From Microgenomates group bacterium Gr01-1014_7 (GTDB lineage: Bacteria; Patescibacteriota; Microgenomatia; Daviesbacterales; UBA10151): a DNA stretch of 64,000 nucleotides. Location: the NCBI GenBank assembly GCA_007376405.1, contig VMGD01000006.1:19337-83336 (forward strand), given 5' to 3'. The translations under genes and the position numbers were made by a program. Of the stretch, positions 1-64,000 are shown piece after piece. Under the pieces are notes generated by a model. That model did no database searches. It was not told the origin of the DNA and saw only the letters and a program-made list of their open reading frames with translations. Within the stretch, counting starts at the first letter, position 1. Every line of letters begins with the position of its first letter.

Positions 1-2
1 AG

Positions 3-41
3 CTCGTCAAATTCGACGACTTAATGGCAATCTTGGAGTAA
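3..41 (+). CDS. groES: co-chaperonin GroES, C-terminal fragment (gene begins upstream of the window)
   Basis: Reading frame ends ...[12 protein letters not shown] followed by TAA at 39-41, immediately upstream of groEL; resembles a GroES C-terminus. Confidence 0.5.
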
Positions 42-45
42 AAAT

Positions 46-1665
46 ATGGCTAAGATATTAAGATTTGATAGTGAGGCTAGAGAAAAGTTATTAAAGGGTG
101 TAAATATCCTAACTGAGGCTGTGGCGACAACGCTGGGGCCAAAGGGCAGAAATGTGGCTATTGATAAAAAATGGGGCGCTCCTAATGTGGTCCATGACGG
201 AGTAACAGTTGCCAAGGAAATAGAACTGGAAGATCCATTTGAAAACATGGGGGCCCAGCTTATTAAAGAAGCAGCTTCTAAAACCTCGGATGTGGCCGGA
301 GACGGTACCACCACTGCCACCATTTTGGCTCAGGCTATGGTTTCCGAAGGTTTAAAAAACATTCAGGCTGGCAGCAATCCCATGATTTTGAAAAAGGGCA
401 TGGAAAAGGCAGTTTCCGCGCTTGTAGATGAACTGCGTAAGATGAGCAAAAAGATTACCACCCAGGAAGAGATAGCCCAAGTTGCTACAATTGCCGCTTC
501 AGACCCGGAGATTGGAAGACTGATTGCGGAAGCCTTGCAAAGAGTGGGTAAAGACGGGGTAGTGACAGTTGAAGAAGGCAAAACCATGGAAATGGCCGTT
601 GATTATAAAGAAGGAATGGAGTTTGATAAAGGTTTTGTATCGCCTTATTTTGTGACTGATACTGATAAGATGGAGGCTTCGATTGAAGATGTTTATATTT
701 TAATTACAGATAAAAAAATATCCAGCGCTTCGGATTTAGTGCCGTTTTTAGAAAAATTTGTGGCTGTTTCCAAAAACTTGGTCATTATTGCAGATGAAGT
801 TGAAGGCGAGGCGCTGGCCCTTTTGGTTGTAAACAAACTGCGCGGAACTTTTAATGTTTTGGCAGTTAAAGCCCCCGGATTTGGTGATAGAAGAAAAGAA
901 AGCTTGGAGGATATAGCTATTCTTACTGGTGGGACTGTCCTAAGCGAGGATACGGGTAAAAAATTTGAATCGGTTGAAGTGACGGATTTGGGTCAGGCTG
1001 CAAGGGTTACATCGGATAAAGATCACACTCTCATAGTAGACGGTAAAGGTTCAAAGGCCAAAATTGAGGGAAGAATTGCTCAAATAAGAAGAGAGCTGGC
1101 AGGAAGCGATTCCGAATTTGACAAGGAAAAACTGCAGGAAAGATTGGCCAAGTTAACCGGAGGAGTGGCTGTTGTTAATGTTGGAGCTGCAACAGAGGTT
1201 GAGCTAAAAGAGAAAAAGGAAAGGGTGATTGATGCTGTTGCTGCAACAAAAGCTGCAATTGAGGAAGGAATTGTGGCAGGAGGAGAAGTCACATTTCTGC
1301 GGGTGGCAAAAGTTTTAGAGCTAATAGTTGCTGAGGGTGAAGAAAAAGTAGGAGTTGAGATTGTAAAAAGAGCCCTGGAGCAGCCCTTCAGGCAGCTTAT
1401 TAAAAATGCGGGAATGGATGACGGGGTAGCACTGGCCAAAGTAAGGGATGGTAGCGGATCAATGGGCATTGATGTATTGGATGGAGTTGTGAAAGATTTG
1501 GTCAAGTCAGGTATTATTGATCCTGTTAAAGTAACCCGCTCTGCTTTGCAAAACGGCGCATCTGTTGCAGTAATGATCATGTCAACAGAAGTTCTTATTA
1601 GTGACAAACCGGAACCTCCGGCTCCAACTCCTCCAATGCCTCCAGGTGGAATGGGTGAATATTAA
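46..1665 (+). CDS. groL: chaperonin GroEL (Cpn60)
   Basis: 539-aa ORF starting MAKILRF; contains [26 protein letters not shown] and a GGM-type C-terminal tail; unmistakable GroEL. Confidence 0.95.
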
Positions 1666-1688
1666 AAACTTTTGGTAAAATATTCTTA

Positions 1689-2078
1689 ATGGCAAAACTT
1701 TCCATTAAAACTTCTAAGAAAAAGGAAGTAATTGATATCACTGATCTAATTAACCAAGAGCTGGAAAAGCAAAATTTTAAAAATGGGGTTTGTCATTTAT
1801 TTTTAACTCATACAACAGCGGCTTTAACTACAGCAGATTTGGATCCCGGAACTGATCAGGATTATCTGGATGCATTTGAGGATTTAATCCCTAAATTAAA
1901 TTATCAACATCCTCATGATCCATCTCATACTCCTGACCATATTTTATCCTCCTTAATTGGTACATCCCTGACACTACCTGTTGAAAATGGAAAGTTGGTT
2001 TTAGGCACTTGGCAAAGGTTAGTTTTAATAGAACTGGATGGCCCCCGCGAAAGACAAGTAGTTTTAACTATGTTATAA
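1689..2078 (+). CDS. YjbQ/UPF0047 family protein (secondary thiamine-phosphate synthase-like)
   Basis: 129 aa; HLFLTHTTAALT...DPGTDQD and TGEWQ-like motifs typical of the YjbQ family. Confidence 0.75.
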   Translation: MAKLSIKTSKKKEVIDITDLINQELEKQNFKNGVCHLFLTHTTAALTTADLDPGTDQDYLDAFEDLIPKLNYQHPHDPSHTPDHILSSLIGTSLTLPVENGKLVLGTWQRLVLIELDGPRERQVVLTML

Positions 2079-2086
2079 TAACTGGT

Positions 2087-2344
2087 ATGACAAAGATTAT
2101 TTCCAACCCCAAAATTTTAGGAGGTAAGCCAGTAATTGCAGGAACCAGAATTTCTGTGGAGCTTATTATGAACTTTTTGGCAGCAGGAATGAGTGTTGAT
2201 GATATCATAAAAGAGTATATAGAGCTTAGAAAAGTTGAGGTTTTGTCGGCAATTGATTATGCTAAAAAACTGGTTAACAAGTCGCAAGTTAAATACCGGC
2301 CAGATGCTACTGTACAAATAGCTCTCCATGAAATTACTCGCTGA
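2087..2344 (+). CDS. DUF433 domain protein (antitoxin-like partner of DUF5615)
   Basis: ISNPKILGGKPVIAGTRISVELIMNFLAAGMSVDDIIKEY matches the DUF433 consensus. Start placed at the internal ATG (2087) after the yjbQ stop. Overlaps the downstream DUF5615 gene by 17 nt. Confidence 0.65.
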   Translation: MTKIISNPKILGGKPVIAGTRISVELIMNFLAAGMSVDDIIKEYIELRKVEVLSAIDYAKKLVNKSQVKYRPDATVQIALHEITR

Positions 2345-2672
2345 TGAAAATTTTCCTCCTACTTTAATTTCCTATTTGCAAAAGAAAAGGCATGATATAA
2401 AAAGAATCCAAAGATCAGCAAAAGGAATTGTAGATTTAAGCGTTTCGGAAAAAGCATTAAAAGAAAGCAGAATTGTCGTTACCTTTGATAAGGATTTTTT
2501 GAAATCAGAACAAGATAGTCAAAATGTAAGGGTGATGATTTTTGATTTTCCCAATATGACACCGGAAGAAATTACCCCATATTTAGATGGTGCAGTTGCA
2601 GTAATAAATAAATTAAGAAAAAAGAAAAAACCATTTATGGTGATTTATTCTAAAGAGGGAATAGCAATATAG
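2328..2672 (+). CDS. DUF5615 family PIN-like protein (toxin-like partner of DUF433)
   Basis: N-terminus MKLLADENFP and the motif TFDKDF are typical of DUF5615. Translationally coupled to the DUF433 gene. Confidence 0.65.
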   Translation: MKLLADENFPPTLISYLQKKRHDIKRIQRSAKGIVDLSVSEKALKESRIVVTFDKDFLKSEQDSQNVRVMIFDFPNMTPEEITPYLDGAVAVINKLRKKKKPFMVIYSKEGIAI

Positions 2673-2725
2673 GATTTGACGGGCCAAGGGAAAGACAAAT
2701 AATTTTGAATTTGATATTATTTTAA

Positions 2726-4219
2726 TTAATAGGGTGCAATTGCTTCTTTCGATAATTCATGAAAGTTTTTACTTTGAGTTCGGGCAGCTGCTCTTCTCTT
2801 GAGTACTCGTCTTTTCATTTCTCTATAAAGCTTAGCTAATGCTAAATCTTCATATGTAATCTTGCTATCCATATATTTTTTCTCAATTTCCCCTTTCTTA
2901 TTATTTCTAGGATTAAAGCGGTAAAGTCCATATTTACGATATTCATCATATTCTTCCCATGTAGCAAATACAGGGCGAGGTGTTTTTGGAATTTGATACG
3001 GATTAACTCTCTGAGGCGTTACAGCATCCTGCCAGTAACCCTCTGGTACAAAAGGGAGAAAATCTCTTTCGTAATCGTAAGCTTTAGCAAGCTCTTGAAG
3101 CAATCTTGTTTCTTCTTCTGGATTATCCGGCACTACGTATGTTTTAAATCTTCCTGCACCAGGATATATTTCTTCTGGAGGCTGGGTAGATTTTTCCTTA
3201 AATTCGTCGTAGTGTTCTATAGTGCCGGAACGTTCCTTTCTAATTGCGCTTTCGATATACTCCTTTCTTTCTTGAGCAGTTGGTGTATTCGTAATTTGGT
3301 TGTAAAAATGGATTAATCGATCCAAAGGCCAAGTACTTAAATCTTCCCAAATAATATTTTCGTTTGGTCCATCTATTTGATCGGTCAGTTCTGTTTGGAA
3401 TTGCGTCATGTTTGCAAGGGGATTAAAATCTCTGGCTGAAAATCTTGGCGGATAAGTAGAAATACGCAATCTGTAAGCAAGACCATGCTGTAGGGTATCA
3501 ATATAGTAATTGCGATGAGGGGTATCCAGTTGCAGGATATTTAAAATATCCAAATTAGGGATAAATAATGGATTTTTGTCCTCTTCACGTCTCAAGCTAT
3601 GGTCAGCAATATTTGAAAGATAAATTACATTATTTAAGTTTTGGAAATCAGGAAGCTGTGCTATATGATGTATAAAATCCGGGTTATTGAATTCCGCTCT
3701 GGCGATAACTAAGTTTCCTTCAGCAGCCAATTTATGTAGTAAAGAAGCATATTTTTTTAGTGCATTTTGATAATACGCCGGATAAGAAGGATCAAATATT
3801 CTTTCTCCATAATCTAATTTGATTGAAGGATCTGCAAGGGTAGTTCTAAATGCCTGAATCATTCTTTCTCCGGCCGCAACAACTTCTGGGTCAATATCAA
3901 ATAAAATGATTGCCCTGGGCTCTACCCCTTCTGGGAAAGCTTCTAGCATAGAGAACACATTAGCAGCGCCAACACCAATCAAATATCCATTCGGGGCTTG
4001 TGGTTGATTTCTAACTTTTTCAAAAAGATTAGGATCGCCGGTTTCGTTTGTTCCACCAATTGCTTCAACTCCGACTTTCTCAAAGTCAGGAGTTTCAATC
4101 ATTGCACCGCTTTGTTTTAGTTTAGCAACGAAAGTCTCGCCGATTCCGGTTTGACGGCCAGCACTTTCCTTAAATTCTATCCCTCCTGCCCCTTGTTCGC
4201 TCATATCTTCATGATACAA
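2726..4219 (-). CDS. hypothetical protein (497 aa, no recognisable family)
   Basis: Long uninterrupted ORF with a normal-looking composition. No motif I can assign. Confidence 0.5.
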   Translation of the reverse strand: MYHEDMSEQGAGGIEFKESAGRQTGIGETFVAKLKQSGAMIETPDFEKVGVEAIGGTNETGDPNLFEKVRNQPQAPNGYLIGVGAANVFSMLEAFPEGVEPRAIILFDIDPEVVAAGERMIQAFRTTLADPSIKLDYGERIFDPSYPAYYQNALKKYASLLHKLAAEGNLVIARAEFNNPDFIHHIAQLPDFQNLNNVIYLSNIADHSLRREEDKNPLFIPNLDILNILQLDTPHRNYYIDTLQHGLAYRLRISTYPPRFSARDFNPLANMTQFQTELTDQIDGPNENIIWEDLSTWPLDRLIHFYNQITNTPTAQERKEYIESAIRKERSGTIEHYDEFKEKSTQPPEEIYPGAGRFKTYVVPDNPEEETRLLQELAKAYDYERDFLPFVPEGYWQDAVTPQRVNPYQIPKTPRPVFATWEEYDEYRKYGLYRFNPRNNKKGEIEKKYMDSKITYEDLALAKLYREMKRRVLKRRAAARTQSKNFHELSKEAIAPY

Positions 4220-4227
4220 TACTTTTA

Positions 4228-4821
4228 ATGGCCAAGTTACATTACAAGGAATCTCCTACTCAAAAGCAAAAGGATGCTTTTAAAAAGTATTTATCAGAAG
4301 ATGAGGAGCTGATTTTGGTTACCAGTTTTAGCAAAGCTTACATCCGCTCCAAATTTGTTATTTATCTTTTATTCCCGGGAATTATTTTTTTTGGAGCGGG
4401 TTTGGGATTGGCTTGGCTTTTGGGTTTGAGTAAAGTGTGGGCACTGACTTTAGGTTTTATTTTAATATTTTTATCAGCACTGCTTAAAACAATGCACGTA
4501 TATCATTCAAACCGCTATCTTCTAACAACAAGGAGAGTAATTATTAAAAAGGGTTTATTTTCTGTTAAATTAAATGTAGCACTTTTTGACAAAATCACCC
4601 ATCTGGAAGTTGATCAGTCAATAATTGACAGAATGCTTTTGCATCATGGAACAATTATTGTTAATACTGCCGGATTAAATAAAGGAGAGATAATTTTGAA
4701 ATATGTGGATTATCCGCTGGAGTTAAAGAATTTGCTGGAAAGATTAATAAATCGTGAAAGAGAGCAGTTCGGTCTTACAGGTGTGACTTTAACTGAAGTT
4801 GAAGGGGAAATCATTTCTTAG
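4228..4821 (+). CDS. membrane protein with bacterial PH (bPH_2/YdbS-like) domain
   Basis: Two transmembrane helices followed by a region (TTRRVIIKKGLFSVKLNVALFDKITHLEVDQSIIDRMLLHHGTIIVNTAG) resembling the YdbS/YdbT bPH_2 fold. Confidence 0.5.
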   Translation: MAKLHYKESPTQKQKDAFKKYLSEDEELILVTSFSKAYIRSKFVIYLLFPGIIFFGAGLGLAWLLGLSKVWALTLGFILIFLSALLKTMHVYHSNRYLLTTRRVIIKKGLFSVKLNVALFDKITHLEVDQSIIDRMLLHHGTIIVNTAGLNKGEIILKYVDYPLELKNLLERLINREREQFGLTGVTLTEVEGEIIS

Positions 4822-5425
4822 CCAGGTTATCTTTTGGCATGTCGGGGATTTCCGGAAGGAGTTTTTGCGGATCAAGGTAATTTCCGTTTTTGGTTATTTC
4901 CAGGTGTGTATGGGGTCCGGATGTAGCTCCACTCACTCCAACTTGTCCAAGAGTATTTTCGGATGAAATAGCATTTCCCTTTTTAACATAAATTTTGCCC
5001 AGATGAGCATATTTTGATTTAAAGCCGTTTTCATGAGCAACAACTACATAATTTCCCAAACCAAAGATATCCCGACCTACATCTTCAATTACCCCATCTA
5101 GAATTGGATGAAGCGGCAGACCCAGCCCGGCAGCAATATCTATGCCCGGATGATAGTTTGAGTATCTGGTGGATAAGTAACCCGGATGAGGTAACCTTAA
5201 TGGTTTGGAAAAAGAGTTGGAGATAACCTCTCCCTTTTCTTCCAAAGCTTGAGCAAAGACTCCCACTTTCTTAATTGGTGGAAACTCAAGGGTTGGGTAG
5301 TAACCCAGGAAATTTATTAAAATGATAACAACAAAGGAAAGTGTTACTTTCCTGGGCAGAGGATAATGTATTTGAATTTTCAAAACAAACTCCGATATAC
5401 ATCGGAGGGACGCAAAGGATAGCAA
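4811..5425 (-). CDS. M23 family metallopeptidase (LytM-like)
   Basis: HPGIDIAAG...D motif and C-terminal GATSGPHTHLEI (HxH) typical of M23/LytM peptidases. Confidence 0.75.
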   Translation of the reverse strand: MLSFASLRCISEFVLKIQIHYPLPRKVTLSFVVIILINFLGYYPTLEFPPIKKVGVFAQALEEKGEVISNSFSKPLRLPHPGYLSTRYSNYHPGIDIAAGLGLPLHPILDGVIEDVGRDIFGLGNYVVVAHENGFKSKYAHLGKIYVKKGNAISSENTLGQVGVSGATSGPHTHLEITKNGNYLDPQKLLPEIPDMPKDNLAKK

Positions 5426-5464
5426 ATTTTGCTCTGAAAGTCAAAAATAGAATATAATAGATGA

Positions 5465-6268
5465 ATGAAAAAAATACTAGTTTGGATTTTGGTTTTGATA
5501 AGTATTGCGGCAATTTTTGTAAGATACAGTAATAACATTGCTGAAGTGATCTTTGGCATCAAACAAAAAAGCGGGATCTCGATTCAATCTAGCCCAAACG
5601 AAGCGATAGTTTACCTGGATGAAGTTGCTGTCGGCAAAACTCCGTATGAAGATAAAGATCTGGGAAAAAAAGAATATTTGATTAAACTGGAAAGTGAAGG
5701 CGCTTCCTGGCAGGCAAGAGTTAAGCTCGAGTCCGGAACAGTTACCATTATAAACCGGGATTTGGCTAGGGAAGAGGCTTCCTCTGCAGGAGAAATATTG
5801 AGTTTGGAAAAAGGCCGGGGAATAACTGTTGTTTCAAATCCGTCCGATTCGGAAGTTGAAATTGACGGTAAAGCCTATGGTAAAACTCCCATTAGTATAA
5901 ACTTAGCCGCAGGAGATCACACCCTCACCATTACTCACAAAAACTATTTAAATAGAAGTATAAGAGCAAATCTGCATGAGGGTTTTAATCTGACTGTTTC
6001 GGTTGATCTTGCTTTATCCGAGGCGGATTTAACAAGCATTTCCGCTCCGGTAATTAGTCAAACTCCAGAGGTTGTAGTAAAGCAAACCCCAACAGGATTT
6101 TTGCGGGTGAGGGATAAGGCCTCTCTTTCGGGAAAAGAGATTGGTAGGGTTAATGTCGGAGAAAAATTGGTTTTGCTGGAGGAAACTGAGGGCTGGGATC
6201 GGGTCAGACTTTCAGATGGATCAGAAGGCTTTGTTTCCTCTGCTTATGTTGAAAAGAAAACTCCCTGA
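5465..6268 (+). CDS. PEGA domain protein with C-terminal SH3b domain
   Basis: N-terminal signal/TM helix; two PEGA-like segments (VYLDEVAVGKTPYE; VEIDGKAYGKTPISINLAAGDHTLTI); C-terminal SH3_3-like GFLRVRDKASLSGKEIGRVNVGEKLVLLEETEGWDRVRL. Confidence 0.6.
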   Translation: MKKILVWILVLISIAAIFVRYSNNIAEVIFGIKQKSGISIQSSPNEAIVYLDEVAVGKTPYEDKDLGKKEYLIKLESEGASWQARVKLESGTVTIINRDLAREEASSAGEILSLEKGRGITVVSNPSDSEVEIDGKAYGKTPISINLAAGDHTLTITHKNYLNRSIRANLHEGFNLTVSVDLALSEADLTSISAPVISQTPEVVVKQTPTGFLRVRDKASLSGKEIGRVNVGEKLVLLEETEGWDRVRLSDGSEGFVSSAYVEKKTP

Positions 6269-6283
6269 TGTTATATTTTATTT

Positions 6284-6544
6284 ATGGAAGACCACGACCG
6301 CGATATAGAATTGAGCAACCAGGCTGCCCAGAGAGCAAGTGGTAGGATTCCAGAAGGGGAGTTTGAAAATATGAATATAAATAGTTATATCGCGTCCCTC
6401 ACTGATATTGCTAATGCCCCACGTACTGTACAAGCCTTTCCTGAAAACAAAAAAAGTCTAGATCGAGCCGCAGGTATGTATGCTTATCTTAGAGACAAGC
6501 ATCATGCTCAAACTGTTGGAGATGCTTTTCAAAGTTTGGCCTGA
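6284..6544 (+). CDS. small hypothetical protein
   Basis: 86-aa ORF, no recognisable motif. Confidence 0.3.
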   Translation: MEDHDRDIELSNQAAQRASGRIPEGEFENMNINSYIASLTDIANAPRTVQAFPENKKSLDRAAGMYAYLRDKHHAQTVGDAFQSLA

Positions 6545-6635
6545 CGAGAAGTTGACCCCAAAGTTGTAGGACTCTGGGTTAGCGAGGAAATGGCGGTGAA
6601 TCCTGGACCATTTAATGCCATAGCCTGAAAATTGT

Positions 6636-6672
6636 CTTATACTTAATACTCCATACTATATACTAAATACTA
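6636..6672. repeat. direct repeat (tatacttaatact...atact periodic) upstream flank of the standalone four-helix-bundle gene
   Basis: cttatacttaatactccatactatatactaaatacta; partner copy at 7040-7085 shares the core ttatacttaatact. Confidence 0.7.
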
Positions 6673-7038
6673 ATTAGTCTTTAGGGATTTGATCAGGCCG
6701 TTGATTAATTTACTGACTTGGACTGATTGTTCTGCTATTTTATTAAAATCTTCTTTTGGCAGATAACCTACGTCTCTGGCTACCAGTAATTGATTTTGCA
6801 GTTCGGTTAATGAACCTTTGGCCATATAATAAAACTGCAATTTTTCCTTTTTAGTTTGCCTTGAGAAGCCTTCAGCAATATTGGAACTAATCGAAACCGC
6901 GCATCTCCTCATCTGGTCAATGAGCGAATACAATTCCTGTCTAGGGAATCTATCTGTAATTCGATAAATCATCAGTACTAAATTATGTGCCTCTTTCCAC
7001 GCTATCAGATCGGTGAATGAGCTTATTTTTGGCCTCAT
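6670..7038 (-). CDS. four-helix-bundle protein (TIGR02436 / 23S rRNA IVS protein family; Avd-like)
   Basis: 122 aa; DLIAWKEAHNLVLMIYRITDRFPRQELYSLIDQMRRCAVSISSNIAEGFSRQ...FYYMAKGSLTELQNQLLVARDVGYL matches the four-helix-bundle/Avd family consensus. Confidence 0.8.
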   Translation of the reverse strand: MRPKISSFTDLIAWKEAHNLVLMIYRITDRFPRQELYSLIDQMRRCAVSISSNIAEGFSRQTKKEKLQFYYMAKGSLTELQNQLLVARDVGYLPKEDFNKIAEQSVQVSKLINGLIKSLKTN

Positions 7039-7039
7039 G

Positions 7040-7085
7040 TTTTATACTTAATACTATATACTTAATACTCTATACTCTTATACCC
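7040..7085. repeat. direct repeat, downstream flank of the standalone four-helix-bundle gene
   Basis: tttatacttaatactatatacttaatactctatactcttatac; contains the ttatacttaatact core twice. Confidence 0.7.
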
Positions 7086-8010
7086 CTAAATAGTAGATAA
7101 TTCCCACCACCAGGATGATCCAGATGATTGTAGCTGTAAATAAAGGTTTGTCCGAAAGCAAAACCCTCTCCGGGCTCTCCCCCTCTTTTTTCTCATAGAT
7201 AATATAGAGGTATCTCATTACAGCATAAATCACAACAGGTACAGTTGCCATTAAATATTTAGCTTCGGTTAAAGGCAGCTCAAATCCTCCTAAAAGCGTG
7301 GAAATAGATGATCTTGTCTGGATAGGTGGTTGCAAAAAAGCAAAAAAAGCATATGTTAACCAGGCAGATGTTGCAAACATACTTGTTAAAATATCCAGTA
7401 AATTTTCAGGGTAATGTAGTAGGGTTTCCCTATGTTGAGGCGCTGCAGCTTCCATTAAAGTCCTCTCTGACCTTCTTTTTCCGATCGCTAAAAAGAGAGC
7501 AAATGAAGTAATAGATAGTAAAAACCAGACATTAAGATGAGCATCAATTACCCATACTCCGGCGTATACCCTCAAAACAAACCCGGCCGCAATAACTAAA
7601 ACATCCAGTAAAATTATTTTTTTAAGATAAGCGGAATAAAAAAGCTGCAAAACAAGGTATGTAAGGCAGGCAAAGAAAAAAGCCGGTGAAAGCTTATAAG
7701 ATAGGGGAAGAAAGATTACAATGGAACCAAAGGCTAAAGTTACAGCCAGGCTTACCGGAACAATGCCCGATGCGATTGGCCGTTTTTTCTTAAAGGGATG
7801 AAGTAAATCTTTCTCAATGTCAAAAACATCATTTAATAAATAGGTACTGGATGAGAAAATACAAAAAAGCCCGAAAGCCTGCAAGATTTTAATCTGGCTG
7901 CCTAGGTCAAATAAATTTCCTGAAAAAATAAGGGCTGCAAAAACCGCAAAGTTTTTTATCCATTGTCTGGGGCGCGCTGCTTTAAGAATTGCCCAAAAAA
8001 ATTTAACCAT
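7078..8010 (-). CDS. UbiA-family prenyltransferase, decaprenyl-phosphate phosphoribosyltransferase-like
   Basis: N-terminus LKAARPRQWIKNFAVFAALIFSG and NDVFDIEKD aspartate-rich motif; polytopic membrane protein. Its N-terminus overlaps the 3' end of the upstream GT4 gene. Confidence 0.7.
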   Translation of the reverse strand: MVKFFWAILKAARPRQWIKNFAVFAALIFSGNLFDLGSQIKILQAFGLFCIFSSSTYLLNDVFDIEKDLLHPFKKKRPIASGIVPVSLAVTLAFGSIVIFLPLSYKLSPAFFFACLTYLVLQLFYSAYLKKIILLDVLVIAAGFVLRVYAGVWVIDAHLNVWFLLSITSFALFLAIGKRRSERTLMEAAAPQHRETLLHYPENLLDILTSMFATSAWLTYAFFAFLQPPIQTRSSISTLLGGFELPLTEAKYLMATVPVVIYAVMRYLYIIYEKKEGESPERVLLSDKPLFTATIIWIILVVGIIYYLGV

Positions 8011-9026
8011 AAAATACCTCCCAGGATGATACCTCCAACAAGTAGTGCTGCAAACAATTTGCCTTGAGAGGATAAGCTCAGGGCTGCTGCACCCAGAATA
8101 ACACTTCCCAATATATAAAACAAGGAGATTTGAGAGTGACTAAAACCCTGCTCTAAAAGCTTATGGTGCAAATGTCCACTATCTCCCCAGACAGGAGATT
8201 TACCCTGCAGGATTCGGCGCAAAAATGTATAGGTAAAATCGGCTGCTGGGATTAAAAGCACCAGTCCTGCTGTTGCCACTTTCGCACCGGATAAAATAGC
8301 CAAAACAGCAATCATAAATCCCAGGATAGTTGAGCCGGAAAAACCGGGAAAAATTTTGGCCGGGTACCAGTTAAAAACTAAAAGACCCAAAGAGGAGCCA
8401 GCTGTAATAAAGGCCAGTTTGGCCACATTTACTTGGGAGGGGTCTTGCAGAAAAGTAAATTTTAAAGATAGTAAACCTAAGATAACTGCTGCCACGCTAA
8501 CTATTCCGGGCATTTGCCCGTCAACCCCCTTTGACCAGTTAATCATATTCATTACCCAGACAATCCAGATTATTGCCAACAGTTGGGGTAAGTATTGAAA
8601 TATATCCAGATGAATAATTCCACCCAGAGGATTGGTCACAAAATTAATTCCGATTCCACTGACAACAACCACAGCTGCGGCTATAAATTGACTAACAAGT
8701 CGAATGTAAGGGGATAAATTTTGATATTTATCATCTAAAAGTCCAATGAAAAGAAGAATAAATAAAGAAATTAAAATTCCCAAAGTAGTTGCTTGCAAAG
8801 GGATAAAAGCAAATATCGCAACAAAAAGTGCAATAAATACCGGCAAACCTCCTGCTCTTGGAACAATTCTCTGCTGGGTATGAGCGGGGTGAGGTCTAAT
8901 CTTTGGATTGTCCAAGAGATTAAATCTTTTAGCCAAACTAATGGTTGGATGAATTGCAAAAATTGTGATCAAAAAAGCTATGATTGCAGGTAAGAAAAAT
9001 TCCATTTTATAAGAAAAAAATTCCAT
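7956..9026 (-). CDS. glycosyltransferase family 4, MraY/WecA-like phospho-sugar transferase
   Basis: Polytopic membrane protein; DDKYQNLSPYIRL and NMINWSKGVDG (NxxNxxDGxDG-like) motifs. Start may be the first ATG (9026) or the duplicated second ATG (9005). Confidence 0.7.
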   Translation of the reverse strand: MEFFSYKMEFFLPAIIAFLITIFAIHPTISLAKRFNLLDNPKIRPHPAHTQQRIVPRAGGLPVFIALFVAIFAFIPLQATTLGILISLFILLFIGLLDDKYQNLSPYIRLVSQFIAAAVVVVSGIGINFVTNPLGGIIHLDIFQYLPQLLAIIWIVWVMNMINWSKGVDGQMPGIVSVAAVILGLLSLKFTFLQDPSQVNVAKLAFITAGSSLGLLVFNWYPAKIFPGFSGSTILGFMIAVLAILSGAKVATAGLVLLIPAADFTYTFLRRILQGKSPVWGDSGHLHHKLLEQGFSHSQISLFYILGSVILGAAALSLSSQGKLFAALLVGGIILGGILWLNFFGQFLKQRAPDNG

Positions 9027-9036
9027 TTTATAAGAA
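8995..9036. repeat. perfect 21-bp tandem duplication (aaaaattccattttataagaa x2) spanning the start of the GT4 gene
   Basis: Read directly from sequence. On the minus strand it duplicates the start codon plus 6 codons (MEFFSYK-MEFF...). Confidence 0.9.
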
Positions 9037-9342
9037 TATTAATACTATTTTTACAAATGTAATAGTTAAAATTAAGCTGACAAGCAAAGAGCAAAATTGC
9101 AAAATCTTTTTAAAAAGGTTTTGAGTTGTATGCAGCTGCCAGGAAATGATTAGATTAAAAAGCGAAATTAAGGCTATGCTTGCCGGCAGTATTAGCAGTT
9201 GTTGAATATTTACCAGTTGACTATCTCCCCATGGAAGAGAGTAAAAAAGAGGTAGTCTTGGTGGTAAAATCCGGGCAAAGATCGCAATAAAAAGAGCAAT
9301 AATTAAAGCAAGTAGCAGAGGTAAGGTAAAAAATTTACTCAT
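9028..9342 (-). CDS. small hydrophobic membrane protein, hypothetical
   Basis: 104-aa ORF with three predicted transmembrane helices, tightly packed between the GT4 and GT2 genes. Confidence 0.35.
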   Translation of the reverse strand: MSKFFTLPLLLALIIALFIAIFARILPPRLPLFYSLPWGDSQLVNIQQLLILPASIALISLFNLIISWQLHTTQNLFKKILQFCSLLVSLILTITFVKIVLIFL

Positions 9343-9346
9343 AACT

Positions 9347-11122
9347 TTATGCCTTTTCTAATAATCGGGCCTTATTGGTTACACGAAACTCAAGTTTTCT
9401 GCCAAACATTAAGGAGGTTTGAGCGTCAATTGCCGGAAGAGATGAAATAGTAATAAGAATAATAGGTACCAAAAGCCACTGCATATATGACCAGATTTTT
9501 TTAAAAATGGACCAATTTTTCGGTCTTTTGGGAACTGTTTTTTCATGAACATAAATGGTGGCAAAAAGTCCAAAAAAGGCAGCAGTCAGTATCCAGGAGG
9601 AAACAATCGGCAAATTTACCGAAAGGACGGAAGCTTTAAAGTTGGGATTAACTAAGGGAATAAGCAAACTGCCAAATGTCACAAAAATAGCCAAAAACCC
9701 CCATTTCAAATCCCCCCAAACTTTAAAGAGTACTCGATCGGTTTTATTCCAGAAATCTATCTCTTTAGTAAAGTATTGTTTGATAATGTAAGGTATATGT
9801 TCAACTCCATATGCCCATCTTTTAATTTGCAAATACTGATTTTGGAAAGTTTTTAAAAGGGTTGTATCTTGAACAGCATCTGCAGAAATAGGCAGAAAAT
9901 GCGGAACAACCTTATAATCTCCGTTAAAATGAAAGTAGGCTTTCCAGTAAAAGCCGTTATCATCATTAACTTTATCAGGAATCCAGCCGCCAATATCCAA
10001 AAGCGCTTTTAGCGAAATAGACATTGAAGAGTAATTCATATATTTGTCAGAACCGACCATTTCGGCCAATTGCCAGAATGAAGTGCCGGCTGCCATCAGT
10101 CTCATCGGGGTAGGAGTCTGCCAATAATTATTATGATATAAAAATACTCCGGTAAAGGTGCGTTTATCTCTTTCGCCCTGAGATAGGGATAAGTATTTAT
10201 GTAAAGCTCCTGCCAGAAACTGTTGATGAATTACAAAATCAGCATCGAGAGTGGTTACAAAAACATCTTCTATTTCGATCCCTTTTGTTTTTAACTGCGG
10301 AACTATTTTATTTATCATCCAGTTTTTATTTGAACCCTGACCTGCTACTTCACCAGGTAAGTTATAAGGATGAATGGTGGTAAAAACCCCGGCAATTTTT
10401 CTCCCTATTTTTTTAAGATACTGCTTTGTCTCAGCAATTTTTTGTGGATTATCCCTTTCTTCAAATCCTACAGCCAAAAGTATTTTATCTTCGGGATACT
10501 TTGAATTTATAATGCCCTCAAAAGTGGGTCCAAGAATATATAATGCTTCTTTGTAAGTTGGGATTAATATTAAATGGTAGTATTTTCCCCAAACACCCGG
10601 AAAATCATTTTGTAAAAGTTGTAACCAATCCTTATCTTTAGCTGATTCCATTTTTTTATATCCGACTATAATTAAAACCCCGATTCGCAGAGCAGTCAGA
10701 AACCAATAAACATCGGCAATCAAAATTAGATAGGCAACCGCGTAGGGAAGAGTGAACGAGAGCCAGACAGGAGAAGTTAAGGCCAGCCAGGTCAAGGCTC
10801 CGGGTAAAATCTCCAAAAATCTTTCAAAGCCGTCTTCATGTTTTAAAACGAACTCTCTTTCCAGATTTCGGAAAAGAATAAATTTTCTGGAAAGAAGGTG
10901 ATGAGAAGTTATTCCCAAACCTGCCCCAATTAAAAAAAAGGCAGCCAGAACATTGACTCCGCCCTCAAGCAATCCTGCGCCAAAAAAACCTGTACAAAAC
11001 CCCGCGATTATAAATATAAATCCAATCAGGCTGTATTTGATATCCTTAATCAGTCTTTGGATTACTTCCGATATATAAAAAAATGACAAAAAGCCAATAA
11101 AAAAGGTCAGTAAAATACGCAT
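9347..11122 (-). CDS. membrane-bound family 2 glycosyltransferase (cellulose-synthase-like topology)
   Basis: N- and C-terminal TM bundles around a cytoplasmic domain containing TTLDADFV (DxD) and QxxRW-like RWAYG. Confidence 0.6.
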   Translation of the reverse strand: MRILLTFFIGFLSFFYISEVIQRLIKDIKYSLIGFIFIIAGFCTGFFGAGLLEGGVNVLAAFFLIGAGLGITSHHLLSRKFILFRNLEREFVLKHEDGFERFLEILPGALTWLALTSPVWLSFTLPYAVAYLILIADVYWFLTALRIGVLIIVGYKKMESAKDKDWLQLLQNDFPGVWGKYYHLILIPTYKEALYILGPTFEGIINSKYPEDKILLAVGFEERDNPQKIAETKQYLKKIGRKIAGVFTTIHPYNLPGEVAGQGSNKNWMINKIVPQLKTKGIEIEDVFVTTLDADFVIHQQFLAGALHKYLSLSQGERDKRTFTGVFLYHNNYWQTPTPMRLMAAGTSFWQLAEMVGSDKYMNYSSMSISLKALLDIGGWIPDKVNDDNGFYWKAYFHFNGDYKVVPHFLPISADAVQDTTLLKTFQNQYLQIKRWAYGVEHIPYIIKQYFTKEIDFWNKTDRVLFKVWGDLKWGFLAIFVTFGSLLIPLVNPNFKASVLSVNLPIVSSWILTAAFFGLFATIYVHEKTVPKRPKNWSIFKKIWSYMQWLLVPIILITISSLPAIDAQTSLMFGRKLEFRVTNKARLLEKA

Positions 11123-11152
11123 AAGTTATCCTTAAGTTTAATTAATTCAAAG

Positions 11153-11965
11153 CTATAAAGCAAATGACCGGACCACATTTTCAGTGGTCTGAGTGGCCAC
11201 CTCATCCAAAGATACCCCTTTTAACTCAGCAACAAGCTGAGCAATCTCTAACATATTGGCCGGTTCGTTTCGCTGTCCCCGTTTTGATTGAGGAGGTAAA
11301 AATGGACAATCAGTTTCCAGGACAATCCGCTCAAGTGGCAGTAATTTGGCAGCTTCCCGTAAATAATCATTTTTTGGGTAAGTCAGATTACCGGCAAAAG
11401 AAACTAAAAAGTTGGTAGTTTGTAGTATGTAGTTGGTAGTATGGGGTAAGCCGGAATAACAATGATAAATTCCAAAGTGATCTTTGGTCATTTCAATAGT
11501 ATCATCCCAAGCCTGTCTACAGTGTACTATTAGCGGAAGCTTTATTTTTTTAGCTAAGTTTATTTGAGCTTTAAACAGTGCTTTCTGTTTGTTTTTTAAG
11601 TTATAAACATTATGACCTTTATAATCGTTATAATTATTATTCTCATAATAATCCAGCCCGCACTCACCAACAGCAACTACTGTTTTGGGATCACTTAGAT
11701 AAATCTGTTCAAGTTGCTCTATTTGATCGTAAGAAAATGTAGAGGATTCGTGTGGATGGATGCCAATGGTAGAGTAAACTTTAAGACCGGGAATATTTGC
11801 AAGTTTACCCTGAACTTGTCGAAGGGCCTCTTTGGATTTTTCAACCTCAACTCCAACATTAATAATAGTAGTAATTCCGGCATTAATAGCGCGCTTAATT
11901 ACTTCATCAAAATCCTCTTTAAAATCCTCCCAATATAAATGTGCATGTGTATCAGTTAGATTCAT
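11153..11965 (-). CDS. tatD: TatD family metal-dependent DNase/hydrolase
   Basis: MNLTDTHAHL, VAVGECGLDYY, HCYSG and LETDCPFL motifs. Contains an unusual repetitive segment LPHTTNYILQTTN. Confidence 0.9.
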   Translation of the reverse strand: MNLTDTHAHLYWEDFKEDFDEVIKRAINAGITTIINVGVEVEKSKEALRQVQGKLANIPGLKVYSTIGIHPHESSTFSYDQIEQLEQIYLSDPKTVVAVGECGLDYYENNNYNDYKGHNVYNLKNKQKALFKAQINLAKKIKLPLIVHCRQAWDDTIEMTKDHFGIYHCYSGLPHTTNYILQTTNFLVSFAGNLTYPKNDYLREAAKLLPLERIVLETDCPFLPPQSKRGQRNEPANMLEIAQLVAELKGVSLDEVATQTTENVVRSFAL

Positions 11966-13374
11966 ATACGGGGAAAAAGTGGCGGAGCTGATTTAATTTG
12001 GCCACTAAATTGTTTTAAGATTTTTTCTGCAGTTTCAGGTAAAAATGGCTGTAGATTAAAAGCTATAATTCTTATTTTTCCCACTAGATATAAAAGGATT
12101 TTTTTTACCTCTTCTCCTTCTAACTCCCACGGTTTTTCTTGATTAATTTTTTTATCTGCGTCGGTAATTTCTCCCCAAATATGAGTTAAAGCCTCATTAA
12201 ACTTAAATTCCAATAAAGATTTCTCCATATCTGGATCAAACTGCGTTGGTGGTTCCGGGGCACTAATACTGTTTTGCTCACAAAGCCTGGCTACTCGGGC
12301 CACTAAATTACCTAAACCATTGGCCAAATCCGCATTATAAATTTCTTTAAATCGCTCAATTGTAAAATCACCATCAGTATCAATCGGTATTTGTGAGAGC
12401 ATATAATATCTCAGTGGTTCTAATCCAAATTCTTTGACAAAATCCTGGGGTGAAATAACATTACCCAAAGACTTACTAATTTTTGCGCCTTTAAGATTGA
12501 CAAATCCGTGGATTAAAATTTGTTTTGGTAAGGGTAGTTTTGCGGATAAAAGCATGGCCGGCCAATATACAGTATGGAACCTGTTAATATCTTTCCCGAT
12601 AATATGCAAATCTGCCGGCCACCATTTTTTCCATTTTTCGCCGTCCCACCCAAAGCCGATTCCTGTCATATAAATATTTAAAGCATCGTACCAAACATAA
12701 ATTTTCTGATTGGTATCTCCCGGGACAGGCACTCCAACTCCTCTTGCCCGCTCATTTGATCTGGAAATACTGAAATCCTCAAGACCGGATTTAATAAACG
12801 AGAGAGCTTCAGCCCGTTTATTTTCTGGAATTATTTTTAATTGATTGCCTTCTATTAATTTAATTAGCTGCTTTTGGTATTTTGAAAGTTTAAAAAAATA
12901 ATTTTCTTCGGAAACTTGCTGCGGTTTTGTCTGATGCTGGGGACACAAGCCACCAACTAATTCTCCTCTGGTTTTAAAAGCTTCGCATCCAACACAATAC
13001 AAACCCTCGTATGCCTTTTTATAAATGTCTCCGGCTGTATCGCACAGTTTCCAGAGTTTTTGTACGCCGGGCCAGTGCTTATGCTTATCCGAACCTCTTT
13101 GAAAAAAGTCTAAATGTACTCCTAAAAATTCATAAGTATCATGCCAGATTTTGGAATTACGGTCTAAGAACTGCTGAACTGGGATTCCTTCTTTTTCTGC
13201 AGCCTGTACATTTTTTAGAGCATTTTCATCTGCCCCTGAAAGAAGCAGGGTTTCATAACCGATCAACTGGTAATATTTTCTGATAGTATCTGCCTGGAAA
13301 TATTCCAGAGAATGGCCAATATGAGGTAGTCCATTTACGTATGGTATAGCTGTTGTTAAATAGAACTTTTTCAT
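11962..13374 (-). CDS. metG: methionine--tRNA ligase (short form)
   Basis: PYVNGLPHIGHSLEY (HIGH), zinc knuckle CVGCEAF...CPQH, KISKSLGN (KMSKS). Confidence 0.95.
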   Translation of the reverse strand: MKKFYLTTAIPYVNGLPHIGHSLEYFQADTIRKYYQLIGYETLLLSGADENALKNVQAAEKEGIPVQQFLDRNSKIWHDTYEFLGVHLDFFQRGSDKHKHWPGVQKLWKLCDTAGDIYKKAYEGLYCVGCEAFKTRGELVGGLCPQHQTKPQQVSEENYFFKLSKYQKQLIKLIEGNQLKIIPENKRAEALSFIKSGLEDFSISRSNERARGVGVPVPGDTNQKIYVWYDALNIYMTGIGFGWDGEKWKKWWPADLHIIGKDINRFHTVYWPAMLLSAKLPLPKQILIHGFVNLKGAKISKSLGNVISPQDFVKEFGLEPLRYYMLSQIPIDTDGDFTIERFKEIYNADLANGLGNLVARVARLCEQNSISAPEPPTQFDPDMEKSLLEFKFNEALTHIWGEITDADKKINQEKPWELEGEEVKKILLYLVGKIRIIAFNLQPFLPETAEKILKQFSGQIKSAPPLFPRI

Positions 13375-13382
13375 AGTGTGGA

Positions 13383-13730
13383 TTATACTCTAATCTCTCT
13401 AATCCTTCTAATCCGTCTATTCCTTCTGAAATAACTCACCAGCAGCCCCACAGCAGTTATAATTATTATAACCGTTATAATATTTATCGAATTTAAAGCC
13501 TTTAGCATTAGCAGCAAGAGTGTCCCTAAAGATAGAGATGAAGATATGAAAATATTTTTAAAGATTAAATTTAAACTAAAGGATATTGCCAAAAAAAGCG
13601 GAATAAAAAATGAAATTAGCTGAAAACCGGAAGCCCCTGCTAAATTATCAGGATAAGGAATCTGAAAAACAACTAAAACAAAAATCCCCCAAAAAATTAA
13701 TGCTGGAATTAATTTCAGGATTATATTCAT
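13383..13730 (-). CDS. small membrane protein, hypothetical
   Basis: 115 aa, mostly hydrophobic with a basic C-terminus. Confidence 0.35.
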   Translation of the reverse strand: MNIILKLIPALIFWGIFVLVVFQIPYPDNLAGASGFQLISFFIPLFLAISFSLNLIFKNIFISSSLSLGTLLLLMLKALNSINIITVIIIITAVGLLVSYFRRNRRIRRIREIRV

Positions 13731-13766
13731 TATAACTATTATGATAATTATATAATTTATTCTTGA

Positions 13767-15926
13767 TCAGGTGCCAACCACTTCAAAGGTAGAGCCACCT
13801 GAGTTTTTGGAAACTTCAATTCTGACCGGGAATTCTTCTTTCAGTTCTTCCAGATGGGTGATGATAAGAATTTTTTCAAAGTCATTTTTTATTGTATCCA
13901 GCACTTCTACAATTCTGGTCCGACCCTCTGCATCTTGTGTTCCAAACCCTTCATCAATTACCAAAAATTGCAATTTTGCCCCGGCTCTTCTGGTTAAAAG
14001 TTTCGACAGAGCAATTCGGATTGCAAAATTTACCCTGAACGCTTCCCCTCCTGAATATAAAGAATACTCTCGTTCGCCCATCTCATCGGAAATAATAATG
14101 TCCAGGGTTTCCACAATTCCTTTTTCCCCGTCCTCCATTTTAGTTTTGGTTTCTTTTTGGGTTTGCAAGCGTATATTCATCCGGCCGGAAGTTAGTTTAG
14201 CCAGCAGTCTGTTGGCTTCCGTCTCTATTTCAGGAATGGCAGTTTCAATAATCATGGCCTGAATCCCCTTTTTTCCAAAAGCCAAAGTTAGCTCCTCAAA
14301 GCCTCCTTTTTCTTTTTCCAGATTATTTTTTTCGAGTTTTTTTTGCTCAAATAATTTTTCCAGCTGCTCGGAGCGGCTAATCAGTTCGGTTGCCTGTCCC
14401 AGTAAATTTCTGGCTTCTTTTTCTTCTGTCCTTAATTTGTTTAACTCCAGCTCTTTTTGATTAACTTGAATTTCCAGTTTAGTTAAATCATCAGCCAAAT
14501 TAGGCAGTTTATTTAAATCCTGCTCCAATTTTTCAATTTGGGATTTTTTATTTTTAAACAGTTCCCGCAGCTCTACCACCACTTTTTTCTCGGATTCTAG
14601 CGTTGCCTGGTCAGCAATCAGTTTTTCTCTTTTACCCTGCAGAAGTGAGATTTCCTGAAGTTTTTTTAAGGTTTCCTGGTATTTATGGTCATCTAATTTT
14701 ATGGAACTGCTTTCCGTTTGAAGTTTTAGGATTGCTTTTTCTTCATCATCAGTTTTAATCCCGCTGATAATTTTTTCTAATTCTTTAATCTTTAATCTTA
14801 AATCTTTAATCACTTTGTGCTTATTATCTTTTCCAATTTCTTGTCCGCAAGTTGGGCAATTGGCAAATTCTTTGCTCAAAGCTTCAAGATGGGATTTAAT
14901 TTCCTCTAATTTTTTTCCTAAATTTTCTCTTTCCTGGTTTTTTAAAGCCAGTGCCGATTTTATTTTAGTTAATTTATTTTCCAGCTCTAATTTTTTTTGG
15001 GAGAAAGTTGTATATTCTTCTTTTTCTTTTTCTAAAATCTTTAGTTTTTTTAATTTTTCCTCAAAGCCCGGCAGTTCTTCCAATTCTTTTTCCAGAGTTT
15101 TTATTTTGCCTGCTCTCATCTTTCCCTGGGAAAGAATCTCATTTAGCTCGGTTTGTAAACCAGTTAGAGTTTGTTTTAATTTATTCTGCTGTCCATAGGT
15201 GGCATTTAAGGCAGCTTTTGTTTCAATTTGGCTTTTTAACTCTTTTTCTAAAGAGCTAATTTTTATCTCTATTTCAGTTATTTTTTTCTCCGCTAAAATT
15301 TTCTTTTCTTGACTGGCTTCTTTTTGGGACAGTTCTGCCTCTATTTCCAAAAATTGGTATTCCAAAAGTTTTAATTTACTTGTCAAATCTTTAACTTTCT
15401 CTTTGGCTTTTTCTTCCAGCTTGTCATAATGGGATAGTCCCAAAATATCTGCCAAAATCCTTTTCCTGTCGGTTGGACCTTTGGTGGTAAATTCATCGGC
15501 ATGTCCCTGACGCAGGAATGAGGAATTGGTAAAAGTTTCAAAAGTAAGATGCAGAGTATCAATAATTTTTTGCTGGGTGGTTTTGATGATTCCTTCTGTT
15601 AAATTATTTTTGCCTGACCAAAATTCCAGCGCGCTTGAGCCCCCATGTTTTAGCGACCGCTGTCTTTTTACAATGAATGTATGTCCATCCAGTGAAAAGC
15701 TAAATTCGACAAACATATTTTGAGCGCCAAGATGGACAAGCTGGTCGGATGAATCCCCGGCCCGTGATGTCCCCCAAAGACACCAGGTTATTGCATCCAG
15801 CAGAGAGGATTTCCCGGCTCCGTTTGGTCCGGAAATAGCAGCCAGATGAAATTTAGTAAATCTAAGTTCCGGTACATTTTCTCCGTAACTTGTAAAATTT
15901 GATAACGTTAATTTAACTGGTATCAT
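13767..15926 (-). CDS. sbcC: SbcC-like SMC-family ATPase (exonuclease SbcCD subunit C)
   Basis: Walker A SGPNGAGKSSLLDAI, long coiled coil with central CPTCGQ zinc hook, signature SGGEAFRVNFAIRIAL, Walker B LVIDEGFG. Confidence 0.85.
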   Translation of the reverse strand: MIPVKLTLSNFTSYGENVPELRFTKFHLAAISGPNGAGKSSLLDAITWCLWGTSRAGDSSDQLVHLGAQNMFVEFSFSLDGHTFIVKRQRSLKHGGSSALEFWSGKNNLTEGIIKTTQQKIIDTLHLTFETFTNSSFLRQGHADEFTTKGPTDRKRILADILGLSHYDKLEEKAKEKVKDLTSKLKLLEYQFLEIEAELSQKEASQEKKILAEKKITEIEIKISSLEKELKSQIETKAALNATYGQQNKLKQTLTGLQTELNEILSQGKMRAGKIKTLEKELEELPGFEEKLKKLKILEKEKEEYTTFSQKKLELENKLTKIKSALALKNQERENLGKKLEEIKSHLEALSKEFANCPTCGQEIGKDNKHKVIKDLRLKIKELEKIISGIKTDDEEKAILKLQTESSSIKLDDHKYQETLKKLQEISLLQGKREKLIADQATLESEKKVVVELRELFKNKKSQIEKLEQDLNKLPNLADDLTKLEIQVNQKELELNKLRTEEKEARNLLGQATELISRSEQLEKLFEQKKLEKNNLEKEKGGFEELTLAFGKKGIQAMIIETAIPEIETEANRLLAKLTSGRMNIRLQTQKETKTKMEDGEKGIVETLDIIISDEMGEREYSLYSGGEAFRVNFAIRIALSKLLTRRAGAKLQFLVIDEGFGTQDAEGRTRIVEVLDTIKNDFEKILIITHLEELKEEFPVRIEVSKNSGGSTFEVVGT

Positions 15927-16037
15927 ATAAAGGTATGAATTTTATCAATTAAAAATCCTTCCATTGTTTTGCAAGTATAATCAACAAAGAGATATTTGAC
16001 AACGGTCCTATAATGTGATAGTATTGCAGTATTAAAT

Positions 16038-16628
16038 ATGCTAGAAACAGGAAATTATATTTTCCTTCCATATACTGATGCTGAAAAAGAAATCCTTATT
16101 GCAGATGGAGCTGCAGTTTATTTATTGGAAGGACAATCTATCGGTAGTCAAAGAAGGGGTGGAAGAAGGTTTTGGTCAGATTGGCACAAAGGCCATCCAA
16201 TAGAAGATATAACCTCAAGGATTTATGAAGTAGCTATTTGGCCAAATGATTTCTTTGTCCCCAGAACTTTTAATGAACCCAAACTCGAACAGGAAGAATT
16301 AGTTAGAGTTAATAGGGAGGAAACTCGATTAAGGTTAGGAATTCCAAATTATACAGAAATTCTACCGGAAGCCCCAGAGGTAACTGAAGTTCTATTTAAA
16401 CACTTTGATTTAACCAGAGTCCGTTTACTTGGGGCAAAATATAAAACAAAAGATGGACACTGGACTCACATTAGAACTAATACTGCTATTAATGAATCCG
16501 GTTCCGTCGTCGCCCATGTCGGTTGCTTCCGCGCTGTCTACGGTCCGGACGTCCACGACTGGTATGCCCGCGAGGGCGATCCTGATCTTGCTGCCGCCCG
16601 CTGGGGAGTGAAATTATTAAGGACTTGA
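16038..16628 (+). CDS. DGR1 target (variable) protein; VR at C-terminus
   Basis: 196-aa ORF whose last ~36 codons (16498-16605) are the variable repeat paired with the TR at 16928-17035. Confidence 0.8.
   Translation: MLETGNYIFLPYTDAEKEILIADGAAVYLLEGQSIGSQRRGGRRFWSDWHKGHPIEDITSRIYEVAIWPNDFFVPRTFNEPKLEQEELVRVNREETRLRLGIPNYTEILPEAPEVTEVLFKHFDLTRVRLLGAKYKTKDGHWTHIRTNTAINESGSVVAHVGCFRAVYGPDVHDWYAREGDPDLAAARWGVKLLRT
16498..16605 (+). repeat. DGR1 variable repeat (VR)
   Basis: 108-bp repeat at the 3' end of the target ORF. Differs from the TR at 16 positions: 15 where the TR has A, plus 1 non-A at the 5' edge. Ends in the GC-rich IMH-like gctgccgcccgctggg. Confidence 0.85.
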
Positions 16629-16927
16629 ATTTTGGTTTCTTGGTAATTTTGGATTTTTACTTCTTGGTTTTCCGAATTTTTTCTGATAAATTATCTAAAG
16701 TAGGCAGTGAGGAGTTAAACAAGTTTTTAGCTTCCGCCTATTTCTAGAATCTTTCATAGCCGGAGCCATGCACCAATTGGTTTATGGGGGTGCTTAAGGA
16801 AATTTTACTAGACACTCCGGATATTTCTCTTTGTTCTTGTACCAGACGGTGCAGGGCGGATAAAATACAGTGGAAAGAGCGATCAATCCACAGTGAGTTT
16901 TTGTACGGAGAGATATTCTGTAAACGG

Positions 16928-17035
16928 CCGGTTCCTACGTCGCCAATGTCGGTTACTTCAACGCTGACAACGGTCCGAACGTCAACAACTGGAATGCCCG
17001 CAAGAGCAATCCTAATCTTGCTGCCGCCCGCTGGG
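16928..17035 (+). repeat. DGR1 template repeat (TR)
   Basis: Non-coding copy of the VR. In the VR frame it reads GSYVANVGYFNADNGPNVNNWNARKSNPNLAAARW, with many AAC/AAT codons. Carries A wherever the VR differs. Confidence 0.85.
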
Positions 17036-17059
17036 TAGTTTCTAGAAATTTTAAAAGAT

Positions 17060-17420
17060 TCAGGGTAAGTTTTGCTTGGTGGAACGAATCCATCCGCCAA
17101 GCATCTTGCCTATTTCTTGCAAGTATCCTTGCAGCTCCAAATAATGCTTATCTTTTAAAGCAAGGCTATCTTTGGCAAGTCTTAAAAGAATTTTTAATAA
17201 ATCTAGTTTTATGCTTATTTGTTGTAAGGTAGATATTTTGTTATTTGAGGTTGGAATTGATAAAAGCAGTTCAAAGATTTCCAGGGTTAAATTATCCAAT
17301 TTTTGACCAAGAGTATACTTTTTAGTTTTAGGAAATTTAATGATTAAATAACTTAGGTTTTGATAAAAATCGTAGAGTTTAGCAAAAATCGGGATGTCAA
17401 GGCTAGAGACAGGCAGTGTG
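17060..17420 (-). CDS. avd: DGR1 accessory variability determinant (Avd-like four-helix-bundle protein)
   Basis: Frame open from about 17420 to 17060. Reads ...LDIPIFAKLYDFYQNLSYLIIKFPKTKKYTLGQKLDNLTLEIFELLL...YLELQGYLQEIGKMLGGWIRS, matching the four-helix-bundle/Avd consensus. No canonical in-frame ATG; the ORF caller started it at a TTG (17299). Confidence 0.6.
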
Positions 17421-17428
17421 TGTGTGTG
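17416..17428. repeat. (GT)6.5 dinucleotide microsatellite in the avd1-RT1 divergent intergenic region
   Basis: gtgtgtgtgtgtg lies directly downstream (minus sense) of an out-of-frame ATG (17432-17430). One extra unit would put that ATG in frame with avd1. Confidence 0.9.
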
Positions 17429-17442
17429 GCATTCTTTAAAAG

Positions 17443-18426
17443 ATGATTACTCATAAATCGTATTCTCAACTTACATCAGTAGAAAATTTATTTCAAGCTT
17501 GGAGTGAATTTAAGGTAGGCAAAAGAAAAAGAAAAGATGTGCAAGAGTTTGAAAGAAATCTGGAAGATAATCTATTTGATTTACGTTTTAAATTAAAAAC
17601 CAAAACATACAGACACGGAAACTATTTTGCATTTTATGTGCATGATCCAAAACAAAGGCATATTCATAAAGCATCGGTACAAGATAGGGTAGTTCACCAC
17701 CTGCTTTATCAATATTTATACACCCTATTTGATAGTAGTTTTACTTTTGATTCATATTCATGCAGGTTGGAAAAAGGAACTCATAAAGGGATATTACGGC
17801 TTGAGAATTTTTTGCGGAAAGTGAGCAGAAATTATACAGGGTCTTGCTGGGCGCTAAAACTGGATATAAGGAAGTTTTTTGCAAATGTTGACCACGATAT
17901 TTTAATGGAACTTTTAAAGAGAAAAATTAATGATAAAGATCTTTTGCGGCTGCTTAAAGAAGTAATTGATAGTTTTCCTCAGGGCATTCCTCTTGGTAAT
18001 CTAACATCCCAGATATTTGCCAATATTTATATGAATGAATTAGACCGGTTTATTAAACATAAACTTAAGATCAAATATTATATCCGCTATGCAGATGACT
18101 TTTTAATACTGTCTATTAATAAAAATAATTTGCAGTCTCTAATTAAACCAGTTGATAAATTCCTGCAAGAAAAATTAAAACTCGAACTTCATCCTAAAAA
18201 GATTATCCTAAAGAGATTTGATTGGGGAATAGATTTTCTAGGGTATATTGTTCTGCCTCAGTATATTTTACCAAGGACCAAAACTAAGAAGAGGATGTTT
18301 AGAAAATTAAAAGAGAAATTAGAGTCAGAAAATTTTAATCAGTCGCTGCAATCTTATATTGGGTATTTAAGTCATGCTAATGCATATAATTTATCGAACA
18401 AGATTGCCACGCAACGCTTCCAATGA
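17443..18426 (+). CDS. DGR1 reverse transcriptase
   Basis: 327 aa. RT motifs include IRYADDFLIL (YxDD) and the DGR-diagnostic PLGNLTSQIFANIYM (IGxxxSQ instead of the group II intron QGxxxSP). Confidence 0.9.
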   Translation: MITHKSYSQLTSVENLFQAWSEFKVGKRKRKDVQEFERNLEDNLFDLRFKLKTKTYRHGNYFAFYVHDPKQRHIHKASVQDRVVHHLLYQYLYTLFDSSFTFDSYSCRLEKGTHKGILRLENFLRKVSRNYTGSCWALKLDIRKFFANVDHDILMELLKRKINDKDLLRLLKEVIDSFPQGIPLGNLTSQIFANIYMNELDRFIKHKLKIKYYIRYADDFLILSINKNNLQSLIKPVDKFLQEKLKLELHPKKIILKRFDWGIDFLGYIVLPQYILPRTKTKKRMFRKLKEKLESENFNQSLQSYIGYLSHANAYNLSNKIATQRFQ

Positions 18427-18436
18427 CGAGTTGTTA

Positions 18437-18511
18437 ACTTTCTAAAATTTGGGCGGCGAATTTTTCCAGACTCTTTATTTTTTCCGCAGAGAATTTTTTG
18501 GCTTTAAAGTA
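18437..18511 (-). pseudogene. duplicated 3' fragment of sbcD (last 25 codons)
   Basis: Minus-strand translation YFKAKKFSAEKIKSLEKFAAQILES* vs intact SbcD C-terminus YFKAKKFSAEKIKTLEKFAAQLLES* (19119-19196). About 85% nt identity over ~75 bp. Confidence 0.65.
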
Positions 18512-18874
18512 TTAATTACCTGTTTTTCCGGTGATAATAGTGAGTTTTCCAATAAGAGATTTTCTGGTAGATTTATTTAGAAGAGATGTTAATTTTTTAT
18601 CTATCTGTTCAAGTGTTAAATTTGCAGACACTCCAATAACTCCGGTTGATTTACTTGTCGGGGCTAATGTTTTAAAATCTTTAATATTGAGAGTGACTAG
18701 GATTCTACTTTCCTTACCCGCGAACTGATAGACTTTAGGGTCTGGTAAGGCGCTTTGCCCATAATCACCGGTAATATGTTTAACATCAAATCGGCTATTT
18801 GTAATAGGCAAGCTTTGACGAAAGTAAAATCCCTCATCCAGCAATAGCTTGTGTTTGTAAAATCTCCGAGTCAT
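18512..18874 (-). CDS. DUF5615 family PIN-like protein (second copy)
   Basis: KLLLDEGFYF N-terminus and TLNIKDFK motif, similar to the 2328-2672 gene. Confidence 0.6.
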   Translation of the reverse strand: MTRRFYKHKLLLDEGFYFRQSLPITNSRFDVKHITGDYGQSALPDPKVYQFAGKESRILVTLNIKDFKTLAPTSKSTGVIGVSANLTLEQIDKKLTSLLNKSTRKSLIGKLTIITGKTGN

Positions 18875-19103
18875 TCCTAGATTGGCTTAAATCCTCAACC
18901 AATTCACTAATTGCGCCCTCAATAGTTTTTAGCGGTACCCAAGGATAGCCATCATGAATTGATTCAACAGTACAGCCTTCTTTTAAACGTTGAACTATAA
19001 CAGCAATTGGTATCCTGGTGCCTGCAATGCATGGTGCGCCACCCATAATATCTGATTTAGATAATATATAAGCTTTTTTCTTCATATGTTTATTATACCA
19101 CAT
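18834..19103 (-). CDS. DUF433 domain protein (second copy)
   Basis: ILSKSDIMGGAPCIAGTRIPIAVIVQRLKEGCTVESI matches DUF433. Overlaps the downstream DUF5615 gene by 41 nt. Confidence 0.6.
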   Translation of the reverse strand: MWYNKHMKKKAYILSKSDIMGGAPCIAGTRIPIAVIVQRLKEGCTVESIHDGYPWVPLKTIEGAISELVEDLSQSRNDSEILQTQAIAG

Positions 19104-19118
19104 TAATAGTATGACAAA

Positions 19119-20267
19119 CTAAGATTCAAGCAGTTGGGCAGCGAATTTTTCCAAAGTTTTTATTTTTTCAGCAGAGAATTTTTTTGCTTTAAAGTAACTC
19201 TGCAACGCCTCAACAGGAGTTAATCTTTCAACTTCTTCTTGTCCGTCTATTTTTAACCTTTCTTTTCTTTCAACATTCCGGGAAATTCCGGCAATGTAAT
19301 GAGCAGAGGATAGAGCCTTTTTAATTTTATCCATCTCCAAATTTTGCTCTAAATCAGCAGGGATATTTAAAGTTAGTCTAACGACTTTATCAGCTACATC
19401 ATGTTTTGAAATTTCATCTAAAATAGTTTGGGTAGGATTGGAATCGTTAGCTTTTAAGTCAATATCAATAGACAAAAACCTACGACAATTAGTAGGGATA
19501 AATTGGAAGTTAGTGGTCTTTGCAATTTCCACCAGACATATTCCTTTTTCTTCTTTTTCTTCGCCAAAATCAATCCTATGAGGGGAGCCGGCGTAAACTA
19601 CTAAAGGATCCTTGGATAAAACCTGGTGTTTGTGAATATGACCCAAAGCCACATAAGATAATCTTCTGTCTTGAAGTAAAGGTAGGGGGACTGTGACATC
19701 ATTTCCAATTGCCATACCTTTTTCTGAACCATAACTTGCGCCTTCTACCTCGCAATGCGATAAAAATATGGCAGGGGATTTTGGTGTAATTTTGTCATAT
19801 AAAGATTTTAATTTATCTCCAACGGTTTTGTATTCGTCTTTGTGTAACCAGGGTAAAGTTATAACTTGCAGAGTGCCTGATTTAGTGGGTATTTTTAAAA
19901 GTTCGGGTTTTCGGGAAACCCAGACATTATCTATTTCCAGGGCAGAGTAAATATCCAGAGTATTGGCTTTGCCCTCTGCATTGGGAGTGTCATGATTGCC
20001 TACAACTAAAACCACGGGAATTCCGGCTTTGGCAATTTTTTTAATTCTCTCTCCAAACCCCCTTTGCTGGGTTGGATTTGGATCACGGGTTTTGTAAGCA
20101 TCTCCTGCAAAAACCACAGCATCAACTTGATTTTCTATTGCCGTATCAACAATAAAATCAAAGGTTTTTAGAAAATCCAAAAGGCGGGTAGATAAACCTG
20201 TTTGCGGATCCAGTTTGGCATAATTTTCCATGCCAATATGAATATCCGCAAAGTGTAATAATTTCAT
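19119..20267 (-). CDS. sbcD: exonuclease SbcCD subunit D (Mre11-like metallophosphoesterase)
   Basis: MKLLHFADIHIG, GDAYKTRDP, GNHD and GHIHKHQ phosphoesterase motifs. Start placed at MKLL (20267); the 15 upstream in-frame codons are encoded by a GC-rich hairpin and are probably 5' UTR. Confidence 0.9.
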   Translation of the reverse strand: MKLLHFADIHIGMENYAKLDPQTGLSTRLLDFLKTFDFIVDTAIENQVDAVVFAGDAYKTRDPNPTQQRGFGERIKKIAKAGIPVVLVVGNHDTPNAEGKANTLDIYSALEIDNVWVSRKPELLKIPTKSGTLQVITLPWLHKDEYKTVGDKLKSLYDKITPKSPAIFLSHCEVEGASYGSEKGMAIGNDVTVPLPLLQDRRLSYVALGHIHKHQVLSKDPLVVYAGSPHRIDFGEEKEEKGICLVEIAKTTNFQFIPTNCRRFLSIDIDLKANDSNPTQTILDEISKHDVADKVVRLTLNIPADLEQNLEMDKIKKALSSAHYIAGISRNVERKERLKIDGQEEVERLTPVEALQSYFKAKKFSAEKIKTLEKFAAQLLES

Positions 20268-20377
20268 GTTTGGATTACGTCCCCCGAAGGCGGGAGGCAA
20301 GGTTCTGCACACGCGAAGTATAATATATCACATACTGAAGCGTGAAGCAGGTCCTTATATCATGGTAAAATGGGCAA

Positions 20378-21490
20378 ATGTTTGAACACAGAATAAAAAA
20401 ACTTAAAAATCAATTAGCAGAAGAAAATCTGGACGCGGTTTTGGTTTCTTCAGTTTCAAATATTACATACTTTACAGGGTATTCCAATTTTTCCAAAGAT
20501 GAACGGGAGGCGTATTTAATAATTAGCAAAGATTTTCAGTATGTTATTACTGACGGACGCTACACGGAAGCGGTAAAAAAACAAATTTCCCATTTTAGGG
20601 TTGCCGAAAGAAGTTTGTTTAAGGATTTAAAAATTGTAAGACTTGGGGTAGAAGAAAATAGTCTTACAGTTTCAGAACATAAGTTTTTCAAGAAGTATTT
20701 TAAAAAAATAAAAAAATTTAATGTTAGTAGAAGCATTAAAAGCGGAGATGAAATTAAGAAAATAGAAGATGCTGCAAAATTGGGGGACCGTGCTTTTGAA
20801 TTTGTTTTGAAAAAGATTAAAGAAGGCATTAGTGAGAAAGAATTAGCTTTTGAAATAGAACTTTATATTAAGAAAAACGGAGGAGATTTATCTTTCCCAA
20901 TAATTGTGGCTTTTGGTAAAAATTCATCAGTACCTCATCATCAGACTGGAGAAACTAAATTAGGTCCTTCGACTCCCTTCGGTCGCTCAGGACGAGGAGG
21001 ACAAATAATCCTCCTCGATTTCGGAGTAAAAGTTGATGAATATTGTTCCGATATGACCAGAACAGTTTTTTTTGGGAAAGCAACAGAGAAACAAAGAAAA
21101 ATTTATCAAACTGTTTTAGAATCACAAAAAAGGACTGTTGATTTTATTAATGAATCTATTAAAAATGGGAAACAAGTTCAAGCTAAAGATGTAGATAAAG
21201 TGGCAAGGAATTATATTATTTCCCGGGGATTCCCGTCTATACCTCATTCACTGGGGCATGGAGTTGGACTTGAGATTCATGAACATCCTCACTTATCACC
21301 TAAAAGCAAAGAAGAACTCAAAGAGGGAATGGTATTTTCCATAGAGCCGGGGATTTACATCCCGGGATTTGGCTCGCCTCGCTCGACGCGAGTCGAAGCG
21401 GGAGGAGTAAGAATTGAAGATTTATTTGTTTATCAAAGACAGGGCTTGAAACAAACTACCAATTCCCCAAAAGAAATAATTGAGATATAA
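20378..21490 (+). CDS. M24 family Xaa-Pro aminopeptidase-like peptidase
   Basis: LDFGVKVDEYCSDMTRT, HSLGHGVGLEIHE and EPGIYIPG...GGVRIED motifs. Carries two GC-rich in-frame insertions (20963-21000, 21371-21405). Confidence 0.85.
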   Translation: MFEHRIKKLKNQLAEENLDAVLVSSVSNITYFTGYSNFSKDEREAYLIISKDFQYVITDGRYTEAVKKQISHFRVAERSLFKDLKIVRLGVEENSLTVSEHKFFKKYFKKIKKFNVSRSIKSGDEIKKIEDAAKLGDRAFEFVLKKIKEGISEKELAFEIELYIKKNGGDLSFPIIVAFGKNSSVPHHQTGETKLGPSTPFGRSGRGGQIILLDFGVKVDEYCSDMTRTVFFGKATEKQRKIYQTVLESQKRTVDFINESIKNGKQVQAKDVDKVARNYIISRGFPSIPHSLGHGVGLEIHEHPHLSPKSKEELKEGMVFSIEPGIYIPGFGSPRSTRVEAGGVRIEDLFVYQRQGLKQTTNSPKEIIEI

Positions 21491-22112
21491 TTCACCCTCC
21501 ATGAATAAATGGAATCAACTGGTAAATAAAGAGTCAATAGATAAAGCTATTAAAGCTTTAAAGGCAAATGGCATTGATGCTAAATTTGTTGAAACTGCCA
21601 ATGAAGCAAAAAAAGAAGTTTTATCTTTAATCCCGGAAGGCGCAGAAGTTATGAACATGACCTCTGTCACTTTGGATACATTAGGTTTGCCGAATGAATT
21701 AAATGAATCAGGTAAATATAATTCTATCCGTAATAAATTAAACGCAATGGATTGGGCAACCCAAAGTTTAGAAATGCAAAAAATGGGGGCAGCGCCGGAG
21801 TGGGCAGTTGGTAGTGTCCATGCGCTAACAGAAGACGGACATGTGTTAATTGTTTCCAATAGCGGAAGTCAATTGCCGGCTTATGTTTACGGAGCAGGCC
21901 ATGTTATTTGGGTTGTGGGAGCACAAAAAATAGTTAAAAATACCGATGAGGGCATAAAAAGAATTTATGAATATGTACTGCCCCTGGAGGATGAAAGAGC
22001 CCAAAAAGCTTACGGGGTCGGAAGTGGAGTTAGTAAACTGTTGATTATCAATAAAGAAAAAACATCAGGTAGAATTACTATGATTATAGTTAATGAAGTA
22101 TTGGGTTTTTAA
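21480..22112 (+). CDS. LUD domain (YkgG/LutC-like) protein
   Basis: WAVGSVHALTEDGHVLIVSNSGSQLP resembles the LUD/DUF162 core. Weak assignment. Confidence 0.45.
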   Translation: MRYNSPSMNKWNQLVNKESIDKAIKALKANGIDAKFVETANEAKKEVLSLIPEGAEVMNMTSVTLDTLGLPNELNESGKYNSIRNKLNAMDWATQSLEMQKMGAAPEWAVGSVHALTEDGHVLIVSNSGSQLPAYVYGAGHVIWVVGAQKIVKNTDEGIKRIYEYVLPLEDERAQKAYGVGSGVSKLLIINKEKTSGRITMIIVNEVLGF

Positions 22113-22688
22113 TTAAACCCGGTAAATCCAGAAATCCCCTTCATATTGATTTTTACCAAGTAGGGTATTTGGCATATTTTTTTGCTTTAAAAAAATCTTT
22201 TTATATGGCTTCCAGTTTTTAAAGTGAAAAGTTTGAGTGATTACTTTTGCCCCTCTCTTTAAATTTTTCTTTAAAAGTGGCTCTAATTTATCAACTCCTT
22301 TAGGGAGAAGAAAAATAAATATGGCATCAGAGTTATAGTAGTTATAATAATTATGATCTTTATAATATTTATTCTTAAATATGTTTCCATGAATGAATTT
22401 AGCGTTAGGTAATTTTCTGACTTTCCATTTAGAATATAAAACTCTTATTAAAGATTGCTCAATGCCAAAAGCTTTTGCTCCCATTTTTGCTGCTTCTATT
22501 ACTACTCTTCCATCTCCACTGCCTAATTCATAGAAAACTTGCCCTTTTTTTAATCCGGCCAGCGTAAGAATTTTTCTAATTCTGGATAATTTTGTAGCAA
22601 CATATGGAGCATCTGATCCGGCAAACCAGGAAAGAGCTAGTAAACAACCCAAAAGAATGCCTAAAGATAAAATTAATGTGAGATCCAT
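22113..22688 (-). CDS. class I SAM-dependent methyltransferase (putative)
   Basis: Motif I-like VFYELGSGDGRVVIEAAKMGAKAFGIE; N-terminal TM helix. Confidence 0.5.
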   Translation of the reverse strand: MDLTLILSLGILLGCLLALSWFAGSDAPYVATKLSRIRKILTLAGLKKGQVFYELGSGDGRVVIEAAKMGAKAFGIEQSLIRVLYSKWKVRKLPNAKFIHGNIFKNKYYKDHNYYNYYNSDAIFIFLLPKGVDKLEPLLKKNLKRGAKVITQTFHFKNWKPYKKIFLKQKNMPNTLLGKNQYEGDFWIYRV

Positions 22689-23665
22689 TTTAAAAGAAAT
22701 ACTTTCAGTGGCATAAGTTTATCTATGAATGTAAAGATTAAATAGATGGGCCAATTAAATACCAAATCAAAAGTTCCAATATATTCCACCAGTTTACCTC
22801 TGTAACCGGCTTTAAATTTATGAAATCCACGCCGGGAATCCGCTCCCCACATATCAAAGCTTTTTAAACCCATTTTTTTGCCAAGTTTTATGGCTTCCCA
22901 GGCAATTAGATTATTGGCCATAACTTCTTTATGTTCTACGGATGATCCGCCATAAGGATAGTAAAGTGTGTCTTTAAAATTTAATAACATCCAGGCAGTT
23001 AGAGGTTTATTTTTAAATGATGCAATCAGCAGCCTGGCCATGCCCATATCTTTCAATGTATCCCAGATTTTTTGATGGTAATTTTCATTATGTCCATGAT
23101 AGCCTTGACGGCGAGTGGTTTCAAAATAGAGTCTTAAATAGACTCTGAATGCTTCGTCATCAACGCTTTCTTTAACAGTTACTTTGTGTTTTTGGGCAAC
23201 CAGGATATTGTATCTTGTTTTTGGATGCATGTTTTTCAAAAGCTCATCTTCTGACTTTGTGAGATCAACTATAAAGTTATATTTAGTAAAAAGAGGCTTA
23301 GGTGATAGATGAAAAACTTTTGGGATAGATTGCTTCGCTTCGCTCGCAATGACGCTGGGTTCCAGCTTTATGAATGCGCATTTGTGCGCCTTCCCAATTG
23401 CCTTTAAGGCATTGGTAAAAGCACCATCTGGAAATGGCCCTTTTGGCAAATAACCAACATTAAAATTAGTAAATGGAATTTTATGTAGTATTAATTGAAA
23501 AGCAGTTTTAAGCTTGTCATTGGCAAAAATGCCATAGCGAAAAACAGGAGTTCCCAAAGCTTTCCTGGCCTCCCCCCATTCCCAGCTCTGCATTACATGG
23601 GTAGCTATTTTATTATATTGAGATTTTTGTTTTTCAGTAATCGGCCGCAAGTCTAAAATTTTCAT
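22673..23665 (-). CDS. FemAB-family peptidoglycan aminoacyltransferase (putative)
   Basis: 330 aa; GNAT-like tandem fold pattern (YLPKGP..., YYPYGGSSVEHKEVMANNLIAWEAIKLGKKMGLKSFDMWGA) consistent with FemX/FemAB-like enzymes. Confidence 0.55.
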   Translation of the reverse strand: MKILDLRPITEKQKSQYNKIATHVMQSWEWGEARKALGTPVFRYGIFANDKLKTAFQLILHKIPFTNFNVGYLPKGPFPDGAFTNALKAIGKAHKCAFIKLEPSVIASEAKQSIPKVFHLSPKPLFTKYNFIVDLTKSEDELLKNMHPKTRYNILVAQKHKVTVKESVDDEAFRVYLRLYFETTRRQGYHGHNENYHQKIWDTLKDMGMARLLIASFKNKPLTAWMLLNFKDTLYYPYGGSSVEHKEVMANNLIAWEAIKLGKKMGLKSFDMWGADSRRGFHKFKAGYRGKLVEYIGTFDLVFNWPIYLIFTFIDKLMPLKVFLLKWISH

Positions 23666-24213
23666 TTTTTCTTTTTCCTAATTGACTTTTTAGTAGGTTT
23701 ATGATATCTTTTATTTGTAGACCGAGCCTGAGCGTCGACCAGAGTTGAAATACATTCTCTTAAACGCCCATCGGTCTTTTTTATTGCTTTAATAATATCT
23801 TCCAAGTTCAAAATTTTATCCGGTTTTATTTTCTTATCAAAAACATCCTTTGCTGCATAATGAGCAGGTGGCCTATTACCAATTCTGGCAAAGCTTATTT
23901 CATGTTCTATCTTATTATTATTCTTGAGTAAAGAAGTAGCAAACTGTTTGATAATTTTATCTTTTCCAGGGTATTCAGTATCAATAGTAACGCTAGATTT
24001 TTCTTTAAGGTTGCTTAATAGATAAAATACTCCTACTGAAAACAGATAATAGACAAAAAGTGAGGTAAAACCATGAAGACGAAAGATCTCCTGAACTTTA
24101 CGTTTTAATCTTCTTGGAACTACTACTGCAAATTTAGTACCGTTAGAATAGGCAATTACTGTATCCTTACTTGTTTGCTCAATCTTTCCAGACTGATCAA
24201 TTTGGTAGGTCAT
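23662..24213 (-). CDS. hypothetical membrane-anchored protein
   Basis: 183-aa ORF with one TM helix. Confidence 0.35.
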   Translation of the reverse strand: MTYQIDQSGKIEQTSKDTVIAYSNGTKFAVVVPRRLKRKVQEIFRLHGFTSLFVYYLFSVGVFYLLSNLKEKSSVTIDTEYPGKDKIIKQFATSLLKNNNKIEHEISFARIGNRPPAHYAAKDVFDKKIKPDKILNLEDIIKAIKKTDGRLRECISTLVDAQARSTNKRYHKPTKKSIRKKKK

Positions 24214-24281
24214 ATTCTAGGAATTATAACAAAATATTGACATTTACCCACCCCCGTGCTAATCTGAAAATAGTTTTAACT

Positions 24282-25073
24282 ATGGAAAAGGTAAATGCTG
24301 AGCTGAAAACGAAACCAGAAGATCCTGCGGAGGTTGAAAGGGGGAAGCGCGTTAATCTTTTAGTTAGACTTGACTTTTTAGGTAGAACAATTGATAAGGT
24401 GGCACCGGATCTTAGGATGTTTGTTAAACTTCCGGGAGGTTACGAAGGCGATACCATTGTTTTTCTTACAAAACGGAAAAAGCCGGGACAGGTAACTTAT
24501 CCGAATGGTCAATCAACGGAGTATCAAAAGGATGAAACATTTGTTCTAAGACCTTCGTGGGGAGATAACGTTGATATTCATCCACCTATAATGAATGAGT
24601 TTACAGGAGATGCCAAAACAAGTCTGGTAGATCCGATTATAGAAGAGGCTGCTGCTAAAGGCCTTTCCTGGGAGGAATTTGAAGATAGAATGAAACGCTC
24701 GGGTGGAAAAATAGAAAGACTCTATCCCGCGAGAGTTAAAAAACCATTTAGTGAAATAGAGAGGGATGCTGCACGATTTTTATCAACTGGTGTATACGGA
24801 GGAAGAAATACTCCTTATAAACCATTGAATATGGAGAATAGGCCATTTCCGGAGCAGTTATTAGTGGGAAATTTTTATTTTTATAAGAAACCTCTTCAAA
24901 AGGGTGAAACTCTAACGCAAAGAATAGAGGAAACTGATAGAGCGCTAAATAAATGGTATAGAGATCAGCAGGATTTACAAAGACGTCAAGCAGAAACTCC
25001 AGTAGAAACCCCTGAACAACCAAGTAGGGGAGGTTTGCTCCAGGCTGTAAGAAGAGCTATTACGCGACGCTAA
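24282..25073 (+). CDS. hypothetical protein
   Basis: ORF from MEKVNAELKT. The longer ORF starting at 24171 would overlap the divergent upstream gene. Confidence 0.4.
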   Translation: MEKVNAELKTKPEDPAEVERGKRVNLLVRLDFLGRTIDKVAPDLRMFVKLPGGYEGDTIVFLTKRKKPGQVTYPNGQSTEYQKDETFVLRPSWGDNVDIHPPIMNEFTGDAKTSLVDPIIEEAAAKGLSWEEFEDRMKRSGGKIERLYPARVKKPFSEIERDAARFLSTGVYGGRNTPYKPLNMENRPFPEQLLVGNFYFYKKPLQKGETLTQRIEETDRALNKWYRDQQDLQRRQAETPVETPEQPSRGGLLQAVRRAITRR

Positions 25074-25759
25074 AAAATCTGGATTTTTGCTTTTTGGCGG
25101 AGTTCCTGGAATTTTTGGCTGAAGATTTGAGAAAGTTTTTGCTGTTTTAGCGTATCTCCAGCTTCTTTTTGCTGGTTGGCAGAATCTGTGGCTTTTAAAA
25201 CTTCTTTATTTTGTTCTATAAACTTTGTTACCTCATCTGCAGAAATAGTTGCTTCTTTATCATAAAGCTTGGCGATAGCAAGCTGGACTCTAATCTGATC
25301 TCTTAAGGTTTGTCTTGTTTGGCCTTGCTGGGCAAGAAGATTATCCAGCATATCTTTTCCCCCAACATTTGTTTCCAGTTCCGAGATTTTTTTATTGATT
25401 TCTTCTTCTGTTGGTATTGCTCCACTCTTTGCGGCTTCTCCAAGAATTATTTTCTCGTTAATTAGCTGATTTAGGGTTTGAGTGCGGAATTGCTGATTAA
25501 GTTTTGATTGGAGCTCTAAATTTGTGAGAGGGGAGTTATTGACGGTTGCGGCAATAAACCAATTTTTTTTGTACATCGCCAAAATTAAAATTATGGCGAT
25601 TAGAGCTATAATATAGATAGTTTTGGAACGCTTAAAATTTAAAATTTTCTCGGAAAAAGTATTTAAAAAGTTGTTGAGCCTGCCTCCGGGAATTGTATTT
25701 ACACTCTGCACTCTTTTCGCCATTGGCCGATAATAACAGAATAAATTGTATTTTTGCAA
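25070..25759 (-). CDS. SurA N-terminal-domain-like periplasmic chaperone (putative)
   Basis: TM anchor followed by a helical Gln/Lys-rich domain resembling SurA_N/PpiD-type chaperone domains. No PPIase domain. Confidence 0.4.
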   Translation of the reverse strand: MQKYNLFCYYRPMAKRVQSVNTIPGGRLNNFLNTFSEKILNFKRSKTIYIIALIAIILILAMYKKNWFIAATVNNSPLTNLELQSKLNQQFRTQTLNQLINEKIILGEAAKSGAIPTEEEINKKISELETNVGGKDMLDNLLAQQGQTRQTLRDQIRVQLAIAKLYDKEATISADEVTKFIEQNKEVLKATDSANQQKEAGDTLKQQKLSQIFSQKFQELRQKAKIQIF

Positions 25760-25767
25760 GGACTAAT

Positions 25768-26514
25768 TTACAAAAGATATATGTCAATAAATCTAGCTGT
25801 CCAGCCGGCAGTGCGGGCATCATCAAATCCTAAATCAATAATATTTCCTTTGATTGCTCCTCCGGTATCTCCGGCAACAGCAACCCCATATCCCGGAATA
25901 TAAACCTTACTTCTCAAGGGGATAACTTTTGGGTCAACTGCAATTACACCTTTGCCTGCCCGTATGCCGGTAGCTGTCCACTCATTACAACCGGGACAAT
26001 GAGAATCATAATGAGTGGCATAAACCCGCATTTTCTTCCAGTACTTCATTTCTGTGTCAGCAATGGATAAAGTTTTCCAGATAATTTTGGTGCCCCGCAA
26101 AATCTTTTTATCTTTGGCAGGTATAGTTTCCGAAGAAATAATTTCTCTGGAATATTCTTCGCTGGGGCTCACCTCGAAGGAGTCAGAGCCCACTCTCGAG
26201 GTGTTTGCTGGTTTTGAATAGGTGATTTTTACAATTTTTGTTTTCTTGCCGTCCACACCTTCTTCCAAAACTTTTTCTTCACCTGCTTCTACCTCGGGGT
26301 CATCTTCATAGATTGTTTTTTTAGAAATAACTTCTGTTTCTTCCTTTAAGCTTTCAGTAAAAGAAGACTGGGTTGTGACTGGCTGATCTATAGGTAGTGT
26401 TTCAGCAGGCGAGGGACTGGACTGCCCAAGTACAGCCGAGGCTTGCCCCGCCAGAGGCGGGGCAAAAATGGTAAGTAAGGCTATTAAAATAATACCTAAA
26501 TATCTTTCAAGCAT
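25768..26514 (-). CDS. 3D domain protein (MltA-like 3D fold, G5-like linker)
   Basis: C-terminal YATHYDSHCPGCNEWTATGIRAGKGVIAVDPKVIPLRSKVYIPGYGVAVAGDTGGAIKGNIIDL is a clear 3D domain; signal peptide at N-terminus. Confidence 0.65.
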   Translation of the reverse strand: MLERYLGIILIALLTIFAPPLAGQASAVLGQSSPSPAETLPIDQPVTTQSSFTESLKEETEVISKKTIYEDDPEVEAGEEKVLEEGVDGKKTKIVKITYSKPANTSRVGSDSFEVSPSEEYSREIISSETIPAKDKKILRGTKIIWKTLSIADTEMKYWKKMRVYATHYDSHCPGCNEWTATGIRAGKGVIAVDPKVIPLRSKVYIPGYGVAVAGDTGGAIKGNIIDLGFDDARTAGWTARFIDIYLL

Positions 26515-28324
26515 TCAACCAGTCTTCCTGATCACGGAAATTGTTGTTACTGATTATTAATTCTTCCGGAATATCAGCCAAAAACCGGGAAACCGGATTA
26601 TTGGATCTTTGCCCGAAAAATAATCTTTGTCTGGCATAAGTTAAAAAAAGCTTTTCTTTGGCCCGGGTAATACCGACATAACAAAGACGGCGCTCTTCTT
26701 CCAGCTCTTGCGGATCAAGCATAGCCCGGGAATGGGGGAATAATCCTTCTTCCATGCCGACTATAAAAACAACTGGGAATTCCAAGCCCTTGGCATTATG
26801 TAAAGTCATTAAAGTAACAGCACTGCTTTGATCGTTGGCTGCCCGGCGCCTGGGATTATCCCCGGCTTCCATCAGAGCAACATTTTCCAAAAATGCCTGC
26901 AAAGAAGGAAATTCTTCTGCTACCGAGCGGAGTTCCTTAACATTTTCAATTCTGCCTAATCCTTCCTCTGTTTTATCATCCAGGTAGTCCAGATAATTGG
27001 TTTTAACAACCACCATATCCAGCAATTCTAGCGTAGTGTATTGATCTAATCTATTTGCTACTTCAGTATAAAGGTCCATTAGAGATTTTAACCTTGTCTT
27101 TCCGATTTTTTCAGCCCGTTTTAGAGAAACTGAATCTTCCGGATTTTGTAATAGCCGTAAATATGAAATTACGTCTTTAATTTCTTTTCTCTGGTAAAAA
27201 CTGGTTCCACCCACCAGTTTGTAGGGAATGCCGCTTTTTAAAAATTGTTCTTCTAAAGCACGAGATTGAGCATTGGTTCTGTAAAGTATTGCATAATTTG
27301 ATAAGCGAGCTTGATTTATTTGAGATAAAATAAACAAAGCTTCCTCTACCTCACTCCTTACTTCTACTATCTGTATTTTTTCTCCTCCTCCATTTTCTGT
27401 CCATAATTTAAGAATAGGGTGGGAAGTATTTTTGGAAATAATGGCAGTGGCAGCATCCAAAATGGTTTGAGTTGAGCGGTAATTTTGTTCCAGGTTAAAA
27501 ACTAAAGCACCCCGATAATCCTTTTGGAAATTTAAAATATTACGGTAATCAGCATTTCTGAATGAATATATACTCTGTGAAGCATCCCCGACAACACAGA
27601 TATTTTTATGGCGGTTAGCTAAATATTTTGAAATCAGATATTGCGCGGCATTGGTATCCTGGTATTCATCAATTAAGATATAACGGAACTGAATTTGATA
27701 ACGGGTTAGAGTTGTAGGATCATTCTGGAAAAGCTTAATAGTTAATAAAAGCAGGTCGTCAAAATCCAATGCTTTGTTTTTTTCCAGGATTTTTTGATAT
27801 TCAATATAAATTCTGGCAACTGTTTCCTGGAAAAACCCTCTGGCATATTGGGGGTATTCCACAGCAGATATAAGTTCGTTTTTTGCTCCCGATATAGTTG
27901 TACGCACTTTGTGCGGGGCAGTTTTCTCAGTGGGGAGGCCTAAATTACCCATGGCTTCCTTGATAGCGTCCATTGCATCGCCTTCATCATAAATTGTAAA
28001 GTATGGAGACAGTCCGATTACTCCTCCGTCTTTTCGCAGTATTTTTGCACAGAAGCTATGAAATGTTCCCATCATTGGTTGAGTGGATAAACTGCCAACT
28101 AATTTTTTAATTCGCTGAATCATTTCCATACTGGCTTTATTTGTAAAGGTGAGGCATAGAATATTTTCCGGGGGTATTTTTTTCTCGGCAATCAGGTAAG
28201 CCACGCGGTAAGTTAATACTCTGGTTTTGCCGGAACCGGCCCCGGCTAAAATTAATACGGGGCCCTCCGTAGCCGTCACAGCTTCCTGTTGCTGTGGGTT
28301 TAAATCATCGAGGAGTGCGGGCAT
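26507..28324 (-). CDS. UvrD/PcrA-family ATP-dependent DNA helicase (compact)
   Basis: LNPQQQEAVTATEGPVLILAGAGSGKTRVLTYRVAYLI (Walker A), DEYQDTN, and downstream helicase motifs. Confidence 0.9.
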   Translation of the reverse strand: MPALLDDLNPQQQEAVTATEGPVLILAGAGSGKTRVLTYRVAYLIAEKKIPPENILCLTFTNKASMEMIQRIKKLVGSLSTQPMMGTFHSFCAKILRKDGGVIGLSPYFTIYDEGDAMDAIKEAMGNLGLPTEKTAPHKVRTTISGAKNELISAVEYPQYARGFFQETVARIYIEYQKILEKNKALDFDDLLLLTIKLFQNDPTTLTRYQIQFRYILIDEYQDTNAAQYLISKYLANRHKNICVVGDASQSIYSFRNADYRNILNFQKDYRGALVFNLEQNYRSTQTILDAATAIISKNTSHPILKLWTENGGGEKIQIVEVRSEVEEALFILSQINQARLSNYAILYRTNAQSRALEEQFLKSGIPYKLVGGTSFYQRKEIKDVISYLRLLQNPEDSVSLKRAEKIGKTRLKSLMDLYTEVANRLDQYTTLELLDMVVVKTNYLDYLDDKTEEGLGRIENVKELRSVAEEFPSLQAFLENVALMEAGDNPRRRAANDQSSAVTLMTLHNAKGLEFPVVFIVGMEEGLFPHSRAMLDPQELEEERRLCYVGITRAKEKLFLTYARQRLFFGQRSNNPVSRFLADIPEELIISNNNFRDQEDWLNA

Positions 28325-28417
28325 GGTGGATATATTAACACCTTTATAATATTTATGACAATAATTTGAGGCTGGAAGATTGAAAATTGCGCTGTTTAAT
28401 CATTGAAATCTTACACA

Positions 28418-28915
28418 CTAAAGCTCTGAAGCAAGTTTGAAGCCAAGTTTGGTATACCATTCATCAGTTGAAAAAATAATCCTGGTGTTAAGTTTTTTTG
28501 CCGTTGCAACAACCAATGCGTCAAAAAGTGTGTTTTTCTTACTTCCTTTTGGGTCAAAAACTATCAGTGCCTCATCCAGCATTTTTGTATCTACGTTTTC
28601 AATTGAAAGCGCACCACCGGTTATTTGGGCAATTACGGATACAACAAGATCAGGTTTATTTAGTTTACGCTTTAAGGTAGTGATAGTTTCCGTAATGGAA
28701 GTTATTGGAAAGACGGTTTGAGCGTCAAGCTGTAAAAGTTTTGTAGCTGTAGCAACTGCCTTTTTATGATTACTATCTTCTTTGGAGAGAATTGCTATCA
28801 GTCCGTCAGTGTCGCCGACAGCAATTATCTGGCTAGTCCCATGTGTACTCATTATGTTTCCTGGATAAATCTGCGGGTAGACCGCTGCCTTTGGGAATAA
28901 TGCCCGCAAGATCAA
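28418..28915 (-). CDS. PIN-like domain protein (putative VapC-type toxin)
   Basis: IIAVGDTDGLIAIL...FDALVVATAKKLNTRIIFSTD pattern of PIN acidic residues. Overlaps the upstream antitoxin-like gene. Weak. Confidence 0.4.
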   Translation of the reverse strand: MILRALFPKAAVYPQIYPGNIMSTHGTSQIIAVGDTDGLIAILSKEDSNHKKAVATATKLLQLDAQTVFPITSITETITTLKRKLNKPDLVVSVIAQITGGALSIENVDTKMLDEALIVFDPKGSKKNTLFDALVVATAKKLNTRIIFSTDEWYTKLGFKLASEL

Positions 28916-29105
28916 GAAGGGTTTTGGTAGATTGTTTATTTTTCAAAAGCTGTAAGTTTTCCAGATCAGCAAGAGGGATAATTGCTACTTGAGGTTTTCT
29001 TTGAGCTATTACAACCGCAGGCTGTTTGGTTTTCTTAACCCTCTCAAAAACCTGCTTATAGTTTCTTATCATCTCTCTTGCCGTTACGGTATTGGGAGTT
29101 AACAT
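28833..29105 (-). CDS. Phd/YefM-like antitoxin (putative)
   Basis: TVTAREMIRNYKQVFERVKKTKQPAVVIAQRKPQVAIIPLADLENLQ resembles type II antitoxin N-terminal domains. Confidence 0.4.
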   Translation of the reverse strand: MLTPNTVTAREMIRNYKQVFERVKKTKQPAVVIAQRKPQVAIIPLADLENLQLLKNKQSTKTLLDLAGIIPKGSGLPADLSRKHNEYTWD

Positions 29106-29176
29106 AATATATATTATACATTAAGACACCATATTTGTCAAGTATTTTGTTGACATAATTTATGACAATTTACTGA

Positions 29177-29878
29177 TTAAATAATAAACTGGTTAACTGG
29201 GGAATTTAGGTAGTCTTTGTTTATGCGGGAGTTGATTTTTTTAATCCACTCAAGATCAATATGTAACTGCTCTGCAATCTCTTCCGGCTTAAGTGTTTTT
29301 TCTGTTAATAAATAAAGTATTTGATCTACTTTTTCCCACTGATTTGTTTTGGGGATAAATTGCTCGGGTAAATTTAGCAATTTGGCCAGCTCAATAATTT
29401 CTGTTTTATACAAAGAATAAAAAGGCATTATCTGGCCGTAAAAACCTTGCGGTCTTGTGCCTGCTAACCTGTCACTTTTATCAATAATATCAACAAGGAC
29501 CGCTTTCATATTATCTGCCTGGATTAATAAGTGGTAATTTATAAAACGGTTATAAAAATTCCTGACAGCCTCCGGTTGATGCGGGTGATAGCTGGATAGT
29601 TCGCTGCGATAAGCTACTCCCCGTTTTAGTATATAAGTATTTAAAGATAGGTTTTGGCAGAATGCTGTTAGGCTGTTTGTCCTGGCAGCTTCGTCAAAAT
29701 CAAAAATCAAAGCTACAGCTTTTTCTCCCAGGGCCCTTTGCAGTGCCGCCGCAGCTACCAGGGAATTTAAATCACCATTAATTCCAACCATTACTTTAGA
29801 AAAATTTTTATGAGAATATTTAATAAAGTTAATTAATTTATCAACCAGCTGTTGGTCAATTCTTTTAGGCAGGTTCAT
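29177..29878 (-). CDS. NAD synthetase-like PP-loop protein with degenerate SGGxDS motif
   Basis: VGINGDLNSLVAAAAL in place of the PP-loop; GFYGQIMPFYSLYKTEIIELAKLLNLP resembles the NadE C-terminal region. Confidence 0.35.
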   Translation of the reverse strand: MNLPKRIDQQLVDKLINFIKYSHKNFSKVMVGINGDLNSLVAAAALQRALGEKAVALIFDFDEAARTNSLTAFCQNLSLNTYILKRGVAYRSELSSYHPHQPEAVRNFYNRFINYHLLIQADNMKAVLVDIIDKSDRLAGTRPQGFYGQIMPFYSLYKTEIIELAKLLNLPEQFIPKTNQWEKVDQILYLLTEKTLKPEEIAEQLHIDLEWIKKINSRINKDYLNSPVNQFII

Positions 29879-29912
29879 TGTTGTAAAGCTTTAATAATAG
29901 TATACTAATTTC

Positions 29913-30794
29913 ATGGATAATCTGCCTCCTCCAATTCAGGTTACCCGGGGTGATAGTGGCGGTAAACCTCCGCCGTCCGATGATTCACTGGTAGAATTTA
30001 AAGTTAAAAATCCTTTTCAGAAATTTTTCAACTGGATTATCAGTTTCATGAAGAGAAATGCCAATATCACTATCAAGATACCGCTCATAGGCATCTTCAT
30101 AGCGCTTTTTGGTGCAGGTTATACCATTGGTTTTAACAACGCGATTTCTAAATTCTTTCCTGATTCTTCTCCGCTTTTTCACAGAGCCATTTCAGTTGAG
30201 GGTATTATCCAAAGGGGCAGTTCAGGCAAATTTTATCTAAAATCAGGAGATAATACCTGGACTTTAAAACCAGTAAATCAGGAAATTAATCCGGCAGATT
30301 ATATGGATCAGGAAGTAACAATCAAGGGTAATTTAAGCAGTCAAAAGGGAGTTATTGAAGTTGCGGAGGTTATCTCTACTACGCCGGCTCCTCCTGCTGA
30401 ACCTGTCATTCCTGCTCCTTTATCTAATCCTCCTATTTCTTCTAATTCTTCTAATTTTTCTGACCTTCCTGTTTTATATTCCGGTCTTCAGTGGGAAACC
30501 AGTCAAAAAAAGCTTTTAACTTTTACTTCCGGAAAAAGAAGGATAGAGGAACAGGGGATATATTTTGAATCTGCTATGATAAATCAGTTCCCCCAGGAAT
30601 TTATTAATTATTATCTGGAAGATTTAAACGGCAAAGGTTTTAAAGAAACTTTAAATTCCATTAATCCTGATGGAATTACCATCACTTATTCCAAAGATAA
30701 TTTGTTTTTAACTTTTGGAGTTAAATATAAATATTCCGGGTCAGGAGATAAAAAACAATTTACAGGTTACAAAGCCTTTATAGAACATAACTAA
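29913..30794 (+). CDS. hypothetical secreted/membrane-anchored protein
   Basis: 293 aa, TM anchor near residue 55, Pro-rich linker. Confidence 0.4.
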   Translation: MDNLPPPIQVTRGDSGGKPPPSDDSLVEFKVKNPFQKFFNWIISFMKRNANITIKIPLIGIFIALFGAGYTIGFNNAISKFFPDSSPLFHRAISVEGIIQRGSSGKFYLKSGDNTWTLKPVNQEINPADYMDQEVTIKGNLSSQKGVIEVAEVISTTPAPPAEPVIPAPLSNPPISSNSSNFSDLPVLYSGLQWETSQKKLLTFTSGKRRIEEQGIYFESAMINQFPQEFINYYLEDLNGKGFKETLNSINPDGITITYSKDNLFLTFGVKYKYSGSGDKKQFTGYKAFIEHN

Positions 30795-31147
30795 ATTACC
30801 AGTTTTGCCGGGTGGAGTTTTCTTTCAAACGGGTCAAGAACCAAACCCATTGCTTCAAGAGTTAATACCCCCAAAAGCGGAGAGTCGCCTGCTTTTCCTA
30901 GGACTACAGGGGATGCGGTTCTTCTCCCCCCAAATTTAATATAGGCACTTCCAACCGGGCGGGTGATACTTCTTCCATCAGCCAGGCTAAATTGTTGTTT
31001 AAAGTCAGGTTTTAAGTCAAGTTTTTTAACCATTCTCTGTGGCAAAACCGTATAAGCTGCTCCACTGTCAACTAAAAATTCTCCCCTTACCGCTTTAGTC
31101 TGGTCTTCAGGATTCGTTATTTCTAAAACAACAGTAGTAAGTCCCAT
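30791..31147 (-). CDS. retropepsin-like aspartic protease
   Basis: FLVDSGAAYTVLP (D-S-G-A active site) in a 118-aa protein. Confidence 0.7.
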   Translation of the reverse strand: MGLTTVVLEITNPEDQTKAVRGEFLVDSGAAYTVLPQRMVKKLDLKPDFKQQFSLADGRSITRPVGSAYIKFGGRRTASPVVLGKAGDSPLLGVLTLEAMGLVLDPFERKLHPAKLVI

Positions 31148-31190
31148 ATGCGATTGTATTTTAACAAAAATCCTGCTATTATTCCAGTCT

Positions 31191-31451
31191 ATGGCAGTTA
31201 AACTTTTAGACTACTTCGCTCCCTGGTGCGGCCCGTGCCATGTAATGGCTCCAGTTTTGGAAGAAATTGAGAAGGAATTGGTGGGTAAAGTAGAGGTTGT
31301 CAGAATCAATGTAGATAAACAGCCTGCAGAAGCACAAAAATATGGGGTGCTGAGTATTCCCACGTATATAATTGAAAAAGATGGTCAGGAAGTTGGCCGC
31401 AAAATAGGAGTTACCCCCAAAGCAGAACTAATTAAACTTTTAGGCGTTTAA
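31191..31451 (+). CDS. trxA: thioredoxin
   Basis: FAPWCGPCHVMAP active site; 86 aa. Confidence 0.9.
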   Translation: MAVKLLDYFAPWCGPCHVMAPVLEEIEKELVGKVEVVRINVDKQPAEAQKYGVLSIPTYIIEKDGQEVGRKIGVTPKAELIKLLGV

Positions 31452-31750
31452 TGGACTTCAAGGATAAAGTCATTCAGATAGTTAAACAAATCCCGTATGG
31501 AAAAGTTACGACCTATGGTACTATTTCTACTTTGGCGGGTTTACCCAGAGGAGCGAGGCTTGTTGGAGGGATACTTCACTTTAATATTGAGAAATCTCCA
31601 TGGCATAGAGTTATAAATAGAAATGGATTTATTTCCACTAAATGTTTAGAACACCCAAAAGCTTTGCAAAAAACTTTACTTGAGCAAGAGGGCATTGAGG
31701 TCTCAAAAGATTTCATGGTAGACTTGAAAAGGTATGGCTGGTTCGGGTAG
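31451..31750 (+). CDS. atl: alkyltransferase-like (ATL) protein, MGMT DNA-binding domain with PWHRV
   Basis: IPYGKVTTYGTIS...PWHRVINRNG. Tryptophan replaces the catalytic cysteine of PCHRV, as in Atl1/YbaZ. Confidence 0.75.
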   Translation: MDFKDKVIQIVKQIPYGKVTTYGTISTLAGLPRGARLVGGILHFNIEKSPWHRVINRNGFISTKCLEHPKALQKTLLEQEGIEVSKDFMVDLKRYGWFG

Positions 31751-32423
31751 TAATATGAAAAACATTTGGATTATAGCTAACTGGAAAAGCAACAAAACAA
31801 TTGCTGAAGCCCTTGACTGGGTGTCCAAAGTTGGACCGGCAATTCCCAAGAGGGATGGTCTGAAAGTAGTGATTTGCCCAACTTTTAGTTGTATTTCCGA
31901 AGTAAAAAAAGCTGTGACTGTGGGAAATTTTCCCTTAATGGTAGGGGTGCAAGATCTTTCCCCTTTTGGAGTAGGGGCTTATACAGGGGAAGAGCCTGCA
32001 AAGCTTCTTGAAGATTATGTTAACCTGGCTATTTTAGGTCATTCCGAAAGAAGACAAAATTTTGGTGAAACTGACGAGATGGTTGCAAAGAAAGCAGAGC
32101 AGGCATTGGCAAATAGCACAATACCGCTTATATGTGTGCAGAACGAAGAAACTCCTGTACCGGAAGATTGTAAGCTGGTGGCTTATGAACCTGTTTGGGC
32201 CATAGGAACTGGTAATCCTGATACTCCGCAAAATGCCGCTGATGTAGCAAAAAAATTAAAACAAAAATACGGCGGGGAATTACAGGTGCTTTATGGGGGA
32301 AGTGTAACTTCACAAAACGTAAAAAGCTTTGTAAGTCAGGAAAATATTGACGGAGTGCTGGTGGGCAATGCCTCTTTGGATGCAGAAGAATTCATCAAGA
32401 TAGTAAAGGGGTGTGAGGAGTAA
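31734..32423 (+). CDS. tpiA: triosephosphate isomerase
   Basis: IIANWKSNKT, GHSERR, YEPVWAIGTG, GGSV motifs. Confidence 0.9.
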   Translation: MAGSGSNMKNIWIIANWKSNKTIAEALDWVSKVGPAIPKRDGLKVVICPTFSCISEVKKAVTVGNFPLMVGVQDLSPFGVGAYTGEEPAKLLEDYVNLAILGHSERRQNFGETDEMVAKKAEQALANSTIPLICVQNEETPVPEDCKLVAYEPVWAIGTGNPDTPQNAADVAKKLKQKYGGELQVLYGGSVTSQNVKSFVSQENIDGVLVGNASLDAEEFIKIVKGCEE

Positions 32424-32428
32424 ACTTT

Positions 32429-33664
32429 GTGAAACGGATTAATTTGCAACCGGGTGAACGTTCAAATCCCATTAAAGTAAGAAAAGTTAAAAGGATAATT
32501 ACCAAGCTGTTCCCCTTTGTTTTGGTAATCAGTCTTTTAACCGTACTGTCCATTTTTCTAATTACTCTTTCCGGTTCCAATACTGTTATTAATTTTAACT
32601 GGCCGGGAAATCCTTTTAAGTCTACCGGTGGCAGAGTAAATATTTTACTTTTAGGCATTGCCGGAGGGACGCATGACGGAAGTAACTTAACCGATACAAT
32701 TATGGTTGCCTCATATAATTTTAAAACCAGTCAAGTATATCTTATATCTATCCCGAGAGATTTGTGGCTGCCTGCTTTAAGAACCAAAGCTAATGCGGTT
32801 TATCAGATGGGCATGAATCAAAATAACGGGTTAGGTTTTAGCAAAACTATTATGGGAAATGTTTTGGGAATTCCAATTCACTATGGTTTAAGGATAGATT
32901 TTAGAGGTTTTGTTGCGGCAATAAATACCTTGGATGGAATAGATGTTTTAGTGGATCGCTCCTTTGATGATTATAATTATCCGATTGAAGGCAAGGAAAA
33001 TGATCTATGCGGATTTGAGGAAAAAGAAATTGATTTTTCGGAGAATCAAGCCAAACAGTTAAATATCGATCCGGGTAAAAGAAAAGTGTTTGTGGCCCCG
33101 GATGGAAAAATCGCCACAGATTCGGCTGAAGAAGATAAAGGTATTCAGTATTTTTCCTGCAGGTATGAGCACGTTAGCTTTAAGGAGGGCTTGACCCATA
33201 TGGACGGGGAAACTGCCTTAAACTTTGTCAGATCAAGGCACGGAACCAATGGGGAAGGGTCTGATTTTGCTAGGTCCAAAAGACAGGAGAAGGCTTTACA
33301 AGCCACCAGAGAAAAAGCGTTATCCCTGGAAACGCTTTTTAATCCAGAGAAAATTTCTGGACTGATAAAAACTCTGGGTAAAAGCATAGACACGGATATT
33401 TCTGTTAAAGAAGGGTTGGAGTTTTATAAACTATTGAAAAACTTAAATAAAACTCATAATTTTGTTTTGGATGACTCTTTAAGAACCGGTTTTCCGTTAG
33501 GTAGAAGTTCTTTATTAATACATCCGCCTGCTTCAGATTATGGAGGGGCTTATGTTTTAGTGTCCCAGGATGATGACTTTTCAATCATACAAGGGTATAT
33601 TAGAAAGTTATTAAACGGGGAGGTAGAAAATGAAAGCAGTGCTTCTGCACGGTCCGGTAATTAG
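32429..33664 (+). CDS. LytR-CpsA-Psr (LCP) family protein
   Basis: TM anchor, NILLLGIAGGTHDGSNLTDTIMVASYN, ISIPRDLW, and a C-terminal LytR_C-like region. Confidence 0.85.
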   Translation: MKRINLQPGERSNPIKVRKVKRIITKLFPFVLVISLLTVLSIFLITLSGSNTVINFNWPGNPFKSTGGRVNILLLGIAGGTHDGSNLTDTIMVASYNFKTSQVYLISIPRDLWLPALRTKANAVYQMGMNQNNGLGFSKTIMGNVLGIPIHYGLRIDFRGFVAAINTLDGIDVLVDRSFDDYNYPIEGKENDLCGFEEKEIDFSENQAKQLNIDPGKRKVFVAPDGKIATDSAEEDKGIQYFSCRYEHVSFKEGLTHMDGETALNFVRSRHGTNGEGSDFARSKRQEKALQATREKALSLETLFNPEKISGLIKTLGKSIDTDISVKEGLEFYKLLKNLNKTHNFVLDDSLRTGFPLGRSSLLIHPPASDYGGAYVLVSQDDDFSIIQGYIRKLLNGEVENESSASARSGN

Positions 33665-34289
33665 CTCATCCAGAGGCAAACTTATTGACATTAAAAAAAA
33701 GTTTGACCCAAATAATGTGGTTGTCTTTGACCCTTCGGCAAGCTCTGGGCAAATAATGGCAAGTTTACAGACGGTACCAATGTTTTCCGATGATCGCCTG
33801 ATTATTATTGAAAACCCACAGGAAGATTTTGTTTTACCCTATACCCTATACTCTATACCCTATACCCTTATCTTATGGTTTGATCATGAAATTGATCCCA
33901 AAAAATATCCCCAAGCTGAAATTCTATTTTTCCCGGAAGGGAAAGAAATTTCTGCCTTCCCATTTCTGGATCTCTTGGCCTCTAAAAATGAGCAAAGCTC
34001 TACTGCGTATAAAAATGCCTTTTTAGAACTGGAAAAGCTTAAAAATGCCGGTTTTGATACGCAATATATAATCACGATGGTTTTTTATCTCCTGAGAAGT
34101 TTAATTTATCTTCCTAAAAAAGCTCATCCGTATGTTATGCAAAAAGTAGCCAAGCAAAGAAAAAATTTCTCTCAGGGTGAAATAATTTCCCTTTATAGAT
34201 TTATTTTGGATTCGGATTTTAAAATAAAAAAAGGGCTCTTGGAAACAGGTCATGCAGAATTTTTACTGGTTAATTTGTTTTGCCATTAA
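33630..34289 (+). CDS. DNA polymerase III delta subunit (HolA)-like, short
   Basis: N-terminal pattern LLHGPVISSS...SGQIMASLQTVPMFSDDRLIIIEN resembles HolA. Weak. Contains the 34-bp tataccct element (33837-33870). Confidence 0.4.
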   Translation: MKAVLLHGPVISSSRGKLIDIKKKFDPNNVVVFDPSASSGQIMASLQTVPMFSDDRLIIIENPQEDFVLPYTLYSIPYTLILWFDHEIDPKKYPQAEILFFPEGKEISAFPFLDLLASKNEQSSTAYKNAFLELEKLKNAGFDTQYIITMVFYLLRSLIYLPKKAHPYVMQKVAKQRKNFSQGEIISLYRFILDSDFKIKKGLLETGHAEFLLVNLFCH

Positions 34290-35165
34290 ATCCAGGTCCT
34301 CTTGATCAACTACCCCATCTTTATTTAAATCAGCCCTTTTGTCCTTTAGGTTTGGGCCGAAATTTTGCAAAATAATGGCATTGTCCGCAGCATTTATTTT
34401 GCCATCCCCGTTTAAATCATATTTACTCGTATCGTAATTGGAGGTAGTAAGGTCCAAATCAGCACCCAGGCTGATAGGAGGTAACCCTTCCTTTGCATCT
34501 TCCAGTTTAAACAAGGCGCTGGCCTGTCCTTTTCCGGATATAATGGTTAGTTTTGCAATTGCCGCATCTGTTAGCGGGAAGCTGTCAGATAAATCCGCTT
34601 TTCTTAATTGAGATATGGGGATTAGGAAATTACCCGAATTTTTAGCTAAAGCGGACTCTGTAGTTGCATCAGCAATGGAGAGATAAACAATAGCTTCATC
34701 CACAGGGGTATTGTTATCAAGCACCGATCCGATGATGGGCTGAAATCCGGTTTGAGCGAAAAGAGGAGCGGCTGTTGTAAATTTTAGAGTTTCGGTTGAA
34801 ATTTTACTTGTGATAATTTTGTACTGATAGGTAGTTTTAGGAAGAAGATTTTTTATTGTTACATAATGCATAGTATGAGGTTTTGGACTGCCGGTATCCC
34901 GCTCATCCAGAATAGTTTGCTCGTCAGGGTTTGATTGGCCAAAACTAATAAAAGATACAGTCGGAGCAGATGTTTGCCAGGAAATATTAATAGAATCATC
35001 AGATATATTTGATAGTGTAATATTTTGCGGAGTTGAATCGGGGGATGCTTTAGAGATGAAACTTTGTTCTTTTAGGGTGAGAAACACTCCGGCTCCTATC
35101 CCAATAATTATAATACCCAGTCCTAAAAGGGTAGGTATCTTAAACTTATTTATAAAATTCTTCAT
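34263..35165 (-). CDS. secreted FN3-like / dockerin-like repeat protein
   Basis: TM/signal, FN3-like ITLSNISDDSINISWQT, C-terminal dockerin-type Ca-binding repeats DLNGDGKINAADNAII and DLNKDGVVDQEDL. Confidence 0.45.
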   Translation of the reverse strand: MKNFINKFKIPTLLGLGIIIIGIGAGVFLTLKEQSFISKASPDSTPQNITLSNISDDSINISWQTSAPTVSFISFGQSNPDEQTILDERDTGSPKPHTMHYVTIKNLLPKTTYQYKIITSKISTETLKFTTAAPLFAQTGFQPIIGSVLDNNTPVDEAIVYLSIADATTESALAKNSGNFLIPISQLRKADLSDSFPLTDAAIAKLTIISGKGQASALFKLEDAKEGLPPISLGADLDLTTSNYDTSKYDLNGDGKINAADNAIILQNFGPNLKDKRADLNKDGVVDQEDLDLMAKQINQ

Positions 35166-35334
35166 GGTGTTACTTTCAATCCGGAGATATCAAACTCAGG
35201 ACTGATTGGTTCAATCAACTCCTTTGTTTTTGAAGGAATTTCAACTTGAGCGCGGGTATGCAATATATCAAATACTACCCAGGCACAGATTGTTAAAAAT
35301 GTTAAAATTGCGGCAACCAGCCACTCTTTCCTGC

Positions 35335-35940
35335 TCATTTTAGGTAATATGCCTTTCCGGAAAGGGACATTACGAGTCCTCCTCCTTCACTAAGCTTTGA
35401 TAAAGATAAGTTATCTATCGAGATTAACCTACCACTACTTTTTAAATCCTGCAATATGGAAATAAGTTTTGCGTACTCACCCTCAACATTGAAAATAAAG
35501 GAAATTTCCGCAAGATTACTTACTTTATCCTCCTCCTTTGCAGCTATCGTTAGAGGTTGAATTTGTAAGGCCGAGATTGAAGCCTCGTATTTTTTGGCTG
35601 TTTGCTCAAGTGTTTGGATGACAGATTTAAGCTCGGCAGTATCAGGGATGGCTGATGAAATTCTGATTTTGATGTTTGGATCCAGGTTATCATAATTTTG
35701 TTTACCTTTTGATAGATTTTCCGCTTTTTGATTAACTTTTTCCAAGACTTGCGTTGAGTTGGCCAGTTTTTTTTGCAGAACCAGAATTGTTTCAACAGTG
35801 GGCTTTATTGCGTAAATAATGAATATAACCATAATCACAAGAGTAAAAATGGTTGAACCGTAAGTTTTTATAATCGGAAGTTTTGTAATAGGTTTTATAT
35901 AGGTAAAATATCTGGAATATCTTGATGATTTATCTCTCAT
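35335..35940 (-). CDS. PilO-like pilus assembly protein (putative)
   Basis: N-terminal TM, coiled coil, C-terminal ferredoxin-like region; paired with the upstream PilN-like gene. Confidence 0.3.
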   Translation of the reverse strand: MRDKSSRYSRYFTYIKPITKLPIIKTYGSTIFTLVIMVIFIIYAIKPTVETILVLQKKLANSTQVLEKVNQKAENLSKGKQNYDNLDPNIKIRISSAIPDTAELKSVIQTLEQTAKKYEASISALQIQPLTIAAKEEDKVSNLAEISFIFNVEGEYAKLISILQDLKSSGRLISIDNLSLSKLSEGGGLVMSLSGKAYYLK

Positions 35941-36527
35941 GAACTTTTTCCTCCTGAAGGATTTGAATTTGCCTGGGCACTAACACTAAAATTTAAACTG
36001 CCCTTTTCAAAACCAATACTGGTAACCGCAACATCAGAGAAGCTTTGATCATCTTTTAGCCCCTGGATAAAGGTAGATAAAGCATTATTATTTTCCGCTT
36101 GAGCATTCAAATTAACAGTAACTTTATTGCCGTTTTTTTCTAAGTTAAGACTAATTATTTTTACACCGATTGGGGTTTGAGCGGCAATCCTTTTTAAAAT
36201 TTGAGGATAATCGGCATAGTTTGAATAGAAAGATGAAATAGCTGAAAGTTTAAGCTGGGTTTGTCGGATTAAAATTTCCACAGGCTTTAAACTCTCAATA
36301 TAGGGAATTTGTTGCTCAATTGCTTCTTTTTTGGAAGCTAAATCGTCATCCAATTTAAATCTGGAAATAAAAACAATCAAAACCAAGGCTTCCACAAAAA
36401 TAAATATATAGCGGCCGGTAGAAAGAAGCCAGCGGAGCAGTCTACTAAAAAGCTTTTCCGGACTACTTTGCGGCCTTAGCAAATCCAAGTTAATAGCAGG
36501 AAACTTAATAATCTTTGCTTTGGGCAT
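35937..36527 (-). CDS. PilN-like pilus assembly protein (putative)
   Basis: Short cytoplasmic N-terminus, TM, periplasmic domain; overlaps the pilO-like start by 4 nt. Confidence 0.3.
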   Translation of the reverse strand: MPKAKIIKFPAINLDLLRPQSSPEKLFSRLLRWLLSTGRYIFIFVEALVLIVFISRFKLDDDLASKKEAIEQQIPYIESLKPVEILIRQTQLKLSAISSFYSNYADYPQILKRIAAQTPIGVKIISLNLEKNGNKVTVNLNAQAENNNALSTFIQGLKDDQSFSDVAVTSIGFEKGSLNFSVSAQANSNPSGGKSS

Positions 36528-36540
36528 GCATTAATTATAC

Positions 36541-36804
36541 TTAATTTTTCGCCGCTTTTTTAGGGGCTGTTTGTTTAACTGTTTTACTTAATCTTGATTT
36601 AAGTCTGGCTGCTTTGTTGGGGTGGATCAGTTTGACTTTGGTTGCTTTGTCTAAAGCGGAAAAAACTGCTTGAAGGTCTTTGGCAGATTTTGAGGTTCGC
36701 ACCCTTTTTATTAAAATCTTTAAAGCTAACTCCCGTTTTTTATTACGGGCTGTTCGAACTTTATCTTTCCTGACCTTTTTAATTGCCGAGCGTATTATTG
36801 GCAT
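36541..36804 (-). CDS. rpsT: 30S ribosomal protein S20
   Basis: MPIIRSAIKKVRKDKVRTARNKKRE...KATKVKLIHPNKAARLKSRL matches bS20. Confidence 0.85.
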   Translation of the reverse strand: MPIIRSAIKKVRKDKVRTARNKKRELALKILIKRVRTSKSAKDLQAVFSALDKATKVKLIHPNKAARLKSRLSKTVKQTAPKKAAKN

Positions 36805-36895
36805 GGTTGTTCCCTTGTCAAAAATTATCGTTTAGACAATTTTTGCAAGTGGATCTCGCTCCTTCGGAGCTCCGATATGTTAACATATATAAAAT

Positions 36896-38552
36896 GGTAA
36901 AATCAATTTTCTCCCTTCTTTATTCAAGACAAACCTCAATTTTATCCGGAGCCTCAATTATTATGGTGACCATGATGTTGGCAAAGATATTGGGTCTTGT
37001 CAGAGACCGTTTGCTGGCTCACGTTTTCCCTCCCAACACTATTGATATTTTCTGGGCAGCTTTTAGATTACCGGATTTAATTTTTCAAATTGTAATTTTG
37101 GGGACTTTGTCTGTGGCTTTCATTCCGGTTTTTACTGAATATTTTGAGAATGAACGAAGTTCTTCTCCGAATAAAGGCAGGGAAAATGCCTTTGCTCTTG
37201 CCAGAGCGATTTTGAATGTTTCCCTCAGCATATTTATTTTGGCAGCAATTTTAATTTATATTTTTGCCCCTATTATTACTACCTTTATTGCTCCGGGATT
37301 TACTGCGGAAAAACAAGCTCAGGTAGTAGCTTTAACCAGAATAATTATTTTTGGCCAGGTACTGCTTGTTCTGGGATCTTTTTTTATTGGGATTTTACAG
37401 TCCTTTCAACGGTTTATTATTCCTGCTCTGGCGCCAGTTTTTTATAATTTTGGGATTATTTTGGGAATTGTTATATTTTCTAAAACCTGGGGAATTACGG
37501 GCGCGGCTTTTGGTGTAGTTATTGGCGCAGGGCTGCATGCGGCAGTTCAACTACCCTTAATCTGGTCATTGGGTTTTAGATTTAAATTTCCACTTGGTTT
37601 TTTCCACCCTGGAGTAAAAGAAATACTCCAACTTATGAGTGTAAGAACGCTAGGATTGGCTGCAGAGCAAATTAATGAAACTGTGGGACTGGCGCTGGCA
37701 TCTTTAGCATCAGTTGGGTCTGTCACCTATTTAACTTTTGCCCAGCACCTGCAGGTTGTGCCAATTGGGCTTTTTGGCGCAACTTTGGCGCAAGCAGCCC
37801 TACCAGTTCTTTCGTCCGAGAAAGCTCGGGGAAGAATTGACGAGTTTAAAATTACCCTTTTGACCACCATGCATCAAATATTATTTTTGGCTCTTCCGGC
37901 AACGGCAATTTTGATTGTAATGAGGATTCCGGTTGTCCGTCTGGTTTTCGGAGCGTCTCAGTTTGACTGGAAGGCCACTGTTTTAACAGGTGCAACTTTG
38001 GCTTTCCTTGCAATCGGGTTAGCTGCCCAAGCTGTTTCTCTACTTTTAGTTAGGGGGTTTTATGCTATGAAAGATACCAAAACCCCGGTAATTGTTTCAC
38101 TTATTGTAGTTTTAGTAAATATAGCTTTAAGTTTTTATTTTATTTTGGGACTTCATCTGGCAGTTTGGAGTATAGGACTTAGCTTTTCTATCTCTGCTAT
38201 TTTATCCGGGATTTTGCTTTTTTGGACGCTTCATTTTAAGGTTGGAAAGTTCAATTTAAAAGCAGTGCTTATTCCTTTGGCTAAAATGCTGATGGCCACA
38301 GCGATTATGGGGGTGGCATTGTATGTACCGATTAAGCTTTTGGATCAGGTGATTTTTGATACTACCAGGACCGTGAATTTATTAATTTTAACAGGAATTT
38401 CCTCAATTTTTGCTTTATCCGTTTATATTCTTTTGGTTTGGTTTTTAAGGGTTAGGGAACTACAAACTTATTCGGATTTGATAACCAGAATCGCCAAGTT
38501 CCAGCCCAAAATAAAATCAGAAGAAATCCTGCCGGAAAGTCACTCTGTTTGA
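36896..38552 (+). CDS. murJ: lipid II flippase MurJ (MviN)
   Basis: 14-TM protein with RDRLLAHVFP, LPDLIFQIVILGTLSVAFIP. Start placed at MVKSIFS (36896) rather than the ORF-track start. Confidence 0.85.
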
Positions 38553-40330
38553 ATCTTATGTATATTCGAAATTTTTCAATTATTGCCCATGTTGATCATG
38601 GCAAATCTACATTAGCTGATCGGTTCTTGGAAATTACCGGTACTGTTCCGAAGGATAAATTACAACCCCAAATTTTAGATTCTTTGGCTCTGGAGCGTGA
38701 ACGCGGAATTACTATCAAGCTTGCCCCCGTGCGCCTCAACTATACCCTAAACGCTATACCCTACACCCTAAATCTAATAGATACTCCGGGGCATGTAGAT
38801 TTTTCATACGAAGTTTCCCGGGCGCTGAATGCAGTTGAAGGGGCAATACTGCTGGTCGATGCTACTCAGGGAATTCAAGCTCAAACTTTATCACATGGTC
38901 TGTCAGCGCTGGAACAAAATTTGGTACTTATTCCGGTTATAAATAAAATAGACTTACCCAACGCAAATATTGAAAAAACAAAAAAAGAATTAGTGGACAG
39001 TTTTGGATTTAAAGAGAGTGAGGTGCTGCTGGTATCAGCTAAAACAGGAGAAGGAGTTGAGGAAATATTAAAAGCGGTGATTGAACGAATTCAGCCGCCC
39101 AAGGTGGATCCCGCACCATCCGGTGCGGGACTGCGAGCCCTTCGGGCTCTTGTATTTGATTCTTTCTTTGATTCATATAAAGGAGTGGTGGCTCAAATAA
39201 GAGTGATTGATGGGGAGGTAGGAAAGATTGGTTCAGAGATAAAATTTCTGGGTACTAAAGCAGAAGGTCAGGTATTGGAAGTGGGTTATTTTTCTCCGCA
39301 TTTAACACCTGCTGATCGGTTAGGAGCAGGAGAAATAGGCTATATTGCAACCGGTATTAAACAGCCTGATTTAGTTAGAGTCGGTGACACGATTAGCACC
39401 GATTCAGGAGCCCAGCCGCTGCCGGGATACAAACAAGTTAAACCTATGGTTTATGTGGGGTTTTATCCGCTGAATCAGGATGAGTATTATGATATTAAAG
39501 ATGCGCTGGATAGATTTAGATTAAACGACCCGGCATTTACTTTTGAGCCGGAGCATTCAACAGCCTTGGGCACAGGATTTCGGTGCGGGTTTTTAGGATT
39601 ACTGCATGCAGAGGTGGTGCAGGAGCGACTGTCGCAAGAGTTTGAAGCAAACTTAATTGCCACCACTCCATCTGTTGAATATTTGGTTGACGGAAAAGAA
39701 ATGACTAATCCCTCCGAACTGGACCCTTCACATACTGTAATAGAGGAACCGTGGGTTTCTTTAAAAATCTTTGTCCCTCAGACCTATATCGGATCAGTGA
39801 TGGAGTTGGTGCAGGATAAAAGGGGAGTATTTAAAAATATGCAGCATTTTGGAATACAGGTAGAACTAACCTATGAGATGCCTTTATCAGAGATGATCAC
39901 TGATTTTTATGACAAACTAAAAAGTGTTTCTTCCGGATTTGCATCGCTTGACTGGGAATTTTTAGATTTTAGAGAAGTGGATGGGGTAAGGGTGGATATT
40001 TTAGTGGGAGGGGAAAAAGTGGATGCACTGTCCACAATAGTGGTTCGCCAAAAAGCAGAATATATTGGCAGAAGAATGGTGGAAAAGTTAAAAGAGGTTT
40101 TGCCCAGGCAAAATTTTGAGGTGGCTTTGCAAGCTGCAATAGGAGGGAAAATTATTGCCAGGGAAACTTTGTCTAGCTTTAGAAAGGATGTTACAGCCAA
40201 ACTTTATGGAGGAGACAGGACCAGAAAAGATAAACTTCTGGAAAAGCAGAAAAAAGGAAAAAAGAAAATGAAAATGATCGGAAAAGTAGAAATTCCCCAG
40301 GAGGCTTTCTTAAGCATTTTAAAAAGCTGA
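38549..40330 (+). CDS. lepA: elongation factor 4 (LepA)
   Basis: IRNFSIIAHVDHGKSTL, DTPGHVDF, NKID, and the unique LepA C-terminal domain. Confidence 0.95.
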   Translation: MNLMYIRNFSIIAHVDHGKSTLADRFLEITGTVPKDKLQPQILDSLALERERGITIKLAPVRLNYTLNAIPYTLNLIDTPGHVDFSYEVSRALNAVEGAILLVDATQGIQAQTLSHGLSALEQNLVLIPVINKIDLPNANIEKTKKELVDSFGFKESEVLLVSAKTGEGVEEILKAVIERIQPPKVDPAPSGAGLRALRALVFDSFFDSYKGVVAQIRVIDGEVGKIGSEIKFLGTKAEGQVLEVGYFSPHLTPADRLGAGEIGYIATGIKQPDLVRVGDTISTDSGAQPLPGYKQVKPMVYVGFYPLNQDEYYDIKDALDRFRLNDPAFTFEPEHSTALGTGFRCGFLGLLHAEVVQERLSQEFEANLIATTPSVEYLVDGKEMTNPSELDPSHTVIEEPWVSLKIFVPQTYIGSVMELVQDKRGVFKNMQHFGIQVELTYEMPLSEMITDFYDKLKSVSSGFASLDWEFLDFREVDGVRVDILVGGEKVDALSTIVVRQKAEYIGRRMVEKLKEVLPRQNFEVALQAAIGGKIIARETLSSFRKDVTAKLYGGDRTRKDKLLEKQKKGKKKMKMIGKVEIPQEAFLSILKS

Positions 40331-40355
40331 TAAAAGCTGATATAATAAACTTTAA

Positions 40356-41399
40356 GTGAGCAGGGAATTTATGGAAGGATCAGAATCCGGAGAACAATTT
40401 TTACACAGAAAATACAAGGATTTAAATACAGACCCAACTGTAGTTTCTGCAGCCAACCGCCATGCAAGACGCCTGGGTATGGAACCTCCGGAAAAGGATG
40501 ATTACGGAACTCGAATAAAAAATTACCTCGATAGGTTAAGCGAGATCGTTAACCCTCCGAAAGTTGCAGGAGAACCGGATACTGAACAAGAGCGTAAAAG
40601 AGACAGAAATCTGTCGATGCTCAAAACTGCCCTTTATAATAATTTTGTTATAAAGCCGGGGAATATTCCTGAAAGCTACTTTGATGCAATAAAAAGGAAG
40701 CATCGTGAAGAAGGCTACGGTGATATTGAAATTCCGGATGATTACCGCCGTGAACTTTCCGAAACTATAATTGCCGATCAAAGAAACTCTCTAGACAACT
40801 GGGTTGATTATTTAGTCTCTGATGATGCGAAGTATCCAAATTGGCTAAAATATTTGGCTTTCCGCAGTGTGCTGCGTATGGGTAGGTATGATAAGCAAAG
40901 GAAAACTTTTACTGAAAGGACAAGTGGCGGCGGCACTGTCAGTCCTTTCCCCGAATTAAACCGTGAAGCCCTTTCAATTGTTCTTGGAGACATGGAGAAG
41001 AAAAATCTAGCTACTAAAGAATCACAAAGCAGCAGGTTGGATTTAGATTTTACATCACGTTTTGATATATCCCTGGAAGCAAAACAAAAATACATGCAAT
41101 CCCTAGACAACGGGAATTTTGCTCAAGCTTATGCCCTGGCGATAGAAGAGTTTAAACCGATAGCAGAAGAATTACTACAAATTACCCAAGGGGAATGGGT
41201 GAGATATCCAAGGGGTTCTGACCATCTGCCTCTGGTGAGGTCAATCTCCAATTATGGAACCGGCTGGTGTTTACGGGGAGAGGCAACTGCCCAAAGGTAC
41301 CTTACACGCGATAAAAATGATCTTTTTGTGTATTACTCTCTGGATTTAAATGGTAAACCAACTGTCCCTAGGGTATGTAATCGGAAATCTCAATTTTGA
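40356..41399 (+). CDS. hypothetical protein immediately upstream of the DGR2 target
   Basis: 347-aa ORF with no recognisable family. Confidence 0.45.
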   Translation: MSREFMEGSESGEQFLHRKYKDLNTDPTVVSAANRHARRLGMEPPEKDDYGTRIKNYLDRLSEIVNPPKVAGEPDTEQERKRDRNLSMLKTALYNNFVIKPGNIPESYFDAIKRKHREEGYGDIEIPDDYRRELSETIIADQRNSLDNWVDYLVSDDAKYPNWLKYLAFRSVLRMGRYDKQRKTFTERTSGGGTVSPFPELNREALSIVLGDMEKKNLATKESQSSRLDLDFTSRFDISLEAKQKYMQSLDNGNFAQAYALAIEEFKPIAEELLQITQGEWVRYPRGSDHLPLVRSISNYGTGWCLRGEATAQRYLTRDKNDLFVYYSLDLNGKPTVPRVCNRKSQF

Positions 41400-41608
41400 T
41401 ACTTTTAGGAAGTCTCAACTTTGAGAATTAAGCTGTAATAACTCGTCATTCTGGGGAACGAAGTGACACCAGAAATCAGATTGCTGAGGTTAGAGGTGTT
41501 GCCAAAGATGAACACCTTGATTCTTATATAGGTGAAGTTGTAGATGGTAAACTCTCTGAACCGGAATTTGAGAAAGAAGGCAGAGCCTGGAAGAAAAAGA
41601 GTCAGGAT

Positions 41609-42574
41609 ATGAAAAAACTAACTGAAATTGAGCAAAAAAGTAAATCAGGCCTTAAATTGTCACAGGATGAGCTGATCTTTTTATATGAAATAGATTCATC
41701 AATTGAGGGATTTGGATACGGCGATGATCCAAGAGTAAAGGAGCTGCGTTTTCAGAGAAAACCGGAAGAAGATATGCTAATTATTTTTGGTTCCGAGCCG
41801 GACCAGATTGCCGGATCAGCCGGGGGAATCACCGCAAATACCAGAGCATATGTTGGCCCACTGGAAAAAGGTATTTTTGACAAATTTGAACAATTTGGAA
41901 TAGAGCATATTTATACCTCTTTCCCTGAAGGAAAAATAAGAAGGGAAACTGTTGAAATTGGGGGAACAGACTTTAAGCAGATAGCTCAAGAATTAGAGGA
42001 TAAACTTAATATAATAGATACCCTAACTTGGGAGAAAACAGGAGAGATTCTTAAACAGGTTGAGGGCGGATCAGTTCAAATTAGTGCTGAGACTACTCAA
42101 TTTTTAAGGCAACTATTTGAAAGGCAGATCAATGTTTCAGGATATGCTCTAGATATGCTTAAAAATTCGGAATTCACCACCAGTCCCACACCTATAAACA
42201 TAGATACAGTTAGACTAAAAATTTCTGCACTGGACCTTAAGGGTACACCCACTACAGATCAAGTATATGCCAGAGCTAACGAACTAGGACTTGATCTTTG
42301 TCCAGCAGAAGTAGGTCCCCACAAAAGATTTAAAGATACTAATGAACCAATGGGAGATTGGGAATATATTGCTATGAAGCAAATGACTGACCGCGGTGGC
42401 CATCTGGATGTCTTCGTGCTCGGTCGTGATGGCCGTGGTTTGTGGTTGGCTGGCCGTTGGGCGGATCCTGACCATGGGTGGCCTCCCGAGGATGAGATTG
42501 TTTTTCGTCTCCGCAAGTCTGAAACTCAACCACTTAAACCCTCTGGATTCTTTTCCAGATTTTTGAGCCGTTGA
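41609..42574 (+). CDS. DGR2 target (variable) protein; C-terminal CLec-like VR
   Basis: 321 aa. The C-terminal TDRGGHLDVFVLGRDGRGLWLAGRWADPDHGWPPEDEIVFRLRK is the VR. Its frame is open upstream to 41432 without another start codon. Confidence 0.8.
   Translation: MKKLTEIEQKSKSGLKLSQDELIFLYEIDSSIEGFGYGDDPRVKELRFQRKPEEDMLIIFGSEPDQIAGSAGGITANTRAYVGPLEKGIFDKFEQFGIEHIYTSFPEGKIRRETVEIGGTDFKQIAQELEDKLNIIDTLTWEKTGEILKQVEGGSVQISAETTQFLRQLFERQINVSGYALDMLKNSEFTTSPTPINIDTVRLKISALDLKGTPTTDQVYARANELGLDLCPAEVGPHKRFKDTNEPMGDWEYIAMKQMTDRGGHLDVFVLGRDGRGLWLAGRWADPDHGWPPEDEIVFRLRKSETQPLKPSGFFSRFLSR
42386..42516 (+). repeat. DGR2 variable repeat (VR)
   Basis: 131 bp. Differs from the TR (42847-42977) at 20 positions, all with A in the TR. 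Confidence 0.9.
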
Positions 42575-42846
42575 TACTTTGAAACTTTGTTTGAAATTTT
42601 TATATAATTATTACGGATAGGTTGTTTTGAACGGCTACGGCTTTTTGAGGCCTTTCCGGCAAATGTAAATTGAGAACAAGTAAGGTTACGGCTTTGCCTG
42701 GAGTGATCTACATTCTGTCATTAAAAAAAGAAATACTTGGTGTGGTGTGCTTTTGCGGATTCATCCGCGGATAAAATACAGCCTGGCGTCTTCCGCCAGA
42801 TAGTGGATTACACAGGCAGTGAGGTTAGTAGGGCACATCATACATT

Positions 42847-42977
42847 ACTGACCGCGATGGCCATCTGAATGTCTTCAAGCTCAATCGTGATGGCAATGGT
42901 TTGTGGTTGAATGACAATTGGGCGAATCCTGACAATAGGTGGAATCCCGAGAATGAGATTGTTTTTCGTCTCCGAAA
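42847..42977 (+). repeat. DGR2 template repeat (TR)
   Basis: In the VR frame it reads TDRDGHLNVFKLNRDGNGLWLNDNWANPDNRWNPENEIVFRLRN, with eight AAT codons. Confidence 0.9.
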
Positions 42978-43334
42978 CTATTTCTTTCCGCGTCTAACCG
43001 GCGCGGTTTTTTGTAGACCTAAACTTCTCTTCCAGCCCCAAAGCATCTTTCCGATCTCATCCAGCTTAACTGCAATATCCCCATATTGTTTATGGGAAAT
43101 AAGTTTAGCTTCCCAAGCAGTAGAAATTAGGAATTTAATAATATCTACTATAAAAATACAATCGGATAATTTATCTGCCTTTTTCTCTTTTTCGGTAAAA
43201 TATGCAGTATATGATAATTCTAAAAGGTCGAGGAATTTATTTTCTATCCTTGAGCCTGTTGTAAACCGCCCGGACCGGGGAATATGAGGAGAAATATTCA
43301 TCCAAATCAAATATCCTTCCTTGATCCGGTTCAA
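42978..43334 (-). CDS. avd: DGR2 accessory variability determinant (Avd-like four-helix-bundle protein)
   Basis: 118 aa; C-terminal half FLISTAWEAKLISHKQYGDIAVKLDEIGKMLWGWKRS matches the four-helix-bundle/Avd family. Its stop codon abuts the TR end. Antisense to the TR and RT, as in DGR1. Confidence 0.7.
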   Translation of the reverse strand: MNRIKEGYLIWMNISPHIPRSGRFTTGSRIENKFLDLLELSYTAYFTEKEKKADKLSDCIFIVDIIKFLISTAWEAKLISHKQYGDIAVKLDEIGKMLWGWKRSLGLQKTAPVRRGKK

Positions 43335-43351
43335 TATGGAAGATTTTTCAT

Positions 43352-43370
43352 GAGAGAGAGAGAGAGAGAG
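43352..43370. repeat. (GA)9.5 dinucleotide microsatellite at the 5' end of DGR2 RT
   Basis: tgagagagagagagagagag directly follows an ATG at 43350. The RT reading frame runs through the tract but is +1 relative to that ATG. Confidence 0.9.
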
Positions 43371-43495
43371 TTAGGGAGCTTTTCCATGCCAGATATAATT
43401 CTATCATTTCACTGGAAAATTTACTGGAATCATGGCATGAATTTTTAAGAGGTAAGAAAAACAGAAAAGATATTGCAACTTTTTCAATCCGGTTT

Positions 43496-44362
43496 ATGGA
43501 TAATGTCCTTATTTTGAACGAGGAACTCTTAAAAAAGACATATCAGCACGGAGGTTACTATGCTTTTAAAATAAACGACCCGAAACCAAGGAATATCCAC
43601 AAGGCCAATGTAAGGGATCGGATTGTCCACCATGCCATCTTTAGAATTCTTTACCCTTACTTTGAGAAAAAATTTATCTTTGATTCATACTCCTGCAGAT
43701 TAAATAAAGGCACCCATAAATCTATTTACAGATTCAGGGATTTATCAAGGAAAGGGTCTGTAAATAATACAAAACCCCTTTGGTTATTAAAAGGAGACAT
43801 CAGGAAGTTTTTTGCCAATATTGACCACGATATTTTAAAAAATATTTTACAAAGATATATTATTGATGAAGAAATTTTGTGGTTGATGGGAGAAATTATT
43901 GATAGTTTCCGGCCTGGTCTGCCACTTGGCAATGTAACCAGTCAGCTTTTTATTAATATTTATTTAAATGAATTTGACCAGTTTGTTAAACGGGATTTGA
44001 AAGTTCACAGTTATATCCGATATTGTGATGATTTTGTGATTATTCACACGGATAAAGTTTATTTAGAAGGACTTATCCCTAAAATATCACAGTTTTTAGA
44101 AGATGAATTAAAACTTTCACTTCATCCGGATAAAGTTTTTATTAAAAGACTCTCTTTGGGAGTGGATTTTCTGGGATGGGTACATTTTTCCCATCATCGG
44201 GTTTTAAGAACTGCTACCAAAAAGAGGATGTTCAAAAGGCTCAAGGGTAATCAACCTAACGAGACGCTAGCCTCTTATTTGGGCTTACTGAAACATGGCG
44301 ATACCTATAAACTTGTAAAAAAATTAAGGATGATAACTACGGAAAATGATTTAAATCATTGA
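43496..44362 (+). CDS. DGR2 reverse transcriptase (intact ORF from an internal ATG; conserved N-terminal region continues upstream to about 43325)
   Basis: RPGLPLGNVTSQLFINIYL (DGR IGxxxSQ motif) and IRYCDDFVII (YxDD). Upstream in-frame codons ...FHARYNSIISLENLLESWHEFLRGKKNRK align with the N-terminus of RT1 (THKSYSQLTSVENLFQAWSEFKVGKRKRK) but lack an in-frame ATG in the reference sequence. Confidence 0.8.
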   Translation: MDNVLILNEELLKKTYQHGGYYAFKINDPKPRNIHKANVRDRIVHHAIFRILYPYFEKKFIFDSYSCRLNKGTHKSIYRFRDLSRKGSVNNTKPLWLLKGDIRKFFANIDHDILKNILQRYIIDEEILWLMGEIIDSFRPGLPLGNVTSQLFINIYLNEFDQFVKRDLKVHSYIRYCDDFVIIHTDKVYLEGLIPKISQFLEDELKLSLHPDKVFIKRLSLGVDFLGWVHFSHHRVLRTATKKRMFKRLKGNQPNETLASYLGLLKHGDTYKLVKKLRMITTENDLNH

Positions 44363-44370
44363 AACAGAGG

Positions 44371-44631
44371 TTAGCGATAAGTTTGGGTAGTACGGCGTTT
44401 GATATCAACAATAATAACCTCTTTATTTTCTTCATCAATAAAATAAAAAACTCGATAATCACCGACTCTGATTCTATATAATGGAGGAATCCTGGAGGCA
44501 ATTTTATCAAATCCTCTGGGTTTTGGATCATTTTTGAGCTGAACTATTTTTTTGGCAATTAGTAACTGATAATCTTTTGGAAATTTTTTTAAAGCTTTCT
44601 GTGCCCGAGGTGAGTAAACGAGGTTATGCAT
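44371..44631 (-). CDS. RelE/ParE family toxin
   Basis: 86 aa; KKFPKDYQLLIAKKIVQLKNDPKPRGFDKI...YRIRVGDYRVFYFIDEENKEVIIVDIKRR fits the RelE/ParE fold pattern. Confidence 0.75.
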   Translation of the reverse strand: MHNLVYSPRAQKALKKFPKDYQLLIAKKIVQLKNDPKPRGFDKIASRIPPLYRIRVGDYRVFYFIDEENKEVIIVDIKRRTTQTYR

Positions 44632-44929
44632 CTAATTTAAGCTTCTTCATCAACTTTTCATGAGAAATACCCTTGCCTTTTTTAACAACGTCGAGTTCTT
44701 TATATAAAGAATCAATATAACCGGGTTGAACCGTATCTTCTTGAATATCTACCAGCTCTAAATAGGTATTTAAATCCAGTAAAATAGCTTTAGGTTCGCC
44801 ATGTTGGGTAATAATAACTTGATTTCCTTTGCGAGGCATGTTATCTAGAATACCGCTTAAATCCCGACGCAGATCATCCGCACCGATAAAGTTCTTTTTA
44901 AGCATGTCGGACAGAGATATTTGTTGCAT
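44624..44929 (-). CDS. Phd/YefM family antitoxin
   Basis: LSGILDNMPRKGNQVIITQHGEPKAILLDLNTYLEL is a typical Phd/YefM N-terminal domain. Overlaps the toxin start. Confidence 0.7.
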   Translation of the reverse strand: MQQISLSDMLKKNFIGADDLRRDLSGILDNMPRKGNQVIITQHGEPKAILLDLNTYLELVDIQEDTVQPGYIDSLYKELDVVKKGKGISHEKLMKKLKLDA

Positions 44930-45025
44930 GAGGATATTCTTACATATTCCTTAGGACTTGTCAATACTTGATTTTATTTTTACATTATGAGTATGCTGGA
45001 GGTAGACAAAGAAGGGGGTGAGAGA

Positions 45026-45229
45026 ATGAAAATTTTACATATGGCATCTTATGCACTCCTTTGGGTTGGAGGTTTAAACTGGGGTTTGGTTGGCCTATTT
45101 AATATGAACCTGGTTGAGAATATTTTGGGTATGGGTATTGCAAAATTGGTTTATATCCTGGTAGGTGTAGCAGCTGTTTACACTGTTGCAACTCACATGG
45201 GTGAATGTAAAGTATGCGGCAAATCTTAA
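45026..45229 (+). CDS. DUF378 family small membrane protein
   Basis: MKILHMASYALLWVGGLNWGLVGLFNMNLV matches DUF378. Confidence 0.6.
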   Translation: MKILHMASYALLWVGGLNWGLVGLFNMNLVENILGMGIAKLVYILVGVAAVYTVATHMGECKVCGKS

Positions 45230-46143
45230 AACCTTCCAAACTGGAGATTGGGGATACGATTGGAATAGTCGCTTCTTCTTTGCCGGTTTTGCCATCCTTT
45301 AGGGAAAATTATGAAAGGGGTAAGAAGGTGATTGCCGATTTAGGATTTAAGATTAAAGAAGGTAAGACAATTGGCAAAACCCGCTGGTGGGCAGCGGGGA
45401 CACCGGAGGAAGTGGCCCAGGATATAAACAGTATGTTTGGCGATAAAAATATCAGAGCCATTATAGCCCAAGATGGAGGATATTCTGCTATTTCAGTTAT
45501 AGAGTATTTAGATTATGATCTGATCTCCAAAAATCCAAAGCCTTTCATGGGATTATCTGACATGACAATTTATCATCTGGCAATTCTGGCAAAAACCGGA
45601 ATGGTGGGATTTCATATGGATTATCTCTCATCTTTTACCGGTCAGTTTTTCTTACGGTTTTTAACCGGCAGTAACCCACCCGGGAAAATAGAGCCGCTGT
45701 CGGATTGGGAGGAATGGAAAAAGGGAGAAGCAAAAGGGCATTTGGTAGGTGGTCTGCTGGAGCGGATATCACTGCTGGCAGGGACAAAATATTTTCCGCC
45801 ACTTGAATACTTTGACGGGGCAATTCTTTTTTGGGAACATATTGGAGGGGACTTAAGTGATATTTACCAGTATCTTTTTAAGTTAAAAAATATGGGGATT
45901 CTGGAAAGAATTAACGGAATGATGATAGGTAAAATAAAATATCTAAAAAAAATGAGTGAAGAAATAGTTGAGCCTTCAGTTAGAGAAATAGTTCTGGAAA
46001 TCTTAAAGGATTATAAATTCCCCATAATGGCCAATATGGATTTTGGGCATTTTACAGTTAATATCCCCATGCCCATAGGGATAAAAGTTTCCTTTGATAC
46101 CTCCAAAAAGGAACTAAATTTCCTGGAAGGAGCGGTAATCTGA
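45214..46143 (+). CDS. LD-carboxypeptidase (S66 peptidase, LdcA/MccF-like)
   Basis: GDTIGIVASS, GGYSA nucleophile region, C-terminal MDFGH motif of family S66. Confidence 0.8.
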   Translation: MRQILKPSKLEIGDTIGIVASSLPVLPSFRENYERGKKVIADLGFKIKEGKTIGKTRWWAAGTPEEVAQDINSMFGDKNIRAIIAQDGGYSAISVIEYLDYDLISKNPKPFMGLSDMTIYHLAILAKTGMVGFHMDYLSSFTGQFFLRFLTGSNPPGKIEPLSDWEEWKKGEAKGHLVGGLLERISLLAGTKYFPPLEYFDGAILFWEHIGGDLSDIYQYLFKLKNMGILERINGMMIGKIKYLKKMSEEIVEPSVREIVLEILKDYKFPIMANMDFGHFTVNIPMPIGIKVSFDTSKKELNFLEGAVI

Positions 46144-46147
46144 TTCT

Positions 46148-46175
46148 TGACTTTTGTACAAATTTGTACTAATAT
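46148..46175 (+). promoter_or_regulatory. sigma70-like promoter TTGACT-17-TAATAT with embedded palindrome TGTACAAATTTGTAC (putative antitoxin operator)
   Basis: Read from sequence. The -10 ends 8 nt before the ATG at 46184, implying a leaderless or near-leaderless transcript. Confidence 0.45.
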
Positions 46176-46183
46176 GTACAAAT

Positions 46184-46492
46184 ATGACACAAGTAATGAA
46201 AGCGTCAGTTGTAAGGCAGCAATGGAGCCAACTGCTTAATCAGGTATTTACCGACCAAACAAGGATAGTGGTTGAAAAAAGCGGTATTCCTGTAGCAGCT
46301 GTTATTTCAGCTAAAGAGTTAGAGCGGCTTACTAGAATAGATGAACAAAGACAAGCACGTTTTAAGGTGCTGGATGAGATACGAGGAGCTTTTGAGAATA
46401 TACCTGTTAAGGAGCTCGAGAAAGAAGTAAACAAAGCGTTAGCGCAAGTCCGGGCAGAAAATCGGGCTAAAAGAGCATTAAATAAAAAGTGA
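46184..46492 (+). CDS. Phd/YefM-type antitoxin (VapB-like)
   Basis: MTQVMKASVVRQQWSQLLNQVFTDQTRIVVEKSGIPVAAVISAKELERL is an antitoxin fold; overlaps the downstream PIN gene by 4 nt. Confidence 0.6.
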   Translation: MTQVMKASVVRQQWSQLLNQVFTDQTRIVVEKSGIPVAAVISAKELERLTRIDEQRQARFKVLDEIRGAFENIPVKELEKEVNKALAQVRAENRAKRALNKK

Positions 46493-46914
46493 TTTCAGCA
46501 GTTTTAGATACTAATATTTTAGCCTCGGGTACTGTTACTGCCTTAACCCCTCCGGGACAGATACTTGATAGATGGTGTGACGGACAGTTTGAGCTAATTG
46601 TATCAGAGCATATTATTGAGGAATTGGAAAGCACCCTCAAAAAGCCATATTTTCAAAAACATCTTAGTACAAAGGCTAAAATAGCATATATGGAACTTTT
46701 ACAAACTGAAACAACCGTTACTCCAATAACTGTAAATGTTAAAGGGGTGGCTACCCACCCTGAAGATGATTTGGTGCTTGCAACAGCAATTTCCGCTAAA
46801 GCTGATTATCTGGTTACCGGGGATGGGCCGTTAATTAGAAAAGTTGGCAAAAAATATAAAGGCGTCACATTAATCAGTCCAACAGATTTTCTTGAAATAC
46901 TTAAAGAGCTGTAA
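46489..46914 (+). CDS. PIN domain toxin (VapC-like, TIGR00305 type)
   Basis: MISAVLDTNILASG..., conserved acidic residues ...EELES... and DYLVTGD. Confidence 0.75.
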   Translation: MISAVLDTNILASGTVTALTPPGQILDRWCDGQFELIVSEHIIEELESTLKKPYFQKHLSTKAKIAYMELLQTETTVTPITVNVKGVATHPEDDLVLATAISAKADYLVTGDGPLIRKVGKKYKGVTLISPTDFLEILKEL

Positions 46915-46968
46915 TTTAATTCTTGACGCTTTATAAAAAATCTGCTATTTTAAGCCAAGCCTATATTT

Positions 46969-47850
46969 ATGATTCAAAGGTTAATAAATCAAGCACGAGG
47001 TAGGGAAAGAGAACCTATTGCAACCTCATTACAACCAATAACTCCCCAGGCAGTAGAACTATGGAAAGCTATAGCCTCTAGAAGAAAACCTAATCGTGAA
47101 GAAACAGCAATTTATAAATTTGCTTTTGCACGCGAAGGAATAAAACCGGAAACTCCCAATCAGCATGCCTTCCTTGATTGTCTAAGGCGATATAATTATC
47201 CTTCAGTCGCAGGCGGGAATCCTTTTGAAGTTACCTTGTCTGTCAATCCTGATCCTGCCGACGTTTCATTATTAGTCAGTATTTGGTCACCTACCCCGCC
47301 AAAACTTGATCATCCTGTTCTTATTTTCCAAGAGTTTCCAGCAAGAGATGAATATAGACCGTTACAATTCCCATACAATATGATTATTACTGGAGAAGGG
47401 GATTCTATTTATACTGAAGCTTGCAGGTATGAACTTATGGGTTTTGATACAGATCAGAAAAAATTAATATGGCAGGAATCAGACGATAGAGAAGATTGGT
47501 TAGTTCGTCCTATTGGTGATGTTGAATTCCGAAGAGAGTTTGCAAGTGAGGCTTTAGCACTTCTTACAAAAGTCGCATTAACAGCTGATCCTGTTCGCGC
47601 AGCCGGGAAAGACAGTAGAGTGAGAACTGTTTTAGAGGATGTAAGGAAAGAAGGTATAACCAGATGGAGATCAAAAGCTTCATTTTGGAGCAGAATCCTT
47701 TCCGAACCAATTTTTTTCCAGCCCTGGTCAGTTGCAGCAGACAACTTTAAGGTTATGTGGTATAGAATGGATGTGGCAGATAAGGCTGGCGCTGCCGAAT
47801 ACATGAGAAAATATTATCCTCATAGTCTGCAACCAAGTCCAGTTGGATAA
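46969..47850 (+). CDS. hypothetical protein
   Basis: 293-aa ORF, no recognisable family. Confidence 0.45.
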   Translation: MIQRLINQARGREREPIATSLQPITPQAVELWKAIASRRKPNREETAIYKFAFAREGIKPETPNQHAFLDCLRRYNYPSVAGGNPFEVTLSVNPDPADVSLLVSIWSPTPPKLDHPVLIFQEFPARDEYRPLQFPYNMIITGEGDSIYTEACRYELMGFDTDQKKLIWQESDDREDWLVRPIGDVEFRREFASEALALLTKVALTADPVRAAGKDSRVRTVLEDVRKEGITRWRSKASFWSRILSEPIFFQPWSVAADNFKVMWYRMDVADKAGAAEYMRKYYPHSLQPSPVG

Positions 47851-47852
47851 AT

Positions 47853-48545
47853 TTAGCCTTTAATTATTTTGCAGTTGGGGCAGCGAAGGGTTGCAGGTTC
47901 ATAAATTTTGGCTGTCTGATCTGATAATTTAAATATTAACTCTGATCCTTCGTCTATATTAAAGATATCCCGGCTGTTATCAAAAGATAAGGTGGCTTTG
48001 CCCCTTTTTAAATTAAACGTAACAGTGTCTTTATCACCCAAGAAAACAGGCGGAACTTTTTCGGTAGTATTATTAAATGCTATCCCAAAACCGGCTTCAA
48101 ACTTCTTACCTGTTATGGATTTAAAATAACCGGTTGATCCAAAAATTGAAGCCACTACAATACCGTCACCAATGAAATATTTATCGTTTGCTAAAAATCT
48201 GATGGTATGGGTGGGATCGGAATTTCTGACTACAAAATCATTTAGAGCGTAAAAGTTTTTATATAAAACTATTGTTTCTAGCTTTTTATACTCTTTAAGT
48301 TGAAGGCGGCCGTCTAAAAGTTTTTTAAGCACTGTTTCATCCTCATGACTGGCGCATTTATTGCAAATCTGACTATTGCGTAAGGGTAGTTTCGGTATAC
48401 CTGGATACTGCCGTTCGGCAGATAAAAGTGTTCCGTCTCCGCCGAAACTTATTATGACCTCCGGATTTGAAGTTACTATCTCAAAGCCAAGCTCTTTTAC
48501 TAAAGGATCAATATTTTTAGATGCTTTTCCAAAAGTAAGAACTTT
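47853..48545 (-). CDS. nadK: NAD kinase
   Basis: GGDGTLL, NDFVV, DGIVVASIFGSTGY motifs. Start at MKVLTF. Confidence 0.8.
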   Translation of the reverse strand, partial: KVLTFGKASKNIDPLVKELGFEIVTSNPEVIISFGGDGTLLSAERQYPGIPKLPLRNSQICNKCASHEDETVLKKLLDGRLQLKEYKKLETIVLYKNFYALNDFVVRNSDPTHTIRFLANDKYFIGDGIVVASIFGSTGYFKSITGKKFEAGFGIAFNNTTEKVPPVFLGDKDTVTFNLKRGKATLSFDNSRDIFNIDEGSELIFKLSDQTAKIYEPATLRCPNCKIIKG

Positions 48546-48601
48546 CATTAAGCAAATTCTACTACAAAGAGGCAATTTAGGTTATACTTGTTATTTAATT
48601 A

Positions 48602-49833
48602 TGCCACCGAAAATTTCTCCCCTTTTGGCTTTAAAAGTAAGCCATTTTAGAAATTATTTATTTGGAGCATTTGTTTCTGATATAGGCAGCCAGATGCAAA
48701 TAGTAGCTGTTTCATGGCAAGTCTATGAGATGACCGGAAATCCGGCTTCGCTGGGTCTTATTGGTGTTGCCAATTTTGTACCAATCTTGCTTTTCTCTCT
48801 TGTTGGCGGGCTTGTTGCAGATAAAGTAGATAGAAAAAAACTTTTAATAATTACCTACAGTCTTCAAACAATTATTGCTTTTACTCTCTTTTTGCTTAGC
48901 TTTACTCATTTAATAAATCCCGCTTTAATATATTTAATTTTGGTTTTAGTATCAACCGTTCAATCCTTCTCTCTGCCCGGCAGACAAGCGGTTTTGCCAA
49001 ATCTTGTGCCAAAGAAATATTTTATGAATGCGGTTTCGCTGCAGACTCTGCAATTTCAAGGCGCAACCATGATCGGACCGGCCATTGCAGGAATATTAAT
49101 TGGCGGATTTGGAGTTCCATCGGTCTATCTTTTAAATGCTTTATCCTTCCTGTTTTTTATAGGTGTAGTATTTTCTTTAAAAATAGCTTTACAAAGCCAC
49201 GATAGAGAGGTTGAGTTTAGTTTAAGTTCTATTTCCGAAGGAGTGAAGTTTGTGGCAGGAGTGCCGATTCTTTATACCACCATGATTTTGGATTTTCTGG
49301 CTACTTTTTTTGGCACGGCCACTATTTTAATGCCTGTTTTTGCCAAGGACGTATTGCACGTCGGACCGCAGGGGCTGGGACTACTCTATTCGGCACCTGC
49401 TATAGGAGGAGTGCTGGCAGGGTTTGTACTGTCATCCTGGCATCAAGTTAAAAACCAGGGGAAAGTAATTATTACTTCTATAATTTTATATGGACTGGCA
49501 ACTATTGGGTTTGGGTTGTCAAATGCTTTCCCGGTTTCAATATTCTTTTTAATTTTGGTTGGGTTTGGGGATATGCTGTCAACAATTATCAGAAATACCA
49601 TCAGACAAATGGTTACCCCGGATCATTTAAGAGGCAGGATGTCATCAGTAATGAGGATTTTCTTCCAGGGGGGACCCCAGCTGGGGGAAATTGAAGCGGG
49701 ATTTTTAGCCAAAGCCATTGGCGGCCCGGCCACAGTGGTAATTGGGGGAATGGGGGTTATTTTAATTACTTCGCTAGTAGCCTGGAAATCAAAGGAACTG
49801 CGTACTTACCACGGCAAAGAGCTGGCAGTTTAA
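48602..49833 (+). CDS. MFS transporter
   Basis: 12-TM protein; start placed at MPPKISP (the ORF track's start lies inside nadK on the other strand); typical MFS loop motifs. Confidence 0.75.
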
Positions 49834-49840
49834 ATGGGAC

Positions 49841-49877
49841 TTGACAAGGGTTAGCACTCGGTGTATTATACTGCTAA
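49841..49877 (+). promoter_or_regulatory. hrcA promoter (TTGACA-17-TATTAT) with overlapping CIRCE-like inverted repeat TTAGCACTC-N9-tACTGCTAA
   Basis: Read from sequence; the inverted-repeat halves match the CIRCE consensus 9/9 and 7/9. Confidence 0.6.
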
Positions 49878-50605
49878 TGGAATTGACTGACAGACAAAAA
49901 GCGCTTTTAAAAGCAATTATTGAGGAATATATTGACACTGCAGAGCCGGTGAGCTCGGAGGTGATTGAGCGTAAGTATGATCTGGGGGTTTCCCCTGCTA
50001 CTATCCGGATTGAGATGGTTCGTTTAACCGAGAGCGGCTACCTTCGCCAGCCTCATACTTCTGCCGGACGGGTGCCAACTTCAATGGGCTTTAAGCTGTA
50101 TGTTTCGGAGCTGATGAAGGAGCGGCAACTGCCTGTGACAGCTGAGGTTTCAATAAAAGAGCAGCTGATGCAAAAACGCCACAAACAGGAAACTTTGCTT
50201 AAAGAAGCGGTTAAGGCCCTGGCCAAGCAGTGTGATATGCTGGGTCTGGTAGTGGATGATGAGGGGCAAATATACTGGGCCGGTGCAGCCAATATTTTGG
50301 ACTGGCCGGAATTTTATGATATTGATGTAACTCGGTTTGTTTTAGGGTTATTTGATGAATTTCCACGCTTAAAGGAAATTATCGGCAGGGCAGTTGGACC
50401 TGATCCGGTACATATTTTATTTGGTGAGGATATGGAGTTTGAATATTTGCGGCCAACCAGTTTTGTTTTTACAAAGTATAATCCGCAGCCGGATAAGCCC
50501 GGTGTTATTGGTGTAATCGGACCGGCCAGAATGAATTTTGCTTATGTGCTGCCATATGTTAAATACATTAGAGACATGGTAACTGAGGCAATGGTTAGAC
50601 AATAG
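49877..50605 (+). CDS. hrcA: heat-inducible transcriptional repressor HrcA
   Basis: MELTDRQKALLKAIIEEYIDTAEPVSSEVI...; first gene of the hrcA-grpE-dnaK-dnaJ cluster. Confidence 0.85.
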   Translation: MELTDRQKALLKAIIEEYIDTAEPVSSEVIERKYDLGVSPATIRIEMVRLTESGYLRQPHTSAGRVPTSMGFKLYVSELMKERQLPVTAEVSIKEQLMQKRHKQETLLKEAVKALAKQCDMLGLVVDDEGQIYWAGAANILDWPEFYDIDVTRFVLGLFDEFPRLKEIIGRAVGPDPVHILFGEDMEFEYLRPTSFVFTKYNPQPDKPGVIGVIGPARMNFAYVLPYVKYIRDMVTEAMVRQ

Positions 50606-50630
50606 TATCAAGTAGTAGGTATTAAGTATT

Positions 50631-51167
50631 ATGGGAAAAAAGCAAGAAAACAAAGTAGAAGAATTAGAAAAAAAGGTATCTGATCTGGAGAAGAAGGTTA
50701 TCGATTACGATAATCAGCTCAAAAGAGCAGTGGCTGATTATCAGAATCTTGAAAAAAGGATTAGTGAAGGTCGTTCAGAGCTGACAAACTTTGTCGGTGG
50801 GGAACTGATAAAAAGGATGCTGCCGGTACTGGATCATTTAGAGCAAGCCTTAACTGGAGTATCTGAGCAGGAAAGGCAATCTGGATGGGCAAAAGGGGTT
50901 GAGTTAGCTGTTAAAGAGTTTACTCAAGTCCTTCAATCGGAAGGATTGGAAGAGATTGTAGTTTCGGGTGAGTTCAATCCTGCTCTGCAGGAGGCTGTTG
51001 ACACCCGTGAAGGAGATGATAATATAATTTTAGAAGTTGTCAGAAAAGGGTATACTTTAAATGGAAGGGTACTGAGACCTACCCAGGTTGTGGTAGGCAG
51101 GAAACAACCTGAAAAAGAAACGCAAGAGCAAATGGAAAAAACAGTAGATACAGGAGATTACGCATAA
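50631..51167 (+). CDS. grpE: nucleotide exchange factor GrpE
   Basis: Coiled-coil N-terminus, [11 protein letters not shown] and the C-terminal beta domain. Confidence 0.9.
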
Positions 51168-51168
51168 T

Positions 51169-53097
51169 ATGGCTAAGATTGTGGGGATTGATTTAGGAAC
51201 AACAAATTCAGTAGTGGCAGTCATGGAAGGTGGGAAGCCCAAAGTGATCCACTCTTCGGAGGGGGAAAATATTATTCCCTCTGTGGTTAATCCTGGAAAA
51301 AATATTGTGGGAAGAGTGGCCAAGCGGCAATCGATTGTTAACCCCAAAGAAACTATTTTTTCCATAAAGAGGCTAATGGGCCGGAAATTTAAAGACTCTG
51401 AGGTGCAAAGAGATATTAAGTGGCTTCCTTATGAGATTAAAGAGGGTAAAAACGGCATGGCAGTTGTGGAAGTAGAGGGCCATGAATATACTCCCCAGGA
51501 AATTTCCGCCCAGATTTTGCAAAAAATTAAAGCTGATGCCGAGTCCTATTTAGGGGAAAAAGTAACAGATGCTGTAATTACAGTTCCTGCTTACTTTGAT
51601 GATGCCCAGCGCCAGGCTACTAAACAGGCAGGGGAAATTGCAGGGCTTAATGTTTCTCGGATTATAAATGAACCAACTGCAGCAGCGCTGGCTTATGGCC
51701 TTGATAAATCCCATGCCCATACTATTGCGGTTTATGACCTGGGTGGTGGTACTTTTGATATTTCCATTCTGGAGCTTGGAGACGGAGTAATTGAAGTAAA
51801 AAGCACTAATGGCGATACTCACTTAGGAGGAGATGATTTTGATCAGATAATTTTAGATTTCTTGGCAGAAGAATTTAAAAAAACAGAAGGAATTGATTTA
51901 AAAGGAGACAGGCAGGCCTTGCAGAGACTGCGAGATGCAGCCGAGAAAGCCAAGGTTGAACTCTCATCTACTCAGGAAGCTGCAATCTCCATTCCCTTTG
52001 TCACTGCGAATGCTAGTGGTCCAAAGCATTTGGAAATGAAGTTAAGTAGGGCCAAGCTGGAGGCAATGGTTAAGCCTTTAATTGATAAAACCTTTGATGC
52101 TGTAAAAGCAGCCTTAAAAGATGCCAAGCTGGAAGCTTCTAAAATTGATGAGATAGTTCTGGTTGGAGGGATGACCCGTATGCCTTCTGTTCAAAAGTCG
52201 GTGCAGGACTTTTTTGGGAAAGAGCCACATAAGGGAATCAACCCGGATGAAGTGGTGGCAGTTGGAGCAGCAATCCAGGGAGGGGTGTTGGGCGGGGAAG
52301 TTAAAGACGTATTGCTTTTGGATGTAACCCCCTTAACTTTGGGAATTGAAACTTTGGGGGGTATCCGAACACCCCTGATAAACCGGAATACAACCATTCC
52401 AAGTTCAAAATCGGAAATTTTCTCAACAGCAGCGGATAATCAAACCTCAGTTGAAATAAATGTTTTACAAGGTGAAAGAGAGATGGCAGCTGATAATAAG
52501 TCTTTGGGTAGATTTATTCTGGATGGGATTCCACCTGCACCAAGGGGTGTTCCACAAATTGAAGTTACTTTTGATATTGATGCCAATGGGATTTTAAATG
52601 TTACGGCCCATGATAAAGCTACAGGCAAAAAGCAAAATATTACTATTACAGGCTCAACAGGTTTAAGTAAAGAAGAAGTAGAGAAAATGACTAAAGAGGC
52701 AGAAGCTCATGCGGAGGAAGATAAAAAAAGAAGGGAAGAAGTGGAAATCAGAAATCAGGCAGATACTCTGGTTTTTACAGCAGAAAGAAGTTTAAAAGAC
52801 GGCGGAGACAAAGTCCCGGCTGATGTAAGGACAGATGTTGAGCAAAAATTAAATGATCTTAAAGGCGTTGTCCAAACTGCGTCTCCGGAGGATTTAAAAC
52901 CCAAAATGGAAGCATTGTCTGAAGCGTTGCAAAAAGTTGGGGCTTCTATGTATGAAAAACAGGGTACAGGTGACAGTGGACAGGGTACAGCAGAACAAAC
53001 CCCTGGTGAAGAGCCAAAAACAGAGGACTCGTCCTCCGAAGCCTCGGCGAAGGAGGAGGCTGTTGAAGGGGAAGTGGTGGAAGAAGAAAAGAAATAG
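51169..53097 (+). CDS. dnaK: molecular chaperone DnaK (Hsp70)
   Basis: [30 protein letters not shown] and the C-terminal EEVD-like tail. The stop codon lies in the first unit of a 14-bp tandem repeat. Confidence 0.97.
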
Positions 53098-53166
53098 AAG
53101 AAAAGAAATAGAAGAAAAGAAATAGAAGAAAAGAAATAGAAGAAAAGAAATAGAAGAAAAGAAATA
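53083..53166. repeat. perfect tandem repeat, 6 x 14 bp (gaagaaaagaaata), between dnaK and dnaJ
   Basis: Read from sequence. The first unit contains the dnaK stop; the array ends 10 nt before the dnaJ ATG. Confidence 0.95.
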
Positions 53167-53176
53167 AGAGTAATGA

Positions 53177-54061
53177 ATGGCAAAAAAGGATTACTACGAA
53201 ATATTGGGAGTTTCTAAATCTGCCAGTGAGGCGGAAATTAAATCTGCTTATAGAAAACTTGCCCGAGCGCATCATCCTGATATAGACAAATCCTCCGGAG
53301 CAGCTGAACGATTTAAAGAAGTTTCCGAGGCCTACCAGGTTTTATCTGATCTTCAAAAGAAACAAAGTTATGACCAATTTGGCCATGCTGCATTTGACCC
53401 TTCGGCACGCTCAGGGCAAGCAGGTGGATGGCAAACATATTCCTGGTCAACAGGAGGCGGAAATCCCAACATCCAGTTTGACTTTGGCGGATTTGAAGAC
53501 CCCTTCGAATTATTTGAGCAAATCTTTGGCGGAGCAGGTTTTGGAGAAGCTTTTAGAAGACGCCCAACTTACCAGCTTAATTTAAGTTTTGATGAAGCAA
53601 TAAAAGGAGCGACCAAAGAAGTTGAAATTGAATCAAGGAATTCCCAGGGAAGATTGGAGAGAAAGAGGATGAAAATTAAGGTCCCGCCAGGCGTGGACAA
53701 TGGCACTAAAATGAGGTTTGGGGATTTGGATATTGTTTTTCAGGTCAATAGAAGTCCTGAATTTTTAAGAGAAGGGGCAGATATTTTTTCGGAAATCAAA
53801 GTAACTATCCCCCAGCTGGTATTAGGGGATGTGTTTGAAGTTTTGACTGTGCAGGGAAAAGTTAAGGTAAAGGTGCCGCCAGGCACCCAACCCGGGTCTT
53901 TGGTTAAACTTAAAGGAAAAGGCGCTCCCAGAATAGGCGGAGGTCATGGTGATCACTATGTCAGGGTCAATCTGGAAATCCCTCAAAACCCTTCCAAACA
54001 GGAAAAGCAACTTTATGAAGAGTTATATAATCTCGGTTCCAAGAAAAAAAGCTGGTTTTAA
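53177..54061 (+). CDS. dnaJ: J-domain co-chaperone (DnaJ/CbpA-like, no zinc-finger domain)
   Basis: [32 protein letters not shown] domain, G/F-rich linker, C-terminal substrate-binding domains. No CxxCxGxG repeats. Confidence 0.8.
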
Positions 54062-54846
54062 GCGCGTTTTGGCCAAAGCAAATTTATCCAGACTACTCCC
54101 AGGGTAATTATGGTTACCATGAAGGGGAAGCCGTAAATTAGTTCTATAACTAAACCTAAAGTTATGGCATAAAGTCCTGTCTTGTAAGAACTTCCGTAAG
54201 TTAAAGTCTGTTTAAAGAGCTTGCTTAAACCCCAGATTAGTATGGCAAGAAGTGCCAAGTAGATTAATCTGAAAATATAAGTTAAATAAATTCCCCCAAA
54301 AGCCAGCAGTAGAAGCACCGGACCGACAAATTTAAGCCAGGGAGTGATCATATTTGAATAAGATTTTAATGTTTCCTGGTTAAGCTTAAAATCTTTTATC
54401 TGGACCAGGTTGTATGAACTTGTTTCCAGATTATTCTTTTTGTAAAATATAGAATCTTTGGTTACCCAGGCCTCTACTTTGTATTCATTAAATTTTTGAG
54501 CGGAAAAAGAATTTTTGGTGTCAATAACTACCAGTTTTTGTTCACCGGCTGAGGGGTCGCAGTTGGAAATGAAATATGGTTCTTGCTGATTGCTGATGGT
54601 GTGGCCACCGGTTATTTTAATTTCCAAATCTTTTGGATAACAATTTACCACTTGCTGCACAATTTTTTGCAAACTCTTGGGAGCTTCAATCAACAAGGGG
54701 TTTATCAGGGTGATTAGGTGAATAGCGGTCAAGAGTAGGGTCAACAAAAGAAAATAGCCCAGGCTTTGTTTAAAAGATTTTTTAAAAATGCCGGAATAAA
54801 ATTGAGGTGAATAAATAGCCAGTCGGATTGTTTTAAAAAACTGCAT
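54058..54846 (-). CDS. hypothetical membrane protein
   Basis: 262 aa with multiple TM helices. Confidence 0.4.
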
Positions 54847-54936
54847 TAACTTAAATTAGCATATATTCTGCTTGACTTCAATTCTGCAGAAGAGTAGAAT
54901 AGGCTAAGGTGGGCTAGTCCCACCTTTTTAATTATT

Positions 54937-56040
54937 ATGGCACAAGCACGAACAGAATTTGCAGCTGCATTAAATCAAATAGCCTCTGAAAAGGGGGTAG
55001 AGGTGGAAGTGGTTTTGGATGCTATCCGCCAGGCTGCTTTGGCTGCTTATAAAAAAGATTTAACTTTGCGAAATGAGGAAGTTCCGGAAAACTTTGAGGA
55101 ATTTACCTCCAAGGTAGATCCTGTGATAGGTGAGATTTCTATTTTTGACGGTGATAAAAATGTCACCCCCCCGGGTTTTGCCCGAATTGCCGCCTCCATT
55201 GCCAAACAGGTAATCATGCAAAAGCTAAACGAGGCCGAGCGGGGGGCAATTTTGTCGGAATATGAAAGCAAAGTGGGGACTGTGGTATCCGGTGCCATTC
55301 AGCGGCAGGAAGGTAATACTTATTTTGTAGATTTGGGCCGGGCAGAGGGGATTTTGCCTCCGCCGGAACAGGTCCATACTGAAATTTACAGCCAGAACCA
55401 AAGATTAAAGTTTTTGATTAAAGAAATAAGAGAGGGTGGAAGAGGGTCTGAGGTGGTGGTTTCCAGGTCTGATCCGGCATTGGTTAAAGCTTTGTTTGCT
55501 TTGGAGGTACCGGAGATTCAATCAGGAGCAGTGGAAGTAAAAGTGATTGCCAGAGAGGCAGGTTCCAGAACCAAAATTGCCGCTATTTCAACTCAGGATG
55601 GGGTTGATCCTGTCGGCTCTATGGTTGGACAAAAAGGGGTGAGAGTGCAGGCCGTGATGAGTGAGCTGGGGGAGGAAAAAATAGATATTATTAGCTATTC
55701 TGATGACCCGGCCAGGTTTATTGCTGCAGCCCTGTCCCCTGCCAAGGATATTCAGGTCAAACTTAATGAAAAGGATAAGGTGACAACAGTGACTGTACCG
55801 CAAAACCAGCTATCTTTGGCTATAGGAAAAGGCGGGCAAAATGTCCGTCTGGCAGCCAAACTAACCGGCTGGAAGATTGATATTGAGGGGGCGGAAGAAG
55901 GTACAGCCGAGAAAAAAGAAGAACCATCCAGTGCTCCTGCTCAAGCAGCAACAGATGATACAGAAGAAGTTTCCGCCAAAGGCGGATTGGCCTCTGGCCA
56001 AAAAGAAGAGAAAAAAGAGGTAGAGCCTCAAGATAAGTAA
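54937..56040 (+). CDS. nusA: transcription termination/antitermination factor NusA
   Basis: N-terminal NusA domain, S1-like and two KH regions (GSRTKIAAISTQDGVDPVGSMVGQKGVRVQAV; LAIGKGGQNVRLAAKLTGWKIDI). Confidence 0.85.
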   Translation: MAQARTEFAAALNQIASEKGVEVEVVLDAIRQAALAAYKKDLTLRNEEVPENFEEFTSKVDPVIGEISIFDGDKNVTPPGFARIAASIAKQVIMQKLNEAERGAILSEYESKVGTVVSGAIQRQEGNTYFVDLGRAEGILPPPEQVHTEIYSQNQRLKFLIKEIREGGRGSEVVVSRSDPALVKALFALEVPEIQSGAVEVKVIAREAGSRTKIAAISTQDGVDPVGSMVGQKGVRVQAVMSELGEEKIDIISYSDDPARFIAAALSPAKDIQVKLNEKDKVTTVTVPQNQLSLAIGKGGQNVRLAAKLTGWKIDIEGAEEGTAEKKEEPSSAPAQAATDDTEEVSAKGGLASGQKEEKKEVEPQDK

Positions 56041-56041
56041 T

Positions 56042-57565
56042 ATGAGCTCAAGACCGCCGATTGTTACAATTTTAGGCCATGTTGATCATGGTAAAACGAG
56101 CCTTTTGGATTTTATCCGCAAATCTTCCGTTGCTGCAAAAGAACATGGGGGAATAACTCAGCACATTGGAGCCTACCAGATTGAGATTCCGCAGGAATCG
56201 AAATCCCGAGAGAGCGAAGCGAATCGAGAGATCCCTCGACAAGCTCGGGATGATTTTGCGGTAAGCCGCAAAATCACTTTTATAGATACTCCCGGCCATG
56301 TTGCTTTTGAAAAAATGCGCTCCAGGGGGGCTAAAGTAGCCGATATTGCGGTTTTGGTAGTGGCCGCAGATGATGGGATAATGCCTCAAACGATTGAGGC
56401 TATAAAACATATTCAAGAGGCAAAGGTCCCGCTTATTGTGGCAGTTAACAAAATTGATCTGCCGGGAATAAATCTTAAAGTCCAATTGGAAAAGATTAAA
56501 AAACAGCTCTCCGACAGAGAAATTCTGGCAGAGGAATATGGTGGGGATGTGCCAATTGTGCCTTTATCTGCCAAAACAGGTGAGGGAGTTGATAAACTTT
56601 TGGAAACTATTTTACTGGTAGCAGAACTAAATGAGATAAAAGCTGATCCAAATACTGCTGTGGCTGGGGTGGTGATTGAAGCTAATTTGGATAAATTTAA
56701 AGGTCCTGTGGCCACCATCCTTGTACGGAGCGGCACACTTAAGAAAGGGGATGAAATATTGATTGGAGGGGTAAAAAGTAAAATTCGTGGCCTGTTTGAT
56801 TTTTCAGGGAAAAGCGTGACTTTAGTTGGGCCTTCAACCCCGGTTGAGGTTTTAGGTTTGGAGGTTGTGCCGGCGGTGGGGGCCGTATTGGGAGAAGAAC
56901 CAAAGGCTGAAGAAGATTTAAGACAACAACAGACACAATCGCTGGTGGATAAATTAAAACAGGGTCCGGCCAAAACTTTAAAAGTAATTATCAAGGCTGA
57001 TAAGCAGGGGTCGCTGGAAGCTATTCAGGCATCTTTGGAAAAATTCAACGAGGAAAGCCAGGTTATTAATTTTATAGCTTTGGGTACAGGAGACATTGGT
57101 GAGGAAAATATAAAAATGGCAGCCACGGTTGGAGCAATTGTGATTGGATTTAATGTCAAAGTAACTCCCACTACTCAAAAATTGGCAGAAAATGAGCATG
57201 TACTGATCAGAACCTACAATATTATTTATGAACTGTTGGAAGATGTGGAAGAAGTGGTTAATACTTTGCTTGAGGTGGGACAGCTGGAAGAAGTTTTGGG
57301 AAAAGCCAATATTATTGCCGAGTTTCCATATGGTAAAAGTGATCGAGTTGCAGGCTGTAGAATGATTGGAGGAATTATTGCCAAAGGGCAAAGAATTAGA
57401 GTAATCAGGGAAGGTACTCTGATAGGTGAGACAAAACTTAAAGCTTTAAGGAAAGTTAAAGAAGAAGTTAATAAGGTGGAAAAAGGCAACGACTGCGGTA
57501 TGCTCTTTGATCCGCCGGTGGATTTCCAAACAGGAGATGTAATAGAATCTTTCAGGGTTATTTGA
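56042..57565 (+). CDS. infB: translation initiation factor IF-2 (G domain onward; no long N-terminal domain)
   Basis: [23 protein letters not shown]. Carries a roughly 80-nt GC-rich in-frame insertion (56193-56273) between G1 and G3. Confidence 0.9.
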
Positions 57566-57606
57566 AACTTGACTATTATGGGTTATGGGTGTAACATTGC
57601 AGCATA

Positions 57607-58638
57607 GTGAAATACGATCAGCAAATTATAGAGCTTAAAAATCTTCTGCCTACTGCCAAAAACATTTTAATTGCCACATCAGCCGGTGCCGATATAGATA
57701 AACTGGCCGCAGGCCTGGCTTTATTTTTAACTTTTGAGACTGCAGGAAAGCAAGTTAGTATTGCCAGTGATGATAATATCCTGGTTGGCCATACTCATCT
57801 TTTTGGAGTGGATCATGTCCAAAAAACTCTGCCCCAAACAGAAGGTGGGAATTTAACCCTGGTTTTGGAAGGAGTGGCAGCATCAGATAATACGGTTCCT
57901 GCTTTGGAAAAACTGGACTGGTATGCTGAAAACAGTAATTTAAATCTGGTTTTTCATGTTGCTCCTGGCCAAACTTTTCAGCCGGCCAAAATTATTCCCA
58001 AATATCAAGGGTCCGGCTTTAATTTAATTTTTACCGTGGGTGCAGTTAATTTAAATGCTTTGGGCAACATTTATTCAGCCAATATCCAGGCTTTTTCCGG
58101 AACGCATATTGTTAATGTAGATACACAATCGGCCAATACCAGCTTTGGCCAAACCAATGTTTTGGATAGTCAAGCCTCCTCCGTATCCGAAGTGATGGTT
58201 AATTTGCTGTCCGATTTGGGTTTTGCCATGGATGCAGATACTGCCAGTAATTTATTGGCCGGAATCTTTGAAGCAACCAAAGATTTAACGGATACTAAAG
58301 TGACTGCAGATACCTACATGGCTGTGGCCAATTGTTTGCGGGTAGGCGGGAGAAAACCACAGGCTTTGGATACAACTGCACCAACTAACTCAGGTCTGGA
58401 TTTATCCGCTTTGATACCAAAAACTCAAGCACAAACAGTTTCTGATTTTACAGCACCATCCCAACCTCCGATGGATGCCGGGGATCATATTCAACCAATC
58501 CAGCAAGCTGCACAGTCATCTCCCCCGATTCAATCGGGGTCTCCTGAGGAGCGTCCGATGGGAGAAAGAGTTATTTCCGAAACCGTTGAACCCGAATGGT
58601 TGACCCCCAAAATCTTCAAAGGCTCATCAATAGGGTAA
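57607..58638 (+). CDS. hypothetical protein, possibly a degenerate DHH/NrnA-like phosphoesterase
   Basis: Position after infB (where nrnA/rbfA usually lie) and an N-terminal ILIATSAGADIDKLAAGLAL pattern; DHH catalytic motifs not evident. Confidence 0.3.
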   Translation: MKYDQQIIELKNLLPTAKNILIATSAGADIDKLAAGLALFLTFETAGKQVSIASDDNILVGHTHLFGVDHVQKTLPQTEGGNLTLVLEGVAASDNTVPALEKLDWYAENSNLNLVFHVAPGQTFQPAKIIPKYQGSGFNLIFTVGAVNLNALGNIYSANIQAFSGTHIVNVDTQSANTSFGQTNVLDSQASSVSEVMVNLLSDLGFAMDADTASNLLAGIFEATKDLTDTKVTADTYMAVANCLRVGGRKPQALDTTAPTNSGLDLSALIPKTQAQTVSDFTAPSQPPMDAGDHIQPIQQAAQSSPPIQSGSPEERPMGERVISETVEPEWLTPKIFKGSSIG

Positions 58639-58685
58639 AATTTATCTGTATTGACAGGTTTTGTAGTCTTTGGTACAATTTAGTC

Positions 58686-58952
58686 ATGATTAGTAATCAA
58701 GATTTACCAAGAGTTTATACGCCCGAACAGATAGCTGAAATTTTACAGTTAAGTAAAAATACGGTTTACGACCTGATTTCCAGAGGGGAGATTATTGCCA
58801 AAAAGATAGGTAAAGTTTACCGTATACCTGCAAGGTCAATATCTTTTGTATTTTCCGGCTTGGATGATGATTTGTTAAAAGCTGAAAAAGAAGATTTAAA
58901 AAACCTTCCCCGTATTCAGAGGGAAATCTCCAAAATTAGATCAAAACAGTGA
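58686..58952 (+). CDS. excisionase-family helix-turn-helix DNA-binding protein (putative antitoxin of downstream PIN gene)
   Basis: YTPEQIAEILQLSKNTVYDLISRGEIIAKKIGKVYRI matches the MerR-like excisionase-family HTH (TIGR01764). Confidence 0.5.
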   Translation: MISNQDLPRVYTPEQIAEILQLSKNTVYDLISRGEIIAKKIGKVYRIPARSISFVFSGLDDDLLKAEKEDLKNLPRIQREISKIRSKQ

Positions 58953-59365
58953 AACGGAAAAGAGTATTTATCGACTCAAATGTAATTATTTCCTCACTTA
59001 TATCAGAAACAGGAGCTTCACATATTCTATTAAATAACCCAGAGTTGGAATTGTTTGTAACCGATAAATCTGTTGAAGAAATGGAAGAAGTGGCAGATAG
59101 GTTAAGTCTTAGCAAAAAGAAACTAAAGAATTTGATCAAAATGAAATTTAAAGCCATTAAATTAGGAGAATTCAAACAAGATATTGAAAATTATGTTTTG
59201 GATGCGGATGATGCTTTTATTCTGGCTGGATCAAAGAAAGCAAGAGCAAGATTTTTAATCTCGTACAATACTAGACACTTTAAGGCAGATAAGATTGCAC
59301 AGGATCTAAAAATTGTAGTATTAACCCCTGCCCAATTCTTACAGTATTTAAGGTCATTACAATAA
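58949..59365 (+). CDS. PIN domain protein (VapC-like toxin)
   Basis: VFIDSNVIIS, DADDAFILAG, ISYNTRHF with conserved acidic residues; overlaps the upstream HTH gene by 4 nt. Confidence 0.65.
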   Translation: MKRKRVFIDSNVIISSLISETGASHILLNNPELELFVTDKSVEEMEEVADRLSLSKKKLKNLIKMKFKAIKLGEFKQDIENYVLDADDAFILAGSKKARARFLISYNTRHFKADKIAQDLKIVVLTPAQFLQYLRSLQ

Positions 59366-59454
59366 GCGATTCAAGCTATACTTGCATATTTTAAAAGAGT
59401 TTGTTAAGATACGCGCAAATAGAGCAACGTCTTGGCACCGAGGTTGCATCTAGA

Positions 59455-59480
59455 CCCGCCTTCACTAAAGTTTCGGCGGG
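59455..59480 (+). promoter_or_regulatory. stem-loop in rpsO leader (cccgcc-N14-ggcggg), possible S15 autoregulatory element
   Basis: Read from sequence. 15 nt upstream of the rpsO ATG, next to the aggaagg Shine-Dalgarno. A TTGCAT-17-TAAGAT promoter-like sequence lies at 59382-59410. Confidence 0.3.
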
Positions 59481-59494
59481 CAAGGAAGGAAAAG

Positions 59495-59764
59495 ATGCCA
59501 CTTGATCCAAAAATTAAGCAGAAAATAATTAAGGAATTTGCCACAAAGAGCGGTGATACAGGTTCTCCTGAAGTTCAAGTTGCCCTGCTTTCTGAACAGA
59601 TTAAAAACTTAACTTCCCATTTAAAAGAACATACTCATGATATCCATTCAAGGAGGGGTCTTTTGTCTATGGTTAATAAAAGGAGAAGACTTTTGCAATA
59701 TCTTGTAAAAAAGGATGAAGAAAGGTACAAAGTAGTTATAGATAAGTTGGGACTATCAAAGTAG
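59495..59764 (+). CDS. rpsO: 30S ribosomal protein S15
   Basis: [70 protein letters not shown]. Confidence 0.9.
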
Positions 59765-59874
59765 CCCGGAATATGCTATAATTATTTAATTAAGAAAGAT
59801 TTGGGGATTGCAAAGAAATAATTAATCGGTTTAATTGTTTCTTCCACAGTTTCCAAATCCTCGAAAAAAATGTC

Positions 59875-59894
59875 ATTCCTGCAAAAGCAGGAAT
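59875..59894 (+). promoter_or_regulatory. perfect 8-bp stem-loop (attcctgc-aaaa-gcaggaat) sequestering the pnp Shine-Dalgarno
   Basis: Read from sequence. AGGA at 59889-59892 lies in the 3' arm; the pnp ATG is at 59899. Confidence 0.35.
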
Positions 59895-59898
59895 CCAT

Positions 59899-62256
59899 AT
59901 GAACAAAATAGTTACAAAAGAAATTGACCTTAATGGTCGTAAATTAAAACTAGAAACAGGCAAGCTTGCTACTCAGGCTAATGCTTCAGTAGTTGCCAGC
60001 TGGGGTGAAACTGTTGTTTTGGCAACCGCTACATCAGTGCCCCAGGCAGAAGATGTTGGTTATTTTCCACTTTCGGTCGAATTTGTAGAAAAACACTATG
60101 CCGGTGGGAGGATTTCTTCTTCCAGGTTCATTAAAAGGGAAGCCAGGCCCTCGGATGAGGCTACTTTAACAGGCAGGTTAATTGACCGCTCCATCCGCCC
60201 GCTTTTCCCTAAAGAATATCATGATGAAGTACAAGTGATAGTGACTGTTTTATCAATAGATCAAACAAATGACCCGGATATTTTAGGTTTAATTGCCGCT
60301 TCGGCTGCACTTTCTATCTCATCTGTTCCCTGGCATGGCCCTTTAGGTGTGGCCAGGATTGGTGAAGCCGAAGGCAAATTAATGATCAATCCCACCATAG
60401 AAGAGCTGGAAAATTCCAACCTGGATTTGTTTGTTGCTTCACGTAGCGATAAAGTGGCCATGATTGAAACTAAAGCTAATCAAGTTTCAGACGAGCTGGT
60501 TTTCAGCGCAATTCAAAAAGCTCATGAGCATTCTCAACCCATTATTTCTTTGATTGAGGAGTTTACAGCCGAAGCAGGTAAAGAAAAACAAAACTACTCA
60601 ACTGTGGCAGAAGAGGTCGAAGAAGCGCTACTTAAAGAAGTTAAGGAGATTACCAGAGAGCGGATTGAAAAAGCTTTATTTGATGAAAAAACCGCCTGGC
60701 ATGATTCAATGGCGGATCAAATCAAACAAGAGTTGACCACAAAATATACTGAAGTTTTAACTCCCTTAATTATCTCCGGAGTGTTTGATAAGGTGGCTAA
60801 AGAGATTATGAATGATCTGGTGCTAAAACAGGGGAAGCGGGTTGACAACAGAAAAATGGATGAGGTTAGGCCAATTGAAATTGAAGTTGGAATTTTACCC
60901 AGGACGCACGGTTCTGCTTTGTTTTCCAGAGGAGATTCACAAATATTATCAGTGGTTACCTTAGGCGCACCTTCCCTTGGTCAAACAATAGAGGGCATGG
61001 AAGGAGAGCGAATCAAGAGGTTTATGCATTATTACAATATGAGTATTAATCCTTTTTCAACAGGTGAGGTAAAAAGGATTGGCCCGCCCTCCCGCCGTGA
61101 TGTTGGTCATGGGGCACTGGGAGAAAAAGCGCTTGAGCCGGTTATACCAAAAGAGGATCAATTCCCCTACGCCATCAGGATTGTATCCGAGGTGTTGGGA
61201 GCTAATGCTTCCACTTCCCAGGCGGCAATTTGTGCCTCCAGCTTGGCACTTTTTGATGCCGGAGTTCCGATTGAACCGGTGGCCGGTATAGCTTTGGGTC
61301 TTTTATCGGATGGAGATAAGTTTCAGGTCATTACCGATATGCGGGCAGTGGAGGATTTTTACGGAGAAATGGATTTTAAAGTAGCCGGAACTAAAACCGG
61401 CATTACCGCAATTCAAATGGATACAAAACTGGAAGGGATTAGTTTTGACATTATTGAAGAAGCGCTTAAACAGGGTAAAGCTGCCAGGGAGTTTATTCTG
61501 GATAAGATGAGTAAAGCCATTGCTGTTCCGGGAGAGATGTCTCCTCATGCACCCCGTGTAGAAATTATTCATATTAAACCTGAAGATATTGGAGCTTTAA
61601 TTGGACCGGGAGGTAAAAATATTAATGGTATTATTGCCAAAACCGGAGCTCAAATTGATATTGAGGATGACGGAACAGTGATGGTTTCCGCAACCAATCC
61701 CGAAGCTATTAAAGCAGCAATGGAGGCCATAGAAGGTCAGTTCAAAGAAGTTACTGTTGGGGAAGAGTTTACCGGTAAAGTCGTAAGACTGGCTGCTTTT
61801 GGAGCTTTTGTTAATATTTTACCGGGCAAAGATGGACTGGTGCATATTTCCCAAATGGCTCCTGGCAGAGTGGAGCGAGCGGAAGATGTGGTATCGGAAG
61901 GCCAGGAGGTTAAAGTCAGGGTAACAGATGTCTCACCGGAAGGAAAAATTGGATTGAGCATGCTTTTTGGAGCGGATATTAAACCGGAAAGCGAGGGTAG
62001 GCCCTCAGGTGGAAGTCGCGGATTTGGTGACAGGCCCAGGTTTGGTGATAGACCTAGATTTGGACGACCAGCCTCTGGCTGGGGCGGAAGAGATAGGCGA
62101 CCATCAACCGGTGGGTTTAGAGATAGAGGTTCCGCGTCAGGTGGACGGGGATTTGGCGCTAGACCCTCTTTTGACAGAAGACCCTTCGATAGAACTCAGG
62201 GCAGGCGATCAGGTGGTGACAGAGGTCCCTCCCGCGGCGGACGCAGTGGATATTAA
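59899..62256 (+). CDS. pnp: polynucleotide phosphorylase with C-terminal RG/RGG-rich low-complexity tail
   Basis: Two RNase PH domains, KH (IGPGGKNINGII) and S1 (GKVVRLAAFGAFVNILPGKDGLVHISQM). The last ~90 residues are repeats of GGSRGFGDRPRFGDRPRFGRP...GGRSGY. Confidence 0.95.
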   Translation: MNKIVTKEIDLNGRKLKLETGKLATQANASVVASWGETVVLATATSVPQAEDVGYFPLSVEFVEKHYAGGRISSSRFIKREARPSDEATLTGRLIDRSIRPLFPKEYHDEVQVIVTVLSIDQTNDPDILGLIAASAALSISSVPWHGPLGVARIGEAEGKLMINPTIEELENSNLDLFVASRSDKVAMIETKANQVSDELVFSAIQKAHEHSQPIISLIEEFTAEAGKEKQNYSTVAEEVEEALLKEVKEITRERIEKALFDEKTAWHDSMADQIKQELTTKYTEVLTPLIISGVFDKVAKEIMNDLVLKQGKRVDNRKMDEVRPIEIEVGILPRTHGSALFSRGDSQILSVVTLGAPSLGQTIEGMEGERIKRFMHYYNMSINPFSTGEVKRIGPPSRRDVGHGALGEKALEPVIPKEDQFPYAIRIVSEVLGANASTSQAAICASSLALFDAGVPIEPVAGIALGLLSDGDKFQVITDMRAVEDFYGEMDFKVAGTKTGITAIQMDTKLEGISFDIIEEALKQGKAAREFILDKMSKAIAVPGEMSPHAPRVEIIHIKPEDIGALIGPGGKNINGIIAKTGAQIDIEDDGTVMVSATNPEAIKAAMEAIEGQFKEVTVGEEFTGKVVRLAAFGAFVNILPGKDGLVHISQMAPGRVERAEDVVSEGQEVKVRVTDVSPEGKIGLSMLFGADIKPESEGRPSGGSRGFGDRPRFGDRPRFGRPASGWGGRDRRPSTGGFRDRGSASGGRGFGARPSFDRRPFDRTQGRRSGGDRGPSRGGRSGY

Positions 62257-62305
62257 AATTTCCATTATACTTGACTATTCTTCTTAAATGTGAGAGACTG
62301 GAATC

Positions 62306-62653
62306 ATGTTTGATCCAGTTAAAAATGCCAAGGTATTGGGGGTAGTATATTTGGCATTGGGCTTAATTGGAATTCTTTTTAATGTGTTCTTCTTGGGTTT
62401 GAGTCAACTTTCTTTGGCTTCGGTAATTTCATTTTTATCAACGATTATGATGATGGTAGTAGCTTTTGGACTTTTTAAAACGAAGGCATGGGCGGTGTAT
62501 ACTATTGGGGTTTTGGCTTTCTTGAGTATTATAGGTTTAGTATATGTATACATTACTACTCAAAACATAGGCTCCAGAGATATATTTAACGTGGGTATAA
62601 ATGTGGGAATTTTTATCTGGTTTTATTCAGCTATAAATCGATTTAATAAATAA
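62306..62653 (+). CDS. hypothetical small membrane protein
   Basis: 115 aa, four hydrophobic segments. Confidence 0.4.
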   Translation: MFDPVKNAKVLGVVYLALGLIGILFNVFFLGLSQLSLASVISFLSTIMMMVVAFGLFKTKAWAVYTIGVLAFLSIIGLVYVYITTQNIGSRDIFNVGINVGIFIWFYSAINRFNK

Positions 62654-62654
62654 T

Positions 62655-63317
62655 TTGATTATAATGCTAAAATATATTGGAATTGCTATAGTTGTTGTTT
62701 TGGTGGTAGGTTATTTACTTTTAAATCTCACTATCTTTAAAAAAAGTAGTGAAGTTGCAAAAAATTACTCTTCAACTAAAACGGATCCTGAGGCTAATTT
62801 TAAAAGAAATACTCGTCAAATAGATGCTGGTGCATATTTGTTTGAGATGTTGCCAAATGGCAATATTAAGGTTACAAATAGCGACTACAAGATTGTTTTT
62901 GAGATGCCAGCGGATATGGTAGTTAATGTAACTGGAGGAAGTTCTTCCAATGATAAGCCCGGCGAAATTGTTAATAGAAATCTAGCCATACACTCAAATT
63001 ACAGTAGAAAGTACTATGCAAGCCCGATTATTTCATTTGTGGTGCTTCCTGATCCGACGGGTATTTATGTAGACAGTCGAAGAGATTTGATTGGAGCGAC
63101 ACCAGCTAAATTGGCAAGTTTGGAGGCCCTTAGGTTTACCAGTGAAGATGGAGGTGAAACAATTATTGCTAAAGGTAAAGGTTATTCTTTTTCGCTCGAA
63201 CTAAATCTGAAGCCGATTTTGATTAATGATGATAAACCTTTGACTGGAGATGATATTACGACAGGTAAGGCCGCATTTGAGTTAATAAAAGCAACATTTC
63301 AATATACCGGAAATTAA
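62655..63317 (+). CDS. hypothetical secreted/membrane-anchored protein
   Basis: 220 aa, N-terminal TM anchor. Confidence 0.4.
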   Translation: MIIMLKYIGIAIVVVLVVGYLLLNLTIFKKSSEVAKNYSSTKTDPEANFKRNTRQIDAGAYLFEMLPNGNIKVTNSDYKIVFEMPADMVVNVTGGSSSNDKPGEIVNRNLAIHSNYSRKYYASPIISFVVLPDPTGIYVDSRRDLIGATPAKLASLEALRFTSEDGGETIIAKGKGYSFSLELNLKPILINDDKPLTGDDITTGKAAFELIKATFQYTGN

Positions 63318-63330
63318 TCTATCTAATCAA

Positions 63331-63376
63331 GTCAGTACTTCGTCAGTACATTGTACTGACATAATGTGGTATAATA
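63331..63376 (+). promoter_or_regulatory. operator-like repeats (gtcagtac x2 direct, gtactgac inverted) followed by extended -10 TGgTATAAT
   Basis: Read from sequence. The -10 ends 8 nt before the ATG at 63384, implying a leaderless antitoxin mRNA. Confidence 0.4.
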
Positions 63377-63383
63377 TTTGCAT

Positions 63384-63620
63384 ATGTTTACCCAGAAATT
63401 ATACAAGAATGGAAATTCAGTAGTAGTGAGTATCCCTAAAGAATATTTAAAAAAATACAATTTAAGGGATGGAACGGAAGTGGTTGTAGAAGATAAAGAT
63501 GGAATTGTAGTAACGTCTAAGAAAAAGAATACAGCGTTTATTGATTCTAGATTTGCCAGAATGGTTGATGAATTTATTAATGATCACGAGGATGTTTTGG
63601 CAAAACTTGCAAAAAGGTGA
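63384..63620 (+). CDS. AbrB/MazE-type (SpoVT-AbrB fold) antitoxin
   Basis: MFTQKLYKNGNSVVVSIPKEYLKKYNLRDGTEVVVEDKDGIVV is a swapped-hairpin AbrB/MazE domain. Confidence 0.6.
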   Translation: MFTQKLYKNGNSVVVSIPKEYLKKYNLRDGTEVVVEDKDGIVVTSKKKNTAFIDSRFARMVDEFINDHEDVLAKLAKR

Positions 63621-63889
63621 AAACTTCTAAGGTTCAATATCTTACTGTAGTCCAGGTTTTATTTATTCACGATCAGATGGTTAAACGGTTTGGAGGTTCA
63701 TTTGGAGTTAGGGATTTAGGTTTAATCGAATCGGCTGTTGCCAGGCCAGAGGCCAGTTTTGATGGGCAAGATTTATACACGAATATTTTTGATAAGGCAG
63801 CGGCATTACTACAGTCTCTTCTTAAAAATCATCCCTTTGTGGATGGCAATAACAGCATTTACCTCTGGAGCAAATTTCCAAATGGCTAA
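63617..63889 (+). CDS. Doc/Fic-family death-on-curing toxin, apparently truncated after the HPFxDGN motif
   Basis: LIESAVARPEASFDGQDLY...NHPFVDGNNS resembles Doc (HxFx[DN]GNKR), but the ORF ends at 63889, far shorter than a typical Doc of about 125 aa. Confidence 0.5.
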   Translation: MKTSKVQYLTVVQVLFIHDQMVKRFGGSFGVRDLGLIESAVARPEASFDGQDLYTNIFDKAAALLQSLLKNHPFVDGNNSIYLWSKFPNG

Positions 63890-64000
63890 AAGAGCATTGT
63901 GTAAAATCTAAGAAATAAGTATTAGTTTTTCTTAAAATATTCAGGAAAAGTCCAGGATAAAGTTTTGGGATGAATAATGCCAATGCCTCTAAAAGTTTTA

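Follow-up and report, generated by a model that had tools for sequence, protein, structure and literature searches.

The window, as we call the 64-kb stretch of DNA analysed here, carries two DGRs, whose features are collected in Table 1. The RT of DGR2 (RT2) matches Pfam RVT_1, contains the motif LPLGNVTSQ, in which the (I/L)GxxxSQ signature can be read, and aligns with the solved Bordetella phage bRT (8ub7; E 1.5e-38). In both DGRs the avd gene lies on the strand opposite the RT, with matches to PF22296 bAvd of 5e-14 for avd2 and 2.8e-20 for avd1. Mismatches between TR and VR fall at TR adenines in 20 of 21 cases in DGR2 and 15 of 17 in DGR1, and this A-specificity indicates that both DGRs worked in the past. 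The hairpin that follows TR2 suggests that the TR RNA may not be co-transcribed with RT2, and no Rfam family was matched anywhere in the window. DGR2 thus shares RT homology, an Avd-family protein, adenine-specific TR/VR differences and a VR at the 3' end of the target with the DGR of Bordetella phage BPP-1 (mtd-avd-TR-brt). Unlike in BPP-1, however, avd is inverted and overlaps the RT 5' to 5', a terminator-like hairpin stands after TR, and a simple repeat occupies the start region; we know of no such repeat in BPP-1 avd or brt.

Table 1. Features of DGR2 and of the avd1 region of DGR1 (positions in the window)
Feature	Position	Strand	Remarks
avd1 reading frame (DGR1)	17063..17446	-	no canonical start before TTG 17299
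(GT)6.5 (+) / (AC)6.5 (-)	17416..17428		avd1 5' coding end; likewise out of frame
VR of DGR2	42383..42516	+	3' end of target gene 41609-42574
TR of DGR2	42844..42977	+	
avd2 reading frame (bAvd family)	42978..43370	-	open through the tract to an in-frame TAA (+ strand 43371-43373)
Terminator-like GC hairpin, then T-run	42988..43006	+	directly after TR2, inside avd2 3' end (other strand); consensus scan only
Upstream ATG, frame 0	43284..43286	+	gives MRRNIHPNQISFLD...; ORF 43284-43448
RT2 reading frame	43325..44362	+	codon starts = 2 mod 3; opens after TGA 43322-24; stop 44360-62
ATG abutting the GA tract	43350..43352	+	frame 0, like ATG 43284; candidate RT start of the earlier note
(GA)9.5 (+) / (TC)9.5 (-)	43352..43370		simple-sequence repeat; proposed slipped-strand switch
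Predicted Avd2 start at 8.5 or 11.5 units	43385..43387	-	gives MEKLPNSLSLSHEKSSILNRIKEGYLIW...; out of frame at 9.5 units
Second minus-strand ATG	43405..43407	-	gives MIELYLAWKSSLTLSLS...; antisense of RT2 'SIIS'; in Avd2 frame only at 7.5 or 10.5 units
288-aa ORF (P0001), publicly annotated RT form	43496..44362	+	begins at first in-frame ATG

The GA tract that an earlier note on this DNA had reported at the start of RT2 is indeed there (GAGAGAGAGAGAGAGAGAG, 19 nt). It is the sole period-2 array found by TRF in the 64 kb, and 0.00 matches to its pattern are expected from 100 dinucleotide-preserving shuffles. In the RT2 frame the tract encodes Arg-Glu repeats, and in the Avd2 frame Ser-Leu repeats. 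The RT2 frame (SGSIWKIFHERERERVRELFHARYNSIISLENLLESWHEFLRGKK...) is intact over 345 codons apart from its start region, and it contains no ATG, GTG or TTG from 43325, where it opens, to the ATG at 43496. In agreement with the earlier note, the frame is open upstream of that ATG, and the upstream stretch aligns with the N-terminus of RT1 (17443-18426), to which RT2 residues 12-325 are 50% identical, N-terminal stretch included. The same stretch also aligns to residues 10-45 of bRT, with bRT residue 10 opposite RT2 residue 16. The conserved N-terminal region corresponds to residues encoded at 43376-43495, and the annotated 288-aa form would be without the equivalent of bRT residues 1-45. The idea that this truncated protein might be the conserved form does not hold, since relatives and bRT keep the N-terminal 45 or so residues.

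The ATG that abuts the tract had been described as the only one and as out of the RT frame; it is out of frame, but further ATGs lie nearby at 43284, 43336 and 43386. ATG 43284 is the counterpart of a conserved ATG that relatives carry about 66 nt 5' of their tracts; on the opposite strand it reads as the His codon of the Avd2 motif 'PHIPR'. ATG 43336, in the third frame, opens a mini-ORF (MEDFS*, 43336-43353) whose TGA overlaps ATG 43350. ATG 43386, which has GGGAG 7 nt upstream, was rejected as an RT start because it is in frame 0 and not in the RT frame. Leaky RT initiation could occur at the near-cognate ATC/ATT/CTG codons at 43403-43413. We also discarded the tract as a Shine-Dalgarno element for the RT: GAGAG does not match the anti-SD, and in related loci with poly-G the tract is mostly 10-31 nt from the RT ATG, which is too distant.

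On the minus strand the same tract lies inside avd2, and one length class restores both genes, a point that the earlier note missed. Canonical in-frame avd2 starts exist only below the tract, at TTG 43334 and then at the ATG of the 107-aa annotated form. A start at TTG 43334 is conceivable and would shorten the match of Avd2 to the bAvd profile by only some 3 positions; if it is used, the tract here may control RT2 only. Avd relatives begin M-x(3-6)-SLSLSL-xxASIL, and a 'MISLY...' type of start, like that from the second minus-strand ATG, is found in L008, L017, L027 and P0214. The nearer ATG (43387-43385) reads as CAT on the plus strand, the His codon of RT2 'FHARY'.

Frame states were computed by in-silico editing of the tract from 6.5 to 12.5 units, and changes of repeat number shift RT2 and avd2 in or out of frame. 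With 8.5 or 11.5 units, ATG 43284/43350 reads into the RT body and ATG 43387-43385 into the Avd body, whereas at 7.5 or 10.5 units Avd alone is in frame, via the second ATG. The present length of 9.5 units leaves both genes without an in-frame ATG at the 5' end; RT2 has no canonical start, and Avd at most the TTG. The proposal that losing one GA unit or gaining two yields a full-length RT was borne out, from ATG 43284 or 43350; deletion of one unit gives MRERERVRELFHARYNSIISLENLL..., a protein of 336 aa from ATG 43350. The predicted start codon of each gene is the reverse complement of a conserved His codon of the other, so that one length class would co-activate RT and Avd. Our best reading is that DGR2 is in the OFF state at its present tract length.

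The avd1 gene of DGR1 also contains an out-of-frame repeat, (GT)n, which had gone unremarked. Its TTG 17299 lies beyond helix 1 and the FPK motif. Of two minus-strand ATGs, 17432-17430 (MPHTHT) would need 4.5 or 7.5 units to be in frame and 17454-17452 would need 5.5 or 8.5. RT1 is only 50-54% identical to the fetched loci, and the DGR1 tract was therefore compared through Avd1 relatives, the closest of which start M-x(5-7)-HTHTHT-...LDIPIFAKLY; position 5 of the bAvd profile aligns 7 residues past the tract. The (GT)6.5 repeat appears to be the same kind of putative switch as the GA tract of DGR2. Both repeats lie in the 5' coding end of the gene they would control, and both are above the slippage threshold.

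The DGR2 locus was found in two consensus assemblies, both with 9.5 units: a 37.5 kb contig (L001, ENA ERZ27284378) is 100% identical over 5,889 nt, tract included. An exact-protein look-up of the 288-aa RT for other tract lengths at this locus returned one further contig only, which is identical, and a homologue search with the repaired RT gave no in-frame version of RT2, the next relative being 74% identical. Repeats are error-prone and the sequence comes from a metagenome assembly, which might point to a sequencing or assembly error in a low-complexity tract. However, the same 19 nt recur in two assemblies whose contigs differ in size, Illumina reads comfortably resolve a dinucleotide tract of 19 nt, and some 90 independent loci, drawn from many projects, have tracts that are out of phase. 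An error is therefore, in our view, extremely improbable.

Repeats at the avd/RT junction are a feature of the whole clade, which the earlier note did not bring out. Among 149 evaluable DGR loci of related Patescibacteria, 62 have (GA)n, 76 have poly-G (G7-G12) and three have (GT)n, so that about 95% of loci carry a junction tract. Within the 130-nt junction repeats reach 7.3 per kb, whereas the remaining 596 kb of these loci has 0.0034 per kb, a difference of about 2,000-fold. Homologous tracts of 8-37 nt were present in 54 non-redundant relatives, at the same place, with variable length and in all three phases. The type of repeat differs among relatives, even inside one 90% Avd cluster (P0292 vs P0208), while its presence and position remain constant, which indicates that mutability rather than a sequence motif has been kept. 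A lone RT beside a tRNA, on 11 contigs (P0084), has neither avd nor repeat; it serves as a negative control only.

These data bear on whether DGR2 and avd1 of DGR1 simply carry fixed frameshifts on the way to becoming pseudogenes, the repeat being merely a favoured place for mutation. The missing in-frame start of RT2, the fact that both DGRs of this genome are in the one phase without an Avd ATG, and the identical tract length in two assemblies are all compatible with such decay. Against it, the RT2 frame is otherwise intact and its pre-ATG part conserved, Avd1 and Avd2 are intact below their tracts with one repeat unit as the sole lesion in each, and some two thirds of the relatives, phylum-wide, are likewise out of phase with intact bodies and a retained repeat. 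We regard plain decay as quite unlikely. On the choice posed by the earlier note, between a phase-variable RT and a plain frameshift, the family evidence of a conserved tract, variable length and polymorphic contigs favours phase variation.

That polymorphism was seen directly between contigs with identical flanks: a GA tract of 25 vs 19 nt (L008/L097), a GT tract of 19 vs 17 nt that takes Avd from OFF to ON (L072/L147), and G11 vs G9 (L115/L119). An identical Avd (P0286) occurs on ten contigs with C10 (five contigs), C8 (two), C11, C12 and C13. Seven contigs of P0269 have TC tracts of 25 nt (five), 27 and 21 nt, the in-frame P0195 having 23 nt, and contigs of P0137 have 21 nt (five) and 23 nt. 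No variation in tract length was seen in L171/L172 and several other pairs, many of which may be the same assembly deposited twice, and look-ups of P0067 and P0297 gave one tract length among the contigs shown, most locations being collapsed. By extension, the GA tract of DGR2 would be expected to vary within its own population.

Across species, tract phase is close to random. Of 54 GA loci, 21 have an Avd ATG in frame (uniform expectation 25.3), as do 22 of 73 poly-G loci (27.7), and the RT is in frame in 22 of 54 GA loci (25.0). Overall, 40 of 130 loci (31%) have the complete DGR ON, about the random-phase level. An ON fraction at the uniform expectation would also be predicted if frame were irrelevant, and the argument for frame depends on predicted rather than mapped starts. 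In the GA class, the states of Avd and RT are coupled, with 15 loci both ON, 28 both OFF and four and two in the mixed states (Fisher p = 2.6e-7). A phase in which both are ON exists in 46 of 49 GA-class loci, against 27.3 +/- 2.9 under randomised relative phase; the Avd/RT register is thus conserved far beyond chance.

The tract region itself is probably translated, judging from the N-termini of relatives. The bAvd profile begins right past the tract, relatives with degenerate tracts (P0122, P0124, P0131) start MTSPISSLENASIL..., in-frame Avd forms vary in the number of SL or P residues (P0132/P0298; P0172/P0252/P0262), and no conserved canonical start was seen between tract and helix 1 in out-of-phase loci. 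It could nevertheless be argued that the tract has a non-coding role, whether as a spacer or 5'-UTR element of the divergent avd/RT promoters, as a homopurine-homopyrimidine H-DNA former or as an unstructured translation enhancer, and that the real starts lie beyond it; frame would then be irrelevant, and any effect of length would be transcriptional, like that of the (TA)n repeat in the Haemophilus hifA/hifB promoter. Such an element would be expected to show random phase, and the plus strand of the junction tract is always G-rich (G, GA or GT). Moreover, in L044, L048 and most poly-G loci the RT starts past the tract, with 9-31 nt between the tract and the RT ATG; for this reason, control of the RT by the tract would be specific to the GA subclade. 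But the RT2 frame has no ATG, GTG or TTG between tract and 43496, avd1 has no canonical start before helix 1, Avd N-termini with and without tracts place the tract position in a translated region, and the conserved Avd/RT register would be unexpected. A consensus scan likewise detected no promoter pair around the GA tract, and its count did not exceed shuffle expectation, although promoters of this phylum may not fit the consensus. We consider a non-coding role very unlikely.

Expression might instead be rescued by recoding, through RNA polymerase slippage or ribosomal frameshifting on the repeat, so that the tract would set the level of expression and not an on/off state. Some in-frame RT and Avd would be produced at any DNA length, by a +/-2 shift on (UC)n/(GA)n or, on CCC-C, by a +1 shift. 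In consensus sequence the majority of loci are out of phase, which is more easily tolerated if expression is rescued, and the commonest out-of-phase state of poly-G loci requires a +1 shift (about 33 loci vs 14 with the other shift). CCC-C is prone to +1 shifting, and homopolymer slippage is documented in bacteria, both of which count in favour. Slippage or frameshifting on GA/UC dinucleotide repeats is, however, not known to us, and no single conserved shift direction was found across homologues: GA and poly-G loci alike occupy all three phases, and no single programmed shift fits them. Length polymorphism at the DNA level is, in addition, directly observed, though the two mechanisms can coexist. 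Recoding therefore seems unlikely to us.

We believe instead that the GA tract is probably a conserved slipped-strand phase switch, a contingency locus that gates DGR mutagenesis. A hypermutable GA repeat would lie within the antisense-overlapping 5' coding ends of the divergent RT2 (+) and avd2 (-) genes, and slipped-strand mispairing during replication would add or remove GA units. Lengths of 8.5 or 11.5 units would turn the DGR ON, 7.5 or 10.5 would give Avd only, and 9.5 would leave the DGR OFF, out-of-phase alleles presumably being truly silent. Mutagenic retrohoming requires both RT and Avd, as established for the Bordetella phage DGR, and the tract would consequently gate hypermutation: mutation of the target gene 41609-42574 would be switched stochastically and reversibly in a subpopulation. 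We lean, if only slightly, towards the broader proposal that the DGRs of Patescibacteria (DGR clade 2) have in common a conserved and selected repeat switch for targeted hypermutation, with an antisense 5'-5' overlap in the GA subclade through which one length class co-activates RT and Avd. Such a switch would have been selected as a regulator.

Contingency genes such as H. influenzae lic1 (CAAT)n, Neisseria opa (CTCTT)n and the poly-G genes of Campylobacter and Neisseria likewise have a repeat just past the start codon whose units shift the frame, ATGs in two frames that give three states, as for Avd2, and tracts that are conserved in homologues and polymorphic between near-identical genomes. 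Those are surface or restriction genes of host-adapted pathogens, whereas here the controlled genes are the machinery of another diversity generator, the organism is a free-living or episymbiotic groundwater Patescibacterium, and two genes read one tract on both strands. Joint switching of two divergent genes by one repeat is known from H. influenzae hifA/hifB (TA)n, but that repeat sits in overlapping divergent promoters and alters -35/-10 spacing, and thereby transcription, whereas the present one is inside both coding regions and would act by reading frame. As with phasevarions (mod methyltransferases) and repeat-switched mismatch-repair genes, the switch would stand upstream of a wider changer of phenotype or mutation rate, a second-order variation. 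Those systems act genome-wide, whereas the mutator gated here targets about 130 nt of one gene via reverse transcription. Our full-text literature search, of incomplete coverage, found no report linking DGRs with repeat-based phase variation.

If correct, a contingency locus controlling a diversity generator would be a simple, phylum-wide answer to DGR regulation. The mutator would be off in most cells and randomly on in a few, which would limit what is lost when a functional target protein is mutated. It could also explain why the activity of Patescibacteria DGR clade 2 was below average in population surveys (Roux et al. 2021, PMC8144416). Public RT and Avd annotations, such as the 288-aa RT and the 107-aa Avd, would be systematically truncated, and tract length in reads would be a marker of DGR activity in a sample. 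The bidirectional, frame-coupled layout of RT and avd is, in itself, an unusual gene architecture.

The (GA)9.5 tract is the sole period-2 array that TRF reported in the 64 kb; 0.00 matches to its pattern were expected from 100 dinucleotide-preserving shuffles, and a regular-expression scan of the window found one other dinucleotide run of at least five units, the (GT)6.5 in avd1. No ATG, GTG or TTG was found in the open RT2 frame upstream of 43496. The stretch ahead of the ATG at 43496, which reads ...ERERERVRELFHARYNSIISLENLLESWHEFLRGKKNRKDIATFSIRF, aligns at 50% identity with RT1, the RT of DGR1, as the earlier note had proposed, and also with the solved RT of the Bordetella phage DGR over its residues 10-45 (8ub7, E 1.5e-38). 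Therefore, the annotated 288-aa RT2 product would lack a conserved N-terminal part. Editing the tract in silico bore out the further proposal that the loss of one GA unit or the gain of two gives a full-length RT. The ATG at 43350 had been taken as the only one available; a second, at 43284, lies nearby in the same frame and is joined to the RT body by the same changes.

Features of the two DGRs and their surroundings
Feature	Coordinates	Strand	Remarks
DGR2 target gene	41609-42574		
DGR2 VR	42383-42516		within target gene
DGR2 TR	42844-42977		20 of 21 differences from VR at template adenines
Terminator-like GC hairpin and T-run	42988-43006	+	11 nt past TR2 end, inside avd2 3' end (opposite strand)
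avd2, Avd-family gene	42978 upward	-	PF22296
RT2 reading frame	open 43325-44362	+	
GA tract	43352-43370		GAGAGAGAGAGAGAGAGAG; TRF call (GA)9.5
Toxin-antitoxin-like pair	44371-44929		shortly 3' of RT2; ParE with Phd/YefM
Toxin-antitoxin-like pair	46154-46914		shortly 3' of RT2; Phd/YefM-like with PIN
DGR1	16038-18426		layout as DGR2; 15 of 17 TR/VR differences at adenines
avd1	17063-17446		
(GT)6.5 = (AC)6.5 in avd1	17416-17428		avd1 5' coding end
RT1	17443-18426		
Rad50/SbcC-like ATPase	13767-15926		
DUF433/DUF5615 gene pair	18512-19103		
Mre11/SbcD-like phosphoesterase	19119-20312		
dnaK	51169-53097		
dnaJ	53177-54061		

On the opposite strand, the avd2 frame crosses the whole tract, read LSLSLS, to a stop at 43371-43373, and just past this stop is an ATG (43387-43385), off the avd2 frame by one repeat unit, as for RT2. 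At the actual 9.5 units, neither RT2 nor Avd2 has an ATG. With 8.5 or 11.5 units, RT2 gains the ATGs at 43284 and 43350 and Avd2 begins MEKLPNSLSLSHEKSSILNRIKEGYLIW; with 7.5 or 10.5 units, a TGA at 43351-53 blocks RT2 and Avd2 gains a second ATG (43407-43405). The start codons of RT and Avd are those that we infer, and Avd2 could initiate instead at the TTG at 43334. The hairpin past the TR would stop the TR transcript ahead of RT2. In a second assembly of the same locus (L001, ENA ERZ27284378), the contig end (1-168) diverges from window positions 41306-41473, and its target-gene call there is 388 aa long, against a 321-aa ORF in the window.

No in-frame canonical start was found ahead of helix 1 in avd1. 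Its (AC)6.5 separates an ATG at 17432-17430 (MPHTHT) from the body LPVSSLDIPIFAKLYDF..., and of the three phases, only the actual one (6.5 units) lacks an ATG; gaining one unit or losing two would join this ATG to the body. The closest Avd1 relatives begin M-x(5-7)-HTHTHT-...LDIPIFAKLY. On the start codons adopted here, the best-supported reading is that DGR2 and avd1 of DGR1 are in a putative off phase in the window. DGR1 and the DUF433/DUF5615 pair sit between Rad50/SbcC-like and Mre11/SbcD-like genes, which are neighbours as a rule.

With the repaired RT2 as query, thousands of homologues were recovered, the nearest at 74% identity; RERERE occurs near the N-terminus in 69 of the best 120. 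From genomes and metagenomes of Patescibacteria we collected 160 loci. Of the 149 that could be evaluated, 62 carry (GA)n of 8-37 nt, 76 poly-G of 7-12 nt and 3 (GT)n, all at one position, between the bodies of Avd and RT. The tract that the earlier note wished to see followed in related genomes is kept at the junction, with variable length. Across 140 non-redundant loci, 133 repeats of such size lie in the 130-nt junction, versus 2 in the other 596 kb. The kind of repeat varies even inside one 90%-identity Avd cluster (P0208/P0292, poly-C versus TC). Some loci (L044, L073, L121) have compound tracts, (GA)n and then a G run. A related RT from marine metagenomes (P0084, loci L162-L170) adjoins a tRNA gene and has neither an avd neighbour nor a repeat tract; it starts at a TTG directly ahead of 'FAHTYNDIIS'.

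Whether the tract is translated decides between a frame switch and its rival, a frame-neutral regulatory element. The Avd N-termini of relatives read M-x(3-8), then SLSLSL, PPP(P) or HTHTHT, a few residues and helix 1, and close in-frame forms differ by entire SL pairs or by single prolines. Relatives with degenerated tracts keep start and length unchanged (e.g. MTSPISSLENASILNRIKEGY). The Pfam bAvd profile starts a few residues past the tract, no conserved start between tract and helix 1 was found in out-of-phase loci, and a third of the bAvd domain would be lost in avd1 if translation began at the nearest canonical start below the tract.

In the GA subclade, the RT body starts just 41-49 nt past the tract, and therefore space for a separate RT start is lacking; a conserved RT ATG lies ~66 nt upstream of the tract. 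In the window, the His codons of Avd2 'PHIPR' and RT2 'FHARY' are the reverse complements of this ATG (43284-43286) and of the Avd ATG (43385-43387), respectively, so that the two genes overlap 5' to 5' by ~100-120 nt, and the repeat lies at the centre of the overlap. Since both His residues are conserved across the subclade, the start of either gene is bound to a residue of its partner. The two starts keep a conserved register: a phase with both genes on exists in 46 of 49 loci, versus 27.3 +/- 2.9 for random register, and their states are coupled (both on 15, both off 28, mixed 6; Fisher p = 2.6e-7). Simple decay of DGR2 and avd1 is a less likely, rival explanation for their missing starts in the window.

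Tract phase across 130 non-redundant loci is close to random. Of 54 GA loci, 21 have an Avd ATG in frame and 22 an RT ATG, where uniform phases would give 25.3 and 25.0; for the Avd ATG in 73 poly-G loci, the corresponding figures are 22 and 27.7. The whole system is on in 40/130 (31%). An assembly error in tract length is a further rival; the second public assembly, whose contig differs in length, again has 9.5 units. In compared contigs with identical flanks, the tract is the sole DNA difference. L008 and L097 (800 nt flank 100% identical) have GA tracts of 25 and 19 nt, L072 and L147 GT tracts of 19 and 17 nt (Avd off versus on), and L115 and L119 G11 and G9. Ten contigs encoding an identical Avd (P0286) have C10 (five), C8 (two), C11, C12 and C13, the in-frame form, P0208, having C9; seven contigs of P0269 have TC tracts of 25 (five), 27 and 21 nt, with 23 nt in the in-frame P0195; and P0137 contigs have 21 (five) and 23 nt. 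Such tract-only differences are the signature of a slipped-strand hot spot, seen in relatives and including the GA/TC class of the window.

We suggest, as the best-supported interpretation, that the tract serves the DGR machinery as a conserved, repeat-based switch, which would act on Avd only in poly-G and GT loci and on Avd and RT jointly in the GA subclade. In another rival reading, transcriptional or ribosomal slippage would rescue expression; it might coexist with a DNA switch. DGRs and repeat-based phase variation are each well known by themselves; a full-text literature search, DGR papers included, found no reports connecting them. The new aspect, on the best-supported reading, would be that an intragenic repeat switch gates a targeted hypermutator, with two overlapping divergent genes reading it from opposite strands. 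Roux et al. report that the Patescibacteria DGR clade is less active (PMC8144416), in keeping with a switch that is mostly off.

Elsewhere in the window, a perfect tandem array (AGAAGAAAAGAAAT, x6.1, 53082-53166) begins in the final codons of dnaK and occupies the gap between dnaK and dnaJ, and a perfect 21-nt direct repeat in two copies (AAAAATTCCATTTTATAAGAA, 8995-9036) lies at the start of a - strand ORF (7956-9026).
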